Shown here piece after piece: positions 1-64,000 of a stretch of DNA of 64,000 nucleotides. Positions within the stretch are counted from its first letter, which is position 1; every line of letters begins with the position of its first letter. A model generated the notes under the pieces. That model was given only the letters and a program-made list of their open reading frames with translations, was not told the origin of the DNA and did not search any database. Source of the stretch: Candidatus Latescibacterota bacterium (GTDB lineage: Bacteria > Latescibacterota > UBA2968); NCBI GenBank assembly GCA_965204745.1, contig OZ242010.1, forward strand, positions 4,064,001 to 4,128,000, given 5' to 3'. The position numbers were made by a program, and so were the translations under genes.

Positions 1-466
1 TGCAAGCATGTGCCCACGATAGGATTTCCACGCGCCAACCGCGTTTGTGCATGCGCTCTAAGGTGCTGTGAAAACCCGCGCCTTCCAAGTAGCCCGCGCC
101 ATCGCCGGTTAGCAACACCACAATGCCGGGGTCGCCGTTGTAATCCAGCGCGTCTTCCAACATTCGCAACTGCAACACGCGGTCGGGCATTTCCTGTTCG
201 CCGCGGTCTGGGCCACCTCGGTCAAACAACTGAACTTCCACGCCTCGGCTTTCCATCCGATTCCACAACTGGCGCATTTCAGGCGGCACAGAACCGGCGG
301 CGAGTGCCTTTGCCAGTGGCCGGTCCGCACGCGCCAAGCGCAATAGGTTGTCGAAGTTCATCCGCACGCGATAACGGGCATCAGTGCCTCCATTGCGTTC
401 TTCAGCGAGACGTTGCGCCTCGTGAAAAATGTTGGAATTATCCCAGTAGATGAAAACGCGGTCCAT
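1..466 (-). CDS. NYN (LabA/DUF88, PIN-like) domain protein, truncated by window edge
   Basis: Not in ORF track; manual translation from ATG 466: MDRVFIYWDNSNIF...EQEMPDRVLQ...IVVLLTGDGAGY...FHSTLERMHKRGWRVEILSWAHAC, matching the NYN motifs (DxxN, TGDGxF, GxxVE). Confidence 0.8.
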   Translation of the reverse strand, partial: MDRVFIYWDNSNIFHEAQRLAEERNGGTDARYRVRMNFDNLLRLARADRPLAKALAAGSVPPEMRQLWNRMESRGVEVQLFDRGGPDRGEQEMPDRVLQLRMLEDALDYNGDPGIVVLLTGDGAGYLEGAGFHSTLERMHKRGWRVEILSWAHAC

Positions 467-493
467 ATCGCATACCGTCCATTTATGCTTTCA

Positions 494-1477
494 ATGCGAA
501 TTAAGAGTTGAATCCATCGCGTACTTGTCTTTTCTTGAGGGCTCAGTCATTTCACCCTTAAAGGAAGGAGCACGCGATGGATTGGCAAGATAAACTCATT
601 CACTTGTATGTCTATATTTGTCAGCAGTATGACCAAAAGCATCTGTGGTTTTATACGGAACGCATGAGTAATAACGACACGCCGACCTTCACAGATGAAG
701 AAGTGCTGACGATCTATTTGTTTGGGATCATGCAACAACACACGCAGATCAAGGCGATTTATACCTATACCAAGGATCATTTGTTCGACTGGTTTCCCCA
801 TCTGCCCACTTATGCAGGCTATATCCAGCGGTTGAACCGCTTGTGTGTGGTCTTCGCCCCATTGATTGAACAGATCCAAAAGGACAGTCCCGCAACCGAT
901 GTCTCTGAACACACCTACTTGGTGGATTCCATGCCGATTGTCATGGCACAATCGGCACGTAGCGGTCAGGCATGTGTGGCTGAAGAACAACTGGCCAACA
1001 AAGGCCGCTGCGCTTCCAAAAAGATGTGGTATTACGGCACTAAACTGCACATTGTCGCACAAGACCGAGCGAATGGCCTGCCCAAAGCAGAGTACATCGG
1101 CTTGACAGGCGCAGCAGAGCATGACCTGACCGCTTTGCGACAAGTCTTACCCGTTTTGCGGGATGGACACCTCTACGGCGATAAAATCTACGCCGATCAG
1201 CCCTTAAAAGACACGCTTAGCAAACAGCAGAACCTGATCTTCGAGACGCCGGTGAAGCGAAAAAAGGGGCAAGAAAGCCTGACCGAGGCCGAAAAAGACT
1301 TTTCTCGGGCGGTTTCGAGCATGCGACAGCCTATAGAGGCCTTGTTCAGTTGGATTGAACGAAAGACGAACATCTCGATGGCGTCTCGGGTACGATCCTA
1401 TGAGGGCTTACTCGTTCATGTCTTTGGGCGATTGACCGCGGCTTGCTTCTTACTCGCTTTCTACTCTTAATTCGCAT
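494..1477 (+). mobile_element. IS982-family insertion sequence, complete
   Basis: Perfect terminal IRs ATGCGAATTAAGAGT (494-508 / 1463-1477); 5-bp target duplication TTTCA (489-493, 1478-1482); single DDE transposase. Confidence 0.85.
577..1470 (+). CDS. IS982-family DDE transposase
   Basis: 297 aa; FTDEEVLTI, VDSMPI, YYGTKLH, GDKIY, RQPIEALFS motifs; RBS AAGGAG. Confidence 0.85.
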   Translation: MDWQDKLIHLYVYICQQYDQKHLWFYTERMSNNDTPTFTDEEVLTIYLFGIMQQHTQIKAIYTYTKDHLFDWFPHLPTYAGYIQRLNRLCVVFAPLIEQIQKDSPATDVSEHTYLVDSMPIVMAQSARSGQACVAEEQLANKGRCASKKMWYYGTKLHIVAQDRANGLPKAEYIGLTGAAEHDLTALRQVLPVLRDGHLYGDKIYADQPLKDTLSKQQNLIFETPVKRKKGQESLTEAEKDFSRAVSSMRQPIEALFSWIERKTNISMASRVRSYEGLLVHVFGRLTAACFLLAFYS

Positions 1478-3043
1478 TTTCAGATGAAATATCGTTTCGG
1501 AATACGCCGAACCCCTGTTTTTCTCCGTGCGATTTAGGACGGGGCGTTTGTGCTGGTTGACGATTTGCATCCCCGCTTTTTCCGCGATGGTCGGGTACAT
1601 GTCGAACTTGTCATTTGCCACGAGAAACACATCGTAATTTTCTGCCAAAAACCGCTTGCAATTCTTTAAGACCTCCGACACGCCTCGAATGTACGATGCT
1701 CTGGCCTCTTTCCCCTTTCCCTTGAACAGAGGGCCGATCTCCCATTCATCTCGTCTGTCAAAATCGAACAAGTCGTAGGCATAGGCGTGTTGTTCGTGGT
1801 AGTTGATCAAACCGACATAAGGCGGACTTGAAAAGATGCCCTTAACCCGTTGTCTTTCTGCGCGTTCCGCGAGGCGCGGGTCGGCCTGTCTGATGGCCGC
1901 AAAAATGTCGATGGTGCGAGAATCCCCGGTCAAGCAGTGCTGAAACGTGTCCGTTTTTACCCGTCTAAACGCATCCCATCGCTGTACGCTATCCTCGCAG
2001 TATCGCTCCCACCAACCCAAAATGGAAAACAGCGGTTTGCAGATTTTCCCGTGTTTTCGGCAATAATAGGTCGTCGTCATCGGTTTTTTTAAGGTGCCCA
2101 AATCCGCATGGGTTGTGGCCCGGCACGAGCGGATGGTGCGGCTCAAAATCAGCATCAGCGCCTTTTGGATCGCCTCATCTGCGACTTGCCGAATCATGGT
2201 GTGGACAAAAACGATCTCCGCCCGAACGCACGGCAGATACCAATGTCGCATGAAGCAGGACGAGTCCGCAGACATCCGCAAATCGATTCGGTGCTCCGCA
2301 ACGAGTTGGCGATACGTTTTCAGAAAGGCGGCTTCCTTCTCACTACCGTAGCTCTTCTGATCGATCTGCTCGGTTTTGACCCTGTGTTTGAAAGCGACAG
2401 AAAAATACGCTACGTTGAAGGCCGCGAGTTGTTCCGCGAGTTTGGATTCAAAGGTCGTGATGCCTGAGCGGGATACAAAATTTTTTAGGGCGGTTGTAAT
2501 CTTCCAGCTTTCGGCGTATAACGCGCCCAAATTGTAATCCGCGACTTTGGCATTGCCGATCAAAGCGTTGAAAGCCGAAATATCAATGCCAATCGCGTGT
2601 ATGCCCAACTCGTTGGCTTGAACCAGTGTGGTCCCACTCCCACAAAAGGGGTCGAGAACGATATCCCGCGGCTCAAAATAGGTGTCCCGCTTAAAGTCAT
2701 CCGTGTGATCGTCCAAGAAGTATTCGACCAGTTGGGGGATGAATTTGCCTTTGTACGGGTGCAACCGGTGTACGTGCTTTGTGGTTTCCGCTTCTTTGAC
2801 CTCTTCAAAGGAAAGATGCCAATTCAAGTCGCTACCGAGTTGTTCTTTCCACCGGGCCTCTCTGCGCTTTTGGTGCGCGGCATAGTACGCGATCAAACTG
2901 TCTTTGGGAATGAACTTGACGCCGTTATTGACGACGCATTTGATCCGCGCGTACTGAATCAAATACGAAATATTGGAAGGCGTCACGTTTTTATTTGCGT
3001 ATTCCGACGCCCATTCGCTCGCCTGTTTCAGCGTCAAGAGCAT
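1346..3043 (-). CDS. Site-specific DNA methyltransferase (N4-cytosine type, alpha motif order); 3' end fused to IS982
   Basis: Motif I VLDPFCGSGTT precedes motif IV SSPPY; HPYKGKFIPQLVEY; probable start MLLTLKQ at 3043; native end FHLKA* is restored by removing the IS. Confidence 0.8.
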   Translation of the reverse strand: MLLTLKQASEWASEYANKNVTPSNISYLIQYARIKCVVNNGVKFIPKDSLIAYYAAHQKRREARWKEQLGSDLNWHLSFEEVKEAETTKHVHRLHPYKGKFIPQLVEYFLDDHTDDFKRDTYFEPRDIVLDPFCGSGTTLVQANELGIHAIGIDISAFNALIGNAKVADYNLGALYAESWKITTALKNFVSRSGITTFESKLAEQLAAFNVAYFSVAFKHRVKTEQIDQKSYGSEKEAAFLKTYRQLVAEHRIDLRMSADSSCFMRHWYLPCVRAEIVFVHTMIRQVADEAIQKALMLILSRTIRSCRATTHADLGTLKKPMTTTYYCRKHGKICKPLFSILGWWERYCEDSVQRWDAFRRVKTDTFQHCLTGDSRTIDIFAAIRQADPRLAERAERQRVKGIFSSPPYVGLINYHEQHAYAYDLFDFDRRDEWEIGPLFKGKGKEARASYIRGVSEVLKNCKRFLAENYDVFLVANDKFDMYPTIAEKAGMQIVNQHKRPVLNRTEKNRGSAYSETIFHLKMRIKSRKRVRSKPRSIAQRHERVSPHRIVPETPSRCSSFVQSN

Positions 3044-3088
3044 TGTTTTCCCTTTCGAGATGAAACACGGATGCCGCGAATGCCACAC

Positions 3089-3508
3089 TCAAAACATCCC
3101 CAACTCGAGTTTGGCCGCCTCCGACATGCGCTCTGGCGTCCAAGGGGGGTCAAAGACGAGATCGAGTTTGACATCGTACACCCCTTTGACTGATCTGGCC
3201 GCGGATTCGACTTGCCCGGGCAAAATGCCCGCGGCCGGGCAGTTGGGCGCGGTCAGGGTCATGAGAACGGCTGTATTGCCGTCTTCTTCCACTTTGATGT
3301 CGTAGATGAGGCCGAGTTCGTAAATATCCACCGGGATTTCTGGATCGTACACGGTTTTGAGGGCCTTCACGATGTCTTCCTTAACCGCATCCGTGTCGAT
3401 AGGGCCTTGGGGCGTGGGCTTTGGCGGGGCTTCGATATTGTGAATTTCCCCTGCGGGCGTTTCGGAGGCATCGTCTTTGCGAAAAATGTTCAGAAAACTC
3501 ATGGGCAT
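3089..3508 (-). CDS. sufT: SUF system Fe-S assembly protein SufT (DUF59)
   Basis: VYDPEIPVDIYELGLIY, MTLTAPNCPAA, PPWTPERMSEAAKLELG; suf context. Confidence 0.85.
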   Translation of the reverse strand: MPMSFLNIFRKDDASETPAGEIHNIEAPPKPTPQGPIDTDAVKEDIVKALKTVYDPEIPVDIYELGLIYDIKVEEDGNTAVLMTLTAPNCPAAGILPGQVESAARSVKGVYDVKLDLVFDPPWTPERMSEAAKLELGMF

Positions 3509-3948
3509 CTCTCTGTGGTTACGGGTGTGTGGGCATTTTCAATGGCGGCGCGGAGCGCGTGCCACGATAGGGTCGCGCACTTGACGCGGGTGGGATAGGC
3601 GCGCAAACTCGCAAAAACCGATAATTTGCCGAGGTCTGGCGCGCTGGTCGGATCCGTGAGCATCGCCTGAAAGCCCTTGAAATAGGCTGCGGATTCGCCG
3701 AGGGTTTTGCCTTGAACGGCTTCGGTCATCAACGAAGCAGACGCTTTGGAAATCGCGCATCCGGACCCCTGAAAGCCAATCGCTGCAATGCGGTCATCCT
3801 CAAGTTGGAGATAGATCTGCACCCTATCGCCGCACAGGGGGTTGTGGCCCTCGGCATAGCGATCCGCGGGATCGAGGGCGCGAAAATTTCTGGGATTTTT
3901 GTTGTGATCCAGAATGAGTTGCTGGTAGAGTTCGCGCAAATCGGCCAT
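3499..3948 (-). CDS. sufU: SUF system NifU-family protein SufU
   Basis: LYQQLILDH, NPLCGD, GCAISKASAS, RVKCATL. Confidence 0.92.
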   Translation of the reverse strand: MADLRELYQQLILDHNKNPRNFRALDPADRYAEGHNPLCGDRVQIYLQLEDDRIAAIGFQGSGCAISKASASLMTEAVQGKTLGESAAYFKGFQAMLTDPTSAPDLGKLSVFASLRAYPTRVKCATLSWHALRAAIENAHTPVTTERCP

Positions 3949-5228
3949 CAGCCAAACACCTCTCGCACTTTGTAAAGCCCGGCCACGAGCGCGTCAATGT
4001 CTTCGCGCGTGTTGTAAAACGCCAGCGAAGCGCGCGTGGTCGCGGGGATGTCGTAGTGCTTCATAATGGGTTGGGCGCAGTGGTGCCCGGCGCGCACGGC
4101 AACGCCGGCAAGATCGAGAATCGTGCCCACGTCGTGGGGGTGAATGTCGGACAGGACAAACGAGAGCACGCCCACCTTGCGTTCTGCGGCGCCGATCAGT
4201 TTGAGGCCCGGCACTTCGCGCAGGGCCGCGTGGGCGTACTCCAAGAGCTGGGTTTCGTATCGCGCCGCGCCGTCAAAGTCGATGCTGTTGAGGTAGTCGA
4301 TAGCCGCGCCCAAGCCAATGCTACCCGCGATATTGGGCGTGCCGGCTTCAAACTTGTTGGGCAAGTCCGCGTACGTGATCTCGTCAAAATCCACCTGCTG
4401 GATCATGCTGCCCCCGCCGTGGTAGGGCGGCATGGCGTCGAGGAGCGTTTCCCTGCCGTAGAGCACGCCAATGCCGGTGGGGGCGAACATTTTGTGCCCG
4501 GAAAACGTGTAGAAATCGCAGCCGATGGCCTGCACATCCACGCGCTGATGGGGCACGGCTTGCGCCCCGTCGATGTGTACGGGCACGCCATGTTCATGCG
4601 CGATGCGCGCGATTTCTGTCGCGGGATTGACCGTGCCGAGCACGTTGGAAATGTGGACGAAGGACACGAGTTTTGTGCGCGGCGAGAACAGGGTTTGATA
4701 CGCATCCAAACGGAGTTCGCCCCGGTCGTTCATGGGAATGACGCGCAATGTCGCGCCCTTTTCCCGGCAGAGCATCCACCACGGCACGATGTTGGAATGG
4801 TGCTCCATCTCGCTGACGATGATTTCATCGCCCGCGCCAATTTGCACGCGCCCAAAGGTTTGCGCGATGAGATTGATGCCCTCGGTGGTGCCACGCACAA
4901 AAACGATCTCCCGATCTGAGGCCGCGTTGATGAAGGTTGCGACTTTTCTCCTTGCGGCTTCGTACGCGTCGGTCGCAACCTGCGAGAGGTGGTGGACGCC
5001 GCGATGCACATTGGCATTTTGCGTTGCGTAATACTGCGAGAGCGCGTCGATGACCGCACGGGGTTTTTGCGCGGTGGCGCCGTTGTCCAAGTACACGAGC
5101 GGCCGGCCCTGCACGCGTTCGCCCAAAATGGGAAAATCTGCGCGAATGCGGCGCACGTCAAAGGGAAGGGGCGTGCGTGCGACAGGCTCGGGCGGTTGCA
5201 GGGTGAGGATGTCGAAGGGCGCGTTCAT
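3948..5228 (-). CDS. sufS: Cysteine desulfurase SufS
   Basis: YLDNGATAQKP, SGHKM (PLP lysine), RAGHHCAQP. Confidence 0.95.
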   Translation of the reverse strand: MNAPFDILTLQPPEPVARTPLPFDVRRIRADFPILGERVQGRPLVYLDNGATAQKPRAVIDALSQYYATQNANVHRGVHHLSQVATDAYEAARRKVATFINAASDREIVFVRGTTEGINLIAQTFGRVQIGAGDEIIVSEMEHHSNIVPWWMLCREKGATLRVIPMNDRGELRLDAYQTLFSPRTKLVSFVHISNVLGTVNPATEIARIAHEHGVPVHIDGAQAVPHQRVDVQAIGCDFYTFSGHKMFAPTGIGVLYGRETLLDAMPPYHGGGSMIQQVDFDEITYADLPNKFEAGTPNIAGSIGLGAAIDYLNSIDFDGAARYETQLLEYAHAALREVPGLKLIGAAERKVGVLSFVLSDIHPHDVGTILDLAGVAVRAGHHCAQPIMKHYDIPATTRASLAFYNTREDIDALVAGLYKVREVFG

Positions 5229-6520
5229 GCCATGTCCTCTGCGTAGATGTGGGCGAGGCGCGCGTCGATCAACGCGTTTAGATGGGCGCGCACGGGCTCG
5301 AGGGCCACGCGCCCGACGACCTCATCGGCAAATGCGCGCAATAAAATGCGCCGCGCCTCGGCTTTGGGGATGCCCCGCGCTTGGAGGTAAAAGAGGGCGT
5401 TTTCGTCGAGTTGCCCGATCGTCGCGCCGTGCGAACACTTGACCTCGTCCGCGTAGATTTCGAGTTGCGGTTTGGCATTGACCCGCGCATTGTCCGAGAG
5501 CAAGATATTTTCGTTTTGTTGGTAAGCGTCCGTGTGTTGCGCCTTTTGGTGGACGTGGATTTTCCCCCGAAAAATGGCGCGCGCGGACCCGCCCAAAATC
5601 CCCTTGTACAACTCGTGGCTGGGGCAATGGGGCGCGGCGTGTTCGAGCAGGGTGTAATTATCGACGTGTTGCGACCCGTTGAGCACGTAACAACCGTTGA
5701 CCGTGGCCTCGCCGCCTTCGCCGCGCAAGTACGCGCTGATGTCGTGGCGCACAAATGCCCCGCCCAAGGTAAAATCGTGTAAGGTCAACCGACTGTTGCG
5801 CCCGAGTTCGGCCTGATAATTGGCGATGTGCAATGCGTCTTCGCCTTGCGAGCCGAGGCGGATGTGATCCACTATGGCATTGTCGCGGGCGATGATTTCC
5901 GTCACCGCATTGGCAAAATAGACGCCGGCATCGATTCCGGCATGCGTTTCGACGAGTGAGAGTTGGCTGTTCTCTTCCGCGATGATCAAGGCGCGCGGAT
6001 GCGACAGGGTGGGCACTCCTGAAGCCGTTGTGAGAAAGAGGAGGTGGATGGGTGTTTCAACCGCGACATTGCGGGCGATGTGGATAAACGCGCCGTCGCG
6101 CATGAAGGCCGTGTTGAGGGCGGTAAATGGCAGAGCCGCGCTTTGTGCGAGCGTGCCCAACCGCGCATTGACGAGCGCGTGGTCATAGACATCGGGCAGA
6201 TTGGCGACAGTCACGCCCTCGGGCAACGCGGATGCAACCCCCGGCGCGTAGTGCCCGTTGACAAAGACGACTCGGATGCCCGGCATGTCCGGATAGATGA
6301 ACGGGGCCATGTCCGCATCGGACACGGAAACGGGAGCACCCGGCTGAAAATCGTGCGCGGTGATCGCGGCCAGGTTCACGCTTTTCCACGCTTCGTCCGC
6401 GGTGGTGGGATAGCCCAACCGCGCAAAATCGACCATTGCCCGCTCGCGCAAGGCCCGAGGGGATCGCCCGTTGCGCGCGGTTTCAAATTTCCGAATCCAA
6501 GATGTGTGATCAGTTGCCAT
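5225..6520 (-). CDS. sufD: Fe-S cluster assembly protein SufD
   Basis: KPQLEIYADEVKCSHGATIG, FYLQARGI; probable start MATDHT at 6520 after AAGGA. Confidence 0.92.
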   Translation of the reverse strand: MATDHTSWIRKFETARNGRSPRALRERAMVDFARLGYPTTADEAWKSVNLAAITAHDFQPGAPVSVSDADMAPFIYPDMPGIRVVFVNGHYAPGVASALPEGVTVANLPDVYDHALVNARLGTLAQSAALPFTALNTAFMRDGAFIHIARNVAVETPIHLLFLTTASGVPTLSHPRALIIAEENSQLSLVETHAGIDAGVYFANAVTEIIARDNAIVDHIRLGSQGEDALHIANYQAELGRNSRLTLHDFTLGGAFVRHDISAYLRGEGGEATVNGCYVLNGSQHVDNYTLLEHAAPHCPSHELYKGILGGSARAIFRGKIHVHQKAQHTDAYQQNENILLSDNARVNAKPQLEIYADEVKCSHGATIGQLDENALFYLQARGIPKAEARRILLRAFADEVVGRVALEPVRAHLNALIDARLAHIYAEDMA

Positions 6521-6555
6521 GGGTCGCATTTCCTTAAAGAAGCTATCGGATGTGA

Positions 6556-6581
6556 GGACAGGCACAGGGGCCTGTCCCTAC
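6556..6581 (-). repeat. GTAG-type REP-like palindrome
   Basis: Stem GGACAGGC/GCCTGTCC followed by CTAC; a related GTAGGGGCGATGCCCCC element lies near 50940-50957. Confidence 0.5.
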
Positions 6582-7056
6582 GGGGTTGGACGGACTGCCG
6601 ACCACTTAGGGGCGGCTTTGGGGTCGCCTTCTCCCTTCTTATACCAAATTGAATTGCTGTTGTCCTAATGCGATGCGATATGCTATCAGCCAGTGCTCCT
6701 CTTGACACTCCGCAGTCATTCAGAGAAGCCATTGCAAAAATGCCCTCGCAAAAGCCCATCCGCTAAAGCCATCACGCACAGCGCGCAAGTCCATTGGCAA
6801 CCCACATTTATGTTGCAACCCACCTTGCAGGCTGGCGCATATCGTACTGCTACAAAAGCGATTTGCGCTGTGCAAGCCCCTCGGCGTTTGAGAGCGGCAT
6901 TTTTTGCTTACTTTTTTTTGCTGTTGAAAAAAAGTAAGTCGCCGAAGGCATCGAAGGCAACAAACAATGCTTTAGGGCCAAACGCTTGAGGCAAGATCTG
7001 AGCGGTTTTGGGGTCGCCTTCTCACCTCTCCCTTCTTACGTCTCACGCCTTCCTTC

Positions 7057-7857
7057 TCACCTCTCCCATCTCATCTCTCCCGCCTTTCGTCTTGCCTCTC
7101 CCGCCTCTTTGATCCAGTCATATCCCTTTTCTTCCAATTCCAAGGCCAGGGTTTTGTCGCCGGATTGCACAATGCGCCCGTCGAGCATCACATGCACCAC
7201 GTCGGGCACGATGTCGTTGAGCAACCGCTGGTAGTGCGTCACCACAATGGTCGCTTTGTCCGCGCCGTGCAGGGTGTTGACCCCGTTGGCAACCACGCGC
7301 AGTGCGTCGATGTCGAGGCCGGAGTCGGTCTCGTCGAGAATGGCGAGCCGGGGTTCCAAGACCGCCAGTTGCAAAATTTCATGGCGTTTTTTTTCCCCGC
7401 CGGAAAAGCCTTCGTTGACCGGGCGATTGAGAAATTTTTCGTCCATCTCGACCAGTTTGAGTTTGTCCCGAATCAGGGCGAGAAAGTCAAACGCATCGAT
7501 CTCGTCTTCTGCTCTCGCTTTGCGAATGGCGTTGAGGGCCGTCCGCAGAAAGTACGCGCTGTTCACGCCGGGGATTTCCACCGGATATTGAAACGCGAGA
7601 AACACGCCCTGCGCCGCGCGTTCATCCGGGGCCATGTCGAGCAGGTCTTCGCCCTGATAGATGACGTCGCCCGCCGTGACGCAATACGCTTCGTGACCCG
7701 CGAGCACCTGCGCCAACGTGCTCTTGCCCGATCCGTTGGGCCCCATAATGGCGTGGGTTTCGCCCGCATTGACCGCGAGATCGATGCCGTGCAAAATCTC
7801 TGCCCCCTCCACACCTGCATGCAAATTCCGAATTTCCAACATGTATTCATTCCCCAT
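7057..7857 (-). CDS. sufC: Fe-S cluster assembly ATPase SufC
   Basis: GPNGSGKST, FSGGEKKR, LDETDSGLDID, VTHYQRLL. Confidence 0.95.
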   Translation of the reverse strand: MGNEYMLEIRNLHAGVEGAEILHGIDLAVNAGETHAIMGPNGSGKSTLAQVLAGHEAYCVTAGDVIYQGEDLLDMAPDERAAQGVFLAFQYPVEIPGVNSAYFLRTALNAIRKARAEDEIDAFDFLALIRDKLKLVEMDEKFLNRPVNEGFSGGEKKRHEILQLAVLEPRLAILDETDSGLDIDALRVVANGVNTLHGADKATIVVTHYQRLLNDIVPDVVHVMLDGRIVQSGDKTLALELEEKGYDWIKEAGEARRKAGEMRWER

Positions 7858-7868
7858 TGTTTTGCGAT

Positions 7869-8486
7869 TTAAGTGACGACCACATGAATGGCCTCGCAAA
7901 CATCTTGAATAAAATCTACGGCGTCCGTCGACTCAGAAGGCGAAATGGGCCAACGGCTTTCGGTTCCGGGATAGTCCGGATCCAAGTCGGCTTCATGGGC
8001 GATTTTATTCCGGCGATCAACGATAAGGCGAAGCCGATTTTTCACATCTGGCACTGTCAATCCCAGGTGCGAAGCAACGGAGGGCCATAACTCGCTCGAG
8101 GAGAAAAGCCGAACCGCATCGGCTATCTTGTCTGGGTGCTGAAAAGCCAAATGTCCGTGGCTCTCGCGGATTGCCGTCTCAAGCCAAGCGTTCCCACTCG
8201 ATCCGGCAATCCCTGTCATGGCGGCATCTATCGTCACTTGAAAGCGCGAGAAAGCATTGGTCGGAGGGCGTTTTCCATCGTACACCTCTAACATCCCAAT
8301 CCGGGTGATCGAATGGATGTAATGGTCGAGCGCGCTCACGACCATCACGATTTGTGTGCGTAAAAGATCGGTCACATCTACGATAGGCGTCGTCAATTGC
8401 CCCAATGCCTCATACAACCCGCCGATGGCACGCACCCGTTCCATATTCGCACGAAATTGTTGAATGGCACTAGGTCGTGTTGACAT
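7869..8486 (-). CDS. HEPN-domain protein (MAE_18760/RiboL-PSP-like), putative RNase
   Basis: RRNKIAH RxxxxH motif; N-terminal helix VVSALDHYIH; directly downstream of a ParA-like gene. Confidence 0.7.
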   Translation of the reverse strand: MSTRPSAIQQFRANMERVRAIGGLYEALGQLTTPIVDVTDLLRTQIVMVVSALDHYIHSITRIGMLEVYDGKRPPTNAFSRFQVTIDAAMTGIAGSSGNAWLETAIRESHGHLAFQHPDKIADAVRLFSSSELWPSVASHLGLTVPDVKNRLRLIVDRRNKIAHEADLDPDYPGTESRWPISPSESTDAVDFIQDVCEAIHVVVT

Positions 8487-9333
8487 TTTATTTTTTTAGC
8501 GTTATGGACTGATTAGGTTCTGTTGACATTTGGGATATTTTGAGTTACTCTGTGTGTATGTCAAACCTTATTCTTTCTGCGAACCAGTGGCCTAAAATTC
8601 TCGCATTCATCCGCGAATGCCCTCGCGTCTATGTCGGCGAGGAAGCCGGTTGCAAACGCTTCATTGAAGCGGTTCTGTGGGTGATGCGCTCGGGTGGTCA
8701 GTGGCGTCAGTTGCCCGCACAGTACGGGAAGTGGAACACAGTCTATAAACGCTTTGCTCGCTGGTGCCGGTATGGCGTGTGGGAACGCATGCACCAGCAT
8801 TTTACGTCTGATCCAGACTTGGCATGTCTGATCATTGACAGCACTGTCGTGCGTGCTCATGCCTGTGCAGCGGGTGCCTCAAAAAAAAAGGGGGGCAAGC
8901 CGCGCAAGCCCTCGGCAAGAGCCGAGGCGGGTTCAGCACCAAAATCCATCTCTGCACAGATGCGCGTGGCCTCCCGCTCCGGTTTCGACTCACACCGGGA
9001 CAAACCCACGATATCACGCAAGCCGAAGCGTTAATCGCTGGGTATGAGAGCCGATCTGTCATCGCGGATAAGGGCTATGATTCACAAGCGTTTCTGGACG
9101 TCCTTTCTCACCATGGACAGGTTGCCGTGATTCCGCCCCGGTCTTATCGCAAGACCCCGCGTGATTATGATCGCCATCGGTATAAGCAACGCAATTTGAT
9201 TGAGCGGTTGATTGGAAAAATGAAGCAGTATCGCAGGATATTTGCTCGCTTTGAGAAACTCAGCACGAGTTATCGAGGCTTTCTCGCTTTTGCGGCCACG
9301 CTCATCGCTCTAAAACAAAATGTCAACAGAACC
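8473..9333 (+). mobile_element. IS5-family (IS427-like) element with an extra outer left end
   Basis: IRs GGTTCTGTTGACATTT (8516-8531 / 9318-9333) plus outer GGTCGTGTTGACATTT (8473-8488); TA flanks at 8471-8472 and 9334-9335. Confidence 0.85.
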
Positions 9334-9336
9334 TAA
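8558..9336 (+). CDS. IS5-family transposase, two ORFs probably joined by programmed frameshift
   Basis: orfA WRQLPAQYGKWNTVYKRFARW, IDSTVVRAH; slippery A9G6 run at 8881-8895; orfB ADKGYD, RNLIERLIGKMKQYRRIFARFEKL. Confidence 0.85.
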
Positions 9337-10379
9337 GCATGTTCAATGAGCTTTATGATTCGGTCCGCACCCTTGTCGTATAAATCCCGAAATCGCAGCA
9401 TGGATTCCCTGGTGATTTCGAGTACGCTTCCGCGTCGTTCAAGTTGTTCATCGGTCAAATCGAAAATAGGAGCTTTGTGCTTTTGCGAAAGGGCGATCAG
9501 GCTGTTGAAGTCTGCCATCTGAAGAAGTGGTTGGTCTATCTGAAAACCAATTTTTTTGTACACCTTCTCGGGAAGCAACATATCGCGTTCTCTTAACACG
9601 GGTATGAGCTTTTCCTCAACTCCCTTTTTAATTTGATCAATCCAATTTTGGAATGCAGCAGCGGGGATTTTGCCCCTTCCCGGCCTAAATTTCTGAAGGA
9701 TCATTCCGAGAAACTTGGGCGTCTTATCGGGAAAAGGATAAACCGCCTCTCTGAGCACTCTTATTTTTTTTGCTTCCCCTGCCCAAGCCGACCATTTGGG
9801 CAAAACAGCGGCAAGGCTGTCCGTCGCCATTGCTGAAAAGTAATCCGGCATCATGGGAACGATGAAATAATCACTCGTCATCAGCAGGTTTTGGTTGATT
9901 GGCCCCAGGCTGGGGCTCATATCCACGAGAATAAAATCGGCGTCGTACTTCTCGGCAGTTTTAGAAAAGAGATCATGGAGAGAACCTGGCAAATTTTGGA
10001 GTGTCACCAACGAGCCTGACAACTCTTGGGCAATGCCCAAGGTGACTTCGTATTCGGCGAGGCCAATGTGACCGGGCAAGAGATGCATGTTCGGTTGTCC
10101 CTTGATTGCCTCACAAATCACGGGTTTAATCAGTGCGGGTTGAGATTCAAAAGCGGGCGCGAGACCGTCGCGGATATTCCTCACATCTTTTGATTTCATC
10201 GATGCAAAATCCCAAGCATCCTTGAATCCGAGAACCATGCCCGTGAGATTGCACTGCGGGTCGCAGTCGGCGAGGATCACCTTTTTCCCTTTGTTCGCCA
10301 ACATCCAACCGAGGTTGAAGGCAGTCGTTGTCTTGCTCACGCCGCCCTTGTGATTGAAGAGTGCAATTTGTTTTGCCAT
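9333..10379 (-). CDS. ParA/Soj-family (SIMIBI) ATPase
   Basis: Deviant Walker A FNHKGGVSKTT, DCDPQCNLT, VDMSPSLG; start MAKQ at 10379 after GGAGG; no parB nearby. Confidence 0.85.
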   Translation of the reverse strand: MAKQIALFNHKGGVSKTTTAFNLGWMLANKGKKVILADCDPQCNLTGMVLGFKDAWDFASMKSKDVRNIRDGLAPAFESQPALIKPVICEAIKGQPNMHLLPGHIGLAEYEVTLGIAQELSGSLVTLQNLPGSLHDLFSKTAEKYDADFILVDMSPSLGPINQNLLMTSDYFIVPMMPDYFSAMATDSLAAVLPKWSAWAGEAKKIRVLREAVYPFPDKTPKFLGMILQKFRPGRGKIPAAAFQNWIDQIKKGVEEKLIPVLRERDMLLPEKVYKKIGFQIDQPLLQMADFNSLIALSQKHKAPIFDLTDEQLERRGSVLEITRESMLRFRDLYDKGADRIIKLIEHA

Positions 10380-10433
10380 GTGATGCCCTCCGTTGTGCTT
10401 TCGGGTTATCTGCATTCATTGAAGGATTTATTC

Positions 10434-11903
10434 CTACCCCACACTGCCTTCGAGGCTGATGCCGAGGAGTTTTTGGGCTTCGACTGCAAATTCCATGGGC
10501 AGTTCTGCCAAAACTTCCTTGCAGAACCCATTGACGATCAGGGAAACCGCGTCTTCTGTGGAGATGCCGCGTTGGTTGCAGTAGAAAATTTGATCCTCGC
10601 CAATTTTGGACGTGGTGGCCTCGTGCTCGACCTGCGCGGAGGGGTTGCGGACGTCGATATAGGGAAAGGTGTGCGCGCCGCACTGATCGCCGATGAGCAT
10701 GGAATCGCACTGGGTAAAATTTCTGGCGTCATACGCGCCCTTGAGCACTTGCACGGCACCGCGATAGGTGTTTTGCCCGCGCAGGGCGGAGATGCCTTTG
10801 GAGATGATGGTACTGCGCGTGTTTTTGCCGATGTGGATCATTTTGGTGCCGGTGTCGGCCTGCTGCTTGAGGGAGGTGACGGCGACCGAGTAAAATTCGC
10901 CCACCGAGTTGTCGCCTTGCAAAATGCAACTCGGATATTTCCACGTAATGGCCGAGCCGGTCTCTACTTGCGTCCACGAGATTTTGGCATTGACGCCCCG
11001 ACACGCACCGCGTTTGGTGACGAAGTTGTAGATGCCGCCCTTGCCGTTGATGTCGCCGGGATACCAGTTTTGCACGGTGGAGTACTTGATCTGTGCATCG
11101 TCCAATGCGACGAGCTCGACCACCGCGGCGTGAAGCTGATTCTCGTCCCGCATCGGTGCTGTGCAACCTTCCAAATACGACACATAAGCCCCCTCATCGG
11201 CGATGACGAGGGTGCGTTCAAACTGGCCTGTGTTGGCCGCGTTGATGCGGAAATACGTGGATAACTCCATCGGGCAGCGCACGCCCTTGGGAATATAGCA
11301 GAACGACCCATCGCTGAAGACCGCCGAGTTGAGGGCAGCAAAATAATTGTCGGTATGCGGCACGACCGAACCGAGATACTTTCTCACCAGATCGGGATGC
11401 TCTTGCACGGCTTCGGAAAACGAGCAGAAGATCACCCCCGCCTCGGCCAGGGTTTCCTTGAAGGTCGTCGCCACGGAAACGCTGTCAAAAACCGCATCGA
11501 CAGCCACGCCGGCCAACATTTTTTGTTCTTCGAGGGGAATGCCGAGTTTTTCGTAGGTCGCCAAAAGTTCGGGATCGACCTCGTCCAAACTCTCCGGGCC
11601 ATCGCCCGCATTCTTGGGCGCAGCGTAGTACACGATGCGCTGATAGTCGATATCCGGATACGTCACCATCGCCCACTGCTCGGTCTTTTTGCGCTTGAGC
11701 GGGTCGGTCATGGTCAGCCAGTGGCGATAGGCTTTCAAGCGCCATGCGAGCAACCAATCGGGCTCGTTCTTTTTCGCGGAGATAAATTGAATGATGTCTT
11801 CATTCAGGCCTGGGGGAGCGGATTCCTGCTCGATATCCGTCACCCAGCCAAATTTGTAATCGCTCGTCGCCAGCGTTTCGAGCTCTTGGGTTTGGGAACT
11901 CAT
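10434..11903 (-). CDS. sufB: Fe-S cluster assembly protein SufB
   Basis: [39 protein letters not shown]; RBS AAGGAG. Confidence 0.97.
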
Positions 11904-11947
11904 GGAAAAACTCCTTTTGAGAGGGTCAACACCACCGCAAACTTACC

Positions 11948-12265
11948 TTAAGCATACAAAAATGTCAAGATTAAATCCAAAAAAATAGGGAGACAATCGG
12001 CTAATACATCTTCTCCGCAATAGCGACACTTAATCGCTTCTGCTTTTATCAGTTCAGCACAGTACGGGCACTTTTTCATCTCGCCGCGTTTAAGGGCTTC
12101 TTTCTCGACTACGGCCTGATTTTTAGGAACGACCAACGCCAGAATAAAACCAAATGGACCGAGCAAAGTTCCAAGTGCAAACCAACCACAACCGCTTCGT
12201 CCTTTTGTCGTGGCAACCACCGCGCTGACAACACCAAACAGAAACCAAATAAAAAGAAATTCCAT
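11948..12265 (-). CDS. Small membrane protein with zinc ribbon
   Basis: Two hydrophobic segments, then CPYCAE...CRYCG; start MEFLFIW at 12265. Confidence 0.65.
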
Positions 12266-12293
12266 TGATGTTCCCTTCGTCGGATAGACAAAT

Positions 12294-12992
12294 TCAGTTC
12301 GCCCCAAGCATTTTGATTCCGAGGGCAAACAGACCGACCATGAGGCCGCCCAAGCTGAGCATGAGGCCGAATATCCATTTCAGCAGATCGGATTTGATGG
12401 CCTCAATTTTGGCTTCGGTGGACAAGCGCAGAGCCTCGATGTCGGCCTTGGTCTCCAACTGTTGGGCCTCAATTTTGGACTCGGTGGACAAACGCAGAGC
12501 CTCAATGTCGGCCTTAGTCTCCAACTGCTGTGCCTCGATTTTGGCTTCGGTGGACAAGCGCAGAGCCTCGATATCGGCTTTGATAGCCTCGATGTCGGCC
12601 TTGGTCTCCAACTGCTGGGTCTCGATTTTGGCTTCGGTGGACAAGCGCAGAGCCTCAATTTTGGCCTCGGTGGACAAACGCAGGGCCTCGATGTCGGCCT
12701 TGACAGCCTCGATGTCGGTTTTGGTTGACAAACGCAGGGCCTCGATGTCGGCCTTGACAGCCTCGATGTCGGTTTTGGTTGACAAACGCAGGGCCTCGAT
12801 GTCGGCCTTGGTCGCCAAGTACATGCCCTCGATATCGGCCTTGACAGCCTCGATGTCGGCTTTGGTCGCCAAGTTGCTGTTGAGCAAATTGACCTGCTCG
12901 TTGGCCAGGGCCTCCGCCTGTTGTTCGGTAAAGCCGTTTGCCGTCAGGTGCTTGACGAATTGATGCGTGTCAAAGGCGATGGCTTCGCTCAT
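12294..12992 (-). CDS. DUF1640/CCDC90-like coiled-coil membrane protein, copy 1 (232 aa)
   Basis: [20 protein letters not shown] head, ATKADI beta-layer motif, 7/11-aa repeats, C-terminal TM (LKWIFGL); RBS GAGGAG. Confidence 0.8.
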
Positions 12993-13105
12993 GCTGTTCT
13001 CCTCGTCTGAAGTCCGCGTTGGCGGCTGTGCCTGTGCATCTACGCAGTTGTGCCCCATCCGTCTATTTGCACTTTTTGTCGTGTATTTTGATAGGGCAGA
13101 CAAAT

Positions 13106-13726
13106 TCAGTTCGCCCCGAGCATTTTGATTCCGAGGGCAAACAGACCGACCATGAGGCCGCCCAAGCTGAGCACGAGGCCGAATATCCATTTCAACAGAT
13201 CGGATTTGATGGCCTCGATTTTGGCTTCAGTGGACAAGCGCAGAGCCTCGATGTCGGCCTTGGTCTCCAACTGTTGGGCCTCGATTTTGGCTTCGGTGGA
13301 CAAGCGCAGAGCCTCGATATCGGCTTTGATAGCCTCAATTTTGGACTCGGTTTCCAACTGCTGGGTCTCAAGATCAGCTTTAGTCGCCAAACGCAGGGCC
13401 TCAATTTTGGACTCGGTGGACAAGCGCAGAGCCTCGATGTCGGCTTTAACAGTCTCGATGTCGGCCTTGGTGGACAATTGCAGAGCCTCAATTTTGGCTT
13501 CAGTGGACAAGCGCAGGGCCTCGATATCGGCCTTGACAGCCGCGATGTCGGCCTTGACAGCCGCGATGTCGGCCTTGATAGCCGCGATGTCGGTTTTGGT
13601 CGCCAAGTTGCTGTTGAGCAAATTGACCTGCTCGTTGGCCAGGGCCTCGGCCTGTTGTTCGGTAAAGCCGTTTGCCGTCAGGTGCTTGACGAATTGATGC
13701 GTGTCAAAGGCGATGGCTTCGCTCAT
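13106..13726 (-). CDS. DUF1640/CCDC90-like coiled-coil membrane protein, copy 2 (206 aa)
   Basis: Head and TM nearly identical to copy 1, different repeat array. Confidence 0.8.
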   Translation of the reverse strand: MSEAIAFDTHQFVKHLTANGFTEQQAEALANEQVNLLNSNLATKTDIAAIKADIAAVKADIAAVKADIEALRLSTEAKIEALQLSTKADIETVKADIEALRLSTESKIEALRLATKADLETQQLETESKIEAIKADIEALRLSTEAKIEAQQLETKADIEALRLSTEAKIEAIKSDLLKWIFGLVLSLGGLMVGLFALGIKMLGAN

Positions 13727-13777
13727 GCTGTTCTCCTCGTCTGAAGTTCGCGTCGCAGTCTATACTCCCCGTGCAAC

Positions 13778-14200
13778 TCATCCCCATGCCTTGCCGCTCG
13801 CACGCCTGCGTCGCTTGCTGCCGGGCAGGTCCTTTTTGGCAACGGCAAACCCGAGCAATCCCTTTTGCCCGAGCTTTTTGAGATAGGCGAGCAACGAGAT
13901 TTCGGCTTCTTTCAGATTGAGTTGGTGGGTTTTGCTCAGGCGTTTGATGATGGCTTCGACAGTTGTTCGCCCGTCGCACATGTCCCAGACCTGCGCGCCA
14001 ATTTCGTCGAGCACCAGGGTTTTGGTTTTGGGAATCCAGAAAATTTTGGACAGGGTCCGCACCTTCCACGAATCCCCGCGCGTGAGGGTGACGTGGATTT
14101 CGCCATCGTCATTTTTCTCCCACTCGACCTGATCGTTGCGAACGGGCTTGGATTTGAACATGGCCTCGCGGCCAATTTTGGGTTGTTTCTTTAAGAACAT
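13778..14200 (-). CDS. PqqD-family (RRE-like) protein
   Basis: LDEIGAQVWDMCDGRTTVEAII...YLKKLGQKGLL; probable start MFLKK at 14200. Confidence 0.75.
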   Translation of the reverse strand: MFLKKQPKIGREAMFKSKPVRNDQVEWEKNDDGEIHVTLTRGDSWKVRTLSKIFWIPKTKTLVLDEIGAQVWDMCDGRTTVEAIIKRLSKTHQLNLKEAEISLLAYLKKLGQKGLLGFAVAKKDLPGSKRRRRASGKAWG

Positions 14201-14219
14201 ATCAGAGCTCCACAGTTTT

Positions 14220-15170
14220 TTACGTCCCGTCGGAAATCGCCACGACATCTTCGCAACAGGCGTCCAAATCGGGCGCGTCTTCGGGATTTTTCCAAAACGT
14301 CTGCACAGCGAAAATTTTATTCGCCTCCAAATCCGTCCAAACCCGGCCGGATAAATTTTGCCGGGCGCGTGCGTTCCAAAAGGGCAAGGGCTGAAGCAGG
14401 CCCTGCCAGCGGCTTTTGGGACGACCATCGACCGAGAGCACGGCGTCGGGGCCGCGGGTTTGGAGGTCGGTTTCAAGGTGGAGGTTGCGGAGGCTTTTGG
14501 TAAAGAACGCCACGTACCACTCATCGAGATTTTTGTCGTTGAGAATCGTGCGCGCCAAGCTGAGGCGGTCGATGTTGAGCAGGGTGTTTTCCCTTTCAAA
14601 TTTTAGGCAGATATGCCCGGATTTGAGTTCAAAATTTTCGAGTTCGTACCCGGGCGGAGATTGGCAGATCAAGTCGTAGAGTGCCCAGGTATGGGGTTCG
14701 TCGGGCGCGGTGTCTCGCAGGGAGTTGAGCACGCGGGGCAGAACAGGGGCGAGGTTTTCATCCGTGCGTCCCATGATGCGAATAAAAATGAGGCGGTCCG
14801 AAATGGGGCTGTACGTCGCCAGGGTGTGGACGGTATAACGCGATTCCCACAAAAAATACTGCGTGTTTTGCATGCCGGGAAGGTCGAGGTCTATCGCTTT
14901 GGGGCTTCGTTCAACGCGCAGGCGGCTCTTTTGTTTTTTGGCATTCTTTGCCAACCCTTCGATGTAGCGGTCCACAATTCGCGCCACGCGGTCATCCCCC
15001 CGCGCTTCTTTCCACTCGAGTTCGAGGCGCGCAATTTGCGAATCGTCCAAACGCACTTCGCCCGCGTTGGCCTCGCCCGATATTTTGCCCGGATTCCATT
15101 CCGAGGGAATCGCCAAGCCAATGCCCTGCCAGGCAAAGGGTACGTACGTGTCAAACGCGAGATTTTTCAT
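14220..15170 (-). CDS. Hypothetical protein
   Basis: 316-aa ORF co-oriented with and 19 bp upstream of the PqqD-like gene; no family recognised. Confidence 0.65.
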   Translation of the reverse strand: MKNLAFDTYVPFAWQGIGLAIPSEWNPGKISGEANAGEVRLDDSQIARLELEWKEARGDDRVARIVDRYIEGLAKNAKKQKSRLRVERSPKAIDLDLPGMQNTQYFLWESRYTVHTLATYSPISDRLIFIRIMGRTDENLAPVLPRVLNSLRDTAPDEPHTWALYDLICQSPPGYELENFELKSGHICLKFERENTLLNIDRLSLARTILNDKNLDEWYVAFFTKSLRNLHLETDLQTRGPDAVLSVDGRPKSRWQGLLQPLPFWNARARQNLSGRVWTDLEANKIFAVQTFWKNPEDAPDLDACCEDVVAISDGT

Positions 15171-15336
15171 GGTGATCTTCCGAATTGGGCGGGATCGTCT
15201 AGTCGCTTGCTCACGACCATAAAATACAGGGGGGGATTTGCGGTGTCAAGCAGAGGATAGGGCAGTGTTGGCAGGGACAAAACAAGGGCAATGTCCCCAA
15301 TTTGGGTGGGAACGGAAAATCTTTTGAGATAAAACC

Positions 15337-15365
15337 TTGACGTATGCACTAATGTTCACTATATT
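15337..15365 (+). promoter_or_regulatory. Sigma70 promoter of lexA with candidate LexA box
   Basis: TTGACG-17 bp-TATATT; imperfect palindrome TGCAC-N4-GTTCA (15345-15358) in the spacer. Confidence 0.6.
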
Positions 15366-15413
15366 CAAATGTGCAAGAAAACAGGTCTTTCACCCGCAAC
15401 GAGGAGGTGTGTT

Positions 15414-16037
15414 ATGCGGAAACAACTCACTGCGCGCCAGCGAGAGATATACGATTTCATCGCGCAGGTGATCCGCAACAATGGCTACCCGCCCACGATC
15501 CGAGAAATCATGGTGGCATTTGGCATCGCATCGACCAATGGCGTGCGAACCACCCTGACCGCTTTGGAAAAAAAGGGGTATATTCGGCGGACCGCCATGT
15601 TGTCGCGCAGCATCGAATTGACCGATTACCAAGATGCGTCTCTTTCCGGCGACGTGCGCGACGTGCCCGTTATCGGTCGCGTGGCTGCTGGCGAACCCAT
15701 TCTCGCGACGGAAAACATCGAGCGCACGCTCGCGGTCGATTCCGGTTTTGTGCCGCGCGGCAATGTTTTTGCCCTCAAAGTCGAGGGCGATAGCATGCGC
15801 GACGCCGGGATTTTCGATGGCGATTTCGTGCTCGCACGGCAACAAGAATCCGCGCACCAAGGCGAGATCGTGGTGGCTGTGATCGGCGAAGAAGCCACGG
15901 TCAAACGCTACTATCGAGAAGGGGCACACGTCAAGTTGATGCCGGAAAATGACGCCTATCAGCCCATTGTGCTCGGCAAAAACCACGAGTCGTTCCGAAT
16001 CGCCGGCAAAATTGTGGGCCTGATGCGGTCATTTTAG
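15414..16037 (+). CDS. lexA: SOS repressor LexA
   Basis: LTARQREIY, YPPTIREI, VAAGEP cleavage site, GDSM Ser, ATVKR Lys; RBS GAGGAGG. Confidence 0.95.
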   Translation: MRKQLTARQREIYDFIAQVIRNNGYPPTIREIMVAFGIASTNGVRTTLTALEKKGYIRRTAMLSRSIELTDYQDASLSGDVRDVPVIGRVAAGEPILATENIERTLAVDSGFVPRGNVFALKVEGDSMRDAGIFDGDFVLARQQESAHQGEIVVAVIGEEATVKRYYREGAHVKLMPENDAYQPIVLGKNHESFRIAGKIVGLMRSF

Positions 16038-16046
16038 CACCTATCC

Positions 16047-17162
16047 CTATCCGAATTTGCGCTTAAAAAGCATGCCCGGCAGTTGCTCGACATGACTTTG
16101 TATTTCGAGTTCCAACAGGATGTTGAGGGCTTCGCCAGAAGAGAATCCCGCGTCCCGTGCGAGCGCGTCAATATGCACTGGGGCGTCTGCGAGGGCGTCC
16201 CATACGCGCTGTTTTCGGTCCGAGAGAACGGGATCGGTTTGGCCGGTAGCTGGGGCATGGAGTTCGATCTCGGTCAAAATATCCTGCGCCATTTGCACGA
16301 GAATGGCGCCTTGGCGGAGCAGGCCATTTGTGCCCCGGCTTTTGCCCGAATAAATCGGCCCGGGGACCGCAAACACATCGCGGTTTTGGTCAAGGGCAAA
16401 TTGGGCGGTGATCAGCGCGCCGCTTTTGCTACCGGCCTCAACGACGACCGTGCCCAAGCTCAAGCCGCTGATGATGCGGTTGCGCCGGGGAAAGTTGTGC
16501 GGCTCTGGGGCCGTGCCCAGGGGAAATTCGGATAACGCGACGCCGCGTTCGCAAATCTGGTCAAACAGGCCGCGATTTTCTGGGGGATAGGGGCAATCCA
16601 AGCTGTTGCCGAGCACGGCTGCGGTCGCGCCGTGTTCGAGCGCGCCTCGGTGGGCATGGGCGTCGATGCCAACGGCCATGCCGCTGACGACTGTCACCCC
16701 TGCCTTGCCCAAATCACTGCCCAAGCGATGCGCGGTTTCTCGACCATAAGCCGTAAAAGAACGCGATCCCACGATGCTGATCGTGGGCTGTTGGCACGAC
16801 CGGAGGTCGCCTTTGACAAATAGCAGGGGCGGCGGTGCGTAGATTTGGGAGAGAATGGTGGGATAGAGTGGGTCGGAAAGCGTGCAAATTTGAATGTCCA
16901 AGTCCTGTGCCCGCGCAACTTGATCGCGCGCCCATGCCCAGTCCCGGTTGCAACATATAGACTGCGCCGTGCTCGGGCCAATGCCGGGCACACCGCACAG
17001 TGCTCGGGGCGATTGCGAGAGGATATTCTCGGGCGTTTCAAAGTGCTCGAGAAGGGTATAGTACGCAGCAGGCCCCAGGCCCGGCACCGCGTAGAGCACC
17101 AACCAAGATAGGGCATAATCGCACATAATGCCTCGTTTGGAGTAGGCGTTTTTGAAGTCCAC
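16047..17162 (-). CDS. dprA: DNA-processing protein DprA
   Basis: SIVGSR, VSGMAVGIDAHAH, FPRRNRIISGLS, SGALITA; start may be 17129. Confidence 0.93.
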   Translation of the reverse strand: MDFKNAYSKRGIMCDYALSWLVLYAVPGLGPAAYYTLLEHFETPENILSQSPRALCGVPGIGPSTAQSICCNRDWAWARDQVARAQDLDIQICTLSDPLYPTILSQIYAPPPLLFVKGDLRSCQQPTISIVGSRSFTAYGRETAHRLGSDLGKAGVTVVSGMAVGIDAHAHRGALEHGATAAVLGNSLDCPYPPENRGLFDQICERGVALSEFPLGTAPEPHNFPRRNRIISGLSLGTVVVEAGSKSGALITAQFALDQNRDVFAVPGPIYSGKSRGTNGLLRQGAILVQMAQDILTEIELHAPATGQTDPVLSDRKQRVWDALADAPVHIDALARDAGFSSGEALNILLELEIQSHVEQLPGMLFKRKFG

Positions 17163-17182
17163 AATGCAAGGATTATGCCAAA

Positions 17183-17212
17183 AAAAAGAGCCTATATTTA
17201 TAGGCTCTTTTT
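17183..17212. terminator. Bidirectional intrinsic terminator
   Basis: AAAAAGAGCCTAT-attt-ATAGGCTCTTTTT hairpin with A/T tails. Confidence 0.7.
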
Positions 17213-17299
17213 GATTTTCAGGTGAATTTTTTGTTCAAATAGCTACCGATAGCGCGAAATATTTGACCGAGATTTAGACTTCGATGCGTTTTGGATGTG

Positions 17300-17518
17300 T
17301 TATGTCTCGCTTTTTTCCCATGCTTCCTCATCCACAGAAAACCATTCCTCAACCGTGTGGCGGTCTCGATCTGCGCGACGAATCGCCCCTTCTTTCAATC
17401 GCACGCGGAGATTGTTGCGTTGCTCGGGGCAAGGGACCTCAACATCTAGCATCCCGTTCCATTCCCCCTTCTGCCCGCGTTCAATCGTCCTCTTATCACA
17501 ATACCTGTGTTTACGCAT
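17300..17518 (-). CDS. Small protein resembling the C-terminus of CopG/RHH-type antitoxins
   Basis: 72 aa ending LRVRLKEGAIRRADRD..VEEWFSVDEEAW; upstream TTGCCA-17-TATTCT and GAGG. Confidence 0.45.
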   Translation of the reverse strand: MRKHRYCDKRTIERGQKGEWNGMLDVEVPCPEQRNNLRVRLKEGAIRRADRDRHTVEEWFSVDEEAWEKSET

Positions 17519-17628
17519 CGTTCCAAACCTCGTTTTGTTTGCTGTCCCGTTTTCAAACTGCTCGCGGATCGTCGTTAGAATACGGCATTGGGAAAGCATT
17601 GGCAAGGTCAAAGTTGTTGCTCCGCCTC

Positions 17629-19110
17629 TCACGGAGTACTCGAATACCCCGGAATGTGGTAGTGGGGAATGGCCCAGCCCGCGTCTTGGATCAGCAGGTT
17701 CGCGTCCGCGCTTTGGGGTTCGGCAATGCGGTCGAAGGCTTTCCAGTTGTCGCCATCTAAGGGTTCGGCATAGCCCTCGTCCCGAAAGAAGGCGATCAGG
17801 TTTTCGCGCATGGTTTTCACCTCGGAAGCGTAGAGCACATTGTACGCACAGTTGCGCGTTTCCTCGGCATCCACGCGGTGATCGAGCAGGTATTCCTTTT
17901 GATCGCCCGCGGAGTAAATGTATTTCAACGCGCCGTTGTACGCCATGTACACGCCGCGTTGCCCGCGCTGAATCTGCCCGTAAATCATTCGGTCGTTCCG
18001 GTTGTGGACCAACTCGGCCAGATCCACACCGTCCAAAGCCACATCGCGGGGAGAAACGCCCGCAGCGGCCAAAAAGGTCGGCATCAGATCCATCAACCCG
18101 CAGGGCGTTTCTTCAACTACGCCACGCGGGAACCGGTCCGGATAACGCGCCACCATGGGCACGCGGGCCGCCGCGTCGAGAAAACTGCGCTTGCCAAAAC
18201 AGTTGTAATCCCCGAGCAACTCGCCGTGATCAGATGACCAGACGATCAAGGTCTGATCCAATTCCCCTTGCTGTTCGAGCGCGTGGATGATCCGCCCCAC
18301 GCTGTAGTCGATAAACGACACGCACGCCCAGTAATACCCGCGCATCACCTGCAACATGCGATCATCCAACCCCGCATCGCGGTACTTGTAGCGGTTCTGA
18401 TGCCGGTTGAGGTGCGTCCACAGGTCTTCCATGTCGTCCGGGCGTTTGGGCAAGGGCATCAGCGCGCCGCGGTAGAGTTTGTTCCAAGGCGTCGGCGGGG
18501 AAAACGGCGGGTGCGGGTGGATGAAACTCGACCACAGGAAAAACGGCTTGGACACATCGCGGGTTTGCAAAAAGTCGATGCTGCGGTCCGCCACCCAAGC
18601 GGTGGGATGCAGGCGTGCGGGCAGTTGGGAAATTTGCGGGATATAATACATTTCGCCGCGCGCGCCCATCACGTCGTGGACGTGCCCAAAGCCCTGCGCG
18701 TGGACGAATTGGAGATAATCGTCCGCATCGACCGACCCGCAGAGTTCCTCCTGCACGTCGCGCGTGTGAAACCCCCGCAATCCCCTGCGATCACCCGTAA
18801 AGTGCATCTTGCCCACGCCGTGACAGCAATACCCCGCCCGTGCGAGGCAGTCCATCAGAGAGGGCCGGTCCGTCGGTTGCGGAAATCCGTTGTCAAAACA
18901 GCCGTTGTTGTGCGGGTACTGCCCGGTGATGATCGCTGCGCGTGCAGACACGCAAACCGGCGACGGCGTGTATCCCCGTGAAAAATTCACGCCCTCGCGG
19001 CAAAGCCTGTCCATGACCGGCGTGCGAATGTGTGGATTATTAGCCGCGTGGATGGTGTCCCAACGTTGCTGGTCCGTCAACACGAACAAAATATTGGGTT
19101 GGTTCGGCAT
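17629..19110 (-). CDS. Sulfatase (choline-sulfatase-like)
   Basis: PNILFVLTDQQR, CVSAR formylglycine motif, GKMH, SDHG. Confidence 0.92.
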   Translation of the reverse strand: MPNQPNILFVLTDQQRWDTIHAANNPHIRTPVMDRLCREGVNFSRGYTPSPVCVSARAAIITGQYPHNNGCFDNGFPQPTDRPSLMDCLARAGYCCHGVGKMHFTGDRRGLRGFHTRDVQEELCGSVDADDYLQFVHAQGFGHVHDVMGARGEMYYIPQISQLPARLHPTAWVADRSIDFLQTRDVSKPFFLWSSFIHPHPPFSPPTPWNKLYRGALMPLPKRPDDMEDLWTHLNRHQNRYKYRDAGLDDRMLQVMRGYYWACVSFIDYSVGRIIHALEQQGELDQTLIVWSSDHGELLGDYNCFGKRSFLDAAARVPMVARYPDRFPRGVVEETPCGLMDLMPTFLAAAGVSPRDVALDGVDLAELVHNRNDRMIYGQIQRGQRGVYMAYNGALKYIYSAGDQKEYLLDHRVDAEETRNCAYNVLYASEVKTMRENLIAFFRDEGYAEPLDGDNWKAFDRIAEPQSADANLLIQDAGWAIPHYHIPGYSSTP

Positions 19111-19136
19111 GGTTCACTCCTCAAAAAATTGCGATT

Positions 19137-20417
19137 TTAACGCCCCATCGCCTGCAAGTAAAAACACAGCCCCAGCCCTGCAAAGACCGTGAGGGCAGAC
19201 AGGGCAAACACGCCTTGCAGATGCACCGTATCCGCGAGCGCGCCGCCCAGGATGGGATAGAGCGAGCCGACGCCCATCACGGTATTGGTAATGCCCACGT
19301 AAGTCGGGCGTCTCTCTGCGGGCGCGATGTCCAAAAGATAGCTTTTGAACCCGATAAAAACGCCCGTTGTGCTGCCGCCTATCAGAAAGAAAATGGGCGC
19401 GAAACAGCCTGCGATCACCCACTCGGACATGCGTTGCAATACATGGGCATAAGCACTCAACCCCAATGCCAAACACGGGATTAACGCCACGCCCAACACG
19501 GCGACGAGCACCACGCGGTGGTTGCCGCGCCTGATGGACAACTGCCCCCAGATGATGTTAAAAACAGCCGCGCCAATGGTTTGCACGGCCAAGAAAAAGC
19601 CGACCGTACTTTCGGAAATGCGAAAGGTCTCGCGGGCGAGCACCACGTAAAACGGGAGCGAAAACCCTATCCCAGAAGACAGGACTTGCACCCACAGAAA
19701 ACGCTTGAAATTGCGGTCGCGGCGCAACAAGTTCGGAATGTCGCGCATCACTTGAAGGGCGTTTCTCGGCGCTGTGCTCACCTCGGCCTCTGGCTCTCGC
19801 ACCAAGCAAAAGCACCCGATGCCCAAACTCATCATTCCCGCGCCCAGTGCAAAAATCGCGCCGTAGTTCATCGGAAACGCGTACCCAGTTGCGGGATGCA
19901 GAAAATACTCGACCAATACGCCCGCTGCAATGCTCAGCACCCCGCCCAAAAACGAGCGCGACGCGTAGAACAATCCGGTGTGCGAGCGCGGGAGGGACTT
20001 GCCCACGATGTCCGTATAGGCATTGCCCGCAAGCCCGCCAAACAGAGATGCCACCCCGTACATGACGAGAAACCCGCTCAATACCAAACTCGGTCTCTCG
20101 CTTTTGCACCACGCGAGCAGGGGCACAATGGCCCAAATCAGGGACATTCGCACGGCATTCGCCCGCCGGTACACGGGCAACCGCCTCCTGCGCCGCTCCA
20201 AATATCCGGCCACGAGCAGTTGGGGCAAATGCCAACCCGCGCGGTGCAGGGAACTGCCCAAGCCGACCAGCGTATCCGAGGTGGTGAAATGCCGAATGAA
20301 AACGGGCAAGACCGTTGTGGGATCCAAAAACGCGATGCCAAATGCGAACACCCCGCCGTTGCACACGCCCACGATAAAATTGAATCGCGCATTGCCCTTG
20401 TTTGGTAGAAATCCCAT
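19137..20417 (-). CDS. MFS transporter
   Basis: 426 aa with about 12 hydrophobic helices. Confidence 0.8.
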   Translation of the reverse strand: MGFLPNKGNARFNFIVGVCNGGVFAFGIAFLDPTTVLPVFIRHFTTSDTLVGLGSSLHRAGWHLPQLLVAGYLERRRRRLPVYRRANAVRMSLIWAIVPLLAWCKSERPSLVLSGFLVMYGVASLFGGLAGNAYTDIVGKSLPRSHTGLFYASRSFLGGVLSIAAGVLVEYFLHPATGYAFPMNYGAIFALGAGMMSLGIGCFCLVREPEAEVSTAPRNALQVMRDIPNLLRRDRNFKRFLWVQVLSSGIGFSLPFYVVLARETFRISESTVGFFLAVQTIGAAVFNIIWGQLSIRRGNHRVVLVAVLGVALIPCLALGLSAYAHVLQRMSEWVIAGCFAPIFFLIGGSTTGVFIGFKSYLLDIAPAERRPTYVGITNTVMGVGSLYPILGGALADTVHLQGVFALSALTVFAGLGLCFYLQAMGR

Positions 20418-20567
20418 GACGCGCTATTATATCTTTCGGATGCTGTGCGTGCAAGGTGAAAGTCAACGGAACGGGGTACAACAGGCCGTCTCTCAGGCTA
20501 GTTCATCGGCGTTTCGCGTTTAGATATCAGCCCTCGCCGATCCATCCCGCAGGGAGAATTTATGGGC

Positions 20568-20596
20568 TTGAAAATTTTGAAATAATTGAGTATGTT
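20568..20596 (+). promoter_or_regulatory. Putative sigma70 promoter for the DUF420-mod-res run
   Basis: TTGAAA-17 bp-TATGTT in an AT-rich patch. Confidence 0.45.
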
Positions 20597-20646
20597 CTCC
20601 CTGACCCGCGAGTTGTGAATACCTCAAACCGAGAGATTTGAACGCC

Positions 20647-21057
20647 ATGTCCGCCACAGACTTGCCCGCGATAAACGCCTGTCTCAATGGGGGTTGCACC
20701 ATTTTTCTCGTGTTGGGATTTATCGCTATCAACCGCGGCGCCATCAAAACGCACCAGAAATGCATGATCGCCGCGTTGATTTTATCCGCCCTCTTTTTGA
20801 CCTGCTACCTGATTTACCACTTTCAGGTCGGCTCTGTGCCCTATCCGCATCGCGATTGGACGCGCCCGATCTACTTTGCCATTCTCATCCCGCACGTCGT
20901 TTTGGCTGCTGTGAATGCGCCCTTTATCATCGCGCTCGTCTGGCGTGCGTTTAAGGGCGACTTTGATCGCCACCGCCGGCTCGCCCGATGGGTTTGGCCG
21001 AGTTGGATTTTTGTGTCCATCACCGGCGTGATCATCTATTTGATGCTTTACGGATGA
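20647..21057 (+). CDS. DUF420 membrane protein
   Basis: LPAINACLN, HQKCM, FLTCYLIYH, HRRLARW..PSWIFVSITG. Confidence 0.85.
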   Translation: MSATDLPAINACLNGGCTIFLVLGFIAINRGAIKTHQKCMIAALILSALFLTCYLIYHFQVGSVPYPHRDWTRPIYFAILIPHVVLAAVNAPFIIALVWRAFKGDFDRHRRLARWVWPSWIFVSITGVIIYLMLYG

Positions 21058-21089
21058 TGAACTGCAATAATTGCAATTGGAGGCCATCT

Positions 21090-22997
21090 ATGAATAAGCT
21101 CACTGTTGCCGATCCCGAAACCCGCTCGGTCGACCTCGTTTCCGAGAACATCGCGCAACTGAAAACCCTATTTCCGGAGACATTCGCCGAAGGGAAAATT
21201 GACTTTGCGGTATTGCGACAACTGCTCGGCGACGCCATTGACGAAGGCACTGAAAAATACGGCCTTAACTGGCATGGCAAGTGGCATGCCCGCAGGCTCG
21301 CACTCATGCCCAGTGCAGGAACCCTGCGCCCCTGCCCAGATGAGAGCCTCAATTGGGACGCGACGCAAAATCTGATGATTGAAGGCGACAACCTCGAAGT
21401 GCTGAAGTTGCTACAAAAGAGCTACTACGGCAAAGTGAAATTGATTTACATCGACCCGCCTTACAACACCGGCAAGGATTTCATCTATCCCGACAACTAC
21501 AAGGATGGTATTCAGAATTATCTCAAAATCACCGGTCAACTTGACGACAACGACCAAAATCTGTCGTCCAACACCGATGCGTCAGGTCGCTTCCACACCA
21601 AATGGCTGAATATGATGTACCCGCGCTTAAAAATTGCCCGCAACATGCTGCGAAATGATGGAATCTTGGTTATCTCTATCTCTGATTCAGAAGTCCACAA
21701 TCTCCGGTCGTGCCTTGACGAGATCTTTGGCATAGACAATCTATTGGGTTGTGTGATGTGGAAGTCGACCAAATCGGTAACGAACACGGCACTGATTTCG
21801 GTCTCACATACTTACAATTTAATCTACGCCCGCAACCGCGATTATTTTGTCGAGAATCGCATGCACTTTCGCCTACTGGAAGAAGGCGAGGGATTTTCCA
21901 ACCCCGATAATGATCCGCGTGGCCCTTGGAAAGCCGATCCCTTTCAAGTAGGCGGTGAACGCCCTAACCAGAGGTATCCCATTACCAATCCCAAAACGGG
22001 CGCGATATATCGTCCTAATCCTGGAAATAGTTGGAAAAATGAACAGAAGGTTTTTGAGCAACTACGGGCTGATAATCGCATCGTTTTTGGCGTGAACGGC
22101 GATGCAGGGCCGCAACGCAAGCGTTTTTTGACCGAGGCTGAAGAACGAGGTCGGGTAGCCAAAACATGGTGGGATGATGTTGACACGACCACAAATGCGA
22201 CAAGAGCGACAAAAAAACTGATGGGAGAATCCGTGTTTGACAATCCAAAGCCGGTGTCCCTTATCCAAAGGTTCGTTCAACTTGGTACTCACGATCCGTC
22301 TGACGCTATCGTAATGGACTTTTTTGCTGGCTCTGGAACGACCGCCCAGGCAGTCCTCGAACAAAATTTGGCTGACCGTGGGGTTAGAAGGCATATCTCG
22401 GTACAGCTCCCCGTTCCCCTTGATCCAGAAAATAAAGAGCAAAAAATTGCTGCAACGTATTGCGATTCTATTGGCAAGCCGCGCAACCTTGCCGAGTTGA
22501 CAAAAGAGCGTCTTCGCCGCACAGCGACCAAGATCAAAGACGAAAATCCGTTGCTTGCAGGCGACCTCGGCTTCCGAGTTTTCAAGCTCGACAGTTCTAA
22601 TATTCGACCTTGGGACCTAAACCGCGAAAATTTCAAGCAAAGGCTACTCGACAATGTAGAACATATCGAGAAAGACCGCAGTGAGGAGGATCTCCTGTAC
22701 GAATTGTTGCTCGAGTTTGGGCTCGACCTGTGCCTCACACTAGAAAAACGCGACATTGCCGGGAAGCGGGTAAATGTCGTCGACCGGGGCGTGCTCATTA
22801 CCTGCCTTGCCAAACAAATTGACCAATCCGAAGTTGAGGAACTCGCGCTTGGCATTGCGGCGTTGTACCGGCAACTGGAGAATACAGACGATACAGGGGT
22901 CGTTTTTCGAGACAGTGCTTTTGCAGACGACGTTGCCAAAATCAACCTCACCGAAATTTTGCGGCAGTACGGCATCAAAGACGTACGCAGTTTATAG
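21090..22997 (+). CDS. mod: Type III restriction-modification methyltransferase subunit
   Basis: IEGDNLEVLKLLQ, IYIDPPY, FDNPKP, DFFAGSGTT; start MNKL after GGAGG. Confidence 0.93.
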   Translation: MNKLTVADPETRSVDLVSENIAQLKTLFPETFAEGKIDFAVLRQLLGDAIDEGTEKYGLNWHGKWHARRLALMPSAGTLRPCPDESLNWDATQNLMIEGDNLEVLKLLQKSYYGKVKLIYIDPPYNTGKDFIYPDNYKDGIQNYLKITGQLDDNDQNLSSNTDASGRFHTKWLNMMYPRLKIARNMLRNDGILVISISDSEVHNLRSCLDEIFGIDNLLGCVMWKSTKSVTNTALISVSHTYNLIYARNRDYFVENRMHFRLLEEGEGFSNPDNDPRGPWKADPFQVGGERPNQRYPITNPKTGAIYRPNPGNSWKNEQKVFEQLRADNRIVFGVNGDAGPQRKRFLTEAEERGRVAKTWWDDVDTTTNATRATKKLMGESVFDNPKPVSLIQRFVQLGTHDPSDAIVMDFFAGSGTTAQAVLEQNLADRGVRRHISVQLPVPLDPENKEQKIAATYCDSIGKPRNLAELTKERLRRTATKIKDENPLLAGDLGFRVFKLDSSNIRPWDLNRENFKQRLLDNVEHIEKDRSEEDLLYELLLEFGLDLCLTLEKRDIAGKRVNVVDRGVLITCLAKQIDQSEVEELALGIAALYRQLENTDDTGVVFRDSAFADDVAKINLTEILRQYGIKDVRSL

Positions 22998-23005
22998 GGC
23001 GCACA

Positions 23006-25984
23006 ATGAAATTCCAATTTGAACCCGATCTGGATTATCAACGAAAAGCCATTGACGCCGTCTGCGACCTGTTCCGCGGGCAAGAGGCTTGCCGCAGTGA
23101 ATTTACAGCCTCGCACGCCCTGACCGAGCAGAGGCAACTCGGCTTTGCGGAGAACGACTTGGGCGTCGGCAACCGGCTGGCTTTGTCAGAAGACGCACTT
23201 TTGGCGAACTTGCAAGACATCCAACTTCGGAACGGGTTGCGTCCCTCGTCCGGGCTGGATTCCCATGATTTCAGCGTGGAGATGGAGACCGGCACCGGCA
23301 AGACCTATGTCTATCTGCGGACGATATTTGAATTGAACAAGCGGTATGGCTTCACAAAGTTCGCCATTGTCGTGCCGTCAATCGCCATTAAAGAAGGCGT
23401 CGACAAATCGCTCGCTATGATGCGTGATCACTTTCGCGCACTCTATTCGGGCGCGCCTTTCGAGCATTTCATCTACGACTCGACCCAGTTGGGCCAAGTT
23501 CGCAACTTTGCCACCAGTCCGCAGATTCAGATCATGGTGATGACGGTCGGTGCCATCAACAAACGGAACATCAACAGCATTTACCATGAAAGCGAAAAGA
23601 CAGGTGGGGAGAAACCCATCGACTTGGTTCGCGCCACCCATCCGATACTGATCGTCGATGAACCGCAAAGCGTGGATGGTGGGTTGAAGGGGCGCGGCAA
23701 GGAAGCACTTGAGACGATGAATCCGCTTTGCACCTTGCGCTATTCAGCCACACACATCGACCTGCACCACCCGGTCTATCGGCTCAACGCGGTAGATGCT
23801 TACGAACGCAAACTGGTCAAGCAGATTGAAGTGTCAGCCGGCACTGTTATAGACGATTACAACAGGCCCTATGTGCGATTGGTTGCAACGCGGCGACAAC
23901 GCGGCGTCATCAGTGCCCAAGTTGAGTTAACCATAAAAACGCAGACCGGCTCGGTGAGGCGTGAAATAATGGTTGTTCAAGATGGCGATTCTCTCGAACG
24001 CAAAACGCGATACGCAATCTACCACAACCATCACATCGGGGAGATTCGGGTTGAACGAGGCAATGAATATTTGGAGTTGCGCGTGCCGGGCACTGAGCAT
24101 TGGCTACGCGAAGGAGAAGCCTACGGCGATGTCGAAAATAGGGTTATCCAGCGGGAAATGATTCGCAGAACCATCCATGAGCATTTGGAAAAAGAGAAGG
24201 GGCTTCATAGGGAAGGGATCAAAGTTCTGACCCTCTTTTTTCTCGATAAAGTGGCGCATTATCGGGACTATGATAAAGATGGCAACGCCATCAAGGGGGA
24301 GTACGCACGCATTTTCGAAGAAGAATACCGGCGCGCCGCCAACAACCCGAACTATCGCGCCCTTTTTGAGGGGGTGTCCGACTTAACCGAAGCGGTTGAG
24401 CAGGTCCATAATGGCTATTTCTCCATTGACAAGCGGGGCGGGTGGACCGACACCGCAGAGAACGACCAAACCAACCGGGACAATGCCGAACGCGCTTACA
24501 ATCTGATTATGCGAGACAAGGAAAAATTGCTCAGTTTCGCAGAGCCGCTCAAATTCATTTTTTCGCACTCTGCTTTGCGCGAGGGTTGGGACAATCCCAA
24601 TGTGTTCCAAATCTGCGCGCTTCGAGATATTCAAACCGAACGGGAACGCCGCCAGACTATCGGCCGCGGCCTACGCCTGTGCGTCAACCAAGCAGGCCAG
24701 CGACAACGCGGTTTTGAGGTCAACACCCTCACCGTCATCGCAAGGGAGAGCTACGAAGATTTCGCCGACAATCTCCAGCGCGAAATTGAAGAGGAAACCG
24801 GCACCCGCTTTGGCACTGTTGAACCCCATCAATTTGCGTCGATCCAAGTTCGTGGCGAAGACGACCAAACCGAGTATTTGGGCTTGGAACAGTCGCAGAT
24901 GCTGTGGGAACACTTCAAGGCGCGGGGTTATATCGATGCAGATCAAAAAATTGCGGATGCTTTGACCTTGGACGCAGGCAACTTCGCTTTACCCGCCCAC
25001 TTTGAACCCCTGCGCGAGGCCATAGCCGAAGTGTTGCGTAAAGCCAATGGTCGGATTGTGATCAAAGACCGCAATGAACGCCGCCGAGCGCATCCACGAG
25101 AAGCGGTACTGGATGGCGAAGAATTCAAAGCCCTTTGGGACCGCATCAAGTACAAGACGACTTACCGCGTCAAATTCGACAACGAGGAACTGATCAAAAA
25201 GTGTTCCGAGACACTCAGAGACGCGCCTCCAATACCGCGTACCAGACTCCAGTGGAACGCGGCGGATCTACGGATTGGGGAAGCCGGAGTACAAGCCAAA
25301 CTGCGAGAGCAAAGCGCGGCGATAAATTTGGTTGACGACCATATAGCCCTTCCCGATGTGTTCACCGAACTCCAAAACAGGACCCAACTGACCCGGCGGA
25401 GCATTCAACGCATCCTGTTGGCGAGCGGACGACTGGACGATTTTTGCGTCAATCCGCAAAAATTCATCGAAATAGCGGCCGAGGCCATCAATCGCCGCAA
25501 GCGTCTAGCGGTGGTCGATGGGATCAAATATCAGCGGTTAGGGGCCGACGCCTACTACGCCCAAGAACTGTTCATGAGCGAGGAAATGACCGGGTACTTA
25601 AAAAATATGCTCGTCTCGCAAAAGTCGGCCTACGACCATGTCGTCTATGACTCTGCCAACGAGGCGGCTTTTGCCGATCAACTCGAAAAAAATATCGCCA
25701 TCAAAGTGTACGCCAAGTTGCCGAGGTGGTTCCAAGTGCCTACCCCACTGGGAGGCTATACCCCGGATTGGGCCGTGCTCGTAGAAGATGGCGACGGGGA
25801 GCGGCTTTACTTTGTCGCAGAAACGAAAAGCACAGCATTCCTCGACGATCTCCGCAATATCGAACGGGCCAAAGTCGCGTGTGGGCGGGCCCACTTTTCA
25901 GCACTGAAAGTTGGGGAATCGCCGATAGAATACCGGGTTGTACACACGCTGGACGAATTGATGGCAGATGAGGAAAAAAAATGA
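23006..25984 (+). CDS. res: Type III restriction endonuclease subunit
   Basis: METGTGKT, IVDEPQ, LRYSATH, EGWDNPNVFQIC, QTIGRGLRL, PD...ETK nuclease motif. Confidence 0.93.
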   Translation: MKFQFEPDLDYQRKAIDAVCDLFRGQEACRSEFTASHALTEQRQLGFAENDLGVGNRLALSEDALLANLQDIQLRNGLRPSSGLDSHDFSVEMETGTGKTYVYLRTIFELNKRYGFTKFAIVVPSIAIKEGVDKSLAMMRDHFRALYSGAPFEHFIYDSTQLGQVRNFATSPQIQIMVMTVGAINKRNINSIYHESEKTGGEKPIDLVRATHPILIVDEPQSVDGGLKGRGKEALETMNPLCTLRYSATHIDLHHPVYRLNAVDAYERKLVKQIEVSAGTVIDDYNRPYVRLVATRRQRGVISAQVELTIKTQTGSVRREIMVVQDGDSLERKTRYAIYHNHHIGEIRVERGNEYLELRVPGTEHWLREGEAYGDVENRVIQREMIRRTIHEHLEKEKGLHREGIKVLTLFFLDKVAHYRDYDKDGNAIKGEYARIFEEEYRRAANNPNYRALFEGVSDLTEAVEQVHNGYFSIDKRGGWTDTAENDQTNRDNAERAYNLIMRDKEKLLSFAEPLKFIFSHSALREGWDNPNVFQICALRDIQTERERRQTIGRGLRLCVNQAGQRQRGFEVNTLTVIARESYEDFADNLQREIEEETGTRFGTVEPHQFASIQVRGEDDQTEYLGLEQSQMLWEHFKARGYIDADQKIADALTLDAGNFALPAHFEPLREAIAEVLRKANGRIVIKDRNERRRAHPREAVLDGEEFKALWDRIKYKTTYRVKFDNEELIKKCSETLRDAPPIPRTRLQWNAADLRIGEAGVQAKLREQSAAINLVDDHIALPDVFTELQNRTQLTRRSIQRILLASGRLDDFCVNPQKFIEIAAEAINRRKRLAVVDGIKYQRLGADAYYAQELFMSEEMTGYLKNMLVSQKSAYDHVVYDSANEAAFADQLEKNIAIKVYAKLPRWFQVPTPLGGYTPDWAVLVEDGDGERLYFVAETKSTAFLDDLRNIERAKVACGRAHFSALKVGESPIEYRVVHTLDELMADEEKK

Positions 25985-26871
25985 ACATCTTAATATCTGG
26001 TGCCTCTGGCTTGATTGGGTCGGCAATGAAGACCGCGTTGCACGCGCGCGGGGATCGCGTTTTGTCCCTGACGCGGCGCGTTGCTCGCAGTGACAGCGAA
26101 ATCACTTGGGATCCGGTTGCAAATGTCCTCGATCCCTCGCGGCTCGTCGATATCGATGGGGTCATCCATCTGGCCGGCGAGAACATCGCGGCGGGACGTT
26201 GGACAGCCGCGCAAAAAGCGCGTATCCGGGACAGCCGGGTGCAGGGCACGGGCTTGCTCGCGCAGACCCTCGCGCAACTGCCTGCGCCGCCAAGCGCGTT
26301 CATCTCCGCGTCGGCCATCGGTTATTACGGCAACCGAGGAGACGAACTCCTCACCGAAGACAGCCCGCCCGGAGAGGGCTTTCTCCCCGAGGTCTCGGTC
26401 GCTTGGGAACGGGCCGCCCGTCCCGTAGCAGAAGCGGGCATCCGCACCGTGCATCCGCGCATTGGCATCGTCTTGTCGCGCAACGGGGGGGCACTCGCCA
26501 AAATGCGCTTGCCCTTCAAATTGGGATTGGGCGGCACCATCGGGTCGGGCGATCAATACATGAGTTGGATCGCCCTCGACGACTTGGTCGCGCTGTTCCT
26601 GTTCGCATTGGACGACGAATCCATCAGCGGCGCGGTCAATGCCGTGTCCCCAACGCCGGTGACCAACCGCGAATTTACCAAAACCCTGGCCCGCGTCCTG
26701 TCGCGCCCCGCGATTTTCCCGGTGCCCGCTTTTGCCGCCAAACTCGCACTCGGGGAAATGGCCGACGCCCTCTTGCTCGCCAGTACCCGCGTGATTTCCA
26801 CACGCCTCGAAAACACATCCTTTTCCTTTGCCCATTCGGACCTCGAGGCGGCATTGCGGCGGGAGATGTGA
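25981..26871 (+). CDS. TIGR01777 (YfcH-like) NAD-dependent epimerase/oxidoreductase
   Basis: GASGLIG, HLAGENIA, SASAIGYYG, GLGGTIGSGDQYMSWI. Confidence 0.9.
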   Translation: MNILISGASGLIGSAMKTALHARGDRVLSLTRRVARSDSEITWDPVANVLDPSRLVDIDGVIHLAGENIAAGRWTAAQKARIRDSRVQGTGLLAQTLAQLPAPPSAFISASAIGYYGNRGDELLTEDSPPGEGFLPEVSVAWERAARPVAEAGIRTVHPRIGIVLSRNGGALAKMRLPFKLGLGGTIGSGDQYMSWIALDDLVALFLFALDDESISGAVNAVSPTPVTNREFTKTLARVLSRPAIFPVPAFAAKLALGEMADALLLASTRVISTRLENTSFSFAHSDLEAALRREM

Positions 26872-26960
26872 CGGATTGCGCGGCTTGTAGGATCGCAGCT
26901 AGAGCGGTTCTCGAGCGAACTCGCACGTCTTTCCAAATCCAGTTCTCAGGAGGACTTCTT

Positions 26961-28373
26961 ATGGCTTTGCGCGAACACTCCTTCAAAGAAAGCGTTGACC
27001 TCATGTTTGAACGGGCCGCGGCAACCCTCGACTTGCCCCCCGGCTTGGCCGACCAGATCAAGACCAACAACAACATTTACATGGTGCGTTTTTTTGTCAA
27101 ATGCCATGGGCGCTACCAGATTTTCACGGGTTGGCGGTCGGTTCACAGCGAGCATCGCCTGCCGGTAAAAGGCGGCATTCGCTTTGCCCCCACAGTCAAT
27201 CAAGAGGACGTGGAAGCACTCGCGGCCCTCATGACGTACAAATGCGCCATCGTCGATGTGCCCTTTGGCGGATCCAAAGGTGGCTTGTGCATCGACCCGC
27301 GCGACTACGACGAGGAAGACCTCGAGCGCATCACCCGGCGGTTTGCACAGGAATTGATCAAAAAGGGATATATCAACCCGGCCCTCAATGTTCCCGCGCC
27401 CGACATGGGCACCAGCGACCGAGAAATGGCCTGGATCGCCGACACCTATCGCAGCATGCACCCCGAAGACATCGATGCCATCGCTTGTACGACGGGCAAA
27501 CCCTTCTCCCAAGGCGGGATTCAAGGGCGGCTCGAAGCGACCGGACGGGGGGTTTTTTACGGGCTGAAAGAATTTTTCAATTACCCGCAAGACGTCAAAG
27601 CCGCGGGGTTGGAGGGCGATTTGGAGGGCAAGCGCGTCATTGTGCAGGGCTTGGGCAATGTGGGCTTTCACGCGACAAAATTTTTGGAAGAAGAAAGTGG
27701 GGCGCGCATCGTCGGCATTATTGAACGCGACGGCGGCGTCTGGTGCGAGAAGGGATTCTCCGTTGAAGATGTCGCAGCGTACCGCGCAGAACGCGGTTCG
27801 GCGAAAGGCTTTCCGGGCGCCACTTATGTCGCAGATGGCAAACGCATGCTCGAAGCGGAATGCGATGTGCTGATCCCGGCTGCGGTCGAAGGTCAACTCA
27901 CGCTCGAAAATGCACGGCGTATCAAAGCCCCGGTGATTGCAGAAGCCGCCAATGGTCCGATCACATTTGAAGCAGACGACGTGTTGCGACGCGCCGGCAA
28001 GATCATCATCCCCGACACCTACCTCAATGCGGGCGGCGTCACGGTTTCGTATTTTGAGTGGATCAAGAACCTCTCCCACATCCGTTTTGGCCGGCTCGAC
28101 AGGCGGCTCGAGGCGCACCGCGGCGCGCAAATCATCGAAGCCATAGAAGAAATGGTCGGCAAACCCGTTCCCGACCATCTCAAATCCAAACTCTCTTACG
28201 GCGCGGACGAATTGGATTTGGTGCGTTCGGGACTCGAAGATACGATGAGCATTGCCTATCAAACCATGCGTGAAATTCGCAACTCGCGCGACAATGTGCC
28301 GGATTTACGCACGGCAGCCTTTGTGATCGCCATCGAAAAAATCGCACAGGCGTATATTGAGATGGGATTGTGA
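26961..28373 (+). CDS. gdhA: Glutamate dehydrogenase (Glu/Leu/Phe/Val family)
   Basis: KGGIRF, PFGGSKGG, PAPDMGT, QGLGNVG, EAANGP, GGVTVSYFEW; start after AGGAGG. Confidence 0.92.
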   Translation: MALREHSFKESVDLMFERAAATLDLPPGLADQIKTNNNIYMVRFFVKCHGRYQIFTGWRSVHSEHRLPVKGGIRFAPTVNQEDVEALAALMTYKCAIVDVPFGGSKGGLCIDPRDYDEEDLERITRRFAQELIKKGYINPALNVPAPDMGTSDREMAWIADTYRSMHPEDIDAIACTTGKPFSQGGIQGRLEATGRGVFYGLKEFFNYPQDVKAAGLEGDLEGKRVIVQGLGNVGFHATKFLEEESGARIVGIIERDGGVWCEKGFSVEDVAAYRAERGSAKGFPGATYVADGKRMLEAECDVLIPAAVEGQLTLENARRIKAPVIAEAANGPITFEADDVLRRAGKIIIPDTYLNAGGVTVSYFEWIKNLSHIRFGRLDRRLEAHRGAQIIEAIEEMVGKPVPDHLKSKLSYGADELDLVRSGLEDTMSIAYQTMREIRNSRDNVPDLRTAAFVIAIEKIAQAYIEMGL

Positions 28374-28458
28374 GGGTGAGATACAAGCCTCGTACATTTG
28401 CGAGAAACACGACCCGTTCATCGGGTTTTTCCATCACTTCAAAAGTTAGGAGTATCTC

Positions 28459-29226
28459 ATGGCGTCTATGACCATTTCGCTGTTGGGACATGCGTCTTTT
28501 CGGCTGCAACCCGATTCGGGCGAGGTGTTCTTTTTCGATCCGTGGTTGGACGAGAATCCCACTTGCGATCTGTCGGTGGCAGATGTGCAGCGCGCCGATG
28601 TGGTGATTGCCAGTCACGGGCACAGCGATCACATGGGGGATTCGCTGCGCCTGTGTCGGGAAACCGGGGCCACATTTGTCGGCAATTTTGAACTGTGTTT
28701 GGTGGCGGAGAAGCACGGCTTTGAGATCGGGCGCAATGCCATTCCGATCAACCCGGGCGGCACGGTGGAGGTGCCGGGCGCGCGCATTACGGCCACGCAG
28801 GCGTTTCACTCGCTTTCGATGTCGCCCGCGTTGGCGTTGGGAGACGCGCCCGCGGATCAGTATTTTCGCCCCGATGGCGCGGTGTGCGGGATGGTGATGG
28901 CGTTTGACAATGGCATCTCGGTTTACGACACGTCCGATACCACCGTGTTTAGCGACATGCAGTTGATCGGCCAGATGTATGGGCCTCAGATCGCGATTTT
29001 GCCCGTGGGCGGGAAATACACGATGGGCATTCGAGAAGCGGCGCGGGCGGCCAGTTTTATTCGCCCAGATGTCGTCATTCCATGTCATTATGGCGAAACC
29101 CTAGGCCAGCCCGCAGACATTGAGGCGTTTTCAAACGCGGTCTCATTTCTTTCGCCCAAGACGCAAGTGGTGGCCCTCGATCCGGGGGCGTCTGTTACGT
29201 ATTGTGCCAGTTCTGTCGAATTTTGA
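28459..29226 (+). CDS. Metallo-beta-lactamase-fold hydrolase (UPF0173-like)
   Basis: LGHASF, SHGHSDH, LPVGGKYTMG, IPCHY. Confidence 0.88.
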   Translation: MASMTISLLGHASFRLQPDSGEVFFFDPWLDENPTCDLSVADVQRADVVIASHGHSDHMGDSLRLCRETGATFVGNFELCLVAEKHGFEIGRNAIPINPGGTVEVPGARITATQAFHSLSMSPALALGDAPADQYFRPDGAVCGMVMAFDNGISVYDTSDTTVFSDMQLIGQMYGPQIAILPVGGKYTMGIREAARAASFIRPDVVIPCHYGETLGQPADIEAFSNAVSFLSPKTQVVALDPGASVTYCASSVEF

Positions 29227-29238
29227 GAGGAGGGTGAT

Positions 29239-30057
29239 TTGCCGCGGGACGAACTCAATGCCGTTGTGACGCAGCGTCTCGAAGTGACCCCGGATTTGAT
29301 CATTCTGCGCGTGACCCCAGATGGATGGGATCTGCCGGCGTTTGAGGCCGGGCAATTTGCCGTGATCGGGTTGCCGCACGACGCGCCGCGAACCGAGTTT
29401 TCAGATCCGGCTGAGGATTTTATCGAGCCGCGCAAAGGGTTGATTCGGCGGGCGTATTCCATCGCTTCTTCTTCGGTGGCAACGGAATACCTCGAATTTT
29501 ATATCACGTTGGTGCGCTCTGGCGCGTTGACGCCCATGCTGTTCGCGCTGGAGATCGGTGACCGCCTGTGGTTGGGGCCGAAGATCACGGGGATGTTCAC
29601 GCTGCAAGACGTGCCGCCGAACAACCATGTCGTGATGGTGGCGACCGGCACGGGCTTGGCGCCGTATATGAGCATGTTGCGGACGTACTTGCGCGAGAAC
29701 GCGGAACGACGCTTTGTCGTGCTACACGGCGCGCGGCATTCGTGGGATTTGGGGTATCGAGCGGAATTGGAGACCATGCAGGATTTGTGCGCGAATTTTA
29801 CGTACATCCCGCAGATCAGCCGCCCGGCAAATGAGCATGTGGCGTGGAGCGGGCATACGGGCTATGTGCAAAATTTGTGGACAGATGGCCCACTCGACGA
29901 GGTTTGGGGCGGGCATCCAACGCCGGAAGATACGCATGTGTTCGTCTGCGGCAATCCCCACATGTGCGAAGACGTGACGAAGATTTTGGTTTCAGAGGGA
30001 TTTAAGGAGCACAAGCGCAGAGATCCCGGGCAAGTGCATGTGGAACGGTATTGGTGA
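29239..30057 (+). CDS. fpr: Ferredoxin--NADP+ reductase
   Basis: RRAYSIAS, GALT, ATGTGLAPY, CGNPHM, terminal ERYW. Confidence 0.88.
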   Translation: MPRDELNAVVTQRLEVTPDLIILRVTPDGWDLPAFEAGQFAVIGLPHDAPRTEFSDPAEDFIEPRKGLIRRAYSIASSSVATEYLEFYITLVRSGALTPMLFALEIGDRLWLGPKITGMFTLQDVPPNNHVVMVATGTGLAPYMSMLRTYLRENAERRFVVLHGARHSWDLGYRAELETMQDLCANFTYIPQISRPANEHVAWSGHTGYVQNLWTDGPLDEVWGGHPTPEDTHVFVCGNPHMCEDVTKILVSEGFKEHKRRDPGQVHVERYW

Positions 30058-30134
30058 AGAACCCCGCCCGGCCCGCCCAACCCCCTTCGGTGAGACGGGA
30101 GAGGTGAGACGGGAGAGTCAGTGGGCAGTGGTCG

Positions 30135-30240
30135 GGTCGTGTTGACATTTGCGAGCCATGCAACTGGCTTGAGCGGTTTATCGGGAAAATCAAGCCCTAT
30201 CGCAGAATATGCTCTCGGATTGAGAAACTGGGACAGGTCG
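30135..30240 (+). mobile_element. Isolated IS5-derived MITE end with transposase remnant
   Basis: GGTCGTGTTGACATTTGCGAGCCATGCAAC...ATCAAGCCCTATCGCAGAATATGCTCTCGG closely matches the reverse complement of about 33825-33926. Confidence 0.7.
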
Positions 30241-30245
30241 ATACT

Positions 30246-30881
30246 ATGGAATTTCATTGGATATTTTCGGGCGTTCTCATCCTTTGCTTTATCTATCTGC
30301 TCAAAGTCCTGAAGAAAACGAGCAAAAGATGCTATGTCTGCCGCGAGCGCGTTTTGTCCTTCGATGCGCTTGAAAAGCGCAGGCGTGACACACTCATGGC
30401 CGTTCTTGAACGAGAGGGTATAAAATCACACCGATTGGAAATTTGTCCCAAATGCAACCGAATTTACGATGAAAAATGGCGATTAAACGATTGGGATATG
30501 ACCGACCAATATTGTGAATGTGGCGACATGCTCGAAACGCCCTGGGATATAGACCCGCCGATCCTGCAAAAAATTATGACGGGCTTGCCGCCTCAACTTG
30601 TCCAATCTCTAGTTGAAGAAACGAGCCGCGAGGAGGTCGCCGAGTTACTCGATGGCTATCGAGTTAGAAGCCGTTGGACTTCTTTCAAAAAAAGAAGCCG
30701 CAAGGAGGTTGTCAAGCTACTCGGTGGCTATCACGATCTGCTTTATCGACACTATAAACTTTCAGAAGGACACGCGCTACGCGTCTGTGGCCGGTGTTTC
30801 AGAGTTTATATGTGGGTGCAAAAAACGGATGTGCAGTTATTCAAATGTGTACACCGAAATGTTCAAAACGACGCGCAATAA
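30246..30881 (+). CDS. Hypothetical membrane-anchored protein with several Cys pairs
   Basis: N-terminal TM; CYVC, CPKC, CEC, CGRC; lower GC than its neighbours. Confidence 0.6.
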   Translation: MEFHWIFSGVLILCFIYLLKVLKKTSKRCYVCRERVLSFDALEKRRRDTLMAVLEREGIKSHRLEICPKCNRIYDEKWRLNDWDMTDQYCECGDMLETPWDIDPPILQKIMTGLPPQLVQSLVEETSREEVAELLDGYRVRSRWTSFKKRSRKEVVKLLGGYHDLLYRHYKLSEGHALRVCGRCFRVYMWVQKTDVQLFKCVHRNVQNDAQ

Positions 30882-31047
30882 TCTCTCGTTTTTATCAGAA
30901 GGCCAAGTGGTCGGACCTGTAAGGGTTGAAAAGGGTTACGCGCTGTATTATGTTAAAAAAGTGTGCGGCAGTGCTAAAGTTGAATTGGGCTATATCAATA
31001 AACTGATTTGAAAGACCAATGATGGCCTATTGAATCTGCGAGGAATT

Positions 31048-31812
31048 ATGGACAGTGAAATTCGCATTCACTACGTCAGCCATTTTCTCAACTTGAGTTT
31101 GTGGTATGTGCGGGTGTTGATGGCGCGGGAGGGCATCGCGTTTGAAGATGCGATTGTCTCGCGGGTCAATGTGTATCGCAATACGGATTTTTTCGATGGC
31201 ACACACCATCCCGCTTGGGGGCATGAAGACCCGGATTGGAACGCCTATCTCAAAGGCTTAAAGGCGATTTTTGACCGCTGCGAAGGCGAGGCGTGGGAAG
31301 AAGAGGGGCTGGCCTATTTGTGGCCGCGCGTGACAAAGGAGGGGCGCAGGCCGTCGGCAAAAGGGCGTCCCTATCACTGCTGGACGTATGATGATGGCGA
31401 GGATTATATCGCGCTCCACATCGCCAATGTGTATCAGCCCAAATCCCCGCTGAGTGAGATGCGCGGCGCGTTTCGGGATACGTTGTTGCAACTGTTGCGC
31501 GACACGCGGGCGCGACGTCCGGAAGCGAAGATCGTCTGGTGCGGGAGTTGGCTCAATTCCGCGCCGCCATTTTTGGCGCTATTTCCCGAAAGCTGGCGCG
31601 AAAGTGCCAAAGTGAGCCGCAAGTCGGGCGTGGGCATGGGGCATTGGGGGCAGTTTATGGATCGCACTGGGCGATTTCATGTGCGAAATGGCGAACACCT
31701 GCGCGCAACAGGCGCGTTTCCCTACCCCAGCCGGATTTGCCACGCCCCACTTGACGAGATTATCGCGCACTTGGAAGCGATGAAAAATGATGCTCCGCAA
31801 CGGGAGCCATAA
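31048..31812 (+). CDS. Hypothetical protein
   Basis: ORF with RBS GAGGA; contains CGSWLN and WGQFM motifs; family not identified. Confidence 0.65.
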   Translation: MDSEIRIHYVSHFLNLSLWYVRVLMAREGIAFEDAIVSRVNVYRNTDFFDGTHHPAWGHEDPDWNAYLKGLKAIFDRCEGEAWEEEGLAYLWPRVTKEGRRPSAKGRPYHCWTYDDGEDYIALHIANVYQPKSPLSEMRGAFRDTLLQLLRDTRARRPEAKIVWCGSWLNSAPPFLALFPESWRESAKVSRKSGVGMGHWGQFMDRTGRFHVRNGEHLRATGAFPYPSRICHAPLDEIIAHLEAMKNDAPQREP

Positions 31813-31919
31813 TCCCCTCTGCGAACCTACGAAGTGCGTCGGGTTTTGGCGTTGGCGGGGACTGACCACTGACCACTTGGTGGGCGGGTTGGGTGAGATT
31901 ACTCCGTGCGTCTATTCGT

Positions 31920-33158
31920 CTATTTTTTCAACGTTTCCGGCACGAGAAAGAGGAAGATGCCCGCTGCGGAGAGGCCGATGCAGGCGATAGCCAAGGTCGC
32001 GGGTGACAGGCCGAGCAAGTCCGCGATACAACCCACGCACGCCGGGCCACTGAGACGCCCGGCATCGCCGATGAGGCGCCACATGCCCAAAAACGCGCTG
32101 AGACCGTCCCGCGGTGCGAGGTCCGCGCCCAAGGTCATCATCGCGCCCGAACTGAGGCCATTGCCAAATCCGATCACACATGCCGCGAGCAACAGGGCCA
32201 CAAACCCGCCGGTCGCGCCGGTGATGAGGCCAAAGGGCAACAGGGGCGCGACGTCCAAGTACGGGGCAAAAATTTGCGTGGCGGGAATGAGTGCCATGCC
32301 AATGGCTTGCAGCGCGAAACTCGGCACATTGGCGAATTTGCGGCCCAAGCGATCCATAATCACGCCTGCGGGATAGAACATCGCCATGTCGATTGCGCCC
32401 GAGATGCTGAGGATGAGGCCGATTTGTTCATACCCCAAGCCGAGCACCTCCGCGCCGTACAGGGGGATGATGAAATAGCGACCGCTGCGAATGGTTTGGG
32501 CAAACAGTTGTCCAGTGCCCGCGGTGATCAGGTTTTTGCTGTGGGCGCGAAAGATGCCGAAAATGTGGCGCACATGCCCGTGTTGCGGCGGGGAAATGCG
32601 TTTGGCAGAGGATTCGACTGCAATCGCAGCCACCACCGCGGCCATGAAAGTGATGACGCCGAACGCGAGGAACGGGCCTTTGACAGACGTGACCGCCGCG
32701 ATATACCCCCCAATGCCCGGCCCTGCAAACGTGCCGATGCGGCTGATCCCCCCAAACACAGCCAGGGCGCGGCCCCTTTGGTGCGTGGCCGTGATGTCGG
32801 TCAAATACGCATACCGCGAAATGTCCCAAAGCGCGCCGCCGAGTCCCCCCACAAAGCGCAGGATGAAGACCACGAGAACAGATGGCGCGACAAAGAGCCC
32901 CGCGCCGCAAAGCGCGACCGTGAGCACGCCCAACAACATCGTTGCTTTTCGCCCAATTCGGTTGACCACGACCGCCGCGGGCAAATCCCCAATGAGATGC
33001 CCAAACCCATCTGCCGCGAGCACGAGCCCAATGAGGACGTAGGAAATGTCAAACGATTTGGCATACAATGGCAAAATCGGCATGAGCAACCCACTGCCCA
33101 ATCGGATCAGGAAGGTGGGAACAAAGACGGGAAGAATGAGGGGATTGCGGAGGATCAT
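31920..33158 (-). CDS. MFS transporter
   Basis: VNRIGRK and MDRLGRK motif-A loops, about 12 TMs; start MILRNP at 33158. Confidence 0.85.
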   Translation of the reverse strand: MILRNPLILPVFVPTFLIRLGSGLLMPILPLYAKSFDISYVLIGLVLAADGFGHLIGDLPAAVVVNRIGRKATMLLGVLTVALCGAGLFVAPSVLVVFILRFVGGLGGALWDISRYAYLTDITATHQRGRALAVFGGISRIGTFAGPGIGGYIAAVTSVKGPFLAFGVITFMAAVVAAIAVESSAKRISPPQHGHVRHIFGIFRAHSKNLITAGTGQLFAQTIRSGRYFIIPLYGAEVLGLGYEQIGLILSISGAIDMAMFYPAGVIMDRLGRKFANVPSFALQAIGMALIPATQIFAPYLDVAPLLPFGLITGATGGFVALLLAACVIGFGNGLSSGAMMTLGADLAPRDGLSAFLGMWRLIGDAGRLSGPACVGCIADLLGLSPATLAIACIGLSAAGIFLFLVPETLKK

Positions 33159-33495
33159 AAGGCGGGAGTGAAAGCGACCACTGGCATGTCCCTGCGTGGT
33201 GTAAGCAGGGAGAAAAAAAATAAAAGGCGAGCAGGTAGCGGCGGGCCACTGTGCCCAAAGCACTAACATTACACGAGCGGCGCGGTATTGTCAAGATTGC
33301 AACTTGAGCTATCAGCCCTCACCTCTCCCGTCTCACCTCTCACCGAAGGGCGGTTGGGCGGGGCGGACTGACCACTGATCTCTTAATCGGGATAGCGCAG
33401 TTGCCTTCTCCCGTCTTGCCTCTCCCCTCTTGCGTCTTGCCTCTCACCTCTCCCGTCTCCCCTCTTACCGAAGGGCGGTTGGGTGGGGCGGACTA

Positions 33496-33926
33496 GGTTG
33501 TGTTGACATTTCATTTTTTTCACGTTACGCACAGATTAGCAAGATTAGCAAATGTGTTGCTTGCTCATTTAAGGCGTTTGGTCCTTTGATGGCTTAGGTT
33601 GCTCTGATGGCGTTGCGCGAGGGGACCTATCCCCCGGCCCCTTTCCTACGAGGAAAGGGGAGTAAAGTCCTTTTGATGGCTTATATCTCTAGTTGCTCTG
33701 ATGGCATTGCACGAGGACATAAAGCGATTAAAAACCCCTCATCAATCCCCTCGCAAAACCGCTCACAGTTCCCCCCTTCCTCGCAGGAAGGGGGGCTAGG
33801 GGGGTAGGTCCCGATAAGGAGCGACTGTTCTAGTTTCTCAAACCGAGAGCATATTCTGCGATAGGGCTTGATCTTCTCGATAAGCCGCCTCATTCCGTTG
33901 CATGGCTCGCAAATGTCAACACAACC
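33496..33926. mobile_element. 431-bp non-autonomous IS5-derived element (MITE)
   Basis: 16-bp IRs GGTTGTGTTGACATTT (33496-33511 / 33911-33926), TA on both sides, internal transposase remnant RLIEKIKPYRRICSRFEKL and palindromic repeats. Confidence 0.8.
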
Positions 33927-34026
33927 TACTGACTACTGACCACTGACCTCTTAATCGGGATAGCGCAGTTGCCTCTTGCCTCTTGCCTCTTGCCTCTCAC
34001 CTCTCACTTTCTCACGGAGGAACACA

Positions 34027-34869
34027 ATGCGCGATTTGTTGCCGAGAACCAATGCCGATGGGGTGCCCGTGGTGCCCATGACCGAGGAACAGAAGTATCT
34101 CTTCGATTTGAAAGGGTGGATTTGTCTGCCCGGCTTGCTTTCGGATGACCAAGTGGCGACCATCCGCGAGCATCAGATGAAGTTTCGGTTTGAACCCGAA
34201 TCCCTGCCGGTTGAAGAACGCAATTCCATGGGCGGCCCGTCGCAAATTTTGCTGGATCACCCGGTCATTGTGGGCGTCCTCAACGAAACCGTGTCGCACC
34301 AGAGCATCGCGTCTGAAACCTGCTACGGCTTTCGGTTTGAGCGCACCCGAACCGATTACCGCAAGGCCGGGCACGACAATTTCAGGCCGCACGGCGGGGG
34401 CGGGTATTTCAATTTTTGCGGCAACTCCCACCTGTACCAGATGTTGCCGGGCAAGGTGCATTCCGGCTTGACGCGCGTGGTGTGGGAAATCAACGAAGTC
34501 GGCCCAGGCGACGGGGGCACGATGTTGCTCTCCGGCAGCCACAAAGCCGCGTTCCCCCGGCCCGAGGCCCTGAGTGGTCGAGAGAGCGAAGTGTGGGATA
34601 CCTATACCTGCCCGCCCGGCTCCGCGCTGATTTTCACCGAGGCCCTGTGCCATACGGGCACGCGCTGGACCAATAAAAAACGCCCGCGCTTGAGCCTGTT
34701 CAACCTGTACAACACCGTGAACAGCAAGTGGGGCATGTGTTCTGTGCCGCGCGAAGTCATTGCCGCCATGCCCCCCCTGCGCCAAACCCTGTTTCGCGGC
34801 GCGTGGGTCGGCGCGGGCGACAAGATGCCCCGGAATATGTATTACGACGATGAGAATTACGCGATATAG
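34027..34869 (+). CDS. Phytanoyl-CoA dioxygenase (PhyH)-family protein
   Basis: EEQKYLFDLKGW, DGGTMLLSGSHK, PGSALIFTEALCHTG; RBS GGAGG. Confidence 0.8.
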   Translation: MRDLLPRTNADGVPVVPMTEEQKYLFDLKGWICLPGLLSDDQVATIREHQMKFRFEPESLPVEERNSMGGPSQILLDHPVIVGVLNETVSHQSIASETCYGFRFERTRTDYRKAGHDNFRPHGGGGYFNFCGNSHLYQMLPGKVHSGLTRVVWEINEVGPGDGGTMLLSGSHKAAFPRPEALSGRESEVWDTYTCPPGSALIFTEALCHTGTRWTNKKRPRLSLFNLYNTVNSKWGMCSVPREVIAAMPPLRQTLFRGAWVGAGDKMPRNMYYDDENYAI

Positions 34870-34893
34870 GCAAAGCACGACGAAAGGCAAAAT

Positions 34894-35907
34894 GTGACAC
34901 ACACACCACGAGAACCCCCCCACGAAGCCGAAGCCAGCGCTCGGTTGCGCGATGGGCGAACGCGCATGGTCGCGGAAATTCGCAAGGTGATCGTCGGGCA
35001 AGAGGACGTCATCGAATCCCTGCTGATCGCGTTGTTCAGCGGGGGGCATTGTCTGTTGACGGGCGCGCCTGGGTTGGCGAAAACCCTGTTGGTGCGTACC
35101 ATTGCAAAAATTTTGGACTTGGATTTTAAGCGCGTTCAATTCACGCCGGATTTGATGCCGTCTGACATGACGGGCACGGAGATTATCGACGAAGACCGGG
35201 GCCGCGGGCATCGCGCATTGCGCTTTGTTGCAGGGCCTGTTTTTACGCAGATCTTGCTCGCCGATGAAATCAATCGCACCCCGCCCAAAACCCAGGCCGC
35301 GTTGTTGGAGGCGATGGAGGAAAAACAGGTCACTATCGGCGGCAAACCGCATCCACTGCAACAGCCGTTTTACGTGCTGGCAACGCAGAACCCCATTGAA
35401 CTAGAAGGCACGTACCCCCTGCCCGAAGCGCAACTCGACAGGTTTATGATGAACATTCGAATCGACTATTTGAACGAAGACGAGGAATTGGCCGTGGTGA
35501 CGCGCGAGACGGAACTCGAAGCGGTCGCGCCGGTGTTCACGGGTGCGGACATGCTCAATTTTGCCAAGTTGGTGAGCATCGTGCCCGTGGCCGATCCCGT
35601 GGCGCGTTATGCGGTGCAACTGGTGCAGGCCAGCCGCCCGCACGATGGTGCGCTGGAGTTTGTGCGGTCATGGGTCGGCTGGGGCGCGGGCACACGCGGC
35701 ACGCAAAGCCTGTTGCTCGGCGCCAAGGCGCGGGCACTCCTGCGCGGGCGATACCACGTTTCATTTGGCGATATTCGCGCCGTGGCCGCAGATGTGTTGC
35801 GCCACCGCATTTTGACGAATTTCAGAGCCGAAGCGGACCGCATCACCGCCGAAGACATCATCGACCGCCTGCTGACCACTATCGAACCGCCAAAAGCGGA
35901 TTTGTGA
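34894..35907 (+). CDS. MoxR-family AAA+ ATPase
   Basis: GAPGLAKT, RVQFTPDLMPSD, ADEINRTPPKTQAALLEAM, YPLPEAQLDRF. Confidence 0.93.
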   Translation: MTHTPREPPHEAEASARLRDGRTRMVAEIRKVIVGQEDVIESLLIALFSGGHCLLTGAPGLAKTLLVRTIAKILDLDFKRVQFTPDLMPSDMTGTEIIDEDRGRGHRALRFVAGPVFTQILLADEINRTPPKTQAALLEAMEEKQVTIGGKPHPLQQPFYVLATQNPIELEGTYPLPEAQLDRFMMNIRIDYLNEDEELAVVTRETELEAVAPVFTGADMLNFAKLVSIVPVADPVARYAVQLVQASRPHDGALEFVRSWVGWGAGTRGTQSLLLGAKARALLRGRYHVSFGDIRAVAADVLRHRILTNFRAEADRITAEDIIDRLLTTIEPPKADL

Positions 35908-35922
35908 GATGGGAGACGCGAG

Positions 35923-36693
35923 ATGGGAGACGCGAGACGCGAATGGGCCATTGAACTGCGCGATGTGCATAAGGTTTTCGCGATCGACAACGGGCGGGTG
36001 GAGGCGCTTTCGCGCATTTCCCTGCGGATTCAGCAGGGCGAATTTGTCAGCATGATCGGGCCGTCCGGATGCGGCAAAACGAGTTTGATGCGGATTGTGG
36101 GCGATCTGGAAACCCCGACTGCGGGCGCGATTCGCGTGTTGGGCAAAACGCCGGAAGATGCGCGCCGAGAGCGGTTGATAGGCTTTGTGTTTCAAAACCC
36201 CTCGCTGCTCGCATGGCGCACGGTACGAGAAAATGTGCGCTTGCCCGCAGAGGTTTTTGGAGATGCTGAGGTCGCCGGGCGAGTGCCCGAGATGATCGAC
36301 ATCGTGGGATTGGCGGGATTTGAACAGGCGTATCCGCGCGAACTTTCCGGCGGCATGCAGTCGCGGGTCGCGATTGCCCGCGTGTTGACCTTCCGCCCCG
36401 CGGTCTTGCTGATGGACGAGCCGTTTGGGGCATTGGATGAAATCACGCGGGAGAAGATGCAGATCGAACTGTTGCGAATCTATCAGGCGACCGGCGCGGC
36501 GATTTTGTTCATCACGCACAGCATTTCCGAGGCATTGCTCTTATCTGACCGCGTCTTGGTGATGTCTGCCCGCCCGGGCCGCATCGTGGATGATCTGACG
36601 GTCGGTTTTCCCCGTCCCCGCAAAAATGCCCTGCGCGCTGATCCGCGATTCATAGCCATGGAAACCCGCCTGCGCGCACAACTAGAAGGCTGA
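35923..36693 (+). CDS. ABC transporter ATP-binding protein (TauB/SsuB-like)
   Basis: GPSGCGKT, LSGGMQ, MDEPFGALD, ITHSISEA. Confidence 0.9.
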   Translation: MGDARREWAIELRDVHKVFAIDNGRVEALSRISLRIQQGEFVSMIGPSGCGKTSLMRIVGDLETPTAGAIRVLGKTPEDARRERLIGFVFQNPSLLAWRTVRENVRLPAEVFGDAEVAGRVPEMIDIVGLAGFEQAYPRELSGGMQSRVAIARVLTFRPAVLLMDEPFGALDEITREKMQIELLRIYQATGAAILFITHSISEALLLSDRVLVMSARPGRIVDDLTVGFPRPRKNALRADPRFIAMETRLRAQLEG

Positions 36694-36765
36694 TCCGCTC
36701 TTGAGTCATTTCTCCCATCTCGCGTCTCACTTGTGGAAGGGCGGTGCGGGGACTGACAACTGACA

Positions 36766-36892
36766 ATGCGAATTAAGAGTAGAAAGCGAGTAAGAAGCAA
36801 GCCGCAACCCATCATCCAAAGACCTGAACGAGGTTCTGTTGACATTTTGTTTTTGAGCGATGAGCGTGACCGCAAAATAGAGAAAGCCTCGA
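36766..36892 (-). mobile_element. Abutting remnants: IS982 right end (36766-36831) and IS5 right end (36832-36892)
   Basis: Reverse-complement matches to about 1412-1477 and 9272-9333 respectively. Confidence 0.8.
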
Positions 36893-36902
36893 TCCTCACC
36901 TC

Positions 36903-37339
36903 GCCACCCTGCTGCCCGTGCGTGCCCATCCGCTCCGCCCTGCTACCCGTGCGGCCTCACCTCGCCACCCAACCGTGTCTGAATCGCGGATTAAACGGAT
37001 TAGGGGATTGCGCGGATTACCCCACACCGCCCTACCGCCATAGCCCTATCCCCCCGGCCCCCTTTCCTACGAGGAAAGGGGGAGCGCATGGCTTTCTTAA
37101 AGGTTTGCATCCAGGGCTGTTTTGATGGCTTTGGGCGAATGGATCACGCCATGAAAATCCAAAAACCCTTACACAATCCCTCGCACAACCTCTCGCCATT
37201 CCCCCTTCCTCTTAGGAAGAGGGCCAGGGGGTAGGTCCCCCTCGCAAAACCGCTCACAGTTCCCCCTTCCTCGTAGGCACAGGCGTAGCCTACAACGAAG
37301 CGTAGCGAGTAACGGGGCTAGGGGGTAGGTCCCAATTCC
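36903..37339 (+). repeat. Composite palindromic repeat block; inverted copy at 50324-50850, related copies at 33622-33812 and 60393-60710
   Basis: Shared units CTATCCCCCCGGCCCC-TTTCCTACGAGGAAAGGGG, ATCCCTCGCACAACCTCTCGCCATTCCCCCTTCC and GGGGGTAGGTCCCAATTCC. Confidence 0.8.
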
Positions 37340-37385
37340 AAAAAGTAAAGCCCGAGTTCCCTGTGAACCCGGGCTTTACTTTTTT
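37340..37385. terminator. Intrinsic terminator downstream of giant surface-protein gene 1
   Basis: AAAAAGTAAAGCCCG..GTTC-loop-GAAC..CGGGCTTTACTTTTT hairpin. Confidence 0.75.
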
Positions 37386-37397
37386 GTTTTTCGTCGT

Positions 37398-37589
37398 TCA
37401 GCCTGTCGAGCCAAAGCCGGCGGCGGAGATGAGGAAAAGGGATTCGATCTCTTGCTTTCGCATATAGGCCAGTGCATTCACACTCGCATCGCCAAAGGAC
37501 GGTGCCACGTTCGCGCTGATGGTGAGGAAGAAACTCAGGGTGTTCTCATCGCCATCTTCATCTGTGGCGGTCAGGGAACAGGCTTTCAT
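37398..37589 (-). pseudogene. Remnant of another secreted Ig-repeat protein
   Basis: LTATDEDGDENTLSFFLTI..NVAPSFG resembles a putative-Ig repeat, joined to an EF-hand-like tail FLISAAGFGSTG*. Confidence 0.4.
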
Positions 37590-40500
37590 TGGAAGTGGGA
37601 GTCGGGATAGAGGCTTCGGATGTAGGGTTCAATGGCTTGAGCGGTCGTGCGCGTAGCAGTTGGCTCGATGACGTTCCCTCTGACGAGGGCCTCGTTCCGG
37701 AAGAAGAGGACGTATCGAATGATCAGGATTATATCCGAGAACAGCCTCACATCGCCATCGCCATCCACATCGAGAATGTTCTGATTGACCAACGTGTCGA
37801 GGTAGGGTTCAATTTCTTGAGCGGTCTTGCGCGTGGCAGTTGGCTCGATGACGTTCCCTCTGAGGAGGGCCTCGTTCCGGAAGAAGAGGACGTATCGAAT
37901 GACCAGGATTATATCCGAGAACAATCTCACCCGGCCATCGCCATCCACATCCAAGTTGGCACTCGGTATCGCGGATTGGAGTTGAAATTGCACGGTGGTG
38001 TCCATGCCGGCATACTTCAAGACCGGGTACTGATTCGTCGCGCCAAAGGTCCACGGATCATCGCCGCCGGGTTGTCCGTCAAGGTTGGCATTCCAAGTGG
38101 AGAAGATGAGGGTGTAGCCGGTGGGGGATTGGAGCGCGCTGGTCGTCTGGCCGGTAACGCCGCCACCGCCGGCGCTGGTTGTGCAACCGTTGCTGCCGCC
38201 GGATGTACAGCCGCTGGTTTGGGTGTCCCAGTAGCTTGCGGTGCCGCCCGTGCCGGAGCCTATCAACCCGCCGATGGTTGTTAGCGTTCCGCTGGAGCGA
38301 GTAACCACGCCGGTGGAGTAGGAGTTCGTTACGGAGCCGCCTTGGCTTGCTCCGAGCAGTCCGCCGACGTGCTCAGGGCCGCTGACGGATGCGGTGGAGT
38401 AGCTTGAGGTAATCGCGTTGGGCGTCCATCCGACCAACCCGCCGGCGACCCTAGTCGTCGCCGAAACGTTGCCGGTGGAGTAGCAGGCGACGACTGTGCC
38501 GCGCAGGGCGCCGACCAGAGCGGCGGCATATTGGCCTCCCGCAACACTGGCGTTGGTTACGCCGACGGACTCGATGCGGGAGGCGGTGTCGGCGTTGCCG
38601 AATAATCCCACTTCAGTGAGGGAGGGTCGGTTGATGGTCAGGTTGTCGATAGTGTAGCCGTTGCCCTTGAAATCGCCGGTGTATCTGGCGGCGTCTGTGC
38701 CGATGGGTAGCCAGCCGTCGCCGTTGTTCCAGTAGGTGGCGTCTGCTTGGGTGATTTGGTCGTCGCCATTCTCGTCAAAGTCGAGGTTGTTGAGCAGTTC
38801 GTAGCCGGTGCAGGTTCCGGAAGGGCAACCCATCCGGCCATTGCTGGTGATGTCGCGGTCGGGAAAGGCGGCGTTGTAGGTCATGGTATCATTATCGGCG
38901 ACGACCCCATCGCCGTTGAGATCCCAGCGGATGGCATGTAGTTGCGCCAGCGTCTCAATGTCGATGAGGCCATCGCCATCGCTGTCGTAATTGATCGCGT
39001 AGGGCGTGCCCATGACCTCGTCCGAGGGCGTGCTATCGGTCCCACCTGCCAGGGTGGCAAGGACGCGCACTGTGTAGGGTGTGCCTATCGTCAGGTTCTC
39101 TATCGTGTAGGTCGTGGTGCTCCCTCCAGAGACCGTCTCCTGGCGGGAAGAAGTGTTGTAGCTTTGTCCACCGGACTTCCACTGCACCTTGTATCCCGTC
39201 GCGCCGGTTGCCTCGGTCCAAGCCACAACGAGTTGGACCGGCCCCGGCGTCACGCGCACATTGGTGGGCCTGGTTGTCGCCAAGGTCACCATGACTTCCT
39301 CCGAAGGAGCACTGTCGGCTACATTGGTACGCGTGGCGATGACGCGAATCGCGTAGGTCGTCTCTGCGGTCAGCCCAGAAATTTTGTAGGTCGTGGTGCT
39401 CCCGCCAGCGATGGTGGCTTGCCCGTGCGTGGCGGACTCCTCATCGGCGGCGGGATAAGTCTCTGACCCGGATTTCCACTGCACCTTATACCCGGTTGCG
39501 TTGGACACCGCATTCCAAGTCACGGTCAGCGTGTCCACCTTCGCCGCCACCATCACAGTCGGACTGCCCAGCAGGGGAACGCCGGTCACTTCCTCCGAGG
39601 GGGCACTGTCGGCTACATTGGTACGCGTGGCGATGACGCGAATCGTGTAGGTCGTCCCTGCGGTCAGCCCAGAAATTTTGTGGATCGTGGTGCTCCCGCC
39701 AGAGATAGTGGCTTGCCCGTGCGTGGCGGACTCCTCATCGGCGGCGGGATAAGTCTCTGACCCGGATTTCCACTGCACCTTATACCCTGTTGCGTTGGTC
39801 ACCGCATTCCAAGTCACGGTCAGCGTGTCCGCCTTCGCCGCCACCATCACAGTCGGACTGCCCAGCACGGAAACGCCGGTCTGCTCTGCCGACGGCCGAC
39901 CATCGGGCGCACCGGTCTTGGTGGCAATGACGCGCACTGTGTAGGTCGTCCCGGCGAGCAAGTTGGCGATCTTGTAGCGCGTCCCCGTGACGGTCTCCTC
40001 ACGCGAGGCGTCGTAGCTCTGCGCGCCCGATTTCCACTGTACCTTGTACCCCGTCGCATAACTCGCCGCGCGCCAACGCACATCCAAGGTGTCCCTTTGC
40101 ACCGTCACGGTCACACTTGTCGGAATGCCCGGCGGTTGCAAGTTATACTGCACGGTGGTATCCATGCCGGCATATTTCAACACGGGATACTGATCCGCCG
40201 CGCCAAAGGTCCACGGGTCGTCATTGCCAGGCCTGCCATCGACATCCACATTCCAATTGGCGTAGATGTCGTTGTAATCCGTTTCTGACCGCAACGCGCT
40301 GGTGGTCTTGCCCGTGCCGCCAGCACTAGTTGAGAGACTGCTACTTTCCGTATCCCAATAGCTATCGGGGCCTGTGCCAGAACCGGTAGCGAACAGACCG
40401 CCTGTCAGGTCGTTCGAATCCCCAGTCGCCGTCCCCGTGGCGTAGCTTGCCGTAATCGTACCGGCATTCTGACCCACGAGACCGCCAGCCGCTGATCTGG

Positions 40501-43500
40501 TGTTGCTCCCCCCTTGTCCCGCCACCGGCCCGGTAGCATAGGACGCTGTCACTGAAGCACCGCTACCCAGGAGACCGACCAACCCGCCGACTTCATAGAG
40601 GACGCTACTCTCCCAACTTGGCCACTTTTGTGCGGTGGCATGGGAATAGCAAGCCGCGATGTGACCGGCCAGTGCCCGGCCGACCAAACCGCCTACGCCG
40701 TAACGGGCACCCTCAACAAAACCGGTGACATAACAACCCGTTATGCGCCCGCCGTTCTGAGTACCAACTAACCCACCAACGACGTCTGTCGCGTGTACAT
40801 TGACATTGAGCAATCCAACCCCAGAAATATCGCCACTCACGGTTGAAAACAGCCCAACATTGTTCCTTTGGCTTGGCCATCGGTAGGATATATACAGATT
40901 GGAGATGGTCTTGTTATTACCTTTGAACGTACCGGTGTAAGTCCCGATGGGTATCCAGCCGGCACCACTGTTCCAGTAGGTGGCGTCTGCTTGGGTGATT
41001 GCGCCGTCGCCATTCTCGTCAAAGTCCAAGTTGTTGAGCAGTTCGTAGCCTGTGCAGGTTCCGGAAGGGCAACCCATCCGGCCATTGCTGGTGGTATCGC
41101 GGTTGGGAAAGGCGGCGTTGTAGTTCATGGTATCATTATCGGCGACGACCCCATCGCCGTTGAGATCCCAGCGGATGGCATGCAGTTGTGCCAGCGTCTT
41201 AATGTCGATGAGGCCATCGCCATCGCTGTCGTAATTGATCGTTTGGGGCATGCCCATGACCTCGTCCGAGGGCGTGCTATCGGTCCCACCTGCCAGGGTA
41301 GCAAGGACGCGCACCGTGTAGGTCGTGCCAAAAGTCAGGTTCTCTATCGTGTAGGTCGTGGTGCTGCCTCCAGAGACCGTCGCCTGGCGATCAGATGTGT
41401 TGTAGGTCTGTTGTCCGGATCTCCACTGCACCTTGTATCCCGTCGCACCGGTTGCCTCGGTCCAAGCCACAATGAGTTGGACCGGCCCCGGCGTCACGCG
41501 CACATTGGTGGGCCTGGTGGTCGCCAAGGTCACCATGACTTCCTCCGAAGGGGCACTGTCGGCTACATTGGTACGCGTGGCGATGACGCGAATCGTGTAG
41601 GTCGTCCCTGTGGTCAGCCCAGAAATTTTGTAGGTCGTGGTGCCCCCGCCAGCGATGGTAGCTTGCCCGCGCGTGACCAACGCCAGATCGGAGGTGGGAT
41701 AAGTCTCTGACCCGGATTTCCACTGCACCTTATACCCAGTTGCATCGTCCACCACATTCCAAGTCACGGTCAGCGTGTCCACCTTCGCCGCCACCATCAC
41801 AGTCGGAATGCCCAGCACGGGAACGCCGGTCACTTCCTCCGAGGGGGTACTGTCGGCTACATTGGTACGCGTGGCGATGACGCGAATCGCGTAGGTCGTC
41901 CCTGCGGTCAGCCCAGAAATATCGTAGGTCGTGGTGCCTCCGTCAGAGATTGTGGCTTGCCCGTGCGTGGCGGACTGCTCATCGGCGGCGGGATAAGTCT
42001 CTGACCCGGATTTCCACTGCACCTTATACCCGGTCGCCCCGTTCACCGCATTCCAAGTCACGGTCAGCGTGTCCACCTTCGCCGCCACCATCACAGTCGG
42101 AATGCCCAGCACGGGAACGCCGGTCTGCTCTGCCGAGGGCATGCCATCGCGGACACCGGTCTTGGTGGCAATGACGCGCACTGTGTAGGTCGTCCCGGTG
42201 AGCAAGTTGGCGATCTTGTAGCGCGTCCCCGTGACGGTCTCCTCACGCGAGGCATCGTAGTTCTGCGCGCCGGATTTCCACTGTACTTTGTACCCCGTCG
42301 CATTACTCGCCGCAGTCCAACGCACGTCCAAGGTGTCCGCTTTGGGCGTCACGGTCACACTTGTCGGAATGCCCGGCGGTTGCATTGCAAATTGTGCGGT
42401 GGTGTCCATGCCGGCATATTTCAACACGGGATACTGATCCGCCGCGCCAAAGGTCCACGGGTTGTCATTGCCAGGCCTGCCATCGACATCCACATTCCAA
42501 TTGGTGTAGATGCCGTTGTAATCCGTTTCTGACCGCAACGCGCTGGTGGTCTTGCCCGTGCCGCCAGCACTAGTTGAGAGACTGCTACTTTCCGTATCCC
42601 AATAGCTATCGGGGCCTGTGCCAGAACCGGTAGCGAACAGACCGCCTGTCAGGTCGTTCGAATCCCCAGTCGCCGTCCCCGTGGCGTAGCTTGCCGTAAT
42701 CGTACCGGCATTCTGACCCACGAGACCGCCAGCCGCTGATCTGGTGTTGCTCCCCCCTTGTCCCGCCACCGGCCCGGTAGCATAGGACGCTGTCACTGAA
42801 GCACCGCTACCCAGGAGACCGACCAACCCGCCGACTTCATAGAGGACGCTACTCTCCCAACTTGGCCACTTTTGTGCGGTGGCATGGGAATAGCAAGCCG
42901 CGATGTGACCGGCTAGTGACCGGCCGACCAAACCGCCTACGCCGTAACGGGCACCCTCAACAAAACCGGTGACATAACAACCCGTTATGCGCCCGCCGTT
43001 CTGAGCGCCAACTAACCCACCAACGACGTCTGTCGCGTGTACATTGACATTGAGCAATCCAACCCCAGAAATATCGCCACTCACGGTTGAAAACAGCCCA
43101 ACATTGTTCCTTTGGCTTGGATATCGGTAGGATATATACAGATTGGAGATGGTCTTGTTATTACCTTTGAACGTACCGGTGTAAGTCCCGATGGGTATCC
43201 AGCCGGCACCCCTGTTCCAGTAGGTGGCGTCTGCTTGGGTGATTTGGTCGTCGCCATTCTCGTCAAAGTCCAAGTTGTTGAGCAGTTCGTAGCCTGTGCA
43301 GGTCCCGGAAGGACAACCCATCCGGCCATTGCTGGTGGTGTCGCGGTTGGGAAAGGCGGCGTTGTAGTTCATGGTATCATTATCGGCGACGACCCCATCG
43401 CCATTGAGATCCCAGCGGATGGCATGCAGTTGTGCCAGCGTCTTAATGTCGATGAGGCCATCGCCATCCCTGTCGTAATTGATCCTTTGGGGCATGCCCA

Positions 43501-46500
43501 TGACCTCGTCCGAGGGCGTGCTATCGGTCCCACCTGCCATGGTAGCAGTGACGCGCACGGTGTAGGTCGTGCCAAAAGTCAGGTTCTCTATCGTATAGGT
43601 CGTGGTGCTGCCTCCAGAGACCGTCTCCTGGCGGGAAGAGGTGTTGTAGGTCTGTTGCCCGGACCTCCACTGCACCTTGTATCCCGTCGCACCGGTTGCC
43701 TCGGTCCAACGCACAATGAGTTGGTCCGGCCCCGGGGTCACGCGCACATTGGTGGGCCTGGTTGTCGCCAAGGTCACCATGACTTCCTCCGAAGGGGCAC
43801 TGTTGCCGGCCGTTGTGGTGTGCGTGGCGATGACGCGAATCGCGTAGGTCGTCTCTGTGGTCAGCCCAGAAATTTTGTGGATCGTGGTGTTCCCGCCTGC
43901 GATAGTGGCTTGCCCGCGCGTGGTCAACGCCAGATCGGAGGTGGGATAAGTCTCTGACCCGGATTTCCACTGCACCTTATACCCGGTTGCGAGGGGCACC
44001 GCATTCCAGGTCACGGTCAACGTGTCCACCTTCGCACTCACCTCCACACCCGTCGGGCTACCCAGCGTGAGAAGGGTGATCACTTCCTCCGAAGGGGCAC
44101 TGTCGGCTACATTGGTACGCGTGGCGATGACGCGAATCGCGTAGGTCGTCCCTGGGGTCAGCCCAGAAATATCGTGGGTCGTGGTGCCCCCGCCAGCGAT
44201 AGTGGCTTGCCCGTGCGTGGCGGACTCCTCATCGGCGTTGGGATAAGTCTCTGACCCGGATTTCCACTGCACTTTGTAGCTGGTCACCCCGTTCACCGCA
44301 TTCCAAGTCACGGTCAGCGTGTCCACCTTCGCATTCACCTCCACACCCGTCGGGCTACCCAGCAGGGGAACGCCGGTCTGCTCGGCCGAGGGCCGGCCAT
44401 CGCGGACACCGGTCTTGGTGGCAATGATACGCACTGTGTAGGTCGTCCCGCCGATCAAGTTGGCGATCTTGTAGCGCGTATCCGTGGTGATGGCCTGACG
44501 CGAGACGGCGTAGTTCTGCGCGCCGGATTTCCACTGCACCTTGTACCCCGTCGCATTACTCGGCGCACGCCAACGCACGTCCAAGGTGTCCCTTTGCACC
44601 GTCACGGTCACACTTGTCGGAATGCCCGGCGGTTGCATTGCAAATTGTGCGGTGGTGTCCATGCCTGCATATTTCAACACGGGATACTGATCCGCCGCGC
44701 CAAAGGTCCACGGAGCGTCATTGCCAGGCCTGCCATCGACATCCACATTCCAGTTGGCGTAGATGCCGTTGTAATCCGTTTCTGACCGCAACGCGCTGGT
44801 GGTCTGGCTCGTGCCGCCAGAACTGGATGAGCGACCACTACTTTCACTATCCCAGTAACTATGGGACACTCCGGATCGTGCAAACCCGATCAATCCGCCT
44901 AGTTGGCTGGAGTCATGTCTGCGCCCAGTGACTGTCCCCGTGGCATAGCTGGTACTAACCGAACTAGGATAAATGTCCAACCTCCCCACCAAACCGCCGA
45001 CCCTGTTATTTCCAGTCACCGGCCCGATAGCGTAGGACGCTATCACCGTAGCTTTTAGTCTGCCCACCAAACCGCCGGCCCCGTCATGATCCCACCCTCC
45101 GGAGACCTCAGCATTGGCATAGCTGGCCGCGATGACGGTATTATTACCGTTTGATTCACCCGCTAAACCGCCCACATCGTGACCAGTACCCTCAACGCGA
45201 CCCGTGACATAACAGCCCAGGATGCGACCACCCACCTGATTACCGACCAACCCACCCACTTGATTTCTGCCTCTTACATTGACACTTTTCAGCCCCAGAC
45301 CGGAAATGTTGCCGCTGACACGGCCGAACAGCCCAACATCATCCTGACCACGGTTGATGTGCAGGTTGGAGATGGTCTTGTTATTGCCCTTGAACGTGGT
45401 TGAGTAGGTGCCTCCGATGGGCGACCAGTTGGGGTAGGTGTCGGCAGAGGTTACGCTCCCGCTCCCGTCGGTGTCGAAATTTAGGTTGTTGAGCAGTTCG
45501 TAGCCGGTGCATGTCCCGGAAGGACAACCCATCCGGACGTTGCTGGTGGTGTCGCGGTTGGGAAAGGCGGCGTTGTAGTTCGTGATATCACTATCGGCGA
45601 CGATCCCATCGCCGTTGAGATCCCAGCGGATGGCATTGAGTTGCGCCAGCGTCTTAATGTCGATGAGGCCATTGCCATCGCCATCGTAATCGATCCCTTG
45701 GGGCGTGCCCATGACCTCGTCCGAGGGCGTGCTATCGCCCCCACCTGACAGGGTAGCAGTGACGCGCACCGTGTAGGTCGTGCCAAAAGTCAGGTTCTCT
45801 ATCGTGTAGGTCGTGGTGCTCATCCCAGAAACCGTCTCCTGGCGATCAGATGTGTTGTAGGTCTGTTGTCCGGACCTCCACTGCACCTTGTAGCCCGTCG
45901 CGCCGGTTGCCTCGGTCCAACGCACAATGAGTTGGACCGGCCCCGGCGTCACGCGCACATTGGTGGGTTTGGTTGTCGCCGAGGTCACCATGACTTCCTC
46001 CGAGGGGGCACTGTCGGCTAAATTGATATTGGTACTCGTGGCGATGACGCGAATCGTGTAGGTCGTCCCTGCGGTCAGCCCAGAAATTTTGTAGGTCGTG
46101 GTGCGCCCGTCAGAGATTGTGGCTTGCCCGTGCGTGGCGGCCTGAGAATCGGAGGTGGGATAAGTCGTTGCCCCGGATTTCCACTGCACTTTGTAGCCGG
46201 TCGCCCCGTTCACCGCATTCCAAGTCACGGTCAGCGTGTCCACCTTCGACGCCACCATCACAGTCGGACTGCCCAGCAAGGCGAGAACGCCGGTCTGCTC
46301 TGCCGAGGGTGTGCTATCGTTCGCACCGGTCTTGGTGGCAATGACACGCACTGTGTAGGTCGTCTCGCCGAGCAAGTTGGGGATCTTGTAGCGCGTCCCC
46401 GTGACGATCCCCTCACGCGAGGCGGCGTAGCTCTGCATGCCGGATTTCCACTGCACCTTGTACCCCGTCGCATAACTCGACGCACGCCAACGCACATCCA

Positions 46501-49500
46501 AGGTGTCCACTTTTGGCGTTACGGTCACACTGGTCGGAATGCCCGGCGGTTGCAAGTTATACTGCACGGTGGTGTCCATGCCGGCATATTTCAACACGGG
46601 ATATTGATCTGTCTTGCCAAAGGTCCACGGCTCGTCGTTGCCGGGTTGTCCGTCGAGGTTGGCGTTCCAAGTGGAGAAGATGAGGGTGTAGCCGGTGGGG
46701 GATTGGAGCGCGCTGGTCGTCTGCCCGGTAACGCCGCTACCGCCGGCGCTGGTTGTGCAACCGTTGCTACCGCCGGATGTACAGCCGCTGGTTTGGGTGT
46801 CCCAGTAGCTTGCGGTGCCGCCCGTGCCGGAGCCTATCAACCCGCCGATGAGTGGAGAACTGCCGGTGCCGGTAACCATGCCGATGGAGTAGGAGTTCGT
46901 TACGGTGCCGCCTTGGCTTGCTCCCAGCAGTCCGCCGACGTGCTCAGGGCCGCTGACGGATGCGGTGGAGTAGCTTGAGGTAATCGCGTTGGGCGTCCAG
47001 CCGACCAGCCCGCCGGCGGTCCTAGTCGTCGCCGAAACGCTGCCGGTGGAGTAGCAGGCGACGACTGTGCCGCGCAGGGCGCCGACCAGAGCGGCGGCAT
47101 ATTCGCCTCCCGCAACACTGGCGTTGGTTACGCCGACGGACTCGATGCGGGAGGCGGTGTCGGCATTGCCGAATAATCCCACTTCAACGACGGCGGGGCG
47201 GTTGATGGTCAGGTTGTCGATAGTGTAGCCGTTGCCCTTGAAATCGCCGGTGTATCTGGCGGCGTTTGTGCCGATGGGTAGCCAGCCGTCGCCGTTGTTC
47301 CAGTAGGTGGCGTCTGCTGAGGTGATTTCGCCGTCGCCATTCTCGTCAAAGTTGAGGTTGTTGAGCAGTTCGTAGCCGGTACAGGTTCCGGAAGGACAAC
47401 CCATCCGGACATTGCTGGTGATGTCGCGGTTGGGAAAGGCGGCGTTGTAGGCGGTCGTATCGCTGGTTGAGGCACTTGCGTCTATGGCACCATCGCCGTT
47501 GAGATCCCAGCGGATGGCATTGAGTTGCGCCAGCGTCTCAATATCGATGAGGCCATTGCCATCGCCATCGTAATCGATCCCTTGGGGCGTGCCCATGACC
47601 TCGTCCGAGGGCGTGCTATCGGCCCCACCTGACAGGGTAGCAGTGACGCGCATCGTGTAGGTCGTGCCAAAAGTCAGGTTCTCTATCGTGTAGGTCGTGG
47701 TGCTTCCCATAGAGACCGTCTCCTGGCGAGAAGAGGTGTTGTATGCCTGTTGCCCGGACTTCCACTGTATCTTGTAGCCCGTCGCGCCGGTTGCCTCGGT
47801 CCAACGCACAAGGAGTTGGAGATGCCCCGGCGTCACGCGCACATTGGTGGGCTTGTTTGTCGCCGCAGTCACCATGACTTCCTCCGAAGGGTCACTGTCG
47901 GGTATATTGACATTGGTATTCGTGGCGATGACGCGAATCGTGTAGGTCGTCCCTGCGGTCACATTGGAGATTTTGTAGGTCGTGGTGCTCCCGCCAGCGA
48001 TAGTGGCTTGCCCGCGCGTGGCCAACGCCAGATCGGCGTTGGGATAAGTCGCTGACCCGGATTTCCACTGTACCTTATACCCGGTGGCATGGTCCACGGC
48101 GTTCCAAGTCACGGTCAGCGTGTCCACCTTCGCACTCGCCATCACAGTCGGATTGTCCAGCGTGGACGCGATAAAGATGGATTGCTCTGAGGGTGTGCCA
48201 TCGCGCACACCGGTTTTGGTGGCAATGACACGCACTGTGTAGGTCGTCCCAAACGTCAAGTTGGGAATCTTGTGGCGCGTCCCCGTGGTGGTGGCCTCAC
48301 GCGAGTCGGTATCGTAGCTCTGCGTGCCGGATTTCCACTGCACCTTGTACCCCGTCGCACCACTCACCCCACGCCACCGCACGTCCAAGGTGTCCGCTAT
48401 TATCGTCATGGTCACACTTGTCGGAATGCTCGGCGGTTGCAAGTTATACTGCACGGTGGTGTCCATGCCGGCATACTTCAACACGGGATACTGATCTGTC
48501 TTGCCAAAGGTCCACGGATCATCGCCGCCCGGTTGCCCGTCCAAGTTCAGGTCCCAATTCGTCATGTAGATGCCGGTATAACCCGTGGGGCCTTGGAGCG
48601 CGGCGGTGGTCTGGGGAGCACCGCGTCCGGTGTCGCTACGTCTGGTGGTGGTTCTATCGTAGTAGCTGTGGGTAATTGATGAATTATTGTTGGTACCGAC
48701 CAAGCCACCAACATGTGAATTAGCACTGACCGGGCCGATGGCATAGCTACCGGTTATCGTGCTGGAATAGAAGTTGGCACCGACCAGGCCACCGGTGGTA
48801 TTGTTGCCTCTGACTACGCCGGTGGCATAGCTGGCGCGTATGACGGCCTTTGGGTTGCCGGTGTTGCCGTGGAAGCCCACCAGGCCGCCGACGTAAGCAT
48901 TGCCGCTGACTGCGCCGGTAGCATAGCTAGCGATTATCGTGCCGTCACTCCAGCCCACCAAGCCGCCGGTGCTTAGATTAGACCCAGTGACGTCCACCTC
49001 GGAACGACAGGCGGTAATGGTCGAGTTGCCGTGCGCCAGCCTGCCCACCAAGCCGGCGCTTCGTGCAAACCCGCTGACCCGTCCGGTGACGCGGATGTGC
49101 ATGAGCTGTAGATTGTTGCCTTCGCCAACAAGGACTGCGGTTTCAGCATTGCCGGTCACATTGGCGTTCACCAGGCTCAAATTGCGGATCGTGTTGCCCT
49201 CGGCATAGCCGAACAGCCCGGTTTTGCTGGCGGCAGAGCGGTCGATAAACAGGTTGGAGATGGTATAGTCGTTGCCGTGGAAGGTGCCGGTGTATTTCGT
49301 CGCACTGCTGCCGATGGGCGCCCAGCCTGCGCCGCTGTTCCAGTAGGTGGCGTCTGCTGAGGTGATTTCGTTGTCGCTGTTCTCGTCAAAGTTTAGGTTC
49401 GCCATCAGTTCGTAGCCGATACAGGTGGTCTCGCAACCCATCCCCGGCGGCCGGTTGGAGAAGGCGGCATTGTAGGCGGTCGTATCGCTGGACGTGGCAC

Positions 49501-50008
49501 TTGCGTCTATGGCACCATCGGCATTGAGGTCCCAGCGCATGGCATTGAGTTGCGCCAGCCCGGTTTGCCCAGCACCGAGTTCAATGAGGTTGTCGCCGTC
49601 GGTGTCGTAGTCGGTAAAATTGCCGGCAGAGACCGTATAGGTCAGCGTGGTCGTTCCCATAGCGGGGGAAACCACGATGCGAATGCTGACCGGCGGGGTG
49701 GACACGTCGACTTGGTGGCCGCTGGCCGGGTTGGCATCGGCCGGCGTGATGGCGACAGTTGCCCCCGAATTGGTTGGGGTCGCGGTCACGGTGATCTCTG
49801 TCGCGCCGGATTGAACGGCAAATGCGTAGGTGGTTTTATCGGATGCAAATGTGGAAAGCAGGGTGCCCGGCGCGAGGGTCAGCGCGCTGAGGGTCGTATC
49901 GGTATTCGAGGGCGTCGTCTGCGCTGTCGCGGGGGCGATCAGCAAGGGCATGACCAACACGGCGATCCAGGTTGGAAGGGACAGAAAACGAAAAGTAAAG
50001 AGCACCAT
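37586..50008 (-). CDS. Giant secreted surface protein/adhesin (4140 aa): signal peptide, cadherin-like sandwich, 6 GLUG beta-helix modules, 18 FN3 domains, duplicated dockerin-like C-terminus
   Basis: Signal peptide ending ATA-Q; modules DYDxDGxGLIDI..LAQL.AIRWDLNGDG...GGLVG...YPVLKY; FN3 W..V..ATGYKVQWKSG...TTYTVRV in arrays of 3,3,4,4,4. Confidence 0.9.
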   Translation of the reverse strand: MVLFTFRFLSLPTWIAVLVMPLLIAPATAQTTPSNTDTTLSALTLAPGTLLSTFASDKTTYAFAVQSGATEITVTATPTNSGATVAITPADANPASGHQVDVSTPPVSIRIVVSPAMGTTTLTYTVSAGNFTDYDTDGDNLIELGAGQTGLAQLNAMRWDLNADGAIDASATSSDTTAYNAAFSNRPPGMGCETTCIGYELMANLNFDENSDNEITSADATYWNSGAGWAPIGSSATKYTGTFHGNDYTISNLFIDRSAASKTGLFGYAEGNTIRNLSLVNANVTGNAETAVLVGEGNNLQLMHIRVTGRVSGFARSAGLVGRLAHGNSTITACRSEVDVTGSNLSTGGLVGWSDGTIIASYATGAVSGNAYVGGLVGFHGNTGNPKAVIRASYATGVVRGNNTTGGLVGANFYSSTITGSYAIGPVSANSHVGGLVGTNNNSSITHSYYDRTTTRRSDTGRGAPQTTAALQGPTGYTGIYMTNWDLNLDGQPGGDDPWTFGKTDQYPVLKYAGMDTTVQYNLQPPSIPTSVTMTIIADTLDVRWRGVSGATGYKVQWKSGTQSYDTDSREATTTGTRHKIPNLTFGTTYTVRVIATKTGVRDGTPSEQSIFIASTLDNPTVMASAKVDTLTVTWNAVDHATGYKVQWKSGSATYPNADLALATRGQATIAGGSTTTYKISNVTAGTTYTIRVIATNTNVNIPDSDPSEEVMVTAATNKPTNVRVTPGHLQLLVRWTEATGATGYKIQWKSGQQAYNTSSRQETVSMGSTTTYTIENLTFGTTYTMRVTATLSGGADSTPSDEVMGTPQGIDYDGDGNGLIDIETLAQLNAIRWDLNGDGAIDASASTSDTTAYNAAFPNRDITSNVRMGCPSGTCTGYELLNNLNFDENGDGEITSADATYWNNGDGWLPIGTNAARYTGDFKGNGYTIDNLTINRPAVVEVGLFGNADTASRIESVGVTNASVAGGEYAAALVGALRGTVVACYSTGSVSATTRTAGGLVGWTPNAITSSYSTASVSGPEHVGGLLGASQGGTVTNSYSIGMVTGTGSSPLIGGLIGSGTGGTASYWDTQTSGCTSGGSNGCTTSAGGSGVTGQTTSALQSPTGYTLIFSTWNANLDGQPGNDEPWTFGKTDQYPVLKYAGMDTTVQYNLQPPGIPTSVTVTPKVDTLDVRWRASSYATGYKVQWKSGMQSYAASREGIVTGTRYKIPNLLGETTYTVRVIATKTGANDSTPSAEQTGVLALLGSPTVMVASKVDTLTVTWNAVNGATGYKVQWKSGATTYPTSDSQAATHGQATISDGRTTTYKISGLTAGTTYTIRVIATSTNINLADSAPSEEVMVTSATTKPTNVRVTPGPVQLIVRWTEATGATGYKVQWRSGQQTYNTSDRQETVSGMSTTTYTIENLTFGTTYTVRVTATLSGGGDSTPSDEVMGTPQGIDYDGDGNGLIDIKTLAQLNAIRWDLNGDGIVADSDITNYNAAFPNRDTTSNVRMGCPSGTCTGYELLNNLNFDTDGSGSVTSADTYPNWSPIGGTYSTTFKGNNKTISNLHINRGQDDVGLFGRVSGNISGLGLKSVNVRGRNQVGGLVGNQVGGRILGCYVTGRVEGTGHDVGGLAGESNGNNTVIAASYANAEVSGGWDHDGAGGLVGRLKATVIASYAIGPVTGNNRVGGLVGRLDIYPSSVSTSYATGTVTGRRHDSSQLGGLIGFARSGVSHSYWDSESSGRSSSSGGTSQTTSALRSETDYNGIYANWNVDVDGRPGNDAPWTFGAADQYPVLKYAGMDTTAQFAMQPPGIPTSVTVTVQRDTLDVRWRAPSNATGYKVQWKSGAQNYAVSRQAITTDTRYKIANLIGGTTYTVRIIATKTGVRDGRPSAEQTGVPLLGSPTGVEVNAKVDTLTVTWNAVNGVTSYKVQWKSGSETYPNADEESATHGQATIAGGGTTTHDISGLTPGTTYAIRVIATRTNVADSAPSEEVITLLTLGSPTGVEVSAKVDTLTVTWNAVPLATGYKVQWKSGSETYPTSDLALTTRGQATIAGGNTTIHKISGLTTETTYAIRVIATHTTTAGNSAPSEEVMVTLATTRPTNVRVTPGPDQLIVRWTEATGATGYKVQWRSGQQTYNTSSRQETVSGGSTTTYTIENLTFGTTYTVRVTATMAGGTDSTPSDEVMGMPQRINYDRDGDGLIDIKTLAQLHAIRWDLNGDGVVADNDTMNYNAAFPNRDTTSNGRMGCPSGTCTGYELLNNLDFDENGDDQITQADATYWNRGAGWIPIGTYTGTFKGNNKTISNLYISYRYPSQRNNVGLFSTVSGDISGVGLLNVNVHATDVVGGLVGAQNGGRITGCYVTGFVEGARYGVGGLVGRSLAGHIAACYSHATAQKWPSWESSVLYEVGGLVGLLGSGASVTASYATGPVAGQGGSNTRSAAGGLVGQNAGTITASYATGTATGDSNDLTGGLFATGSGTGPDSYWDTESSSLSTSAGGTGKTTSALRSETDYNGIYTNWNVDVDGRPGNDNPWTFGAADQYPVLKYAGMDTTAQFAMQPPGIPTSVTVTPKADTLDVRWTAASNATGYKVQWKSGAQNYDASREETVTGTRYKIANLLTGTTYTVRVIATKTGVRDGMPSAEQTGVPVLGIPTVMVAAKVDTLTVTWNAVNGATGYKVQWKSGSETYPAADEQSATHGQATISDGGTTTYDISGLTAGTTYAIRVIATRTNVADSTPSEEVTGVPVLGIPTVMVAAKVDTLTVTWNVVDDATGYKVQWKSGSETYPTSDLALVTRGQATIAGGGTTTYKISGLTTGTTYTIRVIATRTNVADSAPSEEVMVTLATTRPTNVRVTPGPVQLIVAWTEATGATGYKVQWRSGQQTYNTSDRQATVSGGSTTTYTIENLTFGTTYTVRVLATLAGGTDSTPSDEVMGMPQTINYDSDGDGLIDIKTLAQLHAIRWDLNGDGVVADNDTMNYNAAFPNRDTTSNGRMGCPSGTCTGYELLNNLDFDENGDGAITQADATYWNSGAGWIPIGTYTGTFKGNNKTISNLYISYRWPSQRNNVGLFSTVSGDISGVGLLNVNVHATDVVGGLVGTQNGGRITGCYVTGFVEGARYGVGGLVGRALAGHIAACYSHATAQKWPSWESSVLYEVGGLVGLLGSGASVTASYATGPVAGQGGSNTRSAAGGLVGQNAGTITASYATGTATGDSNDLTGGLFATGSGTGPDSYWDTESSSLSTSAGGTGKTTSALRSETDYNDIYANWNVDVDGRPGNDDPWTFGAADQYPVLKYAGMDTTVQYNLQPPGIPTSVTVTVQRDTLDVRWRAASYATGYKVQWKSGAQSYDASREETVTGTRYKIANLLAGTTYTVRVIATKTGAPDGRPSAEQTGVSVLGSPTVMVAAKADTLTVTWNAVTNATGYKVQWKSGSETYPAADEESATHGQATISGGSTTIHKISGLTAGTTYTIRVIATRTNVADSAPSEEVTGVPLLGSPTVMVAAKVDTLTVTWNAVSNATGYKVQWKSGSETYPAADEESATHGQATIAGGSTTTYKISGLTAETTYAIRVIATRTNVADSAPSEEVMVTLATTRPTNVRVTPGPVQLVVAWTEATGATGYKVQWKSGGQSYNTSSRQETVSGGSTTTYTIENLTIGTPYTVRVLATLAGGTDSTPSDEVMGTPYAINYDSDGDGLIDIETLAQLHAIRWDLNGDGVVADNDTMTYNAAFPDRDITSNGRMGCPSGTCTGYELLNNLDFDENGDDQITQADATYWNNGDGWLPIGTDAARYTGDFKGNGYTIDNLTINRPSLTEVGLFGNADTASRIESVGVTNASVAGGQYAAALVGALRGTVVACYSTGNVSATTRVAGGLVGWTPNAITSSYSTASVSGPEHVGGLLGASQGGSVTNSYSTGVVTRSSGTLTTIGGLIGSGTGGTASYWDTQTSGCTSGGSNGCTTSAGGGGVTGQTTSALQSPTGYTLIFSTWNANLDGQPGGDDPWTFGATNQYPVLKYAGMDTTVQFQLQSAIPSANLDVDGDGRVRLFSDIILVIRYVLFFRNEALLRGNVIEPTATRKTAQEIEPYLDTLVNQNILDVDGDGDVRLFSDIILIIRYVLFFRNEALVRGNVIEPTATRTTAQAIEPYIRSLYPDSHFQ

Positions 50009-50193
50009 TTTAGTCTCCCTCCGAGGGGGGGGGGGGGGGGGGGGTACACTGTACTGATCATCCTAACAGACTGTTTTGCAATAAAATAGAACCGCGCTCC
50101 AAGACGGGGATGGGCGTCATGAACGCCAGTTTTCGCGGTGGAAACATAGGACCAAATGAGGTTCAAACAGCGGCTGAAAATGGCGGTAATCAT
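49939..50193 (-). CDS. Leader ORF (84 aa) reading through the poly-C tract and overlapping the start of giant gene 1
   Basis: Strong RBS AAAGGAG before ATG 50193; colinear homologue at 60841-61029. Confidence 0.55.
   Translation of the reverse strand: MITAIFSRCLNLIWSYVSTAKTGVHDAHPRLGARFYFIAKQSVRMISTVYPPPPPPLGGRLKWCSLLFVFCPFQPGSPCWSCPC
50025..50044 (-). repeat. Homopolymer C20 (G20 on +) just upstream of the RBS of giant gene 1
   Basis: Counted directly; followed on the coding strand by TCGGAGGGAGACTAAA-ATG. Confidence 0.9.
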
Positions 50194-50276
50194 CTGAAGT
50201 CTCCTTTGCAAAAGCTATCGCGCAGACCGGGCGCGGCTTTTTCTCTGCGTTCAAAATCGCTATGGTGAACGAGAAA

Positions 50277-50306
50277 AATATAGGGAATCACACTCTTGTT
50301 TGTCAA
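50277..50306 (-). promoter_or_regulatory. Sigma70 promoter of giant gene 1 leader
   Basis: TTGACA-18 bp-TATATT; positionally conserved with 60728-60756. Confidence 0.6.
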
Positions 50307-50323
50307 GCGGTAAAATGACGATG

Positions 50324-50930
50324 GGAATTGGGACCTACCCCCTGGCCCCCTTCCTAAGAGGAAGGGGGAATGGCGAGAGGTTGTGCGAGGGATTGTATGT
50401 AAGGGTTTTTGGATTTGCATGGCGTGATCCATTCGCCCAAAGCCATCAAAACAGCCAGGGATACAAACCTTCAAGAAAGCCATGCGCTCCCCCTTTCCTT
50501 GTAGGAAAGGGGGCCGGGGGGATAGGTCCTGCGATGAAGGGGGAATGGCGAGAGGTTGTGCGAGGGATTGTGTGTAAGGGTTTTTGGATTTGCATGGCGT
50601 GATCCATTCGCCCAAAGCCATCAAAACAGCCAGGGATGCAAACCTTTAAGAAAGCCATGCGCTCCCCCTTTCCGCGTAGGCACAGGCGTAGCCTACAATG
50701 AGCGAAGCGAATAACGGGGGCCGGGGGGATAGGGCTTGCGGTAGGGTGGTGTGGGGTAATCCGCGCAATCCTCTAATCCGTTTAATCCGCGATTCAGACA
50801 CGGGCGGCAGGGTGAAGCGGATGGGCACGCACGGGCGGCAGGGAGGATGAAGCGGCGGTGGTGTGGTGTGGGGTAATCCGCGTAATCCCCTAATCCGTTT
50901 AATCCGCGATTCAGACACGGCGGGGCGGAC
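50324..50930 (-). repeat. Composite palindromic repeat block with internal tandem duplications
   Basis: Inverted relative to 36903-37339; an approximately 175-bp unit and the GGATTAAACGGATTA unit each occur twice. Confidence 0.8.
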
Positions 50931-51043
50931 GGCCGAGCACGGGGGCATCGCCCCTACACACACTGCTCACCTTTGAACTGGCTATCGCCAGTTGTACCCC
51001 TTTTGTGTTTTTGTGCCTCTTGTGGCTAAAATCCCATCTCATC

Positions 51044-52969
51044 TTAGACCTCCGACATATCCGGTCCCCACGGCTGAATGCGTGTGAGTTTTTTGTCCAA
51101 GGCGCGCATCAGGTCGGGCAGGTCAAAGGATGTGAGCACGCGCCGAGGGATGTTGGCAACGGGCCAACTGACCAGGGGCGTTTGCGTCCAGGCGTGGTAG
51201 GACGCGGGATAATTTTTGAGCGTGACTGCGGTGACAGCGGGATGGAGAAAGCCCGCAAAGAGGGCGTGGATAGCCCCTTGCCCGCGCCCGTAGAGCTGGA
51301 TGGATTCCGCGCCTTCATCCGCGAGCAAGTCCAGCGTGGACAACACATCGTGAACCCTGCGTCCCAAAAAACTTTGCCCGAGCATCAGGCCGTACCCATT
51401 GCACATGTAGTCATTGCCGTAGGGATGGAACAGATCGCGCTCATCATCGGCGAGCGACTCGCCCAAGCCGCGCACGTCAAGGGCATACAGCGGATATCGC
51501 TCTTTCAGGCTTCGCGCCAAGGGGTCTTCGATCAAATCGACTTCCGCAGAGATATGCGGCAAATACAAGTGGATTTCACGTTCCACATCCAAGGTGTGGG
51601 AATACGCCGGATTGGCCGGACGTTTCCGCATGATCGCGCGGATATCGCCCTCGGTTTCTATCGCGTATCGCGCCAAGCGCGTGCCGCCCTCGGTCGTGCC
51701 GCGCAGCCAGCGATGGTGCGGCACTTCGCGGTTGACCGACAGGCCGAGCGCGGTTTGCACGCACGCGATGAGTCGATCTTCGTCCAACTGCTCGCGCTTG
51801 CCGGCAAGGGCATTGGCCCTTTGCGCGATGAGGTCGTAGATGGGCACGGCGCCTTCGGGGATCACCTCGCCTTTTGGCGTGACATCGAGCGCGTCTGCGT
51901 CCAGGGTTTCCGTGGTTTGCACCCGCACGACCCGGTCAATGCCCGCGTGCATGGCAAAAAATTGCACCATCGCCTCTTGGTTGTGATGGGAATAGCCATG
52001 GCCTTCCGGGCCGATGAACAGATCAATCGCATTGCCCGGCGCGCCGATAATGTCGTAAAACCGGCGAATTTCCGAGTGGGCGCGTTTGAGCCCACGCCGA
52101 TCAAAATAGCAATGGGTTTGCCCGAGCAAGATGACCGGGGCCGGCGCGCGTGCGACAAAAAAATCGGCCATGTCCAAGCCCGCGCCGATGACCCTCGGCG
52201 GATATTGTTCGGCATCTGCCGGCAACTCATTTTCCAAATTGGCGGCAAATGTGGTGACAAAACAACTGGGCGCGGCCATTGTAAAACGCTCTTCTACGGG
52301 CCAGATCCAACTCGTCATCGTCCCGCCGCCCGAGTTGCCCGTCAGGCCGACGCGCGCGGGATCGACTTCGGGACGGGTGAGCAGATAATCGAGTGCGCGG
52401 ATGCCATCCCAGGCGCGCCACGCGCCAAACCATTCGCCCACGAGTTCGAGTTGCTTGCCCATCATGTTGTGGGCATGGGTGGATGAACGCACGCTTTCGC
52501 GGTCGCGCAGGGCGTAGTACTGATCCCGCTCGCCCTGGTTGAAGGGATCGTAGATCAACGCGACAAAGCCATTGCGCGCCAACCGCTGGCAAAATGCCTG
52601 ATAAAGCGGCGCGTTCTTGCCCTCGGCAGCATGCCCGCATGAGCCGATCACCCCAGGTGCGGGGCCATCGAGTTTGGCCGGCACGTACAGATGCGCCGTG
52701 ACCAAACACCCCGGGCGGCTCTCAAAGAGGACCTTTTCAATGCGGTAATCGCGGCGTTCAACAACCCCGACGACGCGCGCATTCAGCGGTGTTTTGCGCG
52801 GCCACGGGCGATACGCTCTGTCAATGGCCTCGCGCACCTCATCCCGGTACGCAAACGCCTCCCGCTTTGTGCGGATGGACGCCAAGCGTTTTGCGCGGTC
52901 CGCATTGATCGCCCGCACCTGCGCGACATAGTCGTCTAGCACCATGTGTCCATAACCATTTCGCGGCAT
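51044..52969 (-). CDS. Alpha/beta-hydrolase (acetylxylan esterase-like, tandem domains)
   Basis: EKVLFESRPG, QGER, WDGIRALDYL, GNSGGG nucleophile elbow. Confidence 0.8.
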   Translation of the reverse strand: MPRNGYGHMVLDDYVAQVRAINADRAKRLASIRTKREAFAYRDEVREAIDRAYRPWPRKTPLNARVVGVVERRDYRIEKVLFESRPGCLVTAHLYVPAKLDGPAPGVIGSCGHAAEGKNAPLYQAFCQRLARNGFVALIYDPFNQGERDQYYALRDRESVRSSTHAHNMMGKQLELVGEWFGAWRAWDGIRALDYLLTRPEVDPARVGLTGNSGGGTMTSWIWPVEERFTMAAPSCFVTTFAANLENELPADAEQYPPRVIGAGLDMADFFVARAPAPVILLGQTHCYFDRRGLKRAHSEIRRFYDIIGAPGNAIDLFIGPEGHGYSHHNQEAMVQFFAMHAGIDRVVRVQTTETLDADALDVTPKGEVIPEGAVPIYDLIAQRANALAGKREQLDEDRLIACVQTALGLSVNREVPHHRWLRGTTEGGTRLARYAIETEGDIRAIMRKRPANPAYSHTLDVEREIHLYLPHISAEVDLIEDPLARSLKERYPLYALDVRGLGESLADDERDLFHPYGNDYMCNGYGLMLGQSFLGRRVHDVLSTLDLLADEGAESIQLYGRGQGAIHALFAGFLHPAVTAVTLKNYPASYHAWTQTPLVSWPVANIPRRVLTSFDLPDLMRALDKKLTRIQPWGPDMSEV

Positions 52970-53049
52970 GAGAAACTCCAATCGGTAAGAGGGGAGACGG
53001 GAGAGGGAAGACGTAAGAGGGCCGCCCAGCCACCCCAAGTGGTCAGTGG

Positions 53050-54093
53050 TCAGTCCGCTGTGTTCTGTATGTGGTTGCTTTTTTGAATCGCCAACTTGCT
53101 TCCCACTCGAATCGCCTGCATCATGTTCGCGGCTTTGGCGATGCCTTTGCCCGCAATATCGTAAGCCGTGCCGTGATCCACAGAGGTTCGCACGATGGGC
53201 AGGCCGAGGGTTATGTTCACGGCCTCGTCGAACGCGACCAGTTTTGCGGGCACATGGCCTTGGTCGTGGTACATCGCCACCACGCCGTCGTAGATGCGGT
53301 TATAGACCTTGAGAAAAGTCGTATCCGCGGGCAATGGGCCATCCACGCGCCAACCGTTGTACAATGCCCGTTCAACTGCGGGGCGGATGATCTCGGCATC
53401 CTCGCGGCCAAACAAGCCATTTTCGCCCGCGTGTGGATTGAGGCCGCACACCGCGAGCCGGGGATCGGACGCGCCCAAGCCGATCAGCGCGTCTCGGGTC
53501 AGGCGAATCACGTCGCAGATCAGATCGGACGTGAGCCTGTCGGGTACCTCGTGTAACGGAATATGCCCGGTGACGTGCGACACGCTCAGGCGGTCAGATG
53601 CCAGCATCAAATACGCGCGGCCCGCGCCCGAGTGCTCGGCCAACAATTCCGTGTGCCCCGCGTACGCGTACCCCGCCAAATTCATCGCTTCCTTGTTCAA
53701 AGGCGCGGTGACAATGCCATCTATGCGATTTGCTATCGCCAAATCAACCGCGTGAATCACCCACTCCGCCGCTGCTTTTCCGGCCTCGGCGCGCACCTCG
53801 CAGAGGACGATCCGATCCACATTCACTTCTAGCGGGCAGCACACATCCACGCATCCAAATTCAAACGCGCCATTTTCCGGGCGATCCACCATTCGCAGGT
53901 CCAACTGCACGCCGGCCATTGCCATATCGCGTTTTAATATGTCGGGATGGCCGATTACGAGCGGCCTGCACACGCGGTAGCTCTCCTCGCGTCCGAGTGC
54001 CTTCAAGATCACCTCGGGCCCTATGCCACCCGGATCGCCCATCGTCATCCCCATCAGCGGACGATTGCCCGACTCGTCTTTCCCAAGCATCAT
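53050..54093 (-). CDS. pdxA: 4-hydroxythreonine-4-phosphate dehydrogenase PdxA family
   Basis: TMGDPGGIGPE, TAPLNKE, GLNPHAGE, MYHDQGH, RTSVDHGTAYDIAG. Confidence 0.93.
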   Translation of the reverse strand: MMLGKDESGNRPLMGMTMGDPGGIGPEVILKALGREESYRVCRPLVIGHPDILKRDMAMAGVQLDLRMVDRPENGAFEFGCVDVCCPLEVNVDRIVLCEVRAEAGKAAAEWVIHAVDLAIANRIDGIVTAPLNKEAMNLAGYAYAGHTELLAEHSGAGRAYLMLASDRLSVSHVTGHIPLHEVPDRLTSDLICDVIRLTRDALIGLGASDPRLAVCGLNPHAGENGLFGREDAEIIRPAVERALYNGWRVDGPLPADTTFLKVYNRIYDGVVAMYHDQGHVPAKLVAFDEAVNITLGLPIVRTSVDHGTAYDIAGKGIAKAANMMQAIRVGSKLAIQKSNHIQNTAD

Positions 54094-54145
54094 TCGCTCC
54101 CAAAAAAAGTGGTGCCCCCAAGCCGCCACAATCGCGATTTTTTAC

Positions 54146-54730
54146 CTAAGCCAAGCCCGCGGCTTTCAGCAAAATTTTTTGCTCGTCCGCGTCGAGGTGC
54201 ATCTCGTCCATGTGCCCCATCAGTTTGTCGCGCCTGCGTGCATCTCGTTTCCGCGTCTCGGCAACGAGGTCCGTAAGCCTCGTGAAAGTCCCCTGTTGAT
54301 CGTTAGGTACGAGTTGGCCCGAATCCATGAACTTGATCCGCCCTTGCAAGTCTTCCGGCACGGTCCCGAGTGCTCGTTTTTTGAACTTCTCGACGTTTCG
54401 CGTTGCAATCTCTGTTCTGCCACAGGCCGCGGGCAGGAAGGGCTCGTTCATCCGCATTGCCGCGCCTTCCAGCAAGCAAGTCAACGCTTCGCGGCTCAAT
54501 GAACTCGCTTCGGGAACATCGAGAACGAGCCAACGATTTAGCGTCTCAATTTTTTTTCGTTCTCGCTCATCGGGAACGAGATTCACGGATGGCGAGTACG
54601 CGCAATTCACAGCGGGCCAAATCGTTTTTTCATGGGCGTTTTTTTTCGCCTGCCGCCTCAGCGACAAGTATATCAGGAAGAACGCCCCTGTTGTAATGAC
54701 CATGCCGATGAGTGTCATGACTGCTTCCAT
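54146..54730 (-). CDS. Hypothetical protein with N-terminal TM
   Basis: 194 aa; its ATG overlaps (TAATG) the stop of the upstream small ORF once IS607 is removed. Confidence 0.6.
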   Translation of the reverse strand: MEAVMTLIGMVITTGAFFLIYLSLRRQAKKNAHEKTIWPAVNCAYSPSVNLVPDERERKKIETLNRWLVLDVPEASSLSREALTCLLEGAAMRMNEPFLPAACGRTEIATRNVEKFKKRALGTVPEDLQGRIKFMDSGQLVPNDQQGTFTRLTDLVAETRKRDARRRDKLMGHMDEMHLDADEQKILLKAAGLA

Positions 54731-54739
54731 TACTCATCC

Positions 54740-54900
54740 TGATACCTTTCTGTTGACCCTTATTAACAGCGTGAGCAAATCAATAAGTGTTCAACCAGTG
54801 CAAGTTGCATCCAAACAGTTCCGCAACTTGGGTGTATCCACCAAAGCACGGAGAAAAATACCCCGTGCGCCGTTGATATCTCGATCCATGACTTGACCAT
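54740..54900 (-). ncRNA. Predicted TnpB omega/reRNA scaffold at the IS607 right end (5' boundary uncertain)
   Basis: Expected location for this family; hairpin CAAGTTGC/GCAACTTG (54801-54830), CTGTT/AACAG hairpin, and possible GATAC/GTATC pairing between 54834-54838 and 54741-54745. Confidence 0.5.
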
Positions 54901-55933
54901 CTTTTCTGCTACGAATGACTTTCGCTCCGCCCAAGTTTTTTACAATCTCACCTGTCCAACTGACTGTCTTGGATGTGTAAGCCTCGTTCACATCCAAGAC
55001 CAACTTGCCAGTTTCAAACGCCTTGTGCTTGAGAAACTGCTTGAAGCGATAATGGGCAAAAGTCAACATTGAGCGGACAGACTTACGGCGAAGGCAACGC
55101 TTACCGCGCACAACCATCTCGGTCGTCTCAAACGTGGGCAGAAGAATCACATCGTAGTTGTCCACCAGCCAGCGCGCAGTCTGTTTGTGCAGTTCATCGA
55201 TCAAGTCTCGGATGCGCCACCGCATGCGATGGCAGGCACGCTTCAAACGCACCTGGCGAAAGCCGATGGCCTTTGTCATGCGACCGATCAACCCGTCAAG
55301 ATGAATACACAAACGCTGAATACGACCAAAATCACCCTCGCCAATCTTACCGCAATCTGTTTCAGAAAAGAACGTCAAGAAACTGCGAATACCAGGATCA
55401 AGCGCCACGACACGCCCTTGGTTCTCGGCTACGTGCCGTGGACTTGAATGAGGCACGGTCACAGAGTACCGGCCATTGTAACTGACCAAACGGCCATCCT
55501 TCGGAACAACTGACAATGGCTCAGACAAACGCACATTGCCAAGGCTAAGAGGATAAAATGTCGTCAATGCCTTATTCCAAGCCACATGGCACAAATACAA
55601 GGACTGGATAGGGGCTTTACGACTACGGAACTGCAAGAGCACTTTCCGCTTTATCCCTTGCTTCTTGAATGCTTTACGCTTACGCCAGACCGCCTGGTTT
55701 GCCTGGTAAGCATCGGCTATCGCACCGCAAAGAATCTTGCTCGGCACATCGGCAAACCAGAAAGGACTCACCGCACGGACAACACGTCGCATATCGTATT
55801 CAGACAAAGAAAATCCCGCACGGTACAACGACACAGCCTCGTTATACCACCAGCGGGTAGCGACCATCCAATGCCTGAACTTTGCGCGCTGATCAGCGTT
55901 CGGATAGATTCTTATCTTCCTTGATTTTGTCAC
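54791..55933 (-). CDS. tnpB: TnpB RNA-guided endonuclease (DPG-type RuvC)
   Basis: KIRIYP, VVALDPGIRSF, VNEAYTSKT, DRDINGARGI; GTG 55933 lies 1 nt after the tnpA stop, but the frame stays open to 56440. Confidence 0.88.
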   Translation of the reverse strand: MTKSRKIRIYPNADQRAKFRHWMVATRWWYNEAVSLYRAGFSLSEYDMRRVVRAVSPFWFADVPSKILCGAIADAYQANQAVWRKRKAFKKQGIKRKVLLQFRSRKAPIQSLYLCHVAWNKALTTFYPLSLGNVRLSEPLSVVPKDGRLVSYNGRYSVTVPHSSPRHVAENQGRVVALDPGIRSFLTFFSETDCGKIGEGDFGRIQRLCIHLDGLIGRMTKAIGFRQVRLKRACHRMRWRIRDLIDELHKQTARWLVDNYDVILLPTFETTEMVVRGKRCLRRKSVRSMLTFAHYRFKQFLKHKAFETGKLVLDVNEAYTSKTVSWTGEIVKNLGGAKVIRSRKDGQVMDRDINGARGIFLRALVDTPKLRNCLDATCTG

Positions 55934-55934
55934 G

Positions 55935-56468
55935 CTACTTGCGGAGGCCGGACAGCCTGCAAGAGAACGTATCCAGAAGGGATAAAATATCCTGTGTGAG
56001 TTCTTGTTCTGGACGACACTTTGACGCGTCGAGAACCACGACCGCGCCCCCGTTTTGCTTTGCCAGCCAGTCAACAAGTTCAAAGCCAAACCGTGCAAGG
56101 CGGTCTTGGTGGGCAACCACAATTCGCAACTTTTCTCCGCTGTGTAAGCGTTCCAGTAGGGCGACAAGGCCCTTCCGCTTTTCGTTGAGGCCTCCGTCAA
56201 TGTCTTTGACGACCTCTGCGCTGGGATAACCGGATTGAAGGAGCGCAACTTGCCCGCGCAAGTCGTCTTTTTGGGCATAACGACTGACCCGTGCATAGAG
56301 CACAAATTCAACGCCAACTTCTTCCCGCAAGAACGCATTGACATCGTAAAGTCTCCTTCCGCCTGGACTGCGAATATGCTCAATCCGACCGTCATTCGCC
56401 CACTTACGCAACGTATTCGGATGAACACCGAGCAAAGCAACCGCTTTGCGAGTATTTACATAAGGCAT
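55935..56468 (-). CDS. tnpA: IS607 TnpA serine recombinase
   Basis: MerR-like HTH LGVHPNTLRKW..G....RSPGGRRLY, YARVS catalytic Ser, DRLARFGFEL. Confidence 0.9.
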   Translation of the reverse strand: MPYVNTRKAVALLGVHPNTLRKWANDGRIEHIRSPGGRRLYDVNAFLREEVGVEFVLYARVSRYAQKDDLRGQVALLQSGYPSAEVVKDIDGGLNEKRKGLVALLERLHSGEKLRIVVAHQDRLARFGFELVDWLAKQNGGAVVVLDASKCRPEQELTQDILSLLDTFSCRLSGLRK

Positions 56469-56496
56469 AGCAACTTACGGCTTTTGTGAACAAGTG

Positions 56497-56709
56497 TCAG
56501 CAATTTATTTCCAAGCCGCTATCTCCTTGTGCAATCAAAATGCACAACGCGCCTATCCCGATGCCCGTGGCAACCATGACAACATACGGAAATGGGGTCT
56601 CGGCCCGCAAGATGGGTGCGATAATCCCCCCGACAATCCACGCGATGCCGATGCCTTTTGCCGTATCTGCCAACAGCTTGATTTGGTCATTGCTCATCTT
56701 CATACCCAT
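56497..56709 (-). CDS. Small two-TM protein, last codons replaced by IS607
   Basis: LLADTAKGIGIAWIVGGIIAPI...VVMVATGIGIGALCILIA. Confidence 0.5.
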   Translation of the reverse strand: MGMKMSNDQIKLLADTAKGIGIAWIVGGIIAPILRAETPFPYVVMVATGIGIGALCILIAQGDSGLEINC

Positions 56710-56713
56710 TTTC

Positions 56714-59700
56714 CTAATCGTCATCGGCGACGTCATAAGCCACATCGCGGCGGGCAAAGACCCCTGCACTCAGGCGGCGGAGGGCCAAGCGCAGATCGTC
56801 GAGCAAGGTGTAGAACAGGGGTACGACGAGCAGGGTCAGAAATGTCGATGCCAAAAGCCCGCCCATCATCGTGCGCCCAAGCGGCGCGTAGGGCACGCCC
56901 ATCACATTGCTACCGCCCACGGCCATGGGCAACAAGCCAAACACGGTCGTAAAGGTCGTCATCAAAATGGGGCGGAAGCGATTGCGGCCCGCCTCCAAAA
57001 TCGCGTCGAAGCGCGCCCTGCCATCGGCGCGCAGGCGGTTGATCATATCCACCAGCACAATCGCGTTGTTCACCACCACGCCGATCAGCACGATCACCCC
57101 GATAAACGCCATCGTATCCATGGGCGTATCTGTCAAATACAAGGTCCAGTACACGCCCAAAAAGGAAAACGGGATGGAGAAGAGCACGGAAAACGGCAAG
57201 ACGAACGACTCGAACAAAACGCCCATCAGCAAAAACACGCTCGTCACCGCCATCACCATGCCGATTTGCCCAGAGGTCTCGGTCTCTTGAAGTTGCTTGA
57301 ATCGCTCGCCTTTGTGCCACGAATACCCGCGCGGCAACTCGATCCCGTCCATCATTTTGTCTATCGCCTCGTACAACCTCCTGCCAGATTCCATCGTATA
57401 GGTCCGAATCCGCAACTTGACCCTGCCATCGTACCGGGCGATGCGCCCGGTGCCACGCGAGACCTCAAAGGAAGCGATCTCGCCCAGGGCCACTTCCGCG
57501 CCTTCGTCGGTCGAAAACGCGAAATTGCGTAACTGATTCAGATTTTGCCTATCCGCCCGCTCCAAGTACAGGCGCACCCTGACTTCGCCATCTTCGGATT
57601 GAAACCGGGGCAGCGAGACGCCTTGCAAGCCGTAGGCGATATAGCGTCCAATATCCCGTGCAGAAACGCCCATGCGGTTCGACCGTTCTCGATCAACTGC
57701 GACTCGCACCTCGTCATCGGCCCGTTCCAAATCCGTGTCGATGCTGACGATCGACGGGATTTGTTGCAGGCGCCACGTCACCTCATCCACGAGCCCGATC
57801 AGCACCTCGGTGTCCTCGCCTTCCAGATAGACCGATACGGACGACTCGCCGCTGATGCCATCGCCGTACCGCGCCAAGGAGTGCCACACGCCCACGTATT
57901 TCGGCGTGTGCTCGCCGATATCCGCGACCATCTCTTGCCGTTCCATTGGCCCATCAAGGGGGATGCCGAGTGCTTTGCGTGCGTTTTTGTACGCGATGAA
58001 CCACCACGGGTCCTCGCTTTTGAGGGGCATGTACATCCGCAAATACCCAAAGCCGGGGCGGTAGTACACGCGCAGGATTTCATAGCCGTATTCCGCGCGC
58101 TTCTCCTCTAAGAAGTGCTCGACTTCGGTCACGATGCGCGCGGTTTCTTCCAACGTAAAGTGGCGCGGCATTTTTAAGCGCACGCTCAAATCGTTCACCT
58201 TGCCGCCCCCGCGGTCCGCGCGCTTGAGATTCGCCAGGGGATTGGGCTGAAATTCGGGGTACATCCACATCGTCGCCGTCAGTGCGAGCGCGATCAAGAC
58301 CGCGTCCCGCCGGTGGTTTAATGTCCATGCCAACATGCGCGCATACCCCCCTCGCACCATGGCGATAGACTTGGGATCTGGGCGCACCTGCCCCTTGCCC
58401 ACTTGCACGGACGCCAACGGGATGAACAACAGGGCCACGAACAGCGAGCCGACTAGCGCGATGCAAACCGGCACCCCCATGCGCGTCATGTAAAAGTTCA
58501 TGAACATATTGCCGCTGAACAACATCATCGGCAAAAACACCACCACCGTCGTCAACGTCGCCATGGTGATCGCCAGCCCCACTTCGCTCGCGCCCCAGAT
58601 CGCGGCGTCTTTGGGGGTATCGCCATTGCCGCGCCTGCGGTAGATGTTTTCCAAAATGACGATGGCATTATCGACCACCAAGCCCACGCCGACCATGAGG
58701 CCCATCATGGTCACGACATTGAGGGACCAGCCGATGAAGTACAGCGCGGTCATGGTGATCATCACGCACAGGGGAATGGCCAGGGTGATGATGCCCGTCA
58801 TGCGGAAGGTTCTCAAGTAGAACAACAGCACCAGCGCGGCGAACAACCCGCCCCAAAGCCCGGTTTCTCGCAGGTTGCGGATGGATTCTTTGATGAAAAA
58901 TCCCTGGTTGAAGATCACGCGAAACGACACGCGCCCGGCCAAGCGCGGGTCTCGCTCGAGTTCGCGCAGCTTGGCCTCTACCCGGTCCGTGATCTCCACG
59001 ACGTTCGCGCCCGATTCTTGTTTGATGCCAAAGCTGATGCCGGGCTTGCCGTCGATGCGCTGAATCCACGACATTTCGGGCACGTCGTACACGACCCGCG
59101 CCACTTCGCCCAGGCGCACCTTGCCCGCTCGGGACAGGATTTGGATATCCTCGATTTCTCGCAGTGCGGTGTAGCGCGCCAGCGAGCGCACGTAAAATTT
59201 CTTTTCGCCCTCGCGCACGTACCCCCCGGCGAGTGCGAAATTGTCGTTTTTGAGGGTCGAGACGATTTCGCCGATCCGCACGCCGCGCGCGCGCATGCGC
59301 TCTCGATCCACTTCCACCATCACTTCTTTTCGTTGCACGCCGAAAAAGCCGATCTGACCCACGCCATCCACGCGCTCTAAGGGCCGCTGGATGTGCGTTT
59401 CGATAAACCGAAACTGGTCCGTGATGGTGGAGTCTATCGCCATCGCCACCCACATGACTTCCCACGAATCATCATCGTATTTGCGAACCCGCACGTCGTC
59501 CCGCGCTTCTTCGGGCAGGTGGGGTTTGAGGTGTTCGAGGCGGTCCGAGACCTGATTGTAAGCCGCGACCATGTCGGTGTATTGGCGAAATTCGATGATC
59601 GCCCGCGCCCCGTTCGATTCGCTGTAACTCCGCAGGCTCGCGATGCCCTTGACCGTGCGGAGCGTTTCTTCCAAGGGCAGGGTGATCAGCTGCTCGGTCT

Positions 59701-59890
59701 CTTGCGGCGTGGCATTGCGAAACCCCACGCGCACGCTCAAGATGGGCCGTTCCAACCCTTTGGGCATCAGTTTGACGGGCACGCGCCAATACGCCACGGC
59801 CCCCAGCACGAGCAACGCGATGAGGCACATGGTAATGGACACGGGCCGCAATACGGAAATGCGCGGGAGGAGTGAGGATTTGGGGGTCAT
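56714..59890 (-). CDS. RND efflux permease (AcrB/AcrD/AcrF family)
   Basis: 1058 aa; GLVVDNAIVILENI, GVVVNNAIVLVD, RFRPILMTT. Confidence 0.93.
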   Translation of the reverse strand: MTPKSSLLPRISVLRPVSITMCLIALLVLGAVAYWRVPVKLMPKGLERPILSVRVGFRNATPQETEQLITLPLEETLRTVKGIASLRSYSESNGARAIIEFRQYTDMVAAYNQVSDRLEHLKPHLPEEARDDVRVRKYDDDSWEVMWVAMAIDSTITDQFRFIETHIQRPLERVDGVGQIGFFGVQRKEVMVEVDRERMRARGVRIGEIVSTLKNDNFALAGGYVREGEKKFYVRSLARYTALREIEDIQILSRAGKVRLGEVARVVYDVPEMSWIQRIDGKPGISFGIKQESGANVVEITDRVEAKLRELERDPRLAGRVSFRVIFNQGFFIKESIRNLRETGLWGGLFAALVLLFYLRTFRMTGIITLAIPLCVMITMTALYFIGWSLNVVTMMGLMVGVGLVVDNAIVILENIYRRRGNGDTPKDAAIWGASEVGLAITMATLTTVVVFLPMMLFSGNMFMNFYMTRMGVPVCIALVGSLFVALLFIPLASVQVGKGQVRPDPKSIAMVRGGYARMLAWTLNHRRDAVLIALALTATMWMYPEFQPNPLANLKRADRGGGKVNDLSVRLKMPRHFTLEETARIVTEVEHFLEEKRAEYGYEILRVYYRPGFGYLRMYMPLKSEDPWWFIAYKNARKALGIPLDGPMERQEMVADIGEHTPKYVGVWHSLARYGDGISGESSVSVYLEGEDTEVLIGLVDEVTWRLQQIPSIVSIDTDLERADDEVRVAVDRERSNRMGVSARDIGRYIAYGLQGVSLPRFQSEDGEVRVRLYLERADRQNLNQLRNFAFSTDEGAEVALGEIASFEVSRGTGRIARYDGRVKLRIRTYTMESGRRLYEAIDKMMDGIELPRGYSWHKGERFKQLQETETSGQIGMVMAVTSVFLLMGVLFESFVLPFSVLFSIPFSFLGVYWTLYLTDTPMDTMAFIGVIVLIGVVVNNAIVLVDMINRLRADGRARFDAILEAGRNRFRPILMTTFTTVFGLLPMAVGGSNVMGVPYAPLGRTMMGGLLASTFLTLLVVPLFYTLLDDLRLALRRLSAGVFARRDVAYDVADDD

Positions 59891-59932
59891 GGGAGAATCC
59901 CGTAAAGAGATGGTGCGACCAAGTGCTTTCTA

Positions 59933-60193
59933 TTATCGAGGATTGGAACGGATTTGGCAAACAGAGTTTTCAATGCCCATTTCTGCCTCTCCATCCTCCG
60001 CAACAGCGATACCATACCTTTTCATCGCATCTACAATATCTTCATTCACCATGCTTTCAATAAACCACCTTTCACCTACATAATCTCCACCTGCATTCAT
60101 CCCTTCTAACAAAATATCAATATACTGAACAAGCGTTTCCGCCGTACCCAAACCCATCAAAGGATCAATAGGAACTGTTTTCGTTTTCGCCAT
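59933..60193 (-). CDS. Small hypothetical protein
   Basis: RBS GAGGAGG before MAKTKT; AT-rich. Confidence 0.5.
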   Translation of the reverse strand: MAKTKTVPIDPLMGLGTAETLVQYIDILLEGMNAGGDYVGERWFIESMVNEDIVDAMKRYGIAVAEDGEAEMGIENSVCQIRSNPR

Positions 60194-60259
60194 TGCAACC
60201 TCCTCACAATTCGGACGCCAACCTTTTTGCCCGTTCAATATCAAAATCAGTAGTCAGTA

Positions 60260-60710
60260 GGTTGTGTTGACATTTGGGATATTTTTTGATCGTGTTGACA
60301 TTTCATTTTTTTCTGACGTTACGCACAGATTAGCAAATGTATTGTGTTGCTTGCTCATTTAAGGCGTTTGGTCCTTTGATGGCGTTGCGCGAGGGGACCT
60401 ATCCCCCGGCCCCGTTATTCGCTTCGCTCATTGTAGGCTACGCCTGTGCCTACGAGGAAAGGGGGAGCGCATGGCTTTCTTAAAGGTTTGTATCCCTAGC
60501 TGCTTTGATGGCGTTTGTGACCTATCCCCCGGCCCCTTTCCTACAAGGAAAGGGGAGTAAAGTTCCTTTGATGGCTTATATCAATGGCTACTCTGATGGC
60601 GTTGTGCGAGGGCATAAAGCGATTAAAAATCCCTTATCAATCCCCTCGCACAACCTCTCGCCATTCCCCCTTCCTCGCAGGAAGGGGGCCAGGGGGTAGG
60701 TCCCAATTCC
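60260..60710 (+). mobile_element. MITE-like mosaic: two IS5-type left ends plus palindromic repeat block
   Basis: TA-GGTTGTGTTGACATTT (60260-60275), second end at about 60290-60303, body homologous to 33512-33812; no right IR seen. Confidence 0.7.
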
Positions 60711-60727
60711 CATCGTCATTTTACCAC

Positions 60728-60756
60728 TTGACAAATAATAGCGTAATTTTTAATTT
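60728..60756 (+). promoter_or_regulatory. Sigma70 promoter of giant gene 2 leader
   Basis: TTGACA-17 bp-TAATTT. Confidence 0.55.
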
Positions 60757-60840
60757 TTTACCCATTCGCTATTTCGATTTTGAGCGCGGAGGAAAGGCCG
60801 TGCCCGGTCTGCGCGACAGCTTTTGCAAAGGAGACTTCAG

Positions 60841-61029
60841 ATGATTCCCGCCATTTTTCGACGTTGTTCAAACCTGTTTAGAGGCCACCGTTCTCCTGCG
60901 AAAACGGGCGTTCATGGTGCCCATTCCCGTCTTGGAGTGCGGTCCTATTTCATTGCAAAACAGTCCGTTAGGATGATCAGTACAGTGTACCCCCCCCCCC
61001 CCCCCCCCTCGGAGAGGGGGACAAAATGA
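60841..61029 (+). CDS. Leader ORF (62 aa) reading through poly-C, stop overlapping the ATG of giant gene 2
   Basis: RBS AAAGGAG; MIPAIF...MISTVYPPPPPPSERGTK*; ATGA overlap at 61026-61029. Confidence 0.55.
   Translation: MIPAIFRRCSNLFRGHRSPAKTGVHGAHSRLGVRSYFIAKQSVRMISTVYPPPPPPSERGTK
60990..61008 (+). repeat. Homopolymer C19 just upstream of the RBS of giant gene 2
   Basis: Counted directly; followed by TCGGAGAGGGGGACAAA-ATG. Confidence 0.9.
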
Positions 61030-64000
61030 TGCCCCGCTACGCTCACTTGTTGGCCCTGGTCGCGCTGGGCATGCTGGTGGCATCGGGGCCTGCTTTTGCC
61101 CAAACCGACTACGACATGGACAACGACCGCCTGATTGACATCACCTCCTTGGCGCAACTGAATGCCATTCGTTGGGATCTCAATGGCGATGGTGTTGTGT
61201 CGAGCACCGACTCTACAAACTATTTCACCGCCTTCAGTAACCCCGCCTCGGGCATGGGGTGTCCGTCCGCCGGCTGTAATGGCTACGAACTGCTCAACAA
61301 CTTGGACTTTGACGAGAACAACGACAACTCAATCACCTCAGCAGACGCCACCTATTGGAACAACGGCGCCGGCTGGCTACCCATCGGCACAAGCGCCAAC
61401 AGATACACAGGCAATTTCAAGGGCAACGGATACACCATAAACAACCTGTTCATCAACCGGTCCAACACCGAGCACATAGGGCTGTTCGGCTATACTGGAT
61501 CCGGCTACAGGGTAGAAACCCTAGGCGTAACTAACGCCAATGTAACGGGGAAAAACTATACCGGCATTCTGATAGGCGCCGGTGAGAATGGAGGCACAGT
61601 CGTCGCCTGTTACACTACTGGCTCGGTCACCGGCACCGGTACTTCTACCGGTGGTCTGGTAGGATACATAGACGGAACTATCTCCACTAGCTACTCCACT
61701 GCATCCGTCAGCGGAAATCGCGAAAACGGCGGTCTGTTGGGATTTCGGTATGGCAACAGTACCTCTGTAACAAACTCCTACTCCACCGGCAACGTCAGCG
61801 GCACAGGAAGCAACATCGGCGGGCTAATAGGCAGCTTTGCCCTGAGCGGTAGCGTTTCCGCCAGTTACTGGGATACCCAAACCAGCAACCGGAATAGCAG
61901 CCCCGGCGGCGGCACAGCACAGACCACCGACGCGCTCCGATCTCCCACCGGCTACACCGGCATCTACTCCACATGGAACGCCAACATAGATGGCAACGCC
62001 GGCAACGACGATCCCTGGGACTTCGGAACGTCATCGCAGTATCCGGTGCTGAAGTACGGCGGTCATTCCCTGGTTGCCCAGGGCCGACCGGCCACCGACT
62101 ACGACATGGACAACGACCGCCTGATTGACATCACCACCTTGGCGCAACTCAACGCCATTCGCCACGACCTCAACGGCAATGGCGACGCTACCCACGCCGA
62201 TTATGGCGCCGCCTTTCCCCTCCGCAACACCAGCAATACCGGCCGGATGGGTTGCCCGTCCGGGACCTGCACTGGCTACGAGTTGCTCAACAACTTGGAT
62301 TTTGACGAGAACAACGACGGCGCAATCACCCAAGCAGACACCACCTACTGGAATGGCGGCGCCGGCTGGGCACCCATCGGCAGTAGCAACACCGCCCCGT
62401 ACACCGCCACATTTGAGGGCAACGGCAAGACGATCTCCCACCTGTACATCAACCGCTACGTCAACTATTCGGGATTTTTCGCAAGTACGGATACCACTGC
62501 CCACATCCGCTCTTTGGGGTTGGTCAACGCGGTGATCAATACGGGTCAGGGCACGGTGGGCGCGCTGGTGGGTCTGAACAAGGGTCGGATCGCGGCGAGT
62601 TACGTCACGGGGTCGGTCAAGGCGAACACCAATGTCGGCGGGTTGGTGGGCGCCGCTCAGAGGGGGTCGTACATCGTGGCGAGTTACGCCACGGCGTCTG
62701 TGGTGTGCAATCAGTCGGGGCCGTGGGGCACTGGCGGAGGGTTGGTAGGTGCCAATGGTTCGGGTGCGACGATCGCGTCGAGCTACTCGCTGGGATCAGT
62801 GACGGGGGCCTGCCTGCACAAGCATGGGCTGGCGGAAAACTCAGGTACAGTGACCGATAGCTACTGGGACACGCAAACAAGCGACATTGCCGATGATAGC
62901 GATACTGTTGCGCCGGAGGGCAAGCTGACTGCCGACTTACAATCGGTCACGTCTGCGAGCGGCATCTATGCCAACTGGGACGATCTGACCATAGATGCTT
63001 CGGGGGCCAACAATGATGATCCCTGGACCTTTGGCACGACGAATCAGTATCCGGTCTTGAAGTTTGCCGGCCTGGACACCACGGCGCAGTACGCTGCCCA
63101 ACCCGTGAATTACGACACGGATAGCGATGGCCTCCTCGAGGTCTCGACCTTGGCCCAACTGCATGCCATGCGCTGGGATCTCAATGGCGATGGGGTCGTC
63201 GCCGATAGTGATGCCATGACCTACAACGCCGCCTTTCCCAACGGGAACTTGTCAGCGAGCAAGGGGTGTCCTTCCACAGGTTGCACTGGCTACGAACTGC
63301 TCAACAACTTGGACTTTGACGAGAACAACGACGGCGCGATCACCCAAGCAGACGCCACCTACTGGAATGGCGGTGCCGGCTGGGACCCTGTGGGGCCTTA
63401 CGGCGGCACGTTCAAAGGCAACAACAAGACGATCTCCCACTTGTACATCAACCGGGGGTCTCGGCATAATACAGGATTGTTCCATGCGGTTGATGGCGAT
63501 GTTTCGGGGTTGGGGTTGTTGAATGTGAATGTGACCGGTGCTGACCGCGTGGGTGGTCTGACCGGTAATCAAGGTGGTGGGGGCACCATCTCGTCGTGTT
63601 ATGTGACGGGTCGCGTTTCGGGGTCGCGGTGGGGTGTGGGTGGTTTGGTTGGTCGGTCTTATCGCACTTCGGGCACTAATCGCATTGTGAGCAGCTACGC
63701 GCTCGTCTCTGTGCGGGTTCCTGCACATGTGACGAGTGACGGATTGGCCGGCGGTTTGGTGGGTTGGCTGACCGATCAGACCGAGGTGGTGGCGTCTTAC
63801 GCGCTGGGCTCTGTGTTCGCGGGACACAGCAACGCGGTGGCCGGCGGGTTGGTGGGTCAAATCGCGAGCGGCGGTGGCGTGACCGCCAGTTACGCGACGG
63901 GCGCAGTCACGGGTGCCGGCACGAAAGGCGGGTTGGTGGGCAGTTCGGCTGGTACAGTGACCGATAGCTACTGGGACACGCAAACAAGCGGCATTGTCGA
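61026..64000 (+). CDS. Second giant secreted GLUG-module surface protein, truncated by window edge
   Basis: Not in ORF track; MMPRYAHLLALVALGMLVASGPAFA-QTDYDMDNDRLIDITSLAQLNAIRWDLNGDG; frame spot-checked in register to 64000; three modules starting near 61107, 62097 and 63108, with no FN3 spacers. Confidence 0.9.
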   Translation, partial: MMPRYAHLLALVALGMLVASGPAFAQTDYDMDNDRLIDITSLAQLNAIRWDLNGDGVVSSTDSTNYFTAFSNPASGMGCPSAGCNGYELLNNLDFDENNDNSITSADATYWNNGAGWLPIGTSANRYTGNFKGNGYTINNLFINRSNTEHIGLFGYTGSGYRVETLGVTNANVTGKNYTGILIGAGENGGTVVACYTTGSVTGTGTSTGGLVGYIDGTISTSYSTASVSGNRENGGLLGFRYGNSTSVTNSYSTGNVSGTGSNIGGLIGSFALSGSVSASYWDTQTSNRNSSPGGGTAQTTDALRSPTGYTGIYSTWNANIDGNAGNDDPWDFGTSSQYPVLKYGGHSLVAQGRPATDYDMDNDRLIDITTLAQLNAIRHDLNGNGDATHADYGAAFPLRNTSNTGRMGCPSGTCTGYELLNNLDFDENNDGAITQADTTYWNGGAGWAPIGSSNTAPYTATFEGNGKTISHLYINRYVNYSGFFASTDTTAHIRSLGLVNAVINTGQGTVGALVGLNKGRIAASYVTGSVKANTNVGGLVGAAQRGSYIVASYATASVVCNQSGPWGTGGGLVGANGSGATIASSYSLGSVTGACLHKHGLAENSGTVTDSYWDTQTSDIADDSDTVAPEGKLTADLQSVTSASGIYANWDDLTIDASGANNDDPWTFGTTNQYPVLKFAGLDTTAQYAAQPVNYDTDSDGLLEVSTLAQLHAMRWDLNGDGVVADSDAMTYNAAFPNGNLSASKGCPSTGCTGYELLNNLDFDENNDGAITQADATYWNGGAGWDPVGPYGGTFKGNNKTISHLYINRGSRHNTGLFHAVDGDVSGLGLLNVNVTGADRVGGLTGNQGGGGTISSCYVTGRVSGSRWGVGGLVGRSYRTSGTNRIVSSYALVSVRVPAHVTSDGLAGGLVGWLTDQTEVVASYALGSVFAGHSNAVAGGLVGQIASGGGVTASYATGAVTGAGTKGGLVGSSAGTVTDSYWDTQTSGIV

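Follow-up and report, generated by a model that had tools for sequence, protein, structure and literature searches.

Two giant surface-protein genes, divergently oriented in a 64,000-nt window (the whole stretch of DNA analysed here), begin in the same way: a promoter, an SD, a leader ORF of ~50 codons, a poly-C tract, then another SD and the ATG that starts a signal peptide. What does such an arrangement do, and could the C run between the two starts act as a switch for the gene behind it? The window comes from the 5.48-Mb single-contig assembly of a sponge-associated Latescibacterota bacterium. The parts of the two modules and their genes are as follows, in window coordinates.

37586..50008, minus strand: gene 1, encoding a giant secreted protein (4140 aa; signal peptide MVLFTFRFLSLPTWIAVLVMPLLIAPATAQ)
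50009..50024, minus strand: gene 1 spacer, 16 nt, containing the main SD GGAGGGAG
50015-50022, minus strand: gene 1 main SD, 6 nt upstream of the gene 1 ATG
50025..50044, minus strand: poly-C tract of gene 1, C20 (G20 on the plus strand)
49939..50193, minus strand: leader ORF 1, ATG at 50193, 84 codons in its present register
50201..50207, minus strand: leader SD of module 1, AAAGGAG, 7 nt upstream of the leader ATG
50277..50306, minus strand: sigma-70-like promoter of module 1, TTGACA-18-TATATT, from a promoter scan (11/12 matches)
60728..60733, plus strand: TTGACA, -35-like hexamer of module 2
60827..60833, plus strand: leader SD of module 2, AAAGGAG
60841..61029, plus strand: leader ORF 2, ATG at 60841, 62 codons
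60990..61008, plus strand: poly-C tract of gene 2, C19
61009..61025, plus strand: gene 2 spacer, 17 nt, containing the main SD GGAGAGGGGG (61011-61020)
61026..>63998, plus strand: gene 2, giant secreted protein extending beyond the window (2549 aa in the genome)

In module 2 the promoter scan did not call a full promoter, only the -35-like TTGACA being present. The protein of gene 1 carries 18 FN3 stretches, GLUG and a cadherin-like domain, and that of gene 2 a signal peptide, MMPRYAHLLALVALGMLVASGPAFAQ, and GLUG. The window has 17 matches to runs of at least 12 C, where shuffled sequence leads one to expect 0.01. An earlier, sequence-only reading of this DNA had given the coordinates and anatomy of both modules, and our ORF calls, tract positions and leader ATGs (50193 and 60841) agreed with it. 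The two upstream regions are homologous, as it had proposed, and their alignment needs no gap anywhere between TTGACA and the gene ATG. The register consequences were also as it had described them: leader ORF 1 crosses the tract and extends 67 nt beyond the gene 1 ATG, out of frame, and leader ORF 2 ends in a TGA (61027-61029) that shares bases with the gene 2 ATG to form ATGA. At both genes, the leader ATG and the gene ATG do lie 185 nt apart. This equality, which the sequence-only reading had pointed out, is a coincidence without design meaning: across the genome's 24 tract-bearing copies the distance varies between 177 and 200 nt, and only three of them have 185 nt.

Those copies came from a genome-wide search, which the sequence-only reading had suggested as a check; the genome has 24 tract-bearing modules, with tracts of C12-C25, and the register from leader ATG to gene ATG was scored in each. 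Genome-wide, the motif adjoining the tract has 26 matches, 17 of them exact, versus 0 for a reversed-pattern control. Thirty C/G runs of at least 12 nt are present, 24 of them the module tracts, and there is one A/T run of that length; the tracts are thus pure repeats far beyond chance length, as in simple-sequence-repeat contingency loci. A further 13 leader copies have a collapsed or deleted tract, for a total of 37. Among the species searched, the module was found in only two others, with 14 leader copies in one and at least one in the other, so the proposal that the module is reused as a cassette was borne out. All 24 tracts lie 14–19 nt upstream of an ATG that begins a signal peptide, and in every tract-bearing copy this main ATG is preceded by a strong G-rich SD. 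The ORFs that start there are 838–6292 aa long in 22 of the 24 cases; over all copies, the module-borne genes encode giant secreted FN3/GLUG proteins of 838–6972 aa. TTGACA is kept in nearly all copies. The modules are mosaics: the 5'-UTRs are of two types, as are the leader N-termini, the spacers and signal peptides are of several, and all these are combined in various ways.

The leader is very probably translated, judging from how its reading frame has been kept. An SD and a start codon are present in all 24 tract-bearing copies (ATG except for one GTG), and the frame is open in 36 of 36 copies: 24 of 24 in this genome and 12 of 12 in the two related species. A conserved SD and start before an open frame is what one expects of a translationally coupled upstream ORF. 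Among the 33 copies in normal register, stops occur in the leader frame in none, versus 33 and 31 in the two shifted frames. The leader varies in length by +12, −57, +6 and +33 nt, each a multiple of three. Its N-terminal motif M[IL]TAIF[RS]RC[LS]NL and C-terminal motif YFIAKQSVRMISTVY are conserved, with ~73% DNA identity between species, and the C-terminus immediately before the prolines is the best-conserved part. Within the genome, pN/pS is 0.52 in the leader frame versus 0.88 and 1.31 in the shifted frames. Between species it is 0.79 versus 0.82 in the shifted frames, indicating weak amino-acid constraint, and within the relatives it is 0.97, where such constraint is absent. At two loci, L073 and L076, the tract, main SD and main ATG have been lost and the leader ATG is the sole start; the leader is there joined in frame to the signal-peptide core and stays open for 1795 and 6972 aa, respectively. 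We also considered the leader as an ESPR extended signal peptide (PF13018); the leader and three fused N-termini gave no match to that profile even at E up to 10.

The tract is hypervariable, both among paralogues and at matched loci between strains. Its length ranges over C12-C25 among the paralogues of this genome and over C9-C28 in the relatives. Between assemblies it differs by 2–11 nt at all five matched loci (C15 vs C11, C25 vs C14, C25 vs C15, C16 vs C14 and C17 vs C21), loci that were paired by eye on a near-identical leader and not by synteny; the 50-residue leaders of these pairs differ, in the same order, at 1, 4–5, 1, 1 and 0 positions. On these five eye-matched pairs, the tracts show the length polymorphism between close strains, with conserved flanks, that marks contingency loci. 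One identical leader was seen both with nine prolines and with seven. Sequencing runs were compared as Logan assembled contigs: in run X10, one contig spans the gene 1 tract with nine fewer C's, and among the contig pieces listed for runs X1, X2 and X5 none spans it.

Three registers of the leader relative to the main ATG result. Among the 24 copies, ten are fused, eight are in frame +2 and six in frame +1, the register of any single copy being uncertain because the assembled length of a C20-type run may be wrong by one base or more; the 12 copies in the relatives divide 4:4:4. Such even use is as expected of a fast random switch, and neutrality predicts evenness too. RNA polymerase or ribosome slippage on C20 could blur the registers. 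Frame 0 is open through the spacer in the five spacer types examined by hand. Depending on the register, the leader stop overlaps the main start as ATGA in 7 of the 24 copies (4 of 12 in the relatives) or falls 1 nt before the main ATG (2 of 24), overlapping or adjoining the downstream start in the manner of coupled upstream ORFs. Out-of-frame overrun past the main start extends for 22–39 codons in this genome; in one related species, two copies have much longer overruns.

The 13 copies whose tract has collapsed or been deleted are fixed in one state, seven fused and six unfused. All keep intact giant ORFs of about 1501–6972 aa. Both starts therefore seem usable, and a strict ON/OFF effect is not evident because the mature protein would be identical after signal-peptidase cleavage.

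We also considered whether the tract acts on the main SD through RNA structure. The sequence-only reading had the C tract able to pair with this SD; minimum-energy folds, read by eye, predict such pairing in ~14 of the 24 copies, and covariation is absent, both for the tract:SD hairpins and for hairpins of the SD with codons 2–4 (RNAalifold consensus, 0 pairs). The mean predicted cost of opening the region from SD to ATG is 12.3 kcal/mol versus 10.6 with the tract shortened to C3; for gene 1 it is 13.5 versus 6.6 kcal/mol, and for gene 2 15.8 versus 10.7 kcal/mol. The leader itself has no conserved RNA fold (weak alifold consensus, −4.83 kcal/mol), and Rfam 15 covariance models gave 0 matches at gathering score within the 64-kb window.

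The reading that we favour, with confidence near the midpoint between belief and disbelief, is that the module is a family-wide 5' control region of paralogous giant secreted FN3/GLUG/Calx-beta proteins and forms a slipped-strand contingency (phase-variation) system acting through a two-start translational arrangement. We infer this system from the sequence, and likewise any effect of register on protein output and the identity of the ON register. Start 1, with its conserved SD and ATG, would open the ~50-codon leader that enters the pure poly-C tract; start 2, 14–19 nt past the tract, would be the G-rich SD and ATG of an ordinary Sec signal peptide. Gain or loss of C by slipped-strand events would shift the leader among three registers. 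When fused, the leader, the proline run and a short linker would form an N-terminal extension of the signal peptide. When terminating, the leader would stop at the main start (ATGA, or TAA/TGA 1 nt before the ATG), which could couple re-initiation at start 2 to leader translation. When overrunning, it would pass the main start out of frame and should interfere with initiation there. Each of the ~24 genes could thereby change the amount and presequence of its surface protein independently and reversibly. A bolder version, which we offer tentatively, is a three-state, two-start switch: each gene would alternate between read-through with an extended presequence, hand-over by coupling and silencing by overrun, with the C run serving also as anti-SD partner and polyproline brake, and with ~24 independent loci of this kind the sponge symbiont would have a huge number of combinations of surface coats at its disposal.

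Several other explanations have to be weighed against this. The tract might be hypervariable with little functional effect: a proline linker of unstable length, joining the true signal peptide to a presequence that the protein can do without. Start 2 would then be self-sufficient, and the mature protein would not differ between registers. The intact ORFs of fused and unfused fixed copies, the strong SD at the main ATG and the even use of registers all agree with this; we nevertheless think it unlikely. Neutral decay should interrupt the runs, yet 24 tracts here and 11 in one related species are pure C over 12–28 nt, with CCC codons only where proline coding alone would permit any CCN. Collapsed tracts are all 8 nt or shorter, and none of 9–11 nt occurs in this genome; the overrunning register is found in only 1 of 13 fixed copies versus ~4 expected (P ~0.04 by a hand binomial on copies that are not independent); and the leader has kept its SD, ATG and frame from species to species. 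Slippage might instead be incidental to a regulatory leader peptide, in which the proline run stalls the ribosome, as a sensor of EF-P or of the proline supply, or the C-rich RNA loads Rho; the target of control would be the accessibility of the main SD or read-through into a gene of 3–19 kb. The putative polyproline arrest would fall where the conserved YFIAKQSVRMISTVY is followed by a proline run, and both EF-P and Rho are encoded in the genome. Because the tract lies so close to the main ATG, a ribosome stalled early in it would, by geometry, keep it off the SD with which it is predicted to pair. Against this, the 13 copies without a proline run keep intact genes, and neither a conserved RNA structure nor an Rfam family was found; since three or more prolines of any CCN codons suffice for a stall, stalling explains neither pure C12-C28 tracts nor the length differences at matched loci. 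We rate this explanation as improbable.

Could the registers be an artefact of assembly, all genes starting in frame at the leader ATG and the other registers being homopolymer length errors? Long C runs are error-prone in sequencing, 10 of the 24 copies are in frame, in-frame leader–giant proteins are called in other assemblies (six found, five of them 1427–1913 aa), and L073 and L076 have the leader start only. Yet six unfused loci with easily read tracts (C4-C6 or interrupted) keep intact main ORFs, the in-frame share of 14/36 is near one third, the differences of up to 10–11 nt at matched loci are far above an error of 1–2 bases, and the main SD and ATG are conserved in the tract-bearing copies, so that such an artefact is very improbable. 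We give equally little credence to the template-strand G run being a recombination or G-quadruplex hotspot for gene conversion among paralogues, with no translational switch. In Neisseria, a G4 near pilE drives gene conversion; the mosaic modules would suit such a role, and 23 of the 24 tracts are at least 15 nt long, in principle enough for an intramolecular G4. A hotspot leaves unexplained, however, why the tract should sit exactly between two in-register starts and why, in the other frames, stops should fall at the main ATG.

How does the proposed contingency system compare with known ones? Neisseria pilC (poly-G) and opa (CTCTT) and the CT repeats of Helicobacter pylori outer-membrane protein genes phase vary within the signal-peptide coding region. 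They share with the Latescibacterota module a pure repeat in the 5' presequence of a surface gene, frame changes by slippage and many paralogous loci. In the Latescibacterota module, unlike in these, a second SD and ATG comes after the tract, so that an out-of-frame state is not simply a truncation; the tracts also reach far greater lengths (C12-C28), a conserved leader of ~50 codons serves as the presequence, and the host is an uncultured sponge-associated bacterium rather than a pathogen. In Haemophilus influenzae lic1, a (CAAT)n repeat switches translation between start codons that lie in different frames, giving more than two expression states. There too the repeat number determines which start codon is in frame with the gene, but lic1 is a single gene with a tetranucleotide repeat and lacks both a long conserved leader peptide and a stop/start overlap, and its relation of state to output has been measured, whereas our module is known from sequence alone. 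SecM-secA, MifM-yidC2 and ErmCL-ermC are ribosome-arrest leader peptides that unmask a downstream SD. Like them, the module has an upstream ORF with a conserved C-terminus and a predicted stall-prone end just before a partly occluded SD; unlike them, its putative stall element is a plain proline run, hypervariable in length and dispensable in 13 copies. Campylobacter tracts are usually about G8-G13 and lie in unrelated genes, unlike the one conserved cassette before a single gene family in Latescibacterota. Passages of a paper on Campylobacter contingency loci describe G/C homopolymer tracts by the tens in each genome, both intragenic and intergenic, of which many affect surface structures (PMC8355987), and the Latescibacterota genome likewise has tens of such tracts. 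In H. influenzae, according to passages of a paper on hmw1A, the length of a heptamer repeat in the 5'-UTR sets expression of the adhesin (PMC12721329). Both are transcribed repeats upstream of a large surface gene that pair with a G-rich region (by prediction in the Latescibacterota genome studied here). As those passages describe it, the hmw1A repeat is untranslated and forms a long hairpin processed by RNase III, with expression declining with length; the Latescibacterota tract lies within a translated ORF, and its predicted SD pairing is short and lacks covariation support. MutS and MutL are both encoded in the Latescibacterota genome.

To our knowledge, phase variation has been described almost exclusively in pathogens, with a few commensals besides. 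By analogy with the surface proteins of pathogens, the module probably allows the translation state of each gene to vary at random. A literature search found no paper joining marine sponge, symbiont and phase-variable, and the papers found on contingency loci or phase variation do not mention sponge symbionts in the passages available. A sponge Latescibacterota genome paper reports FN3 proteins (PMC12993501), and its searched passages contain no word starting with 'phase' or 'adhes'. If true, the three-state, two-start switch would be the first contingency-locus system to be reported from a sponge-associated bacterium or from the Latescibacterota. If the contingency reading holds, ~5% of the genome (roughly 95,500 codons, summed by hand) encodes giant FN3-rich surface proteins, and most of the genes would be under individual stochastic control, with a bearing on how sponge symbionts escape host-cell feeding or phage killing. 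The module loci are a concrete set that can be tested in existing sponge metagenomes. They also matter for annotation: the start codons and "frameshifted" calls of giant genes in metagenome-assembled genomes hinge on an unstable, error-prone tract.

Gene 1 and gene 2 are divergent, with an 11-kb interval between them, and every element that the sequence-only reading had described for their shared 5' module was located upstream of both. The parts follow the same order at each gene: a TTGACA hexamer, an AAAGGAG SD, an ATG, an open frame running into a C tract, a G-rich SD and the gene ATG.

37586..50008, minus strand: gene 1, 4140 aa
61026..>63998, plus strand: gene 2, running off the window
50193, minus strand: leader ATG of gene 1, preceded by an AAAGGAG SD
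60841, plus strand: leader ATG of gene 2, preceded by an AAAGGAG SD
50025-50044, minus strand: poly-C tract of gene 1, C20
60990-61008, plus strand: poly-C tract of gene 2, C19

The two modules align without gaps from TTGACA to the gene ATG, and in both the leader ATG (the first start) lies 185 nt from the gene ATG (the main start), the tract ending 16 nt (gene 1) or 17 nt (gene 2) before the latter. The gene 1 leader overruns the gene start by 67 nt; the gene 2 leader ends in a TGA that overlaps the gene ATG. C runs of at least 12 nt were observed 17 times in the window compared to 0.01 expected from shuffles. The gene 1 product contains 18 FN3 stretches as well as GLUG and cadherin-like domains, and gene 2 encodes a GLUG domain.

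Between the two giant genes lies a 549-aa TnpB/Cas12f-like ORF (54791-56440, minus strand) with a Cas12f1-like TNB domain and an OrfB helix-turn-helix, adjoined by genes for PdxA, an S9/alpha-beta hydrolase and an AcrB-type transporter. The starts of the AcrB-like and PdxA genes (59891-59930 and 54130-54169, both minus strand) lack an SD-like motif, so that, in this comparison of two genes, the strong GGAGG-type motifs at both module starts stand out. Palindromic REP-like repeat arrays lie upstream of both modules (50330-50700 and 60380-60720); their units, for example CCCCCTTCCT..AGGAAGGGGG and GGCTACGCCTGTGCCTAC, are partly common to both sides, and the elements also flank other copies of the module.

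The genome is a single contig of 5.48 Mb with 56.5% G+C. A 25-nt motif ending in the tract matched it 26 times, 17 of them exactly, and the reversed-pattern control gave no genome matches. A profile built from 31 leader peptides recovered 37 leader copies, 24 of them bearing a tract, so the proposal that the module is a reused cassette holds genome-wide. Of 30 C/G runs of at least 12 nt in the genome, the module accounts for 24; there is one A/T run of that length. The 24 tracts comprise C12, C15 (2), C16 (2), C17 (2), C18, C19 (3), C20 (4), C22 (4), C23 (2), C24 and C25 (2). In all 24 copies an ATG opening a Sec-type signal peptide stands 14-19 nt downstream of the tract. The main ORF is 838-6292 aa long in 22 of them and 59 and 128 aa in the other two (the copies at G000:C1:276197 and 4491927; L009 and L016). 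The distance between the two ATGs ranges from 177 to 200 nt and equals 185 nt in only three copies, so the equal spacing in the window is a coincidence.

Directly 5' of every tract stands a mini-palindrome, GTAC-AGT-GTAC (50045-50057, minus strand, and 60977-60989, plus strand, in the window), whose form in the related species is GTAC-AAT-GTAC; it is near-invariant and lacks covariation, with a G-U wobble in one pair in one of 22 copies, and it may act in slippage or in the peptide. The N-terminal module of gene 2 has 134 matches in this genome, 22 in G018, a related species of the same genus, and 0-3 in each of the other 19 genomes of the genus, among them G016, a second related species with one leader copy. 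Only genomes rich in the cassette thus show a strong expansion of the gene family.

The leader has an SD and a start codon, in one case GTG, in all 24 copies, and the distance from start to tract is 149 nt in 17, 161 nt in five, and 145 and 152 nt in one each, the change in these last two sitting at the tract edge. The same module occurs in G018 (11 full copies) and G016 (one copy) at ~73% DNA identity, with tracts of C9-C28 and leaders of 149, 92, 155 and 182 nt, besides two variants at the edge. All internal changes in leader length (+12, -57, +6 and +33) are multiples of three. The leader frame is open in 36/36 copies from the three species; of the 33 copies whose register is normal, 33/33 have stops in one shifted frame and 31/33 in the other. 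Both ends of the peptide are conserved, the N terminus as M[IL]TAIF[RS]RC[LS]NL and the C terminus as YFIAKQSVRMISTVY followed by prolines, and the middle is variable. Within the genome, the leader has a pN/pS of 0.52, compared to 0.88 and 1.31 for the shifted frames; the between-species values are 0.79 for the leader and 0.82 for shifted frames, and the leader value within the relatives is 0.97. The leader is therefore very probably translated, under weak amino-acid constraint. Conservation thus concerns mainly translation as such and the frame in which the leader enters the tract, together with the two end motifs. Searched against Pfam at E up to 10, the leader matched neither ESPR nor any other family, and judged by sequence it differs from the ESPR presequence and from any Rfam element.

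A conserved RNA fold does not explain the conservation of the leader. Whole-leader folds were of ordinary stability, with z-scores of -0.42 and +0.90, RNAalifold on 22 leaders gave -4.83 kcal/mol with a double change in only three pairs, and an Rfam search of the 64-kb window returned no families. A short hairpin near GCGAAAA was dropped because its register shifts between copies. In the leader 5' UTR the hairpins GCGCGG..CCGCGC and CGCGCC..GCGCG overlap, the latter with TTTT after it (50219-50235, minus strand, with equivalent sites in other copies); a second UTR type has GCAGGC..GCCTGC in their place. The attenuator-like hairpin at 50235-50219 does not count as evidence for attenuation, the scan having given 15 terminator-like sites versus 13.8 in shuffles.

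The tract had also been proposed to pair with the main SD. In predicted local folds of the 24 copies, opening the region from SD to ATG costs 12.3 kcal/mol on average compared to 10.6 with the tract cut to C3 (gene 1, 13.5 versus 6.6; gene 2, 15.8 versus 10.7). In the minimum-energy structures, read by eye, about 14 of the 24 copies have the SD paired with the tract's 3' end and about five have it paired with codons 2-4; some 5-7 C's would suffice for the tract pairing. For 22 RBS regions RNAalifold returned no pairs, and no family-wide structure or covariation. Such anti-SD pairing is thermodynamically plausible for many copies and gains no support from comparative evidence.

Ten of the 24 leaders are fused in frame with the gene ATG, eight lie in frame +2 to it and six in frame +1. 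As a consequence ten leaders run into the gene, nine stop at or just before its ATG (seven by an ATGA overlap, two 1 nt before it) and five overrun the start by 22-39 codons, so the three registers give the leader ribosome distinct fates. Across the 36 copies of the three species they are used near-evenly (14:12:10).

The remaining 13 leader copies in this genome have a collapsed, interrupted or deleted tract. Counted by eye, as were the later tallies, seven are fused in frame and six unfused.

Leader copies with a fixed register
L071, L072: fused; C5
L077: fused; CCCCTCCC
L074, L075: fused; deletions, main SD and ATG kept
L073, L076: fused; deletions removing tract, main SD and main ATG, leader joined straight onto the signal peptide's hydrophobic core
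L078, L079: unfused; leader stop 5 nt before gene ATG
L081, L082: unfused; ATGA overlap
L080: unfused; overruns start
L083: unfused; leader truncated

The fused copies have open frames of 1604-6972 aa. In L073 and L076 the leader ATG is the sole start, which argues that it is a working one. The ORFs from the main ATG are intact in all six unfused copies (1543, 1864, 3756, 3773, 1858 and about 1501 aa), and by this reading the main ATG is a working start too. With both ATGs usable, these genes have two starts, and the tract sets the relation between them. The overrunning register occurs in one of the 13 copies compared to about four expected by chance (hand binomial P ~0.04, the copies being non-independent), which is only a hint that this register is disfavoured.

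Using the gene 2 leader as query, a protein search that covered other assemblies besides the source one turned up 19 short leader ORFs (47-97 aa) and six fused forms. Each was paired by eye with the closest copy of this genome, and tract lengths were read back from the proline count and tail.

Tract length at matched loci (other assembly versus this genome; leader residues that differ)
P0007 and copy 3201420: C11 versus C15; 1/50
P0005 and copy 1706194: C14 versus C25; 4-5/50
P0012 and copy 2580859: C15 versus C25; 1/50
P0003 and copy 2634032: C14 versus C16; 1/50
P0033 and copy 4491927: C21 versus C17; 0/50

All five loci thus differ in tract length with nearly identical flanks. At the P0033 locus the truncated 128-aa ORF downstream is also the same in the second assembly (P0027), so the truncation does not stem from an error in assembling this genome. 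Leaders P0002 and P0031 are identical to each other and carry nine and seven prolines. One contig of run X10 has nine fewer C's in the gene 1 tract; among the contig pieces listed for runs X1, X2 and X5 this tract is unbridged. These run data are contigs from 24 runs, in pieces of 70-350 nt from a multi-copy family and mixed strains, none of those listed spanning the whole stretch. We regard the tract as very likely hypermutable. The genome encodes MutS and MutL, so missing mismatch repair does not explain the instability.

The module therefore has two starts, a leader that is in all likelihood translated, and a pure, hypervariable C-run between the starts. Slipped-strand changes in the tract would move each gene between a fused, a coupled and an overrun state, and would thereby change the amount of pre-protein and its presequence. 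Whether the register has a real effect on output is, in our judgement, evenly balanced. The main objection is that, with two working starts and a cleaved signal peptide, most registers would yield an identical mature product; any effect may then be one of quantity, or be confined to the overrun state.

Set against such register switching, a tract that is a near-neutral proline linker is unlikely, and a leader that acts by stalling or in a Rho-type manner somewhat more so; the genome encodes both Rho and EF-P. Assembly error is very improbable, and a recombination hotspot is just as improbable.

Switching of this kind is already known. Repeat-driven phase variation acts in the presequences of surface proteins such as Neisseria pilC and opa and the outer-membrane proteins of H. 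pylori, and the lic1 switch of H. influenzae uses several starts. A 5'-UTR repeat of H. influenzae hmw1A pairs with a G-rich region (PMC12721329). In contrast to these systems, the module here pairs two starts with a long, conserved upstream ORF. It also differs in tract length, in host and in scale, the same cassette preceding 24 to 37 giant genes. A literature search found no published description of the leader/poly-C module.

The leader profile matched three of the 53 genomes searched in the order, all in one genus (3/21 genomes). A pattern scan across 185,579 species, each represented by one genome and with the window's own genome possibly missing, confirmed only two Candidatus Latescibacterota / Latescibacteria MAGs as carriers of leader-like loci; a weak leader-like match from the Myxococcaceae, with 33% identity and an E of 2e-4 (among candidates only), is probably due to chance. 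Scans of metagenome contigs with a gene-2-specific 27-mer and with a generic motif gave no matches each. The runs containing the stretch include sponge and marine metagenomes and come from nine studies in all.

A second kind of poly-C tract, ..TATAAAAAACAACAACTTA-C19-GAAAA.., lies at G000:C1:1833000-1833018 (L100:501-519), ~40 nt upstream of a gene for a 289-aa secreted protein of no Pfam family; a sulfatase gene comes next. Other genomes of this genus and order carry C20-C27 tracts (L032-L036, L040) whose A-rich ..CTTTA/..ACTTA contexts are similar in part. Five more long C-runs of this genome lie outside the module, at 3250395-3250407 (C13), 4295687-4295699 (C13), 732472 (C21), 1578675 (C18) and 4540232 (C16). 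The two C13 tracts differ at one of 85 flanking bases and so look like a duplicated element.

Follow-up and report, generated by a model that had tools for sequence, protein, structure and literature searches.

Gene content, copies and boundaries of the element

The window, that is, the whole stretch of 64,000 nucleotides analysed here, carries on its minus strand an intact, recently mobile insertion sequence of the IS607 family. The element is about 1,784 bp long, consisting of the body (54741-56522) and one crossover dinucleotide. The locus comprises the following features.

54146..54730, minus strand: downstream host gene, 194 aa, without a Pfam family; its Shine-Dalgarno sequence is split by the insertion
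54718..54738, minus strand: right flank and putative guide, (G)ATGAGTAATGGAAGCAGTCA, as suggested by the biology of IS607 TnpBs (PMC10711439; 10.1101/2023.11.20.567912; part of the text)
54739..54740, minus strand: AG at the right junction, the putative crossover dinucleotide
54739..54879, minus strand: predicted omegaRNA (reRNA) scaffold with five helices, ending in ...GGUAUCAG and overlapping the last 29 codons of tnpB
54791..55933, minus strand: TnpB core, GTG start, 380 aa (Pfam Cas12f1-like_TNB, 9.8e-14; HTH_OrfB_IS605, 4.6e-10)
55397-55399 (D179), 54983-54985 (E317) and 54878-54880 (D352), minus strand: catalytic residues of TnpB, assigned by alignment to Fanzor2
55934..56344, minus strand: probable N-terminal extension of TnpB, 137 codons from ATG 56344 in the +1 frame of tnpA, with GGAAGGAG 8 nt upstream
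55935..56468, minus strand: tnpA, IS607-type serine recombinase of 177 aa, combining a MerR-like HTH with a resolvase catalytic domain that bears the RVS motif
56469..56522, minus strand: left-end segment of the element, reaching from the crossover site to the start of tnpA and including AGCGGCTTGG; common to copies L002, L003 and L005, which have unrelated flanks
56497..56769, minus strand: upstream small host ORF, whose last 10 codons (GDSGLEINC*) are supplied by the element's left end
56523..56527, minus strand: AGGAG at the left junction, read as the target/TAM AGG plus the crossover AG (56523-56524), or alternatively as the first five bases of the element

The tnpA product matched the Pfam families Resolvase (PF00239, 8e-14) and MerR (PF00376, 5e-8), the layout of IS607 TnpA, in which a MerR-like HTH forms the N-terminal part of a small serine recombinase. 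As is typical of IS607, tnpB lies directly 3' of tnpA on the same strand, the tnpA stop codon TAG occupying 55935-55937 and the TnpB core starting at GTG 55933. In related loci, a TnpA of 45-59% identity sits immediately 5' of tnpB. These results agreed with a preliminary description of this DNA, which had placed an intact IS607 element here on the minus strand.

Five further full-length copies, 78-97% identical to the element in the window, were found in the 5.48-Mb single-contig genome, together with two copies missing most of tnpA and with element fragments. The copies have differing flanks, and an empty allele occurs in metagenome DNA (run X1); both indicate mobility. Copies L005 and L007 have common flanks, so the independent insertions are fewer than the copies. 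The dN/dS of tnpB across seven copies of the genome was 0.12-0.31, indicating that the gene is under purifying selection. In copy L003, tnpB is frameshifted.

To the right, seven of the eight copies end in GGTATCAG, followed by G in five cases, A in one and T in one, and the right ends of relatives read GTATCGG. The right boundary proposed earlier (...GGTATCAG|G, 54738-54740) was thus borne out by copy comparison, and by the empty allele as well. Copy L006 has the right end TATCTG and reads PTFG. To the left, AGGAG was found at the junction in 6/6 full copies of the genome and at loose ends of further copies in runs X1-X4. The 10-15 nt after AGGAG differ between sub-families, while AGGAG itself is constant, and AAGGAG stands at the equivalent place in the empty allele and in G018, a genome of the same genus. 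Because copy similarity begins at 56527 (AGGAG...), 15 bp outside the GG at 56511-56512 that had been taken for the left end, AGCGGCTTGG, earlier assigned to the flank, is element sequence. The last 10 codons of the upstream host ORF come from the element's left end, and the ORF is chimeric.

The empty allele, known from one short contig of one run (X1), reads ...TTCTAAAGGAGG|ATGAGTAATGG. In this contig, 54740 and 56529 are separated by just 24 letters of other sequence (...GATTGCAC-TGGGTATATTAACTTTTCTAAAGG-AGGATGAGTAATGG), and its depth was 26.6, compared with 56.8 and 69 for the flanks. It has 20 nt of flank that are absent from the occupied allele, so the two are not a clean insertion/excision pair. 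G018 has the same architecture, uninterrupted. Occupied/empty pairs for L005 were also sought in 20 genomes of the genus; the element-adjacent flanks were not conserved and no further empty site was found. These 20 genomes carry only relatives of the element with 66-75% identity.

Crossover dinucleotide and target site

The crossover dinucleotide appears to be AG rather than GG, as the junctions fit AG. IS607 elements have one and the same dinucleotide, GG in those studied, at their two junctions, and lack inverted repeats and target duplications; here both junctions carry AG and AGG, and AG is the best fit to the empty allele. By parsimony, on which this reading rests, a target AAGG|AG|G plus one 20-nt flank deletion yields both junctions, whereas a GG crossover needs at least two extra events. 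The spacing (crossover, 1 nt, TA(A/G)C) matches that of relatives ending in GTATC|GG and beginning with GG|(C/T)TA(A/G)C. Seven of the eight copies have, 1-10 nt from the crossover site, the start codon of an ORF of 55-470 aa; for six of them the distance is 7-10 nt. With ...TTCTAAAGGAGG|ATGAGTAATGG as the real empty allele, AGGAG(G) is what stands 5' of the target, and the predicted target/TAM, approximately AGGAG(G), would be a Shine-Dalgarno sequence. A 20-nt word from the right end was found in metagenome contigs at three loci, all representing one place without tnpA or tnpB nearby, where TATCAG is followed by T. The papers listed in a literature search on IS607 and Shine-Dalgarno sequences describe the same work on TldR and flagellin, and insertion sites are the subject of neither their titles nor their abstracts.

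Two other readings of the junctions were weighed against the AG crossover. In the preliminary description, the element spanned 54738-56512, with a GG crossover, an empty site AGCGGCTT-GG-ATGAGTAATG and a TAM ending in TTGG. This junction would give the upstream ORF a neat end, ...DE* overlapping in TAATG, but AGGAGATAGCGGCTTGG is shared by L002 and, in diverged form, by L003 and L005, the flanks all being unrelated, and AGCGGCTT is absent from both the real empty allele and G018. The copy flanks, G018 and the empty allele rule this version out, and we give it practically no credence. The reconstructed site AGCGGCTT-GG-ATGAG differs from the allele of run X1; since the left end and the empty site had been wrongly placed, the TAM ending in TTGG was wrong as well and does not fit the AGGAG(G) found 5' of the target. 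The TAATG-coupled gene pair itself did occur in the real empty allele and in the related genome, but not by way of the proposed junction. Alternatively, AGGAG could be the element's own left terminus, with a GG crossover inside the shared AGG and a target of (A)GG only. All IS607 elements studied cross over at GG (PMC10711439; 10.1101/2023.11.20.567912; as far as the accessible text goes), AGG is present at both junctions of the window copy, and a target of five to six bases is long for a small serine recombinase. Against this, the sequences 5' of the target would be NNAGG (empty) and TCAGG (occupied), without a conserved difference, and the L003 flank itself gives TCAGG. At least two extra events would be needed to derive the junctions from the empty allele, three right ends have A or T after CAG, and the bases 3' of AGGAG differ between sub-families, AGGAG never. 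We consider an own terminus of this kind rather unlikely and prefer the AG crossover within an AGGAG target.

TnpB, its upstream frame and the right-end RNA

The strings ALDPG, ILLPTFE, VNEAYTSKT, TVSWTG, RSRKDG and MDRDING were found in TnpB, so that all the motifs listed in the preliminary description (DPG, ILLPTFE, VNEAYTSKT, DRDING, TVSWTG and RSRKDG) are present. In a phmmer alignment, D179, E317 and D352 aligned with D324, E467 and D501 of mimivirus Fanzor2 (9b0l_P, E 8.4e-24), which form its catalytic triad (PMC11832414, part of the text). The DPG of pro-Fanzor/TnpB2 proteins is thus represented by ALDPG, with D179 on D324, and the alternative RuvC-II Glu by E317, which is followed by six residues and then by V324 at the Cys position. 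The Glu of PTFE is variable (N, S, D or G in relatives) and that of NEAYTSKT is invariant (15/15 and 90/90 sequences); the D, E and D of the active site and the DPG are likewise invariant in 90/90 aligned relatives. As had been stated, DPG with a relocated Glu characterises both the Fanzors and their proposed source, the pro-Fanzor/TnpB2 clade of IS607 TnpBs (PMC10711439), and the motifs here align to those of Fanzor2. The zinc-finger residues C474, C477, C491 and C494 of Fanzor2 aligned with V324, T327, S342 and D345. All four cysteines are replaced, as the preliminary description had noted, and the CxxC...CxxC of pro-Fanzors is absent. The zinc-finger ribbon segment is kept and was modelled at pLDDT 92-95.

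By sequence, the best match in the structure database was 9b0l_P; Cas12f chains followed at E about 0.02, and no IS605 TnpB chain scored under E 1 (phmmer against PDB sequences). The structural model aligned to 9b0l_P with Z 27.2 and rmsd 4.2 over 411 residues, model 60-506 on chain 53-518, whereas the alignment of ISDra2 TnpB started only at model residue 136. Among solved structures the nearest is mimivirus Fanzor2 (9b0l) and not IS605 TnpB. TnpB differs from canonical IS200/IS605 TnpBs, which have their RuvC-II Glu about 50 residues ahead of the zinc finger and are paired with a Y1 TnpA. Fanzor2 proteins belong to eukaryotes or eukaryotic viruses; the host here is a prokaryote with a single 5.48-Mb contig. 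Pro-Fanzor/TnpB2 proteins have been described from cyanobacterial hosts (PMC10711439). The nearest sequence relatives outside the genus, at about 50% identity, are cyanobacterial (Moorena, Nostoc and Anabaenopsis); the clade, not confined to cyanobacteria, covers at least five phyla, judging by record titles, and also occurs in viruses. In a tree without an outgroup, 61 of the 64 zinc-finger-less representatives fell on one side of one branch; the zinc-finger-less state marks a large, nearly monophyletic clade. This clade is not retrievable by the regular expression that defines "pro-Fanzors", because the expression requires the cysteines (PMC10711439). The occurrence of the Fanzor active-site signature in a large clade without the zinc finger bears on the definition of pro-Fanzors. 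Supplementary Figures S3C,D of PMC10691335, which concern zinc-finger loss, may already show this clade.

Upstream of the core, the TnpB frame is open for 142-189 codons in 33/34 non-redundant loci, compared with 17-62 codons in synonymous shuffles, and the synonymous sites of tnpA are frozen across the overlap. Of 37 loci, 33 have a start codon with a purine-rich stretch, either at tnpA codons 23-26 or at 41-44, and the conserved PYW, LWLP and SWFS are amino-acid motifs of the +1 frame. TnpB is most likely made as a protein of 517 aa from ATG 56344; a further ATG at 56395 would give 534 aa. The term 'compact' used in the preliminary description is probably inappropriate, as the frame runs about 137 codons upstream, is conserved and is predicted to fold. 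In the AlphaFold2 model, residues 60-86 and 100-131 of the extension had pLDDT 61-88; the run used no templates, and the Fanzor2 structure was released in 2024. The extension falls in the model range aligned to Fanzor2 chain 53-518, which covers the N-terminal domain (residues 53-130). The predicted model thus has a structured domain before the TnpB core, as Fanzor2 has (RuvC-R and thumb), and by predicted fold the extension would be the counterpart of that domain. This likeness was seen only in the predicted fold; in a phmmer search of PDB sequences with the upstream-extended frame of 519 residues (54794-56350), the extension was not aligned to the Fanzor2 N-terminus. No description of overlapping tnpA/tnpB frames or of TnpB overprinting in IS607 was found in the literature searched. 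The word 'overlap' is absent from PMC10711439, PMC3627910 and PMC13565253, and in the available parts of PMC10691335 and 10.1101/2023.11.20.567912 it concerns other matters. One supplementary text of PMC10711439 contains neither 'overlap', 'N-terminal', 'zinc' nor 'frame'.

The right end is predicted to encode a structured RNA of about 130 nt (132 nt). A covariance model of this RNA matched 46/46 loci, once each and at full length. On an alignment fitted to the model, 94.3% of the cells were paired, compared with 77.2% in shuffles and at most 42.9% when slid, and compensatory changes were counted in 32 of 39 pairs. The covariation of the right-end RNA across the 46 loci is strong. On this model-fitted alignment, the RNA has the properties of an omegaRNA/reRNA, being conserved and structured, sharing sequence with the 3' end of tnpB and stopping at the right end. 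A scan of 54600-56700 against Rfam (E up to 1) returned no family. The guide was proposed earlier to start at the right flank, (G)ATGAGTAATGG; that boundary held in the copies and in the empty allele, and the guide role is suggested by analogy.

Two objections to a functional 517-aa nuclease were considered. TnpB could be a decaying or domesticated protein that no longer cuts, given that it lacks both the zinc finger and the canonical RuvC-II Glu. The replacement of all four cysteines could impair function, and nuclease-dead TnpB derivatives are known (10.1101/2023.11.30.569447, part of the text). However, the D, E and D are invariant in 90/90 sequences, the dN/dS among the copies of the genome is 0.12-0.31, the gene resides in a complete, multi-copy element that is polymorphic for presence and absence and has a conserved guide-RNA scaffold, and the ribbon segment was modelled at pLDDT 92-95. 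Zinc-finger loss has also been reported for whole TnpB branches, including RIIIr-4, one of three rearranged clades that the authors suggested to be catalytically active (PMC10691335, part of the text). A dead TnpB is thus very improbable. Alternatively, the 137-codon frame could be untranslated, its openness and the frozen tnpA sites reflecting a function at the RNA or DNA level (an internal promoter, mRNA structure or TnpA binding sites). GTG 55933 has a conserved start, KSRKIRIYP, and is the first codon of some database entries. A function at the RNA or DNA level, however, needs no stop-free single frame over about 160 codons, yet 33/34 lineages are open, and PYW, LWLP and SWFS are conserved as amino-acid motifs. 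The start codon with its purine-rich stretch in 33/37 loci and the predicted fold, whose aligned range covers Fanzor2 residues 53-130, also argue for translation. An untranslated frame is unlikely, and the 517-aa protein remains the preferred reading.

Proposed homing and comparison with known systems

Collectively, we consider it probable that the locus is a mobile IS607 element with an AG crossover in an AGGAG target, a zinc-finger-less pro-Fanzor/TnpB2 protein in a 517-aa form, a guide RNA and homing. The gene content, motifs, boundaries, empty allele, multi-copy state, purifying selection, RNA covariation, open frame and synonymous constraint in this reading are shown by the data. TnpA would excise the element as a circle and integrate it by crossover at the dinucleotide, which in this sub-family would be AG instead of the usual GG. 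Integration would favour AGG|AG|G, a Shine-Dalgarno sequence located 7-10 nt ahead of a start codon. TnpB would act as a RuvC nuclease of pro-Fanzor/TnpB2 type, with DPG, DRD and a catalytic Glu shifted to a point six residues ahead of the former zinc-finger position; its 517 aa would begin with 137 residues read from tnpA in the +1 frame, which would correspond to the N-terminal domain of Fanzor2. The RNA of about 130 nt, encoded by the right end together with the 3' end of tnpB, would continue into the flank, (G)AUGAGUAAUGG..., and direct TnpB to cut the empty allele beside the TAM (predicted 5'-AGGAG). The occupied site would be spared, reading TATCAG at the TAM position, and the break in the empty allele would be repaired from an occupied copy. 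What we infer is that TnpB cleaves, that the TAM is as predicted, that crossover takes place at AG, that the extension is translated and that the element homes.

More tentatively, the crossover of this zinc-finger-less sub-family may have changed from GG to AG and the TAM from RGGG to AGGAG, with homing into Shine-Dalgarno sites, and a Fanzor2-type N-terminal domain with about 137-160 overprinted codons may be ancestral; the chance that both hold falls a little short of even. If the switch is true, the element homes into host genes at a point after the ribosome-binding site and ahead of the start codon. The sub-family suggests that the target and TAM choice of IS607 can shift from G-rich GG sites to AGGAG, which would give a new TAM and this placement. 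If the N-terminal domain is ancestral, the published 'compact' pro-Fanzor proteins would be truncated annotations. The proteins probably carry an N-terminal domain hidden in tnpA, so constructs made from the annotated start may miss that part. In Fanzor2, the N-terminal part contacts the guide-RNA pseudoknot and the target DNA, and the N-terminal domain has been called unique to Fanzor2 (PMC11832414, part of the text). This lineage is the proposed bacterial source of the eukaryotic Fanzor nucleases, which attract interest as small genome editors.

Compared with known systems, TnpB shares with the pro-Fanzor/TnpB2 proteins of IS607 (Yoon et al., Nucleic Acids Res 2023, PMC10711439) the DPG in RuvC-I, the Glu six residues before the zinc-finger position and the IS607 serine recombinase directly upstream, but it lacks CxxC...CxxC, and the right end of the element reads TATCAG instead of TATCGG. 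The Fanzor2 of Acanthamoeba polyphaga mimivirus (ApmFz2, L79, PDB 9b0l) is the top match in sequence and fold, with the catalytic triad aligned and its N-terminal domain (RuvC-R and thumb, residues 53-130) in the range aligned to the predicted extension. Unlike the present protein, ApmFz2 has a zinc finger, an NLS, a GGG TAM and a giant-virus host (PMC11832414, part of the text), whereas the N-terminal domain here would be encoded within tnpA, in a second frame. ISDra2 TnpB (IS200/IS605; 8h1j and 8exa) has the same core fold, with Z 25.4 and 24.6 over model 136-506, but it has the canonical RuvC-II Glu, a zinc finger and a Y1 transposase partner, and no N-terminal domain. The TnpBs of ISXfa1 and of the Clostridium botulinum IStron, as described in part of the text of PMC10711439 and 10.1101/2023.11.20.567912, have, like the element as read here, a serine-recombinase partner and a right-end guide-RNA scaffold reading into the flank; TAM and transposase target share bases, and 3-4 bases upstream the end of the element departs from the TAM. 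In contrast to the AG crossover, AGGAG TAM and UCAG scaffold end suggested here, theirs are GG, GGG or TGGG, and UCGG. The IStron also has a group I intron, according to the same partial sources, whereas no Rfam family was found here in 54600-56700.

Gene content and active site of the element

The element, intact as the preliminary description had held, carries two genes, both on the minus strand at 54.7-56.5 kb:

55935..56468, minus strand: tnpA, 177 aa, with a MerR-type helix-turn-helix (PF00376, 5e-8) and a resolvase catalytic domain (PF00239, 8e-14)
54791..55933, minus strand: TnpB core, 380 aa, GTG start at 55933 (PF12323, 4.6e-10; PF07282, 9.8e-14)

The GTG start of TnpB lies five bases past the last sense codon of tnpA. 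The tnpA stop of the window copy is TAG (55935-55937), just ahead of the TnpB core start; in four other copies of this genome (L002, L004-L006) and most relatives, the tnpA frame continues 40-60 nt beyond the core start before a stop.

Among solved structures, the best match to TnpB was the mimivirus TnpB-like protein L79, a Fanzor2 (chain 9b0l_P, E 8.4e-24), followed by UnCas12m4a (4e-4) and Cas12f chains (about 0.02); none of the IS605 TnpB chains reached E < 1 in this sequence search. In the alignment to 9b0l_P, D179, E317, and D352 fell on D324, E467, and D501, which PMC11832414 names as the catalytic triad of Fanzor2, and V324, T327, S342, and D345 occupied the positions of the four zinc-finger cysteines. 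The Glu of NEAYTSKT was invariant in 15/15 and 90/90 aligned sequences, and at the position of the ILLPTFE Glu relatives carried N, S, D, or G. Every motif string quoted in the preliminary description was found in the sequence. Its reading of the active site, with the catalytic Glu in NEAYTSKT, and of a missing zinc finger was correct, because the residue alignment and the pattern of Glu conservation agree with it. Its placement in a lineage with DPG and an alternative Glu was also right; this lineage corresponds to the pro-Fanzors of Yoon et al. (PMC10711439). We infer that the TnpB is active.

A tree was built from the window protein and the best 150 cluster representatives at 50% identity; of these 151 sequences, 107 were kept (at least 330 aa, with DPG and E.YTSKT motifs found) and 44 were removed. 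No CxxC was present in 64 of the 107, 40 had a zinc finger, and three were partial. One side of a single branch held 61 of the 64 zinc-finger-less representatives (FastTree local support 91, with the zinc-finger columns left in), and the TnpB of the window fell within this clade. By record title, relatives came from Caldilineaceae, Dehalococcoidia, Latescibacteria, Synergistales, Thiomargarita, Marithrix, and many cyanobacteria; 80 of the 227 viral contigs found with relatives were kept.

Copies, ends and insertion site

The 5.48-Mb genome contains five more full-length copies (97, 87, 85, 84, and 78% identity), two copies with tnpA mostly deleted, and fragments. All but one of the seven other tnpB genes have an open frame, the exception being L003, which is frameshifted near residue 157; the cysteines are missing in all seven, and the L006 protein has PTFG. 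Pairwise dN/dS of the TnpB core was 0.12-0.31 (21 pairs). We regard the element as a genuine IS607, intact and mobile in the recent past, whose TnpB is of the pro-Fanzor type. The left and right flanks of two copies, L005 and L007 (G000:C1:2873531-2878319 and 3118320-3122487; L007 without most of tnpA), are homologous; they represent a single insertion in a duplicated segment or other repeat, not two independent insertions.

Similarity between copies starts at 56527 (AGGAG...) on the left and stops at ...GGTATCAG(G), 54738-54740, on the right. The left end had been placed at GG 56511-56512, which actually lies 15 bp within the element; because inter-copy similarity begins at 56527, AGCGGCTTGG belongs to the element. 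Contigs of four DNA runs (X1-X4) were mapped onto the region, and one contig of run X1 bridged 54740 and 56529 through 24 other letters, at a depth of 26.6 versus 56.8 and 69 for the flank contigs. In minus orientation, this empty allele reads ...TTTTGATTGCAC-TGGGTATATTAACTTTTCTAAAGG-AGGATGAGTAATGGAAGCAG, and G018, a genome from this genus, shows the same uninterrupted arrangement, ...CTTCTAAAGGAGGATGAGTAATGGAAC. Both have a small upstream ORF ending in ...KEDE*, with TAATG overlapping the start that follows. The coupled gene pair proposed previously therefore exists, but the proposed junction is absent, and the X1 contig shows an allele different from the reconstructed empty site. A stretch of 20 nt of left flank (TGGGTATATTAACTTTTCTA), present in the empty allele and G018, is missing from the occupied allele (window 56528-56529), reflecting either a deletion beside the left end with or after insertion, or alleles from slightly different strains. 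In the window, a small hydrophobic upstream ORF (56497-56769, minus strand), for which no Pfam family was matched, takes its last 10 codons from the element's left end.

In relatives belonging to cyanobacteria, Chloroflexota, and Latescibacterota, the right end is ...AAAAAGTATC|GG and the left end starts with GG|(C/T)TA(A/G)C, the termini expected for a GG crossover. In the family of this genome, the right end is ...AAAGGTATC|AG (TG in place of AG in L006), followed by G in five cases, A in one, and T in one; the left junctions are AGG|AG|(A)TAGCG, AGG|AG|TTAACG, or AGG|AG|GTGCTAAC. With an AG dinucleotide and the target AAGG|AG|G, the window junctions derive from the empty allele and the one 20-nt flank deletion. 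If the crossover were instead GG, with AGGAG lying inside the element, two or more additional events would be required, and no conserved difference would separate the donor joint from the right junction of the occupied site. In runs X1-X4, the loose ends of other copies likewise break off at AGGAG, and the following 10-15 nt vary by sub-family. We consider the AG crossover with AGGAG the probable reading.

The TAM ending in TTGG suggested earlier was not upheld, as the left end and empty site behind it were wrong. CboTnpB has the TAM TGGG versus the right end TCGG (10.1101/2023.11.20.567912); by this analogy, the predicted TAM is 5'-(A)GGAG versus the right end TCAG. For ISXfa1, PMC10711439 (section 25) gives the TAM GGG and counts the first flank base as part of the scaffold, and the guide is accordingly predicted, by likeness, to begin at G54738 or A54737. 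The earlier guide start stands, with the right end confirmed at 54738-54740 by copy similarity.

A start codon lies 1-10 nt from the crossover site in seven of eight copies (7-10 nt in six; ORFs of 55-470 aa); therefore, the family sits between a Shine-Dalgarno sequence and a start codon, and Shine-Dalgarno sequences (AGGAGG) appear to be its insertion sites, as judged from the right junctions of the window copy (54728-54740) and of L002-L008. Some GG-ended relatives, several in number, likewise sit a few bases ahead of an ATG. Three metagenome contigs (L173-L175) carry the exact 20-nt right-end word GGTCAACAGAAAGGTATCAG without tnpA or tnpB within 2 kb, and may hold a solo end or miniature derivative.

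Predicted guide RNA

RNAalifold predicted five helices from eight copies of this genome. In the closing helix, the terminal GUAUC (54741-54745) pairs with GAUAC (54835-54839, minus strand) within the VDTP codons of TnpB. A covariance model built from the last 132 positions gave one full-length match per locus in 46/46 loci, each ending at the right end (E 2e-42 to 7.5e-4). Because the covariation alignment had been fitted to this model, it is biased towards the structure. In it, 94.3% of cells were paired, versus 77.2% across 500 shuffles and no more than 42.9% after the partners were slid. Both-side changes occurred in 32 of 39 pairs, and 255 cells had such a change versus 73.5 expected, with 0/500 shuffles as high. 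The slid controls argue that this signal in the aligned sequences is real. An Rfam scan of 54600-56700 at E up to 1 returned no matching family. The GUAUC/GAUAC bases are constrained twice, by the conserved C-terminal VDTP motif and by the helix; 46 loci retain this pairing.

Probable overprinted N-terminal extension of TnpB

The TnpB frame is open well upstream of GTG 55933, giving a 549-aa ORF, and many homologue records are 510-550 aa proteins whose TnpB core begins near residue 150. The corresponding features are as follows:

55934-56344, minus strand: predicted overprinted TnpB N-terminal extension, +1 frame of tnpA
56344, minus strand: probable extension start ATG, 8 nt after GGAAGGAG, which would yield 517 aa

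Where the two genes are adjacent, tnpB takes the +1 frame relative to tnpA in 63/64 loci. The remaining locus, L079 (Dehalococcoidia MAG, 2431-4140), is the sole one with both genes in one frame (offset 0), continuously open; it could represent a fusion of TnpA with TnpB, or else an artefact of assembly or of an indel. After redundancy was removed at 85% TnpA identity, 33 of 34 loci kept the +1 frame open over 142-189 codons as far as the core (92 in the exception). Shuffling synonymous tnpA codons gave open runs averaging 17-62 codons, and the observed run was reached in no more than 3% of trials in 32/34 loci; the +2 frame contains 2-20 stops. The extension residues PYW, LWLP, and SWFS are invariant or nearly so, and the underlying codons of tnpA do not vary, or hardly so, from phylum to phylum (GTT 31/31, GCC 32/32, ATC 25/25, GTG 22/22, GTT 33/34, CAC 24/24). 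Codon entropy in tnpA versus the tnpB core was 0.64 versus 1.79 for Val and 1.40 versus 2.15 for Leu.

The first ATG of the extension lies at tnpA codons 23-26 in 24/37 loci and at codons 41-44 in 9/37, the latter including four of the five examined copies of this genome's family; in the window copy, codon 25 provides an additional, earlier ATG. Ahead of the extension start codons stands a purine-rich stretch. The extension is probably translated.

An AlphaFold2 model (90-sequence alignment, no templates; mean pLDDT 81.7, pTM 0.78) showed residues 1-59 disordered and residues 60-86 (pLDDT 87-88) and 100-131 (pLDDT 61-86) folded. Model residues 60-506 aligned to 9b0l_P 53-518 (Z 27.2, rmsd 4.2, 411 residues), a range that includes the N-terminal domain (residues 53-130; RuvC-R, thumb). 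With ISDra2 TnpB, ISFba1 TnpB, and Cas12f chains, the alignment began only at model residue 136-138. The encoded extension is predicted by the model to fold like the Fanzor2 N-terminal domain, which PMC11832414 calls unique to Fanzor2 and unseen in other TnpB structures. The earlier term "compact" nuclease is doubtful, since the upstream frame is open, conserved, and folded in the model.

In the literature searched on tnpA/tnpB overlap and IS607, a description of overprinting was not found. Zinc-finger loss in "some large TnpB branches" has already been published (PMC10691335); the search expressions for pro-Fanzors in Yoon et al. (PMC10711439, section 10) demand CxxC...CxxC, so the zinc-finger-less clade is beyond their reach. 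Compared with what is in print, the novelty lies in the zinc-finger-less form, in the overprinted N-terminal domain and, probably, in an AG crossover and AGGAG TAM at ribosome-binding sites.
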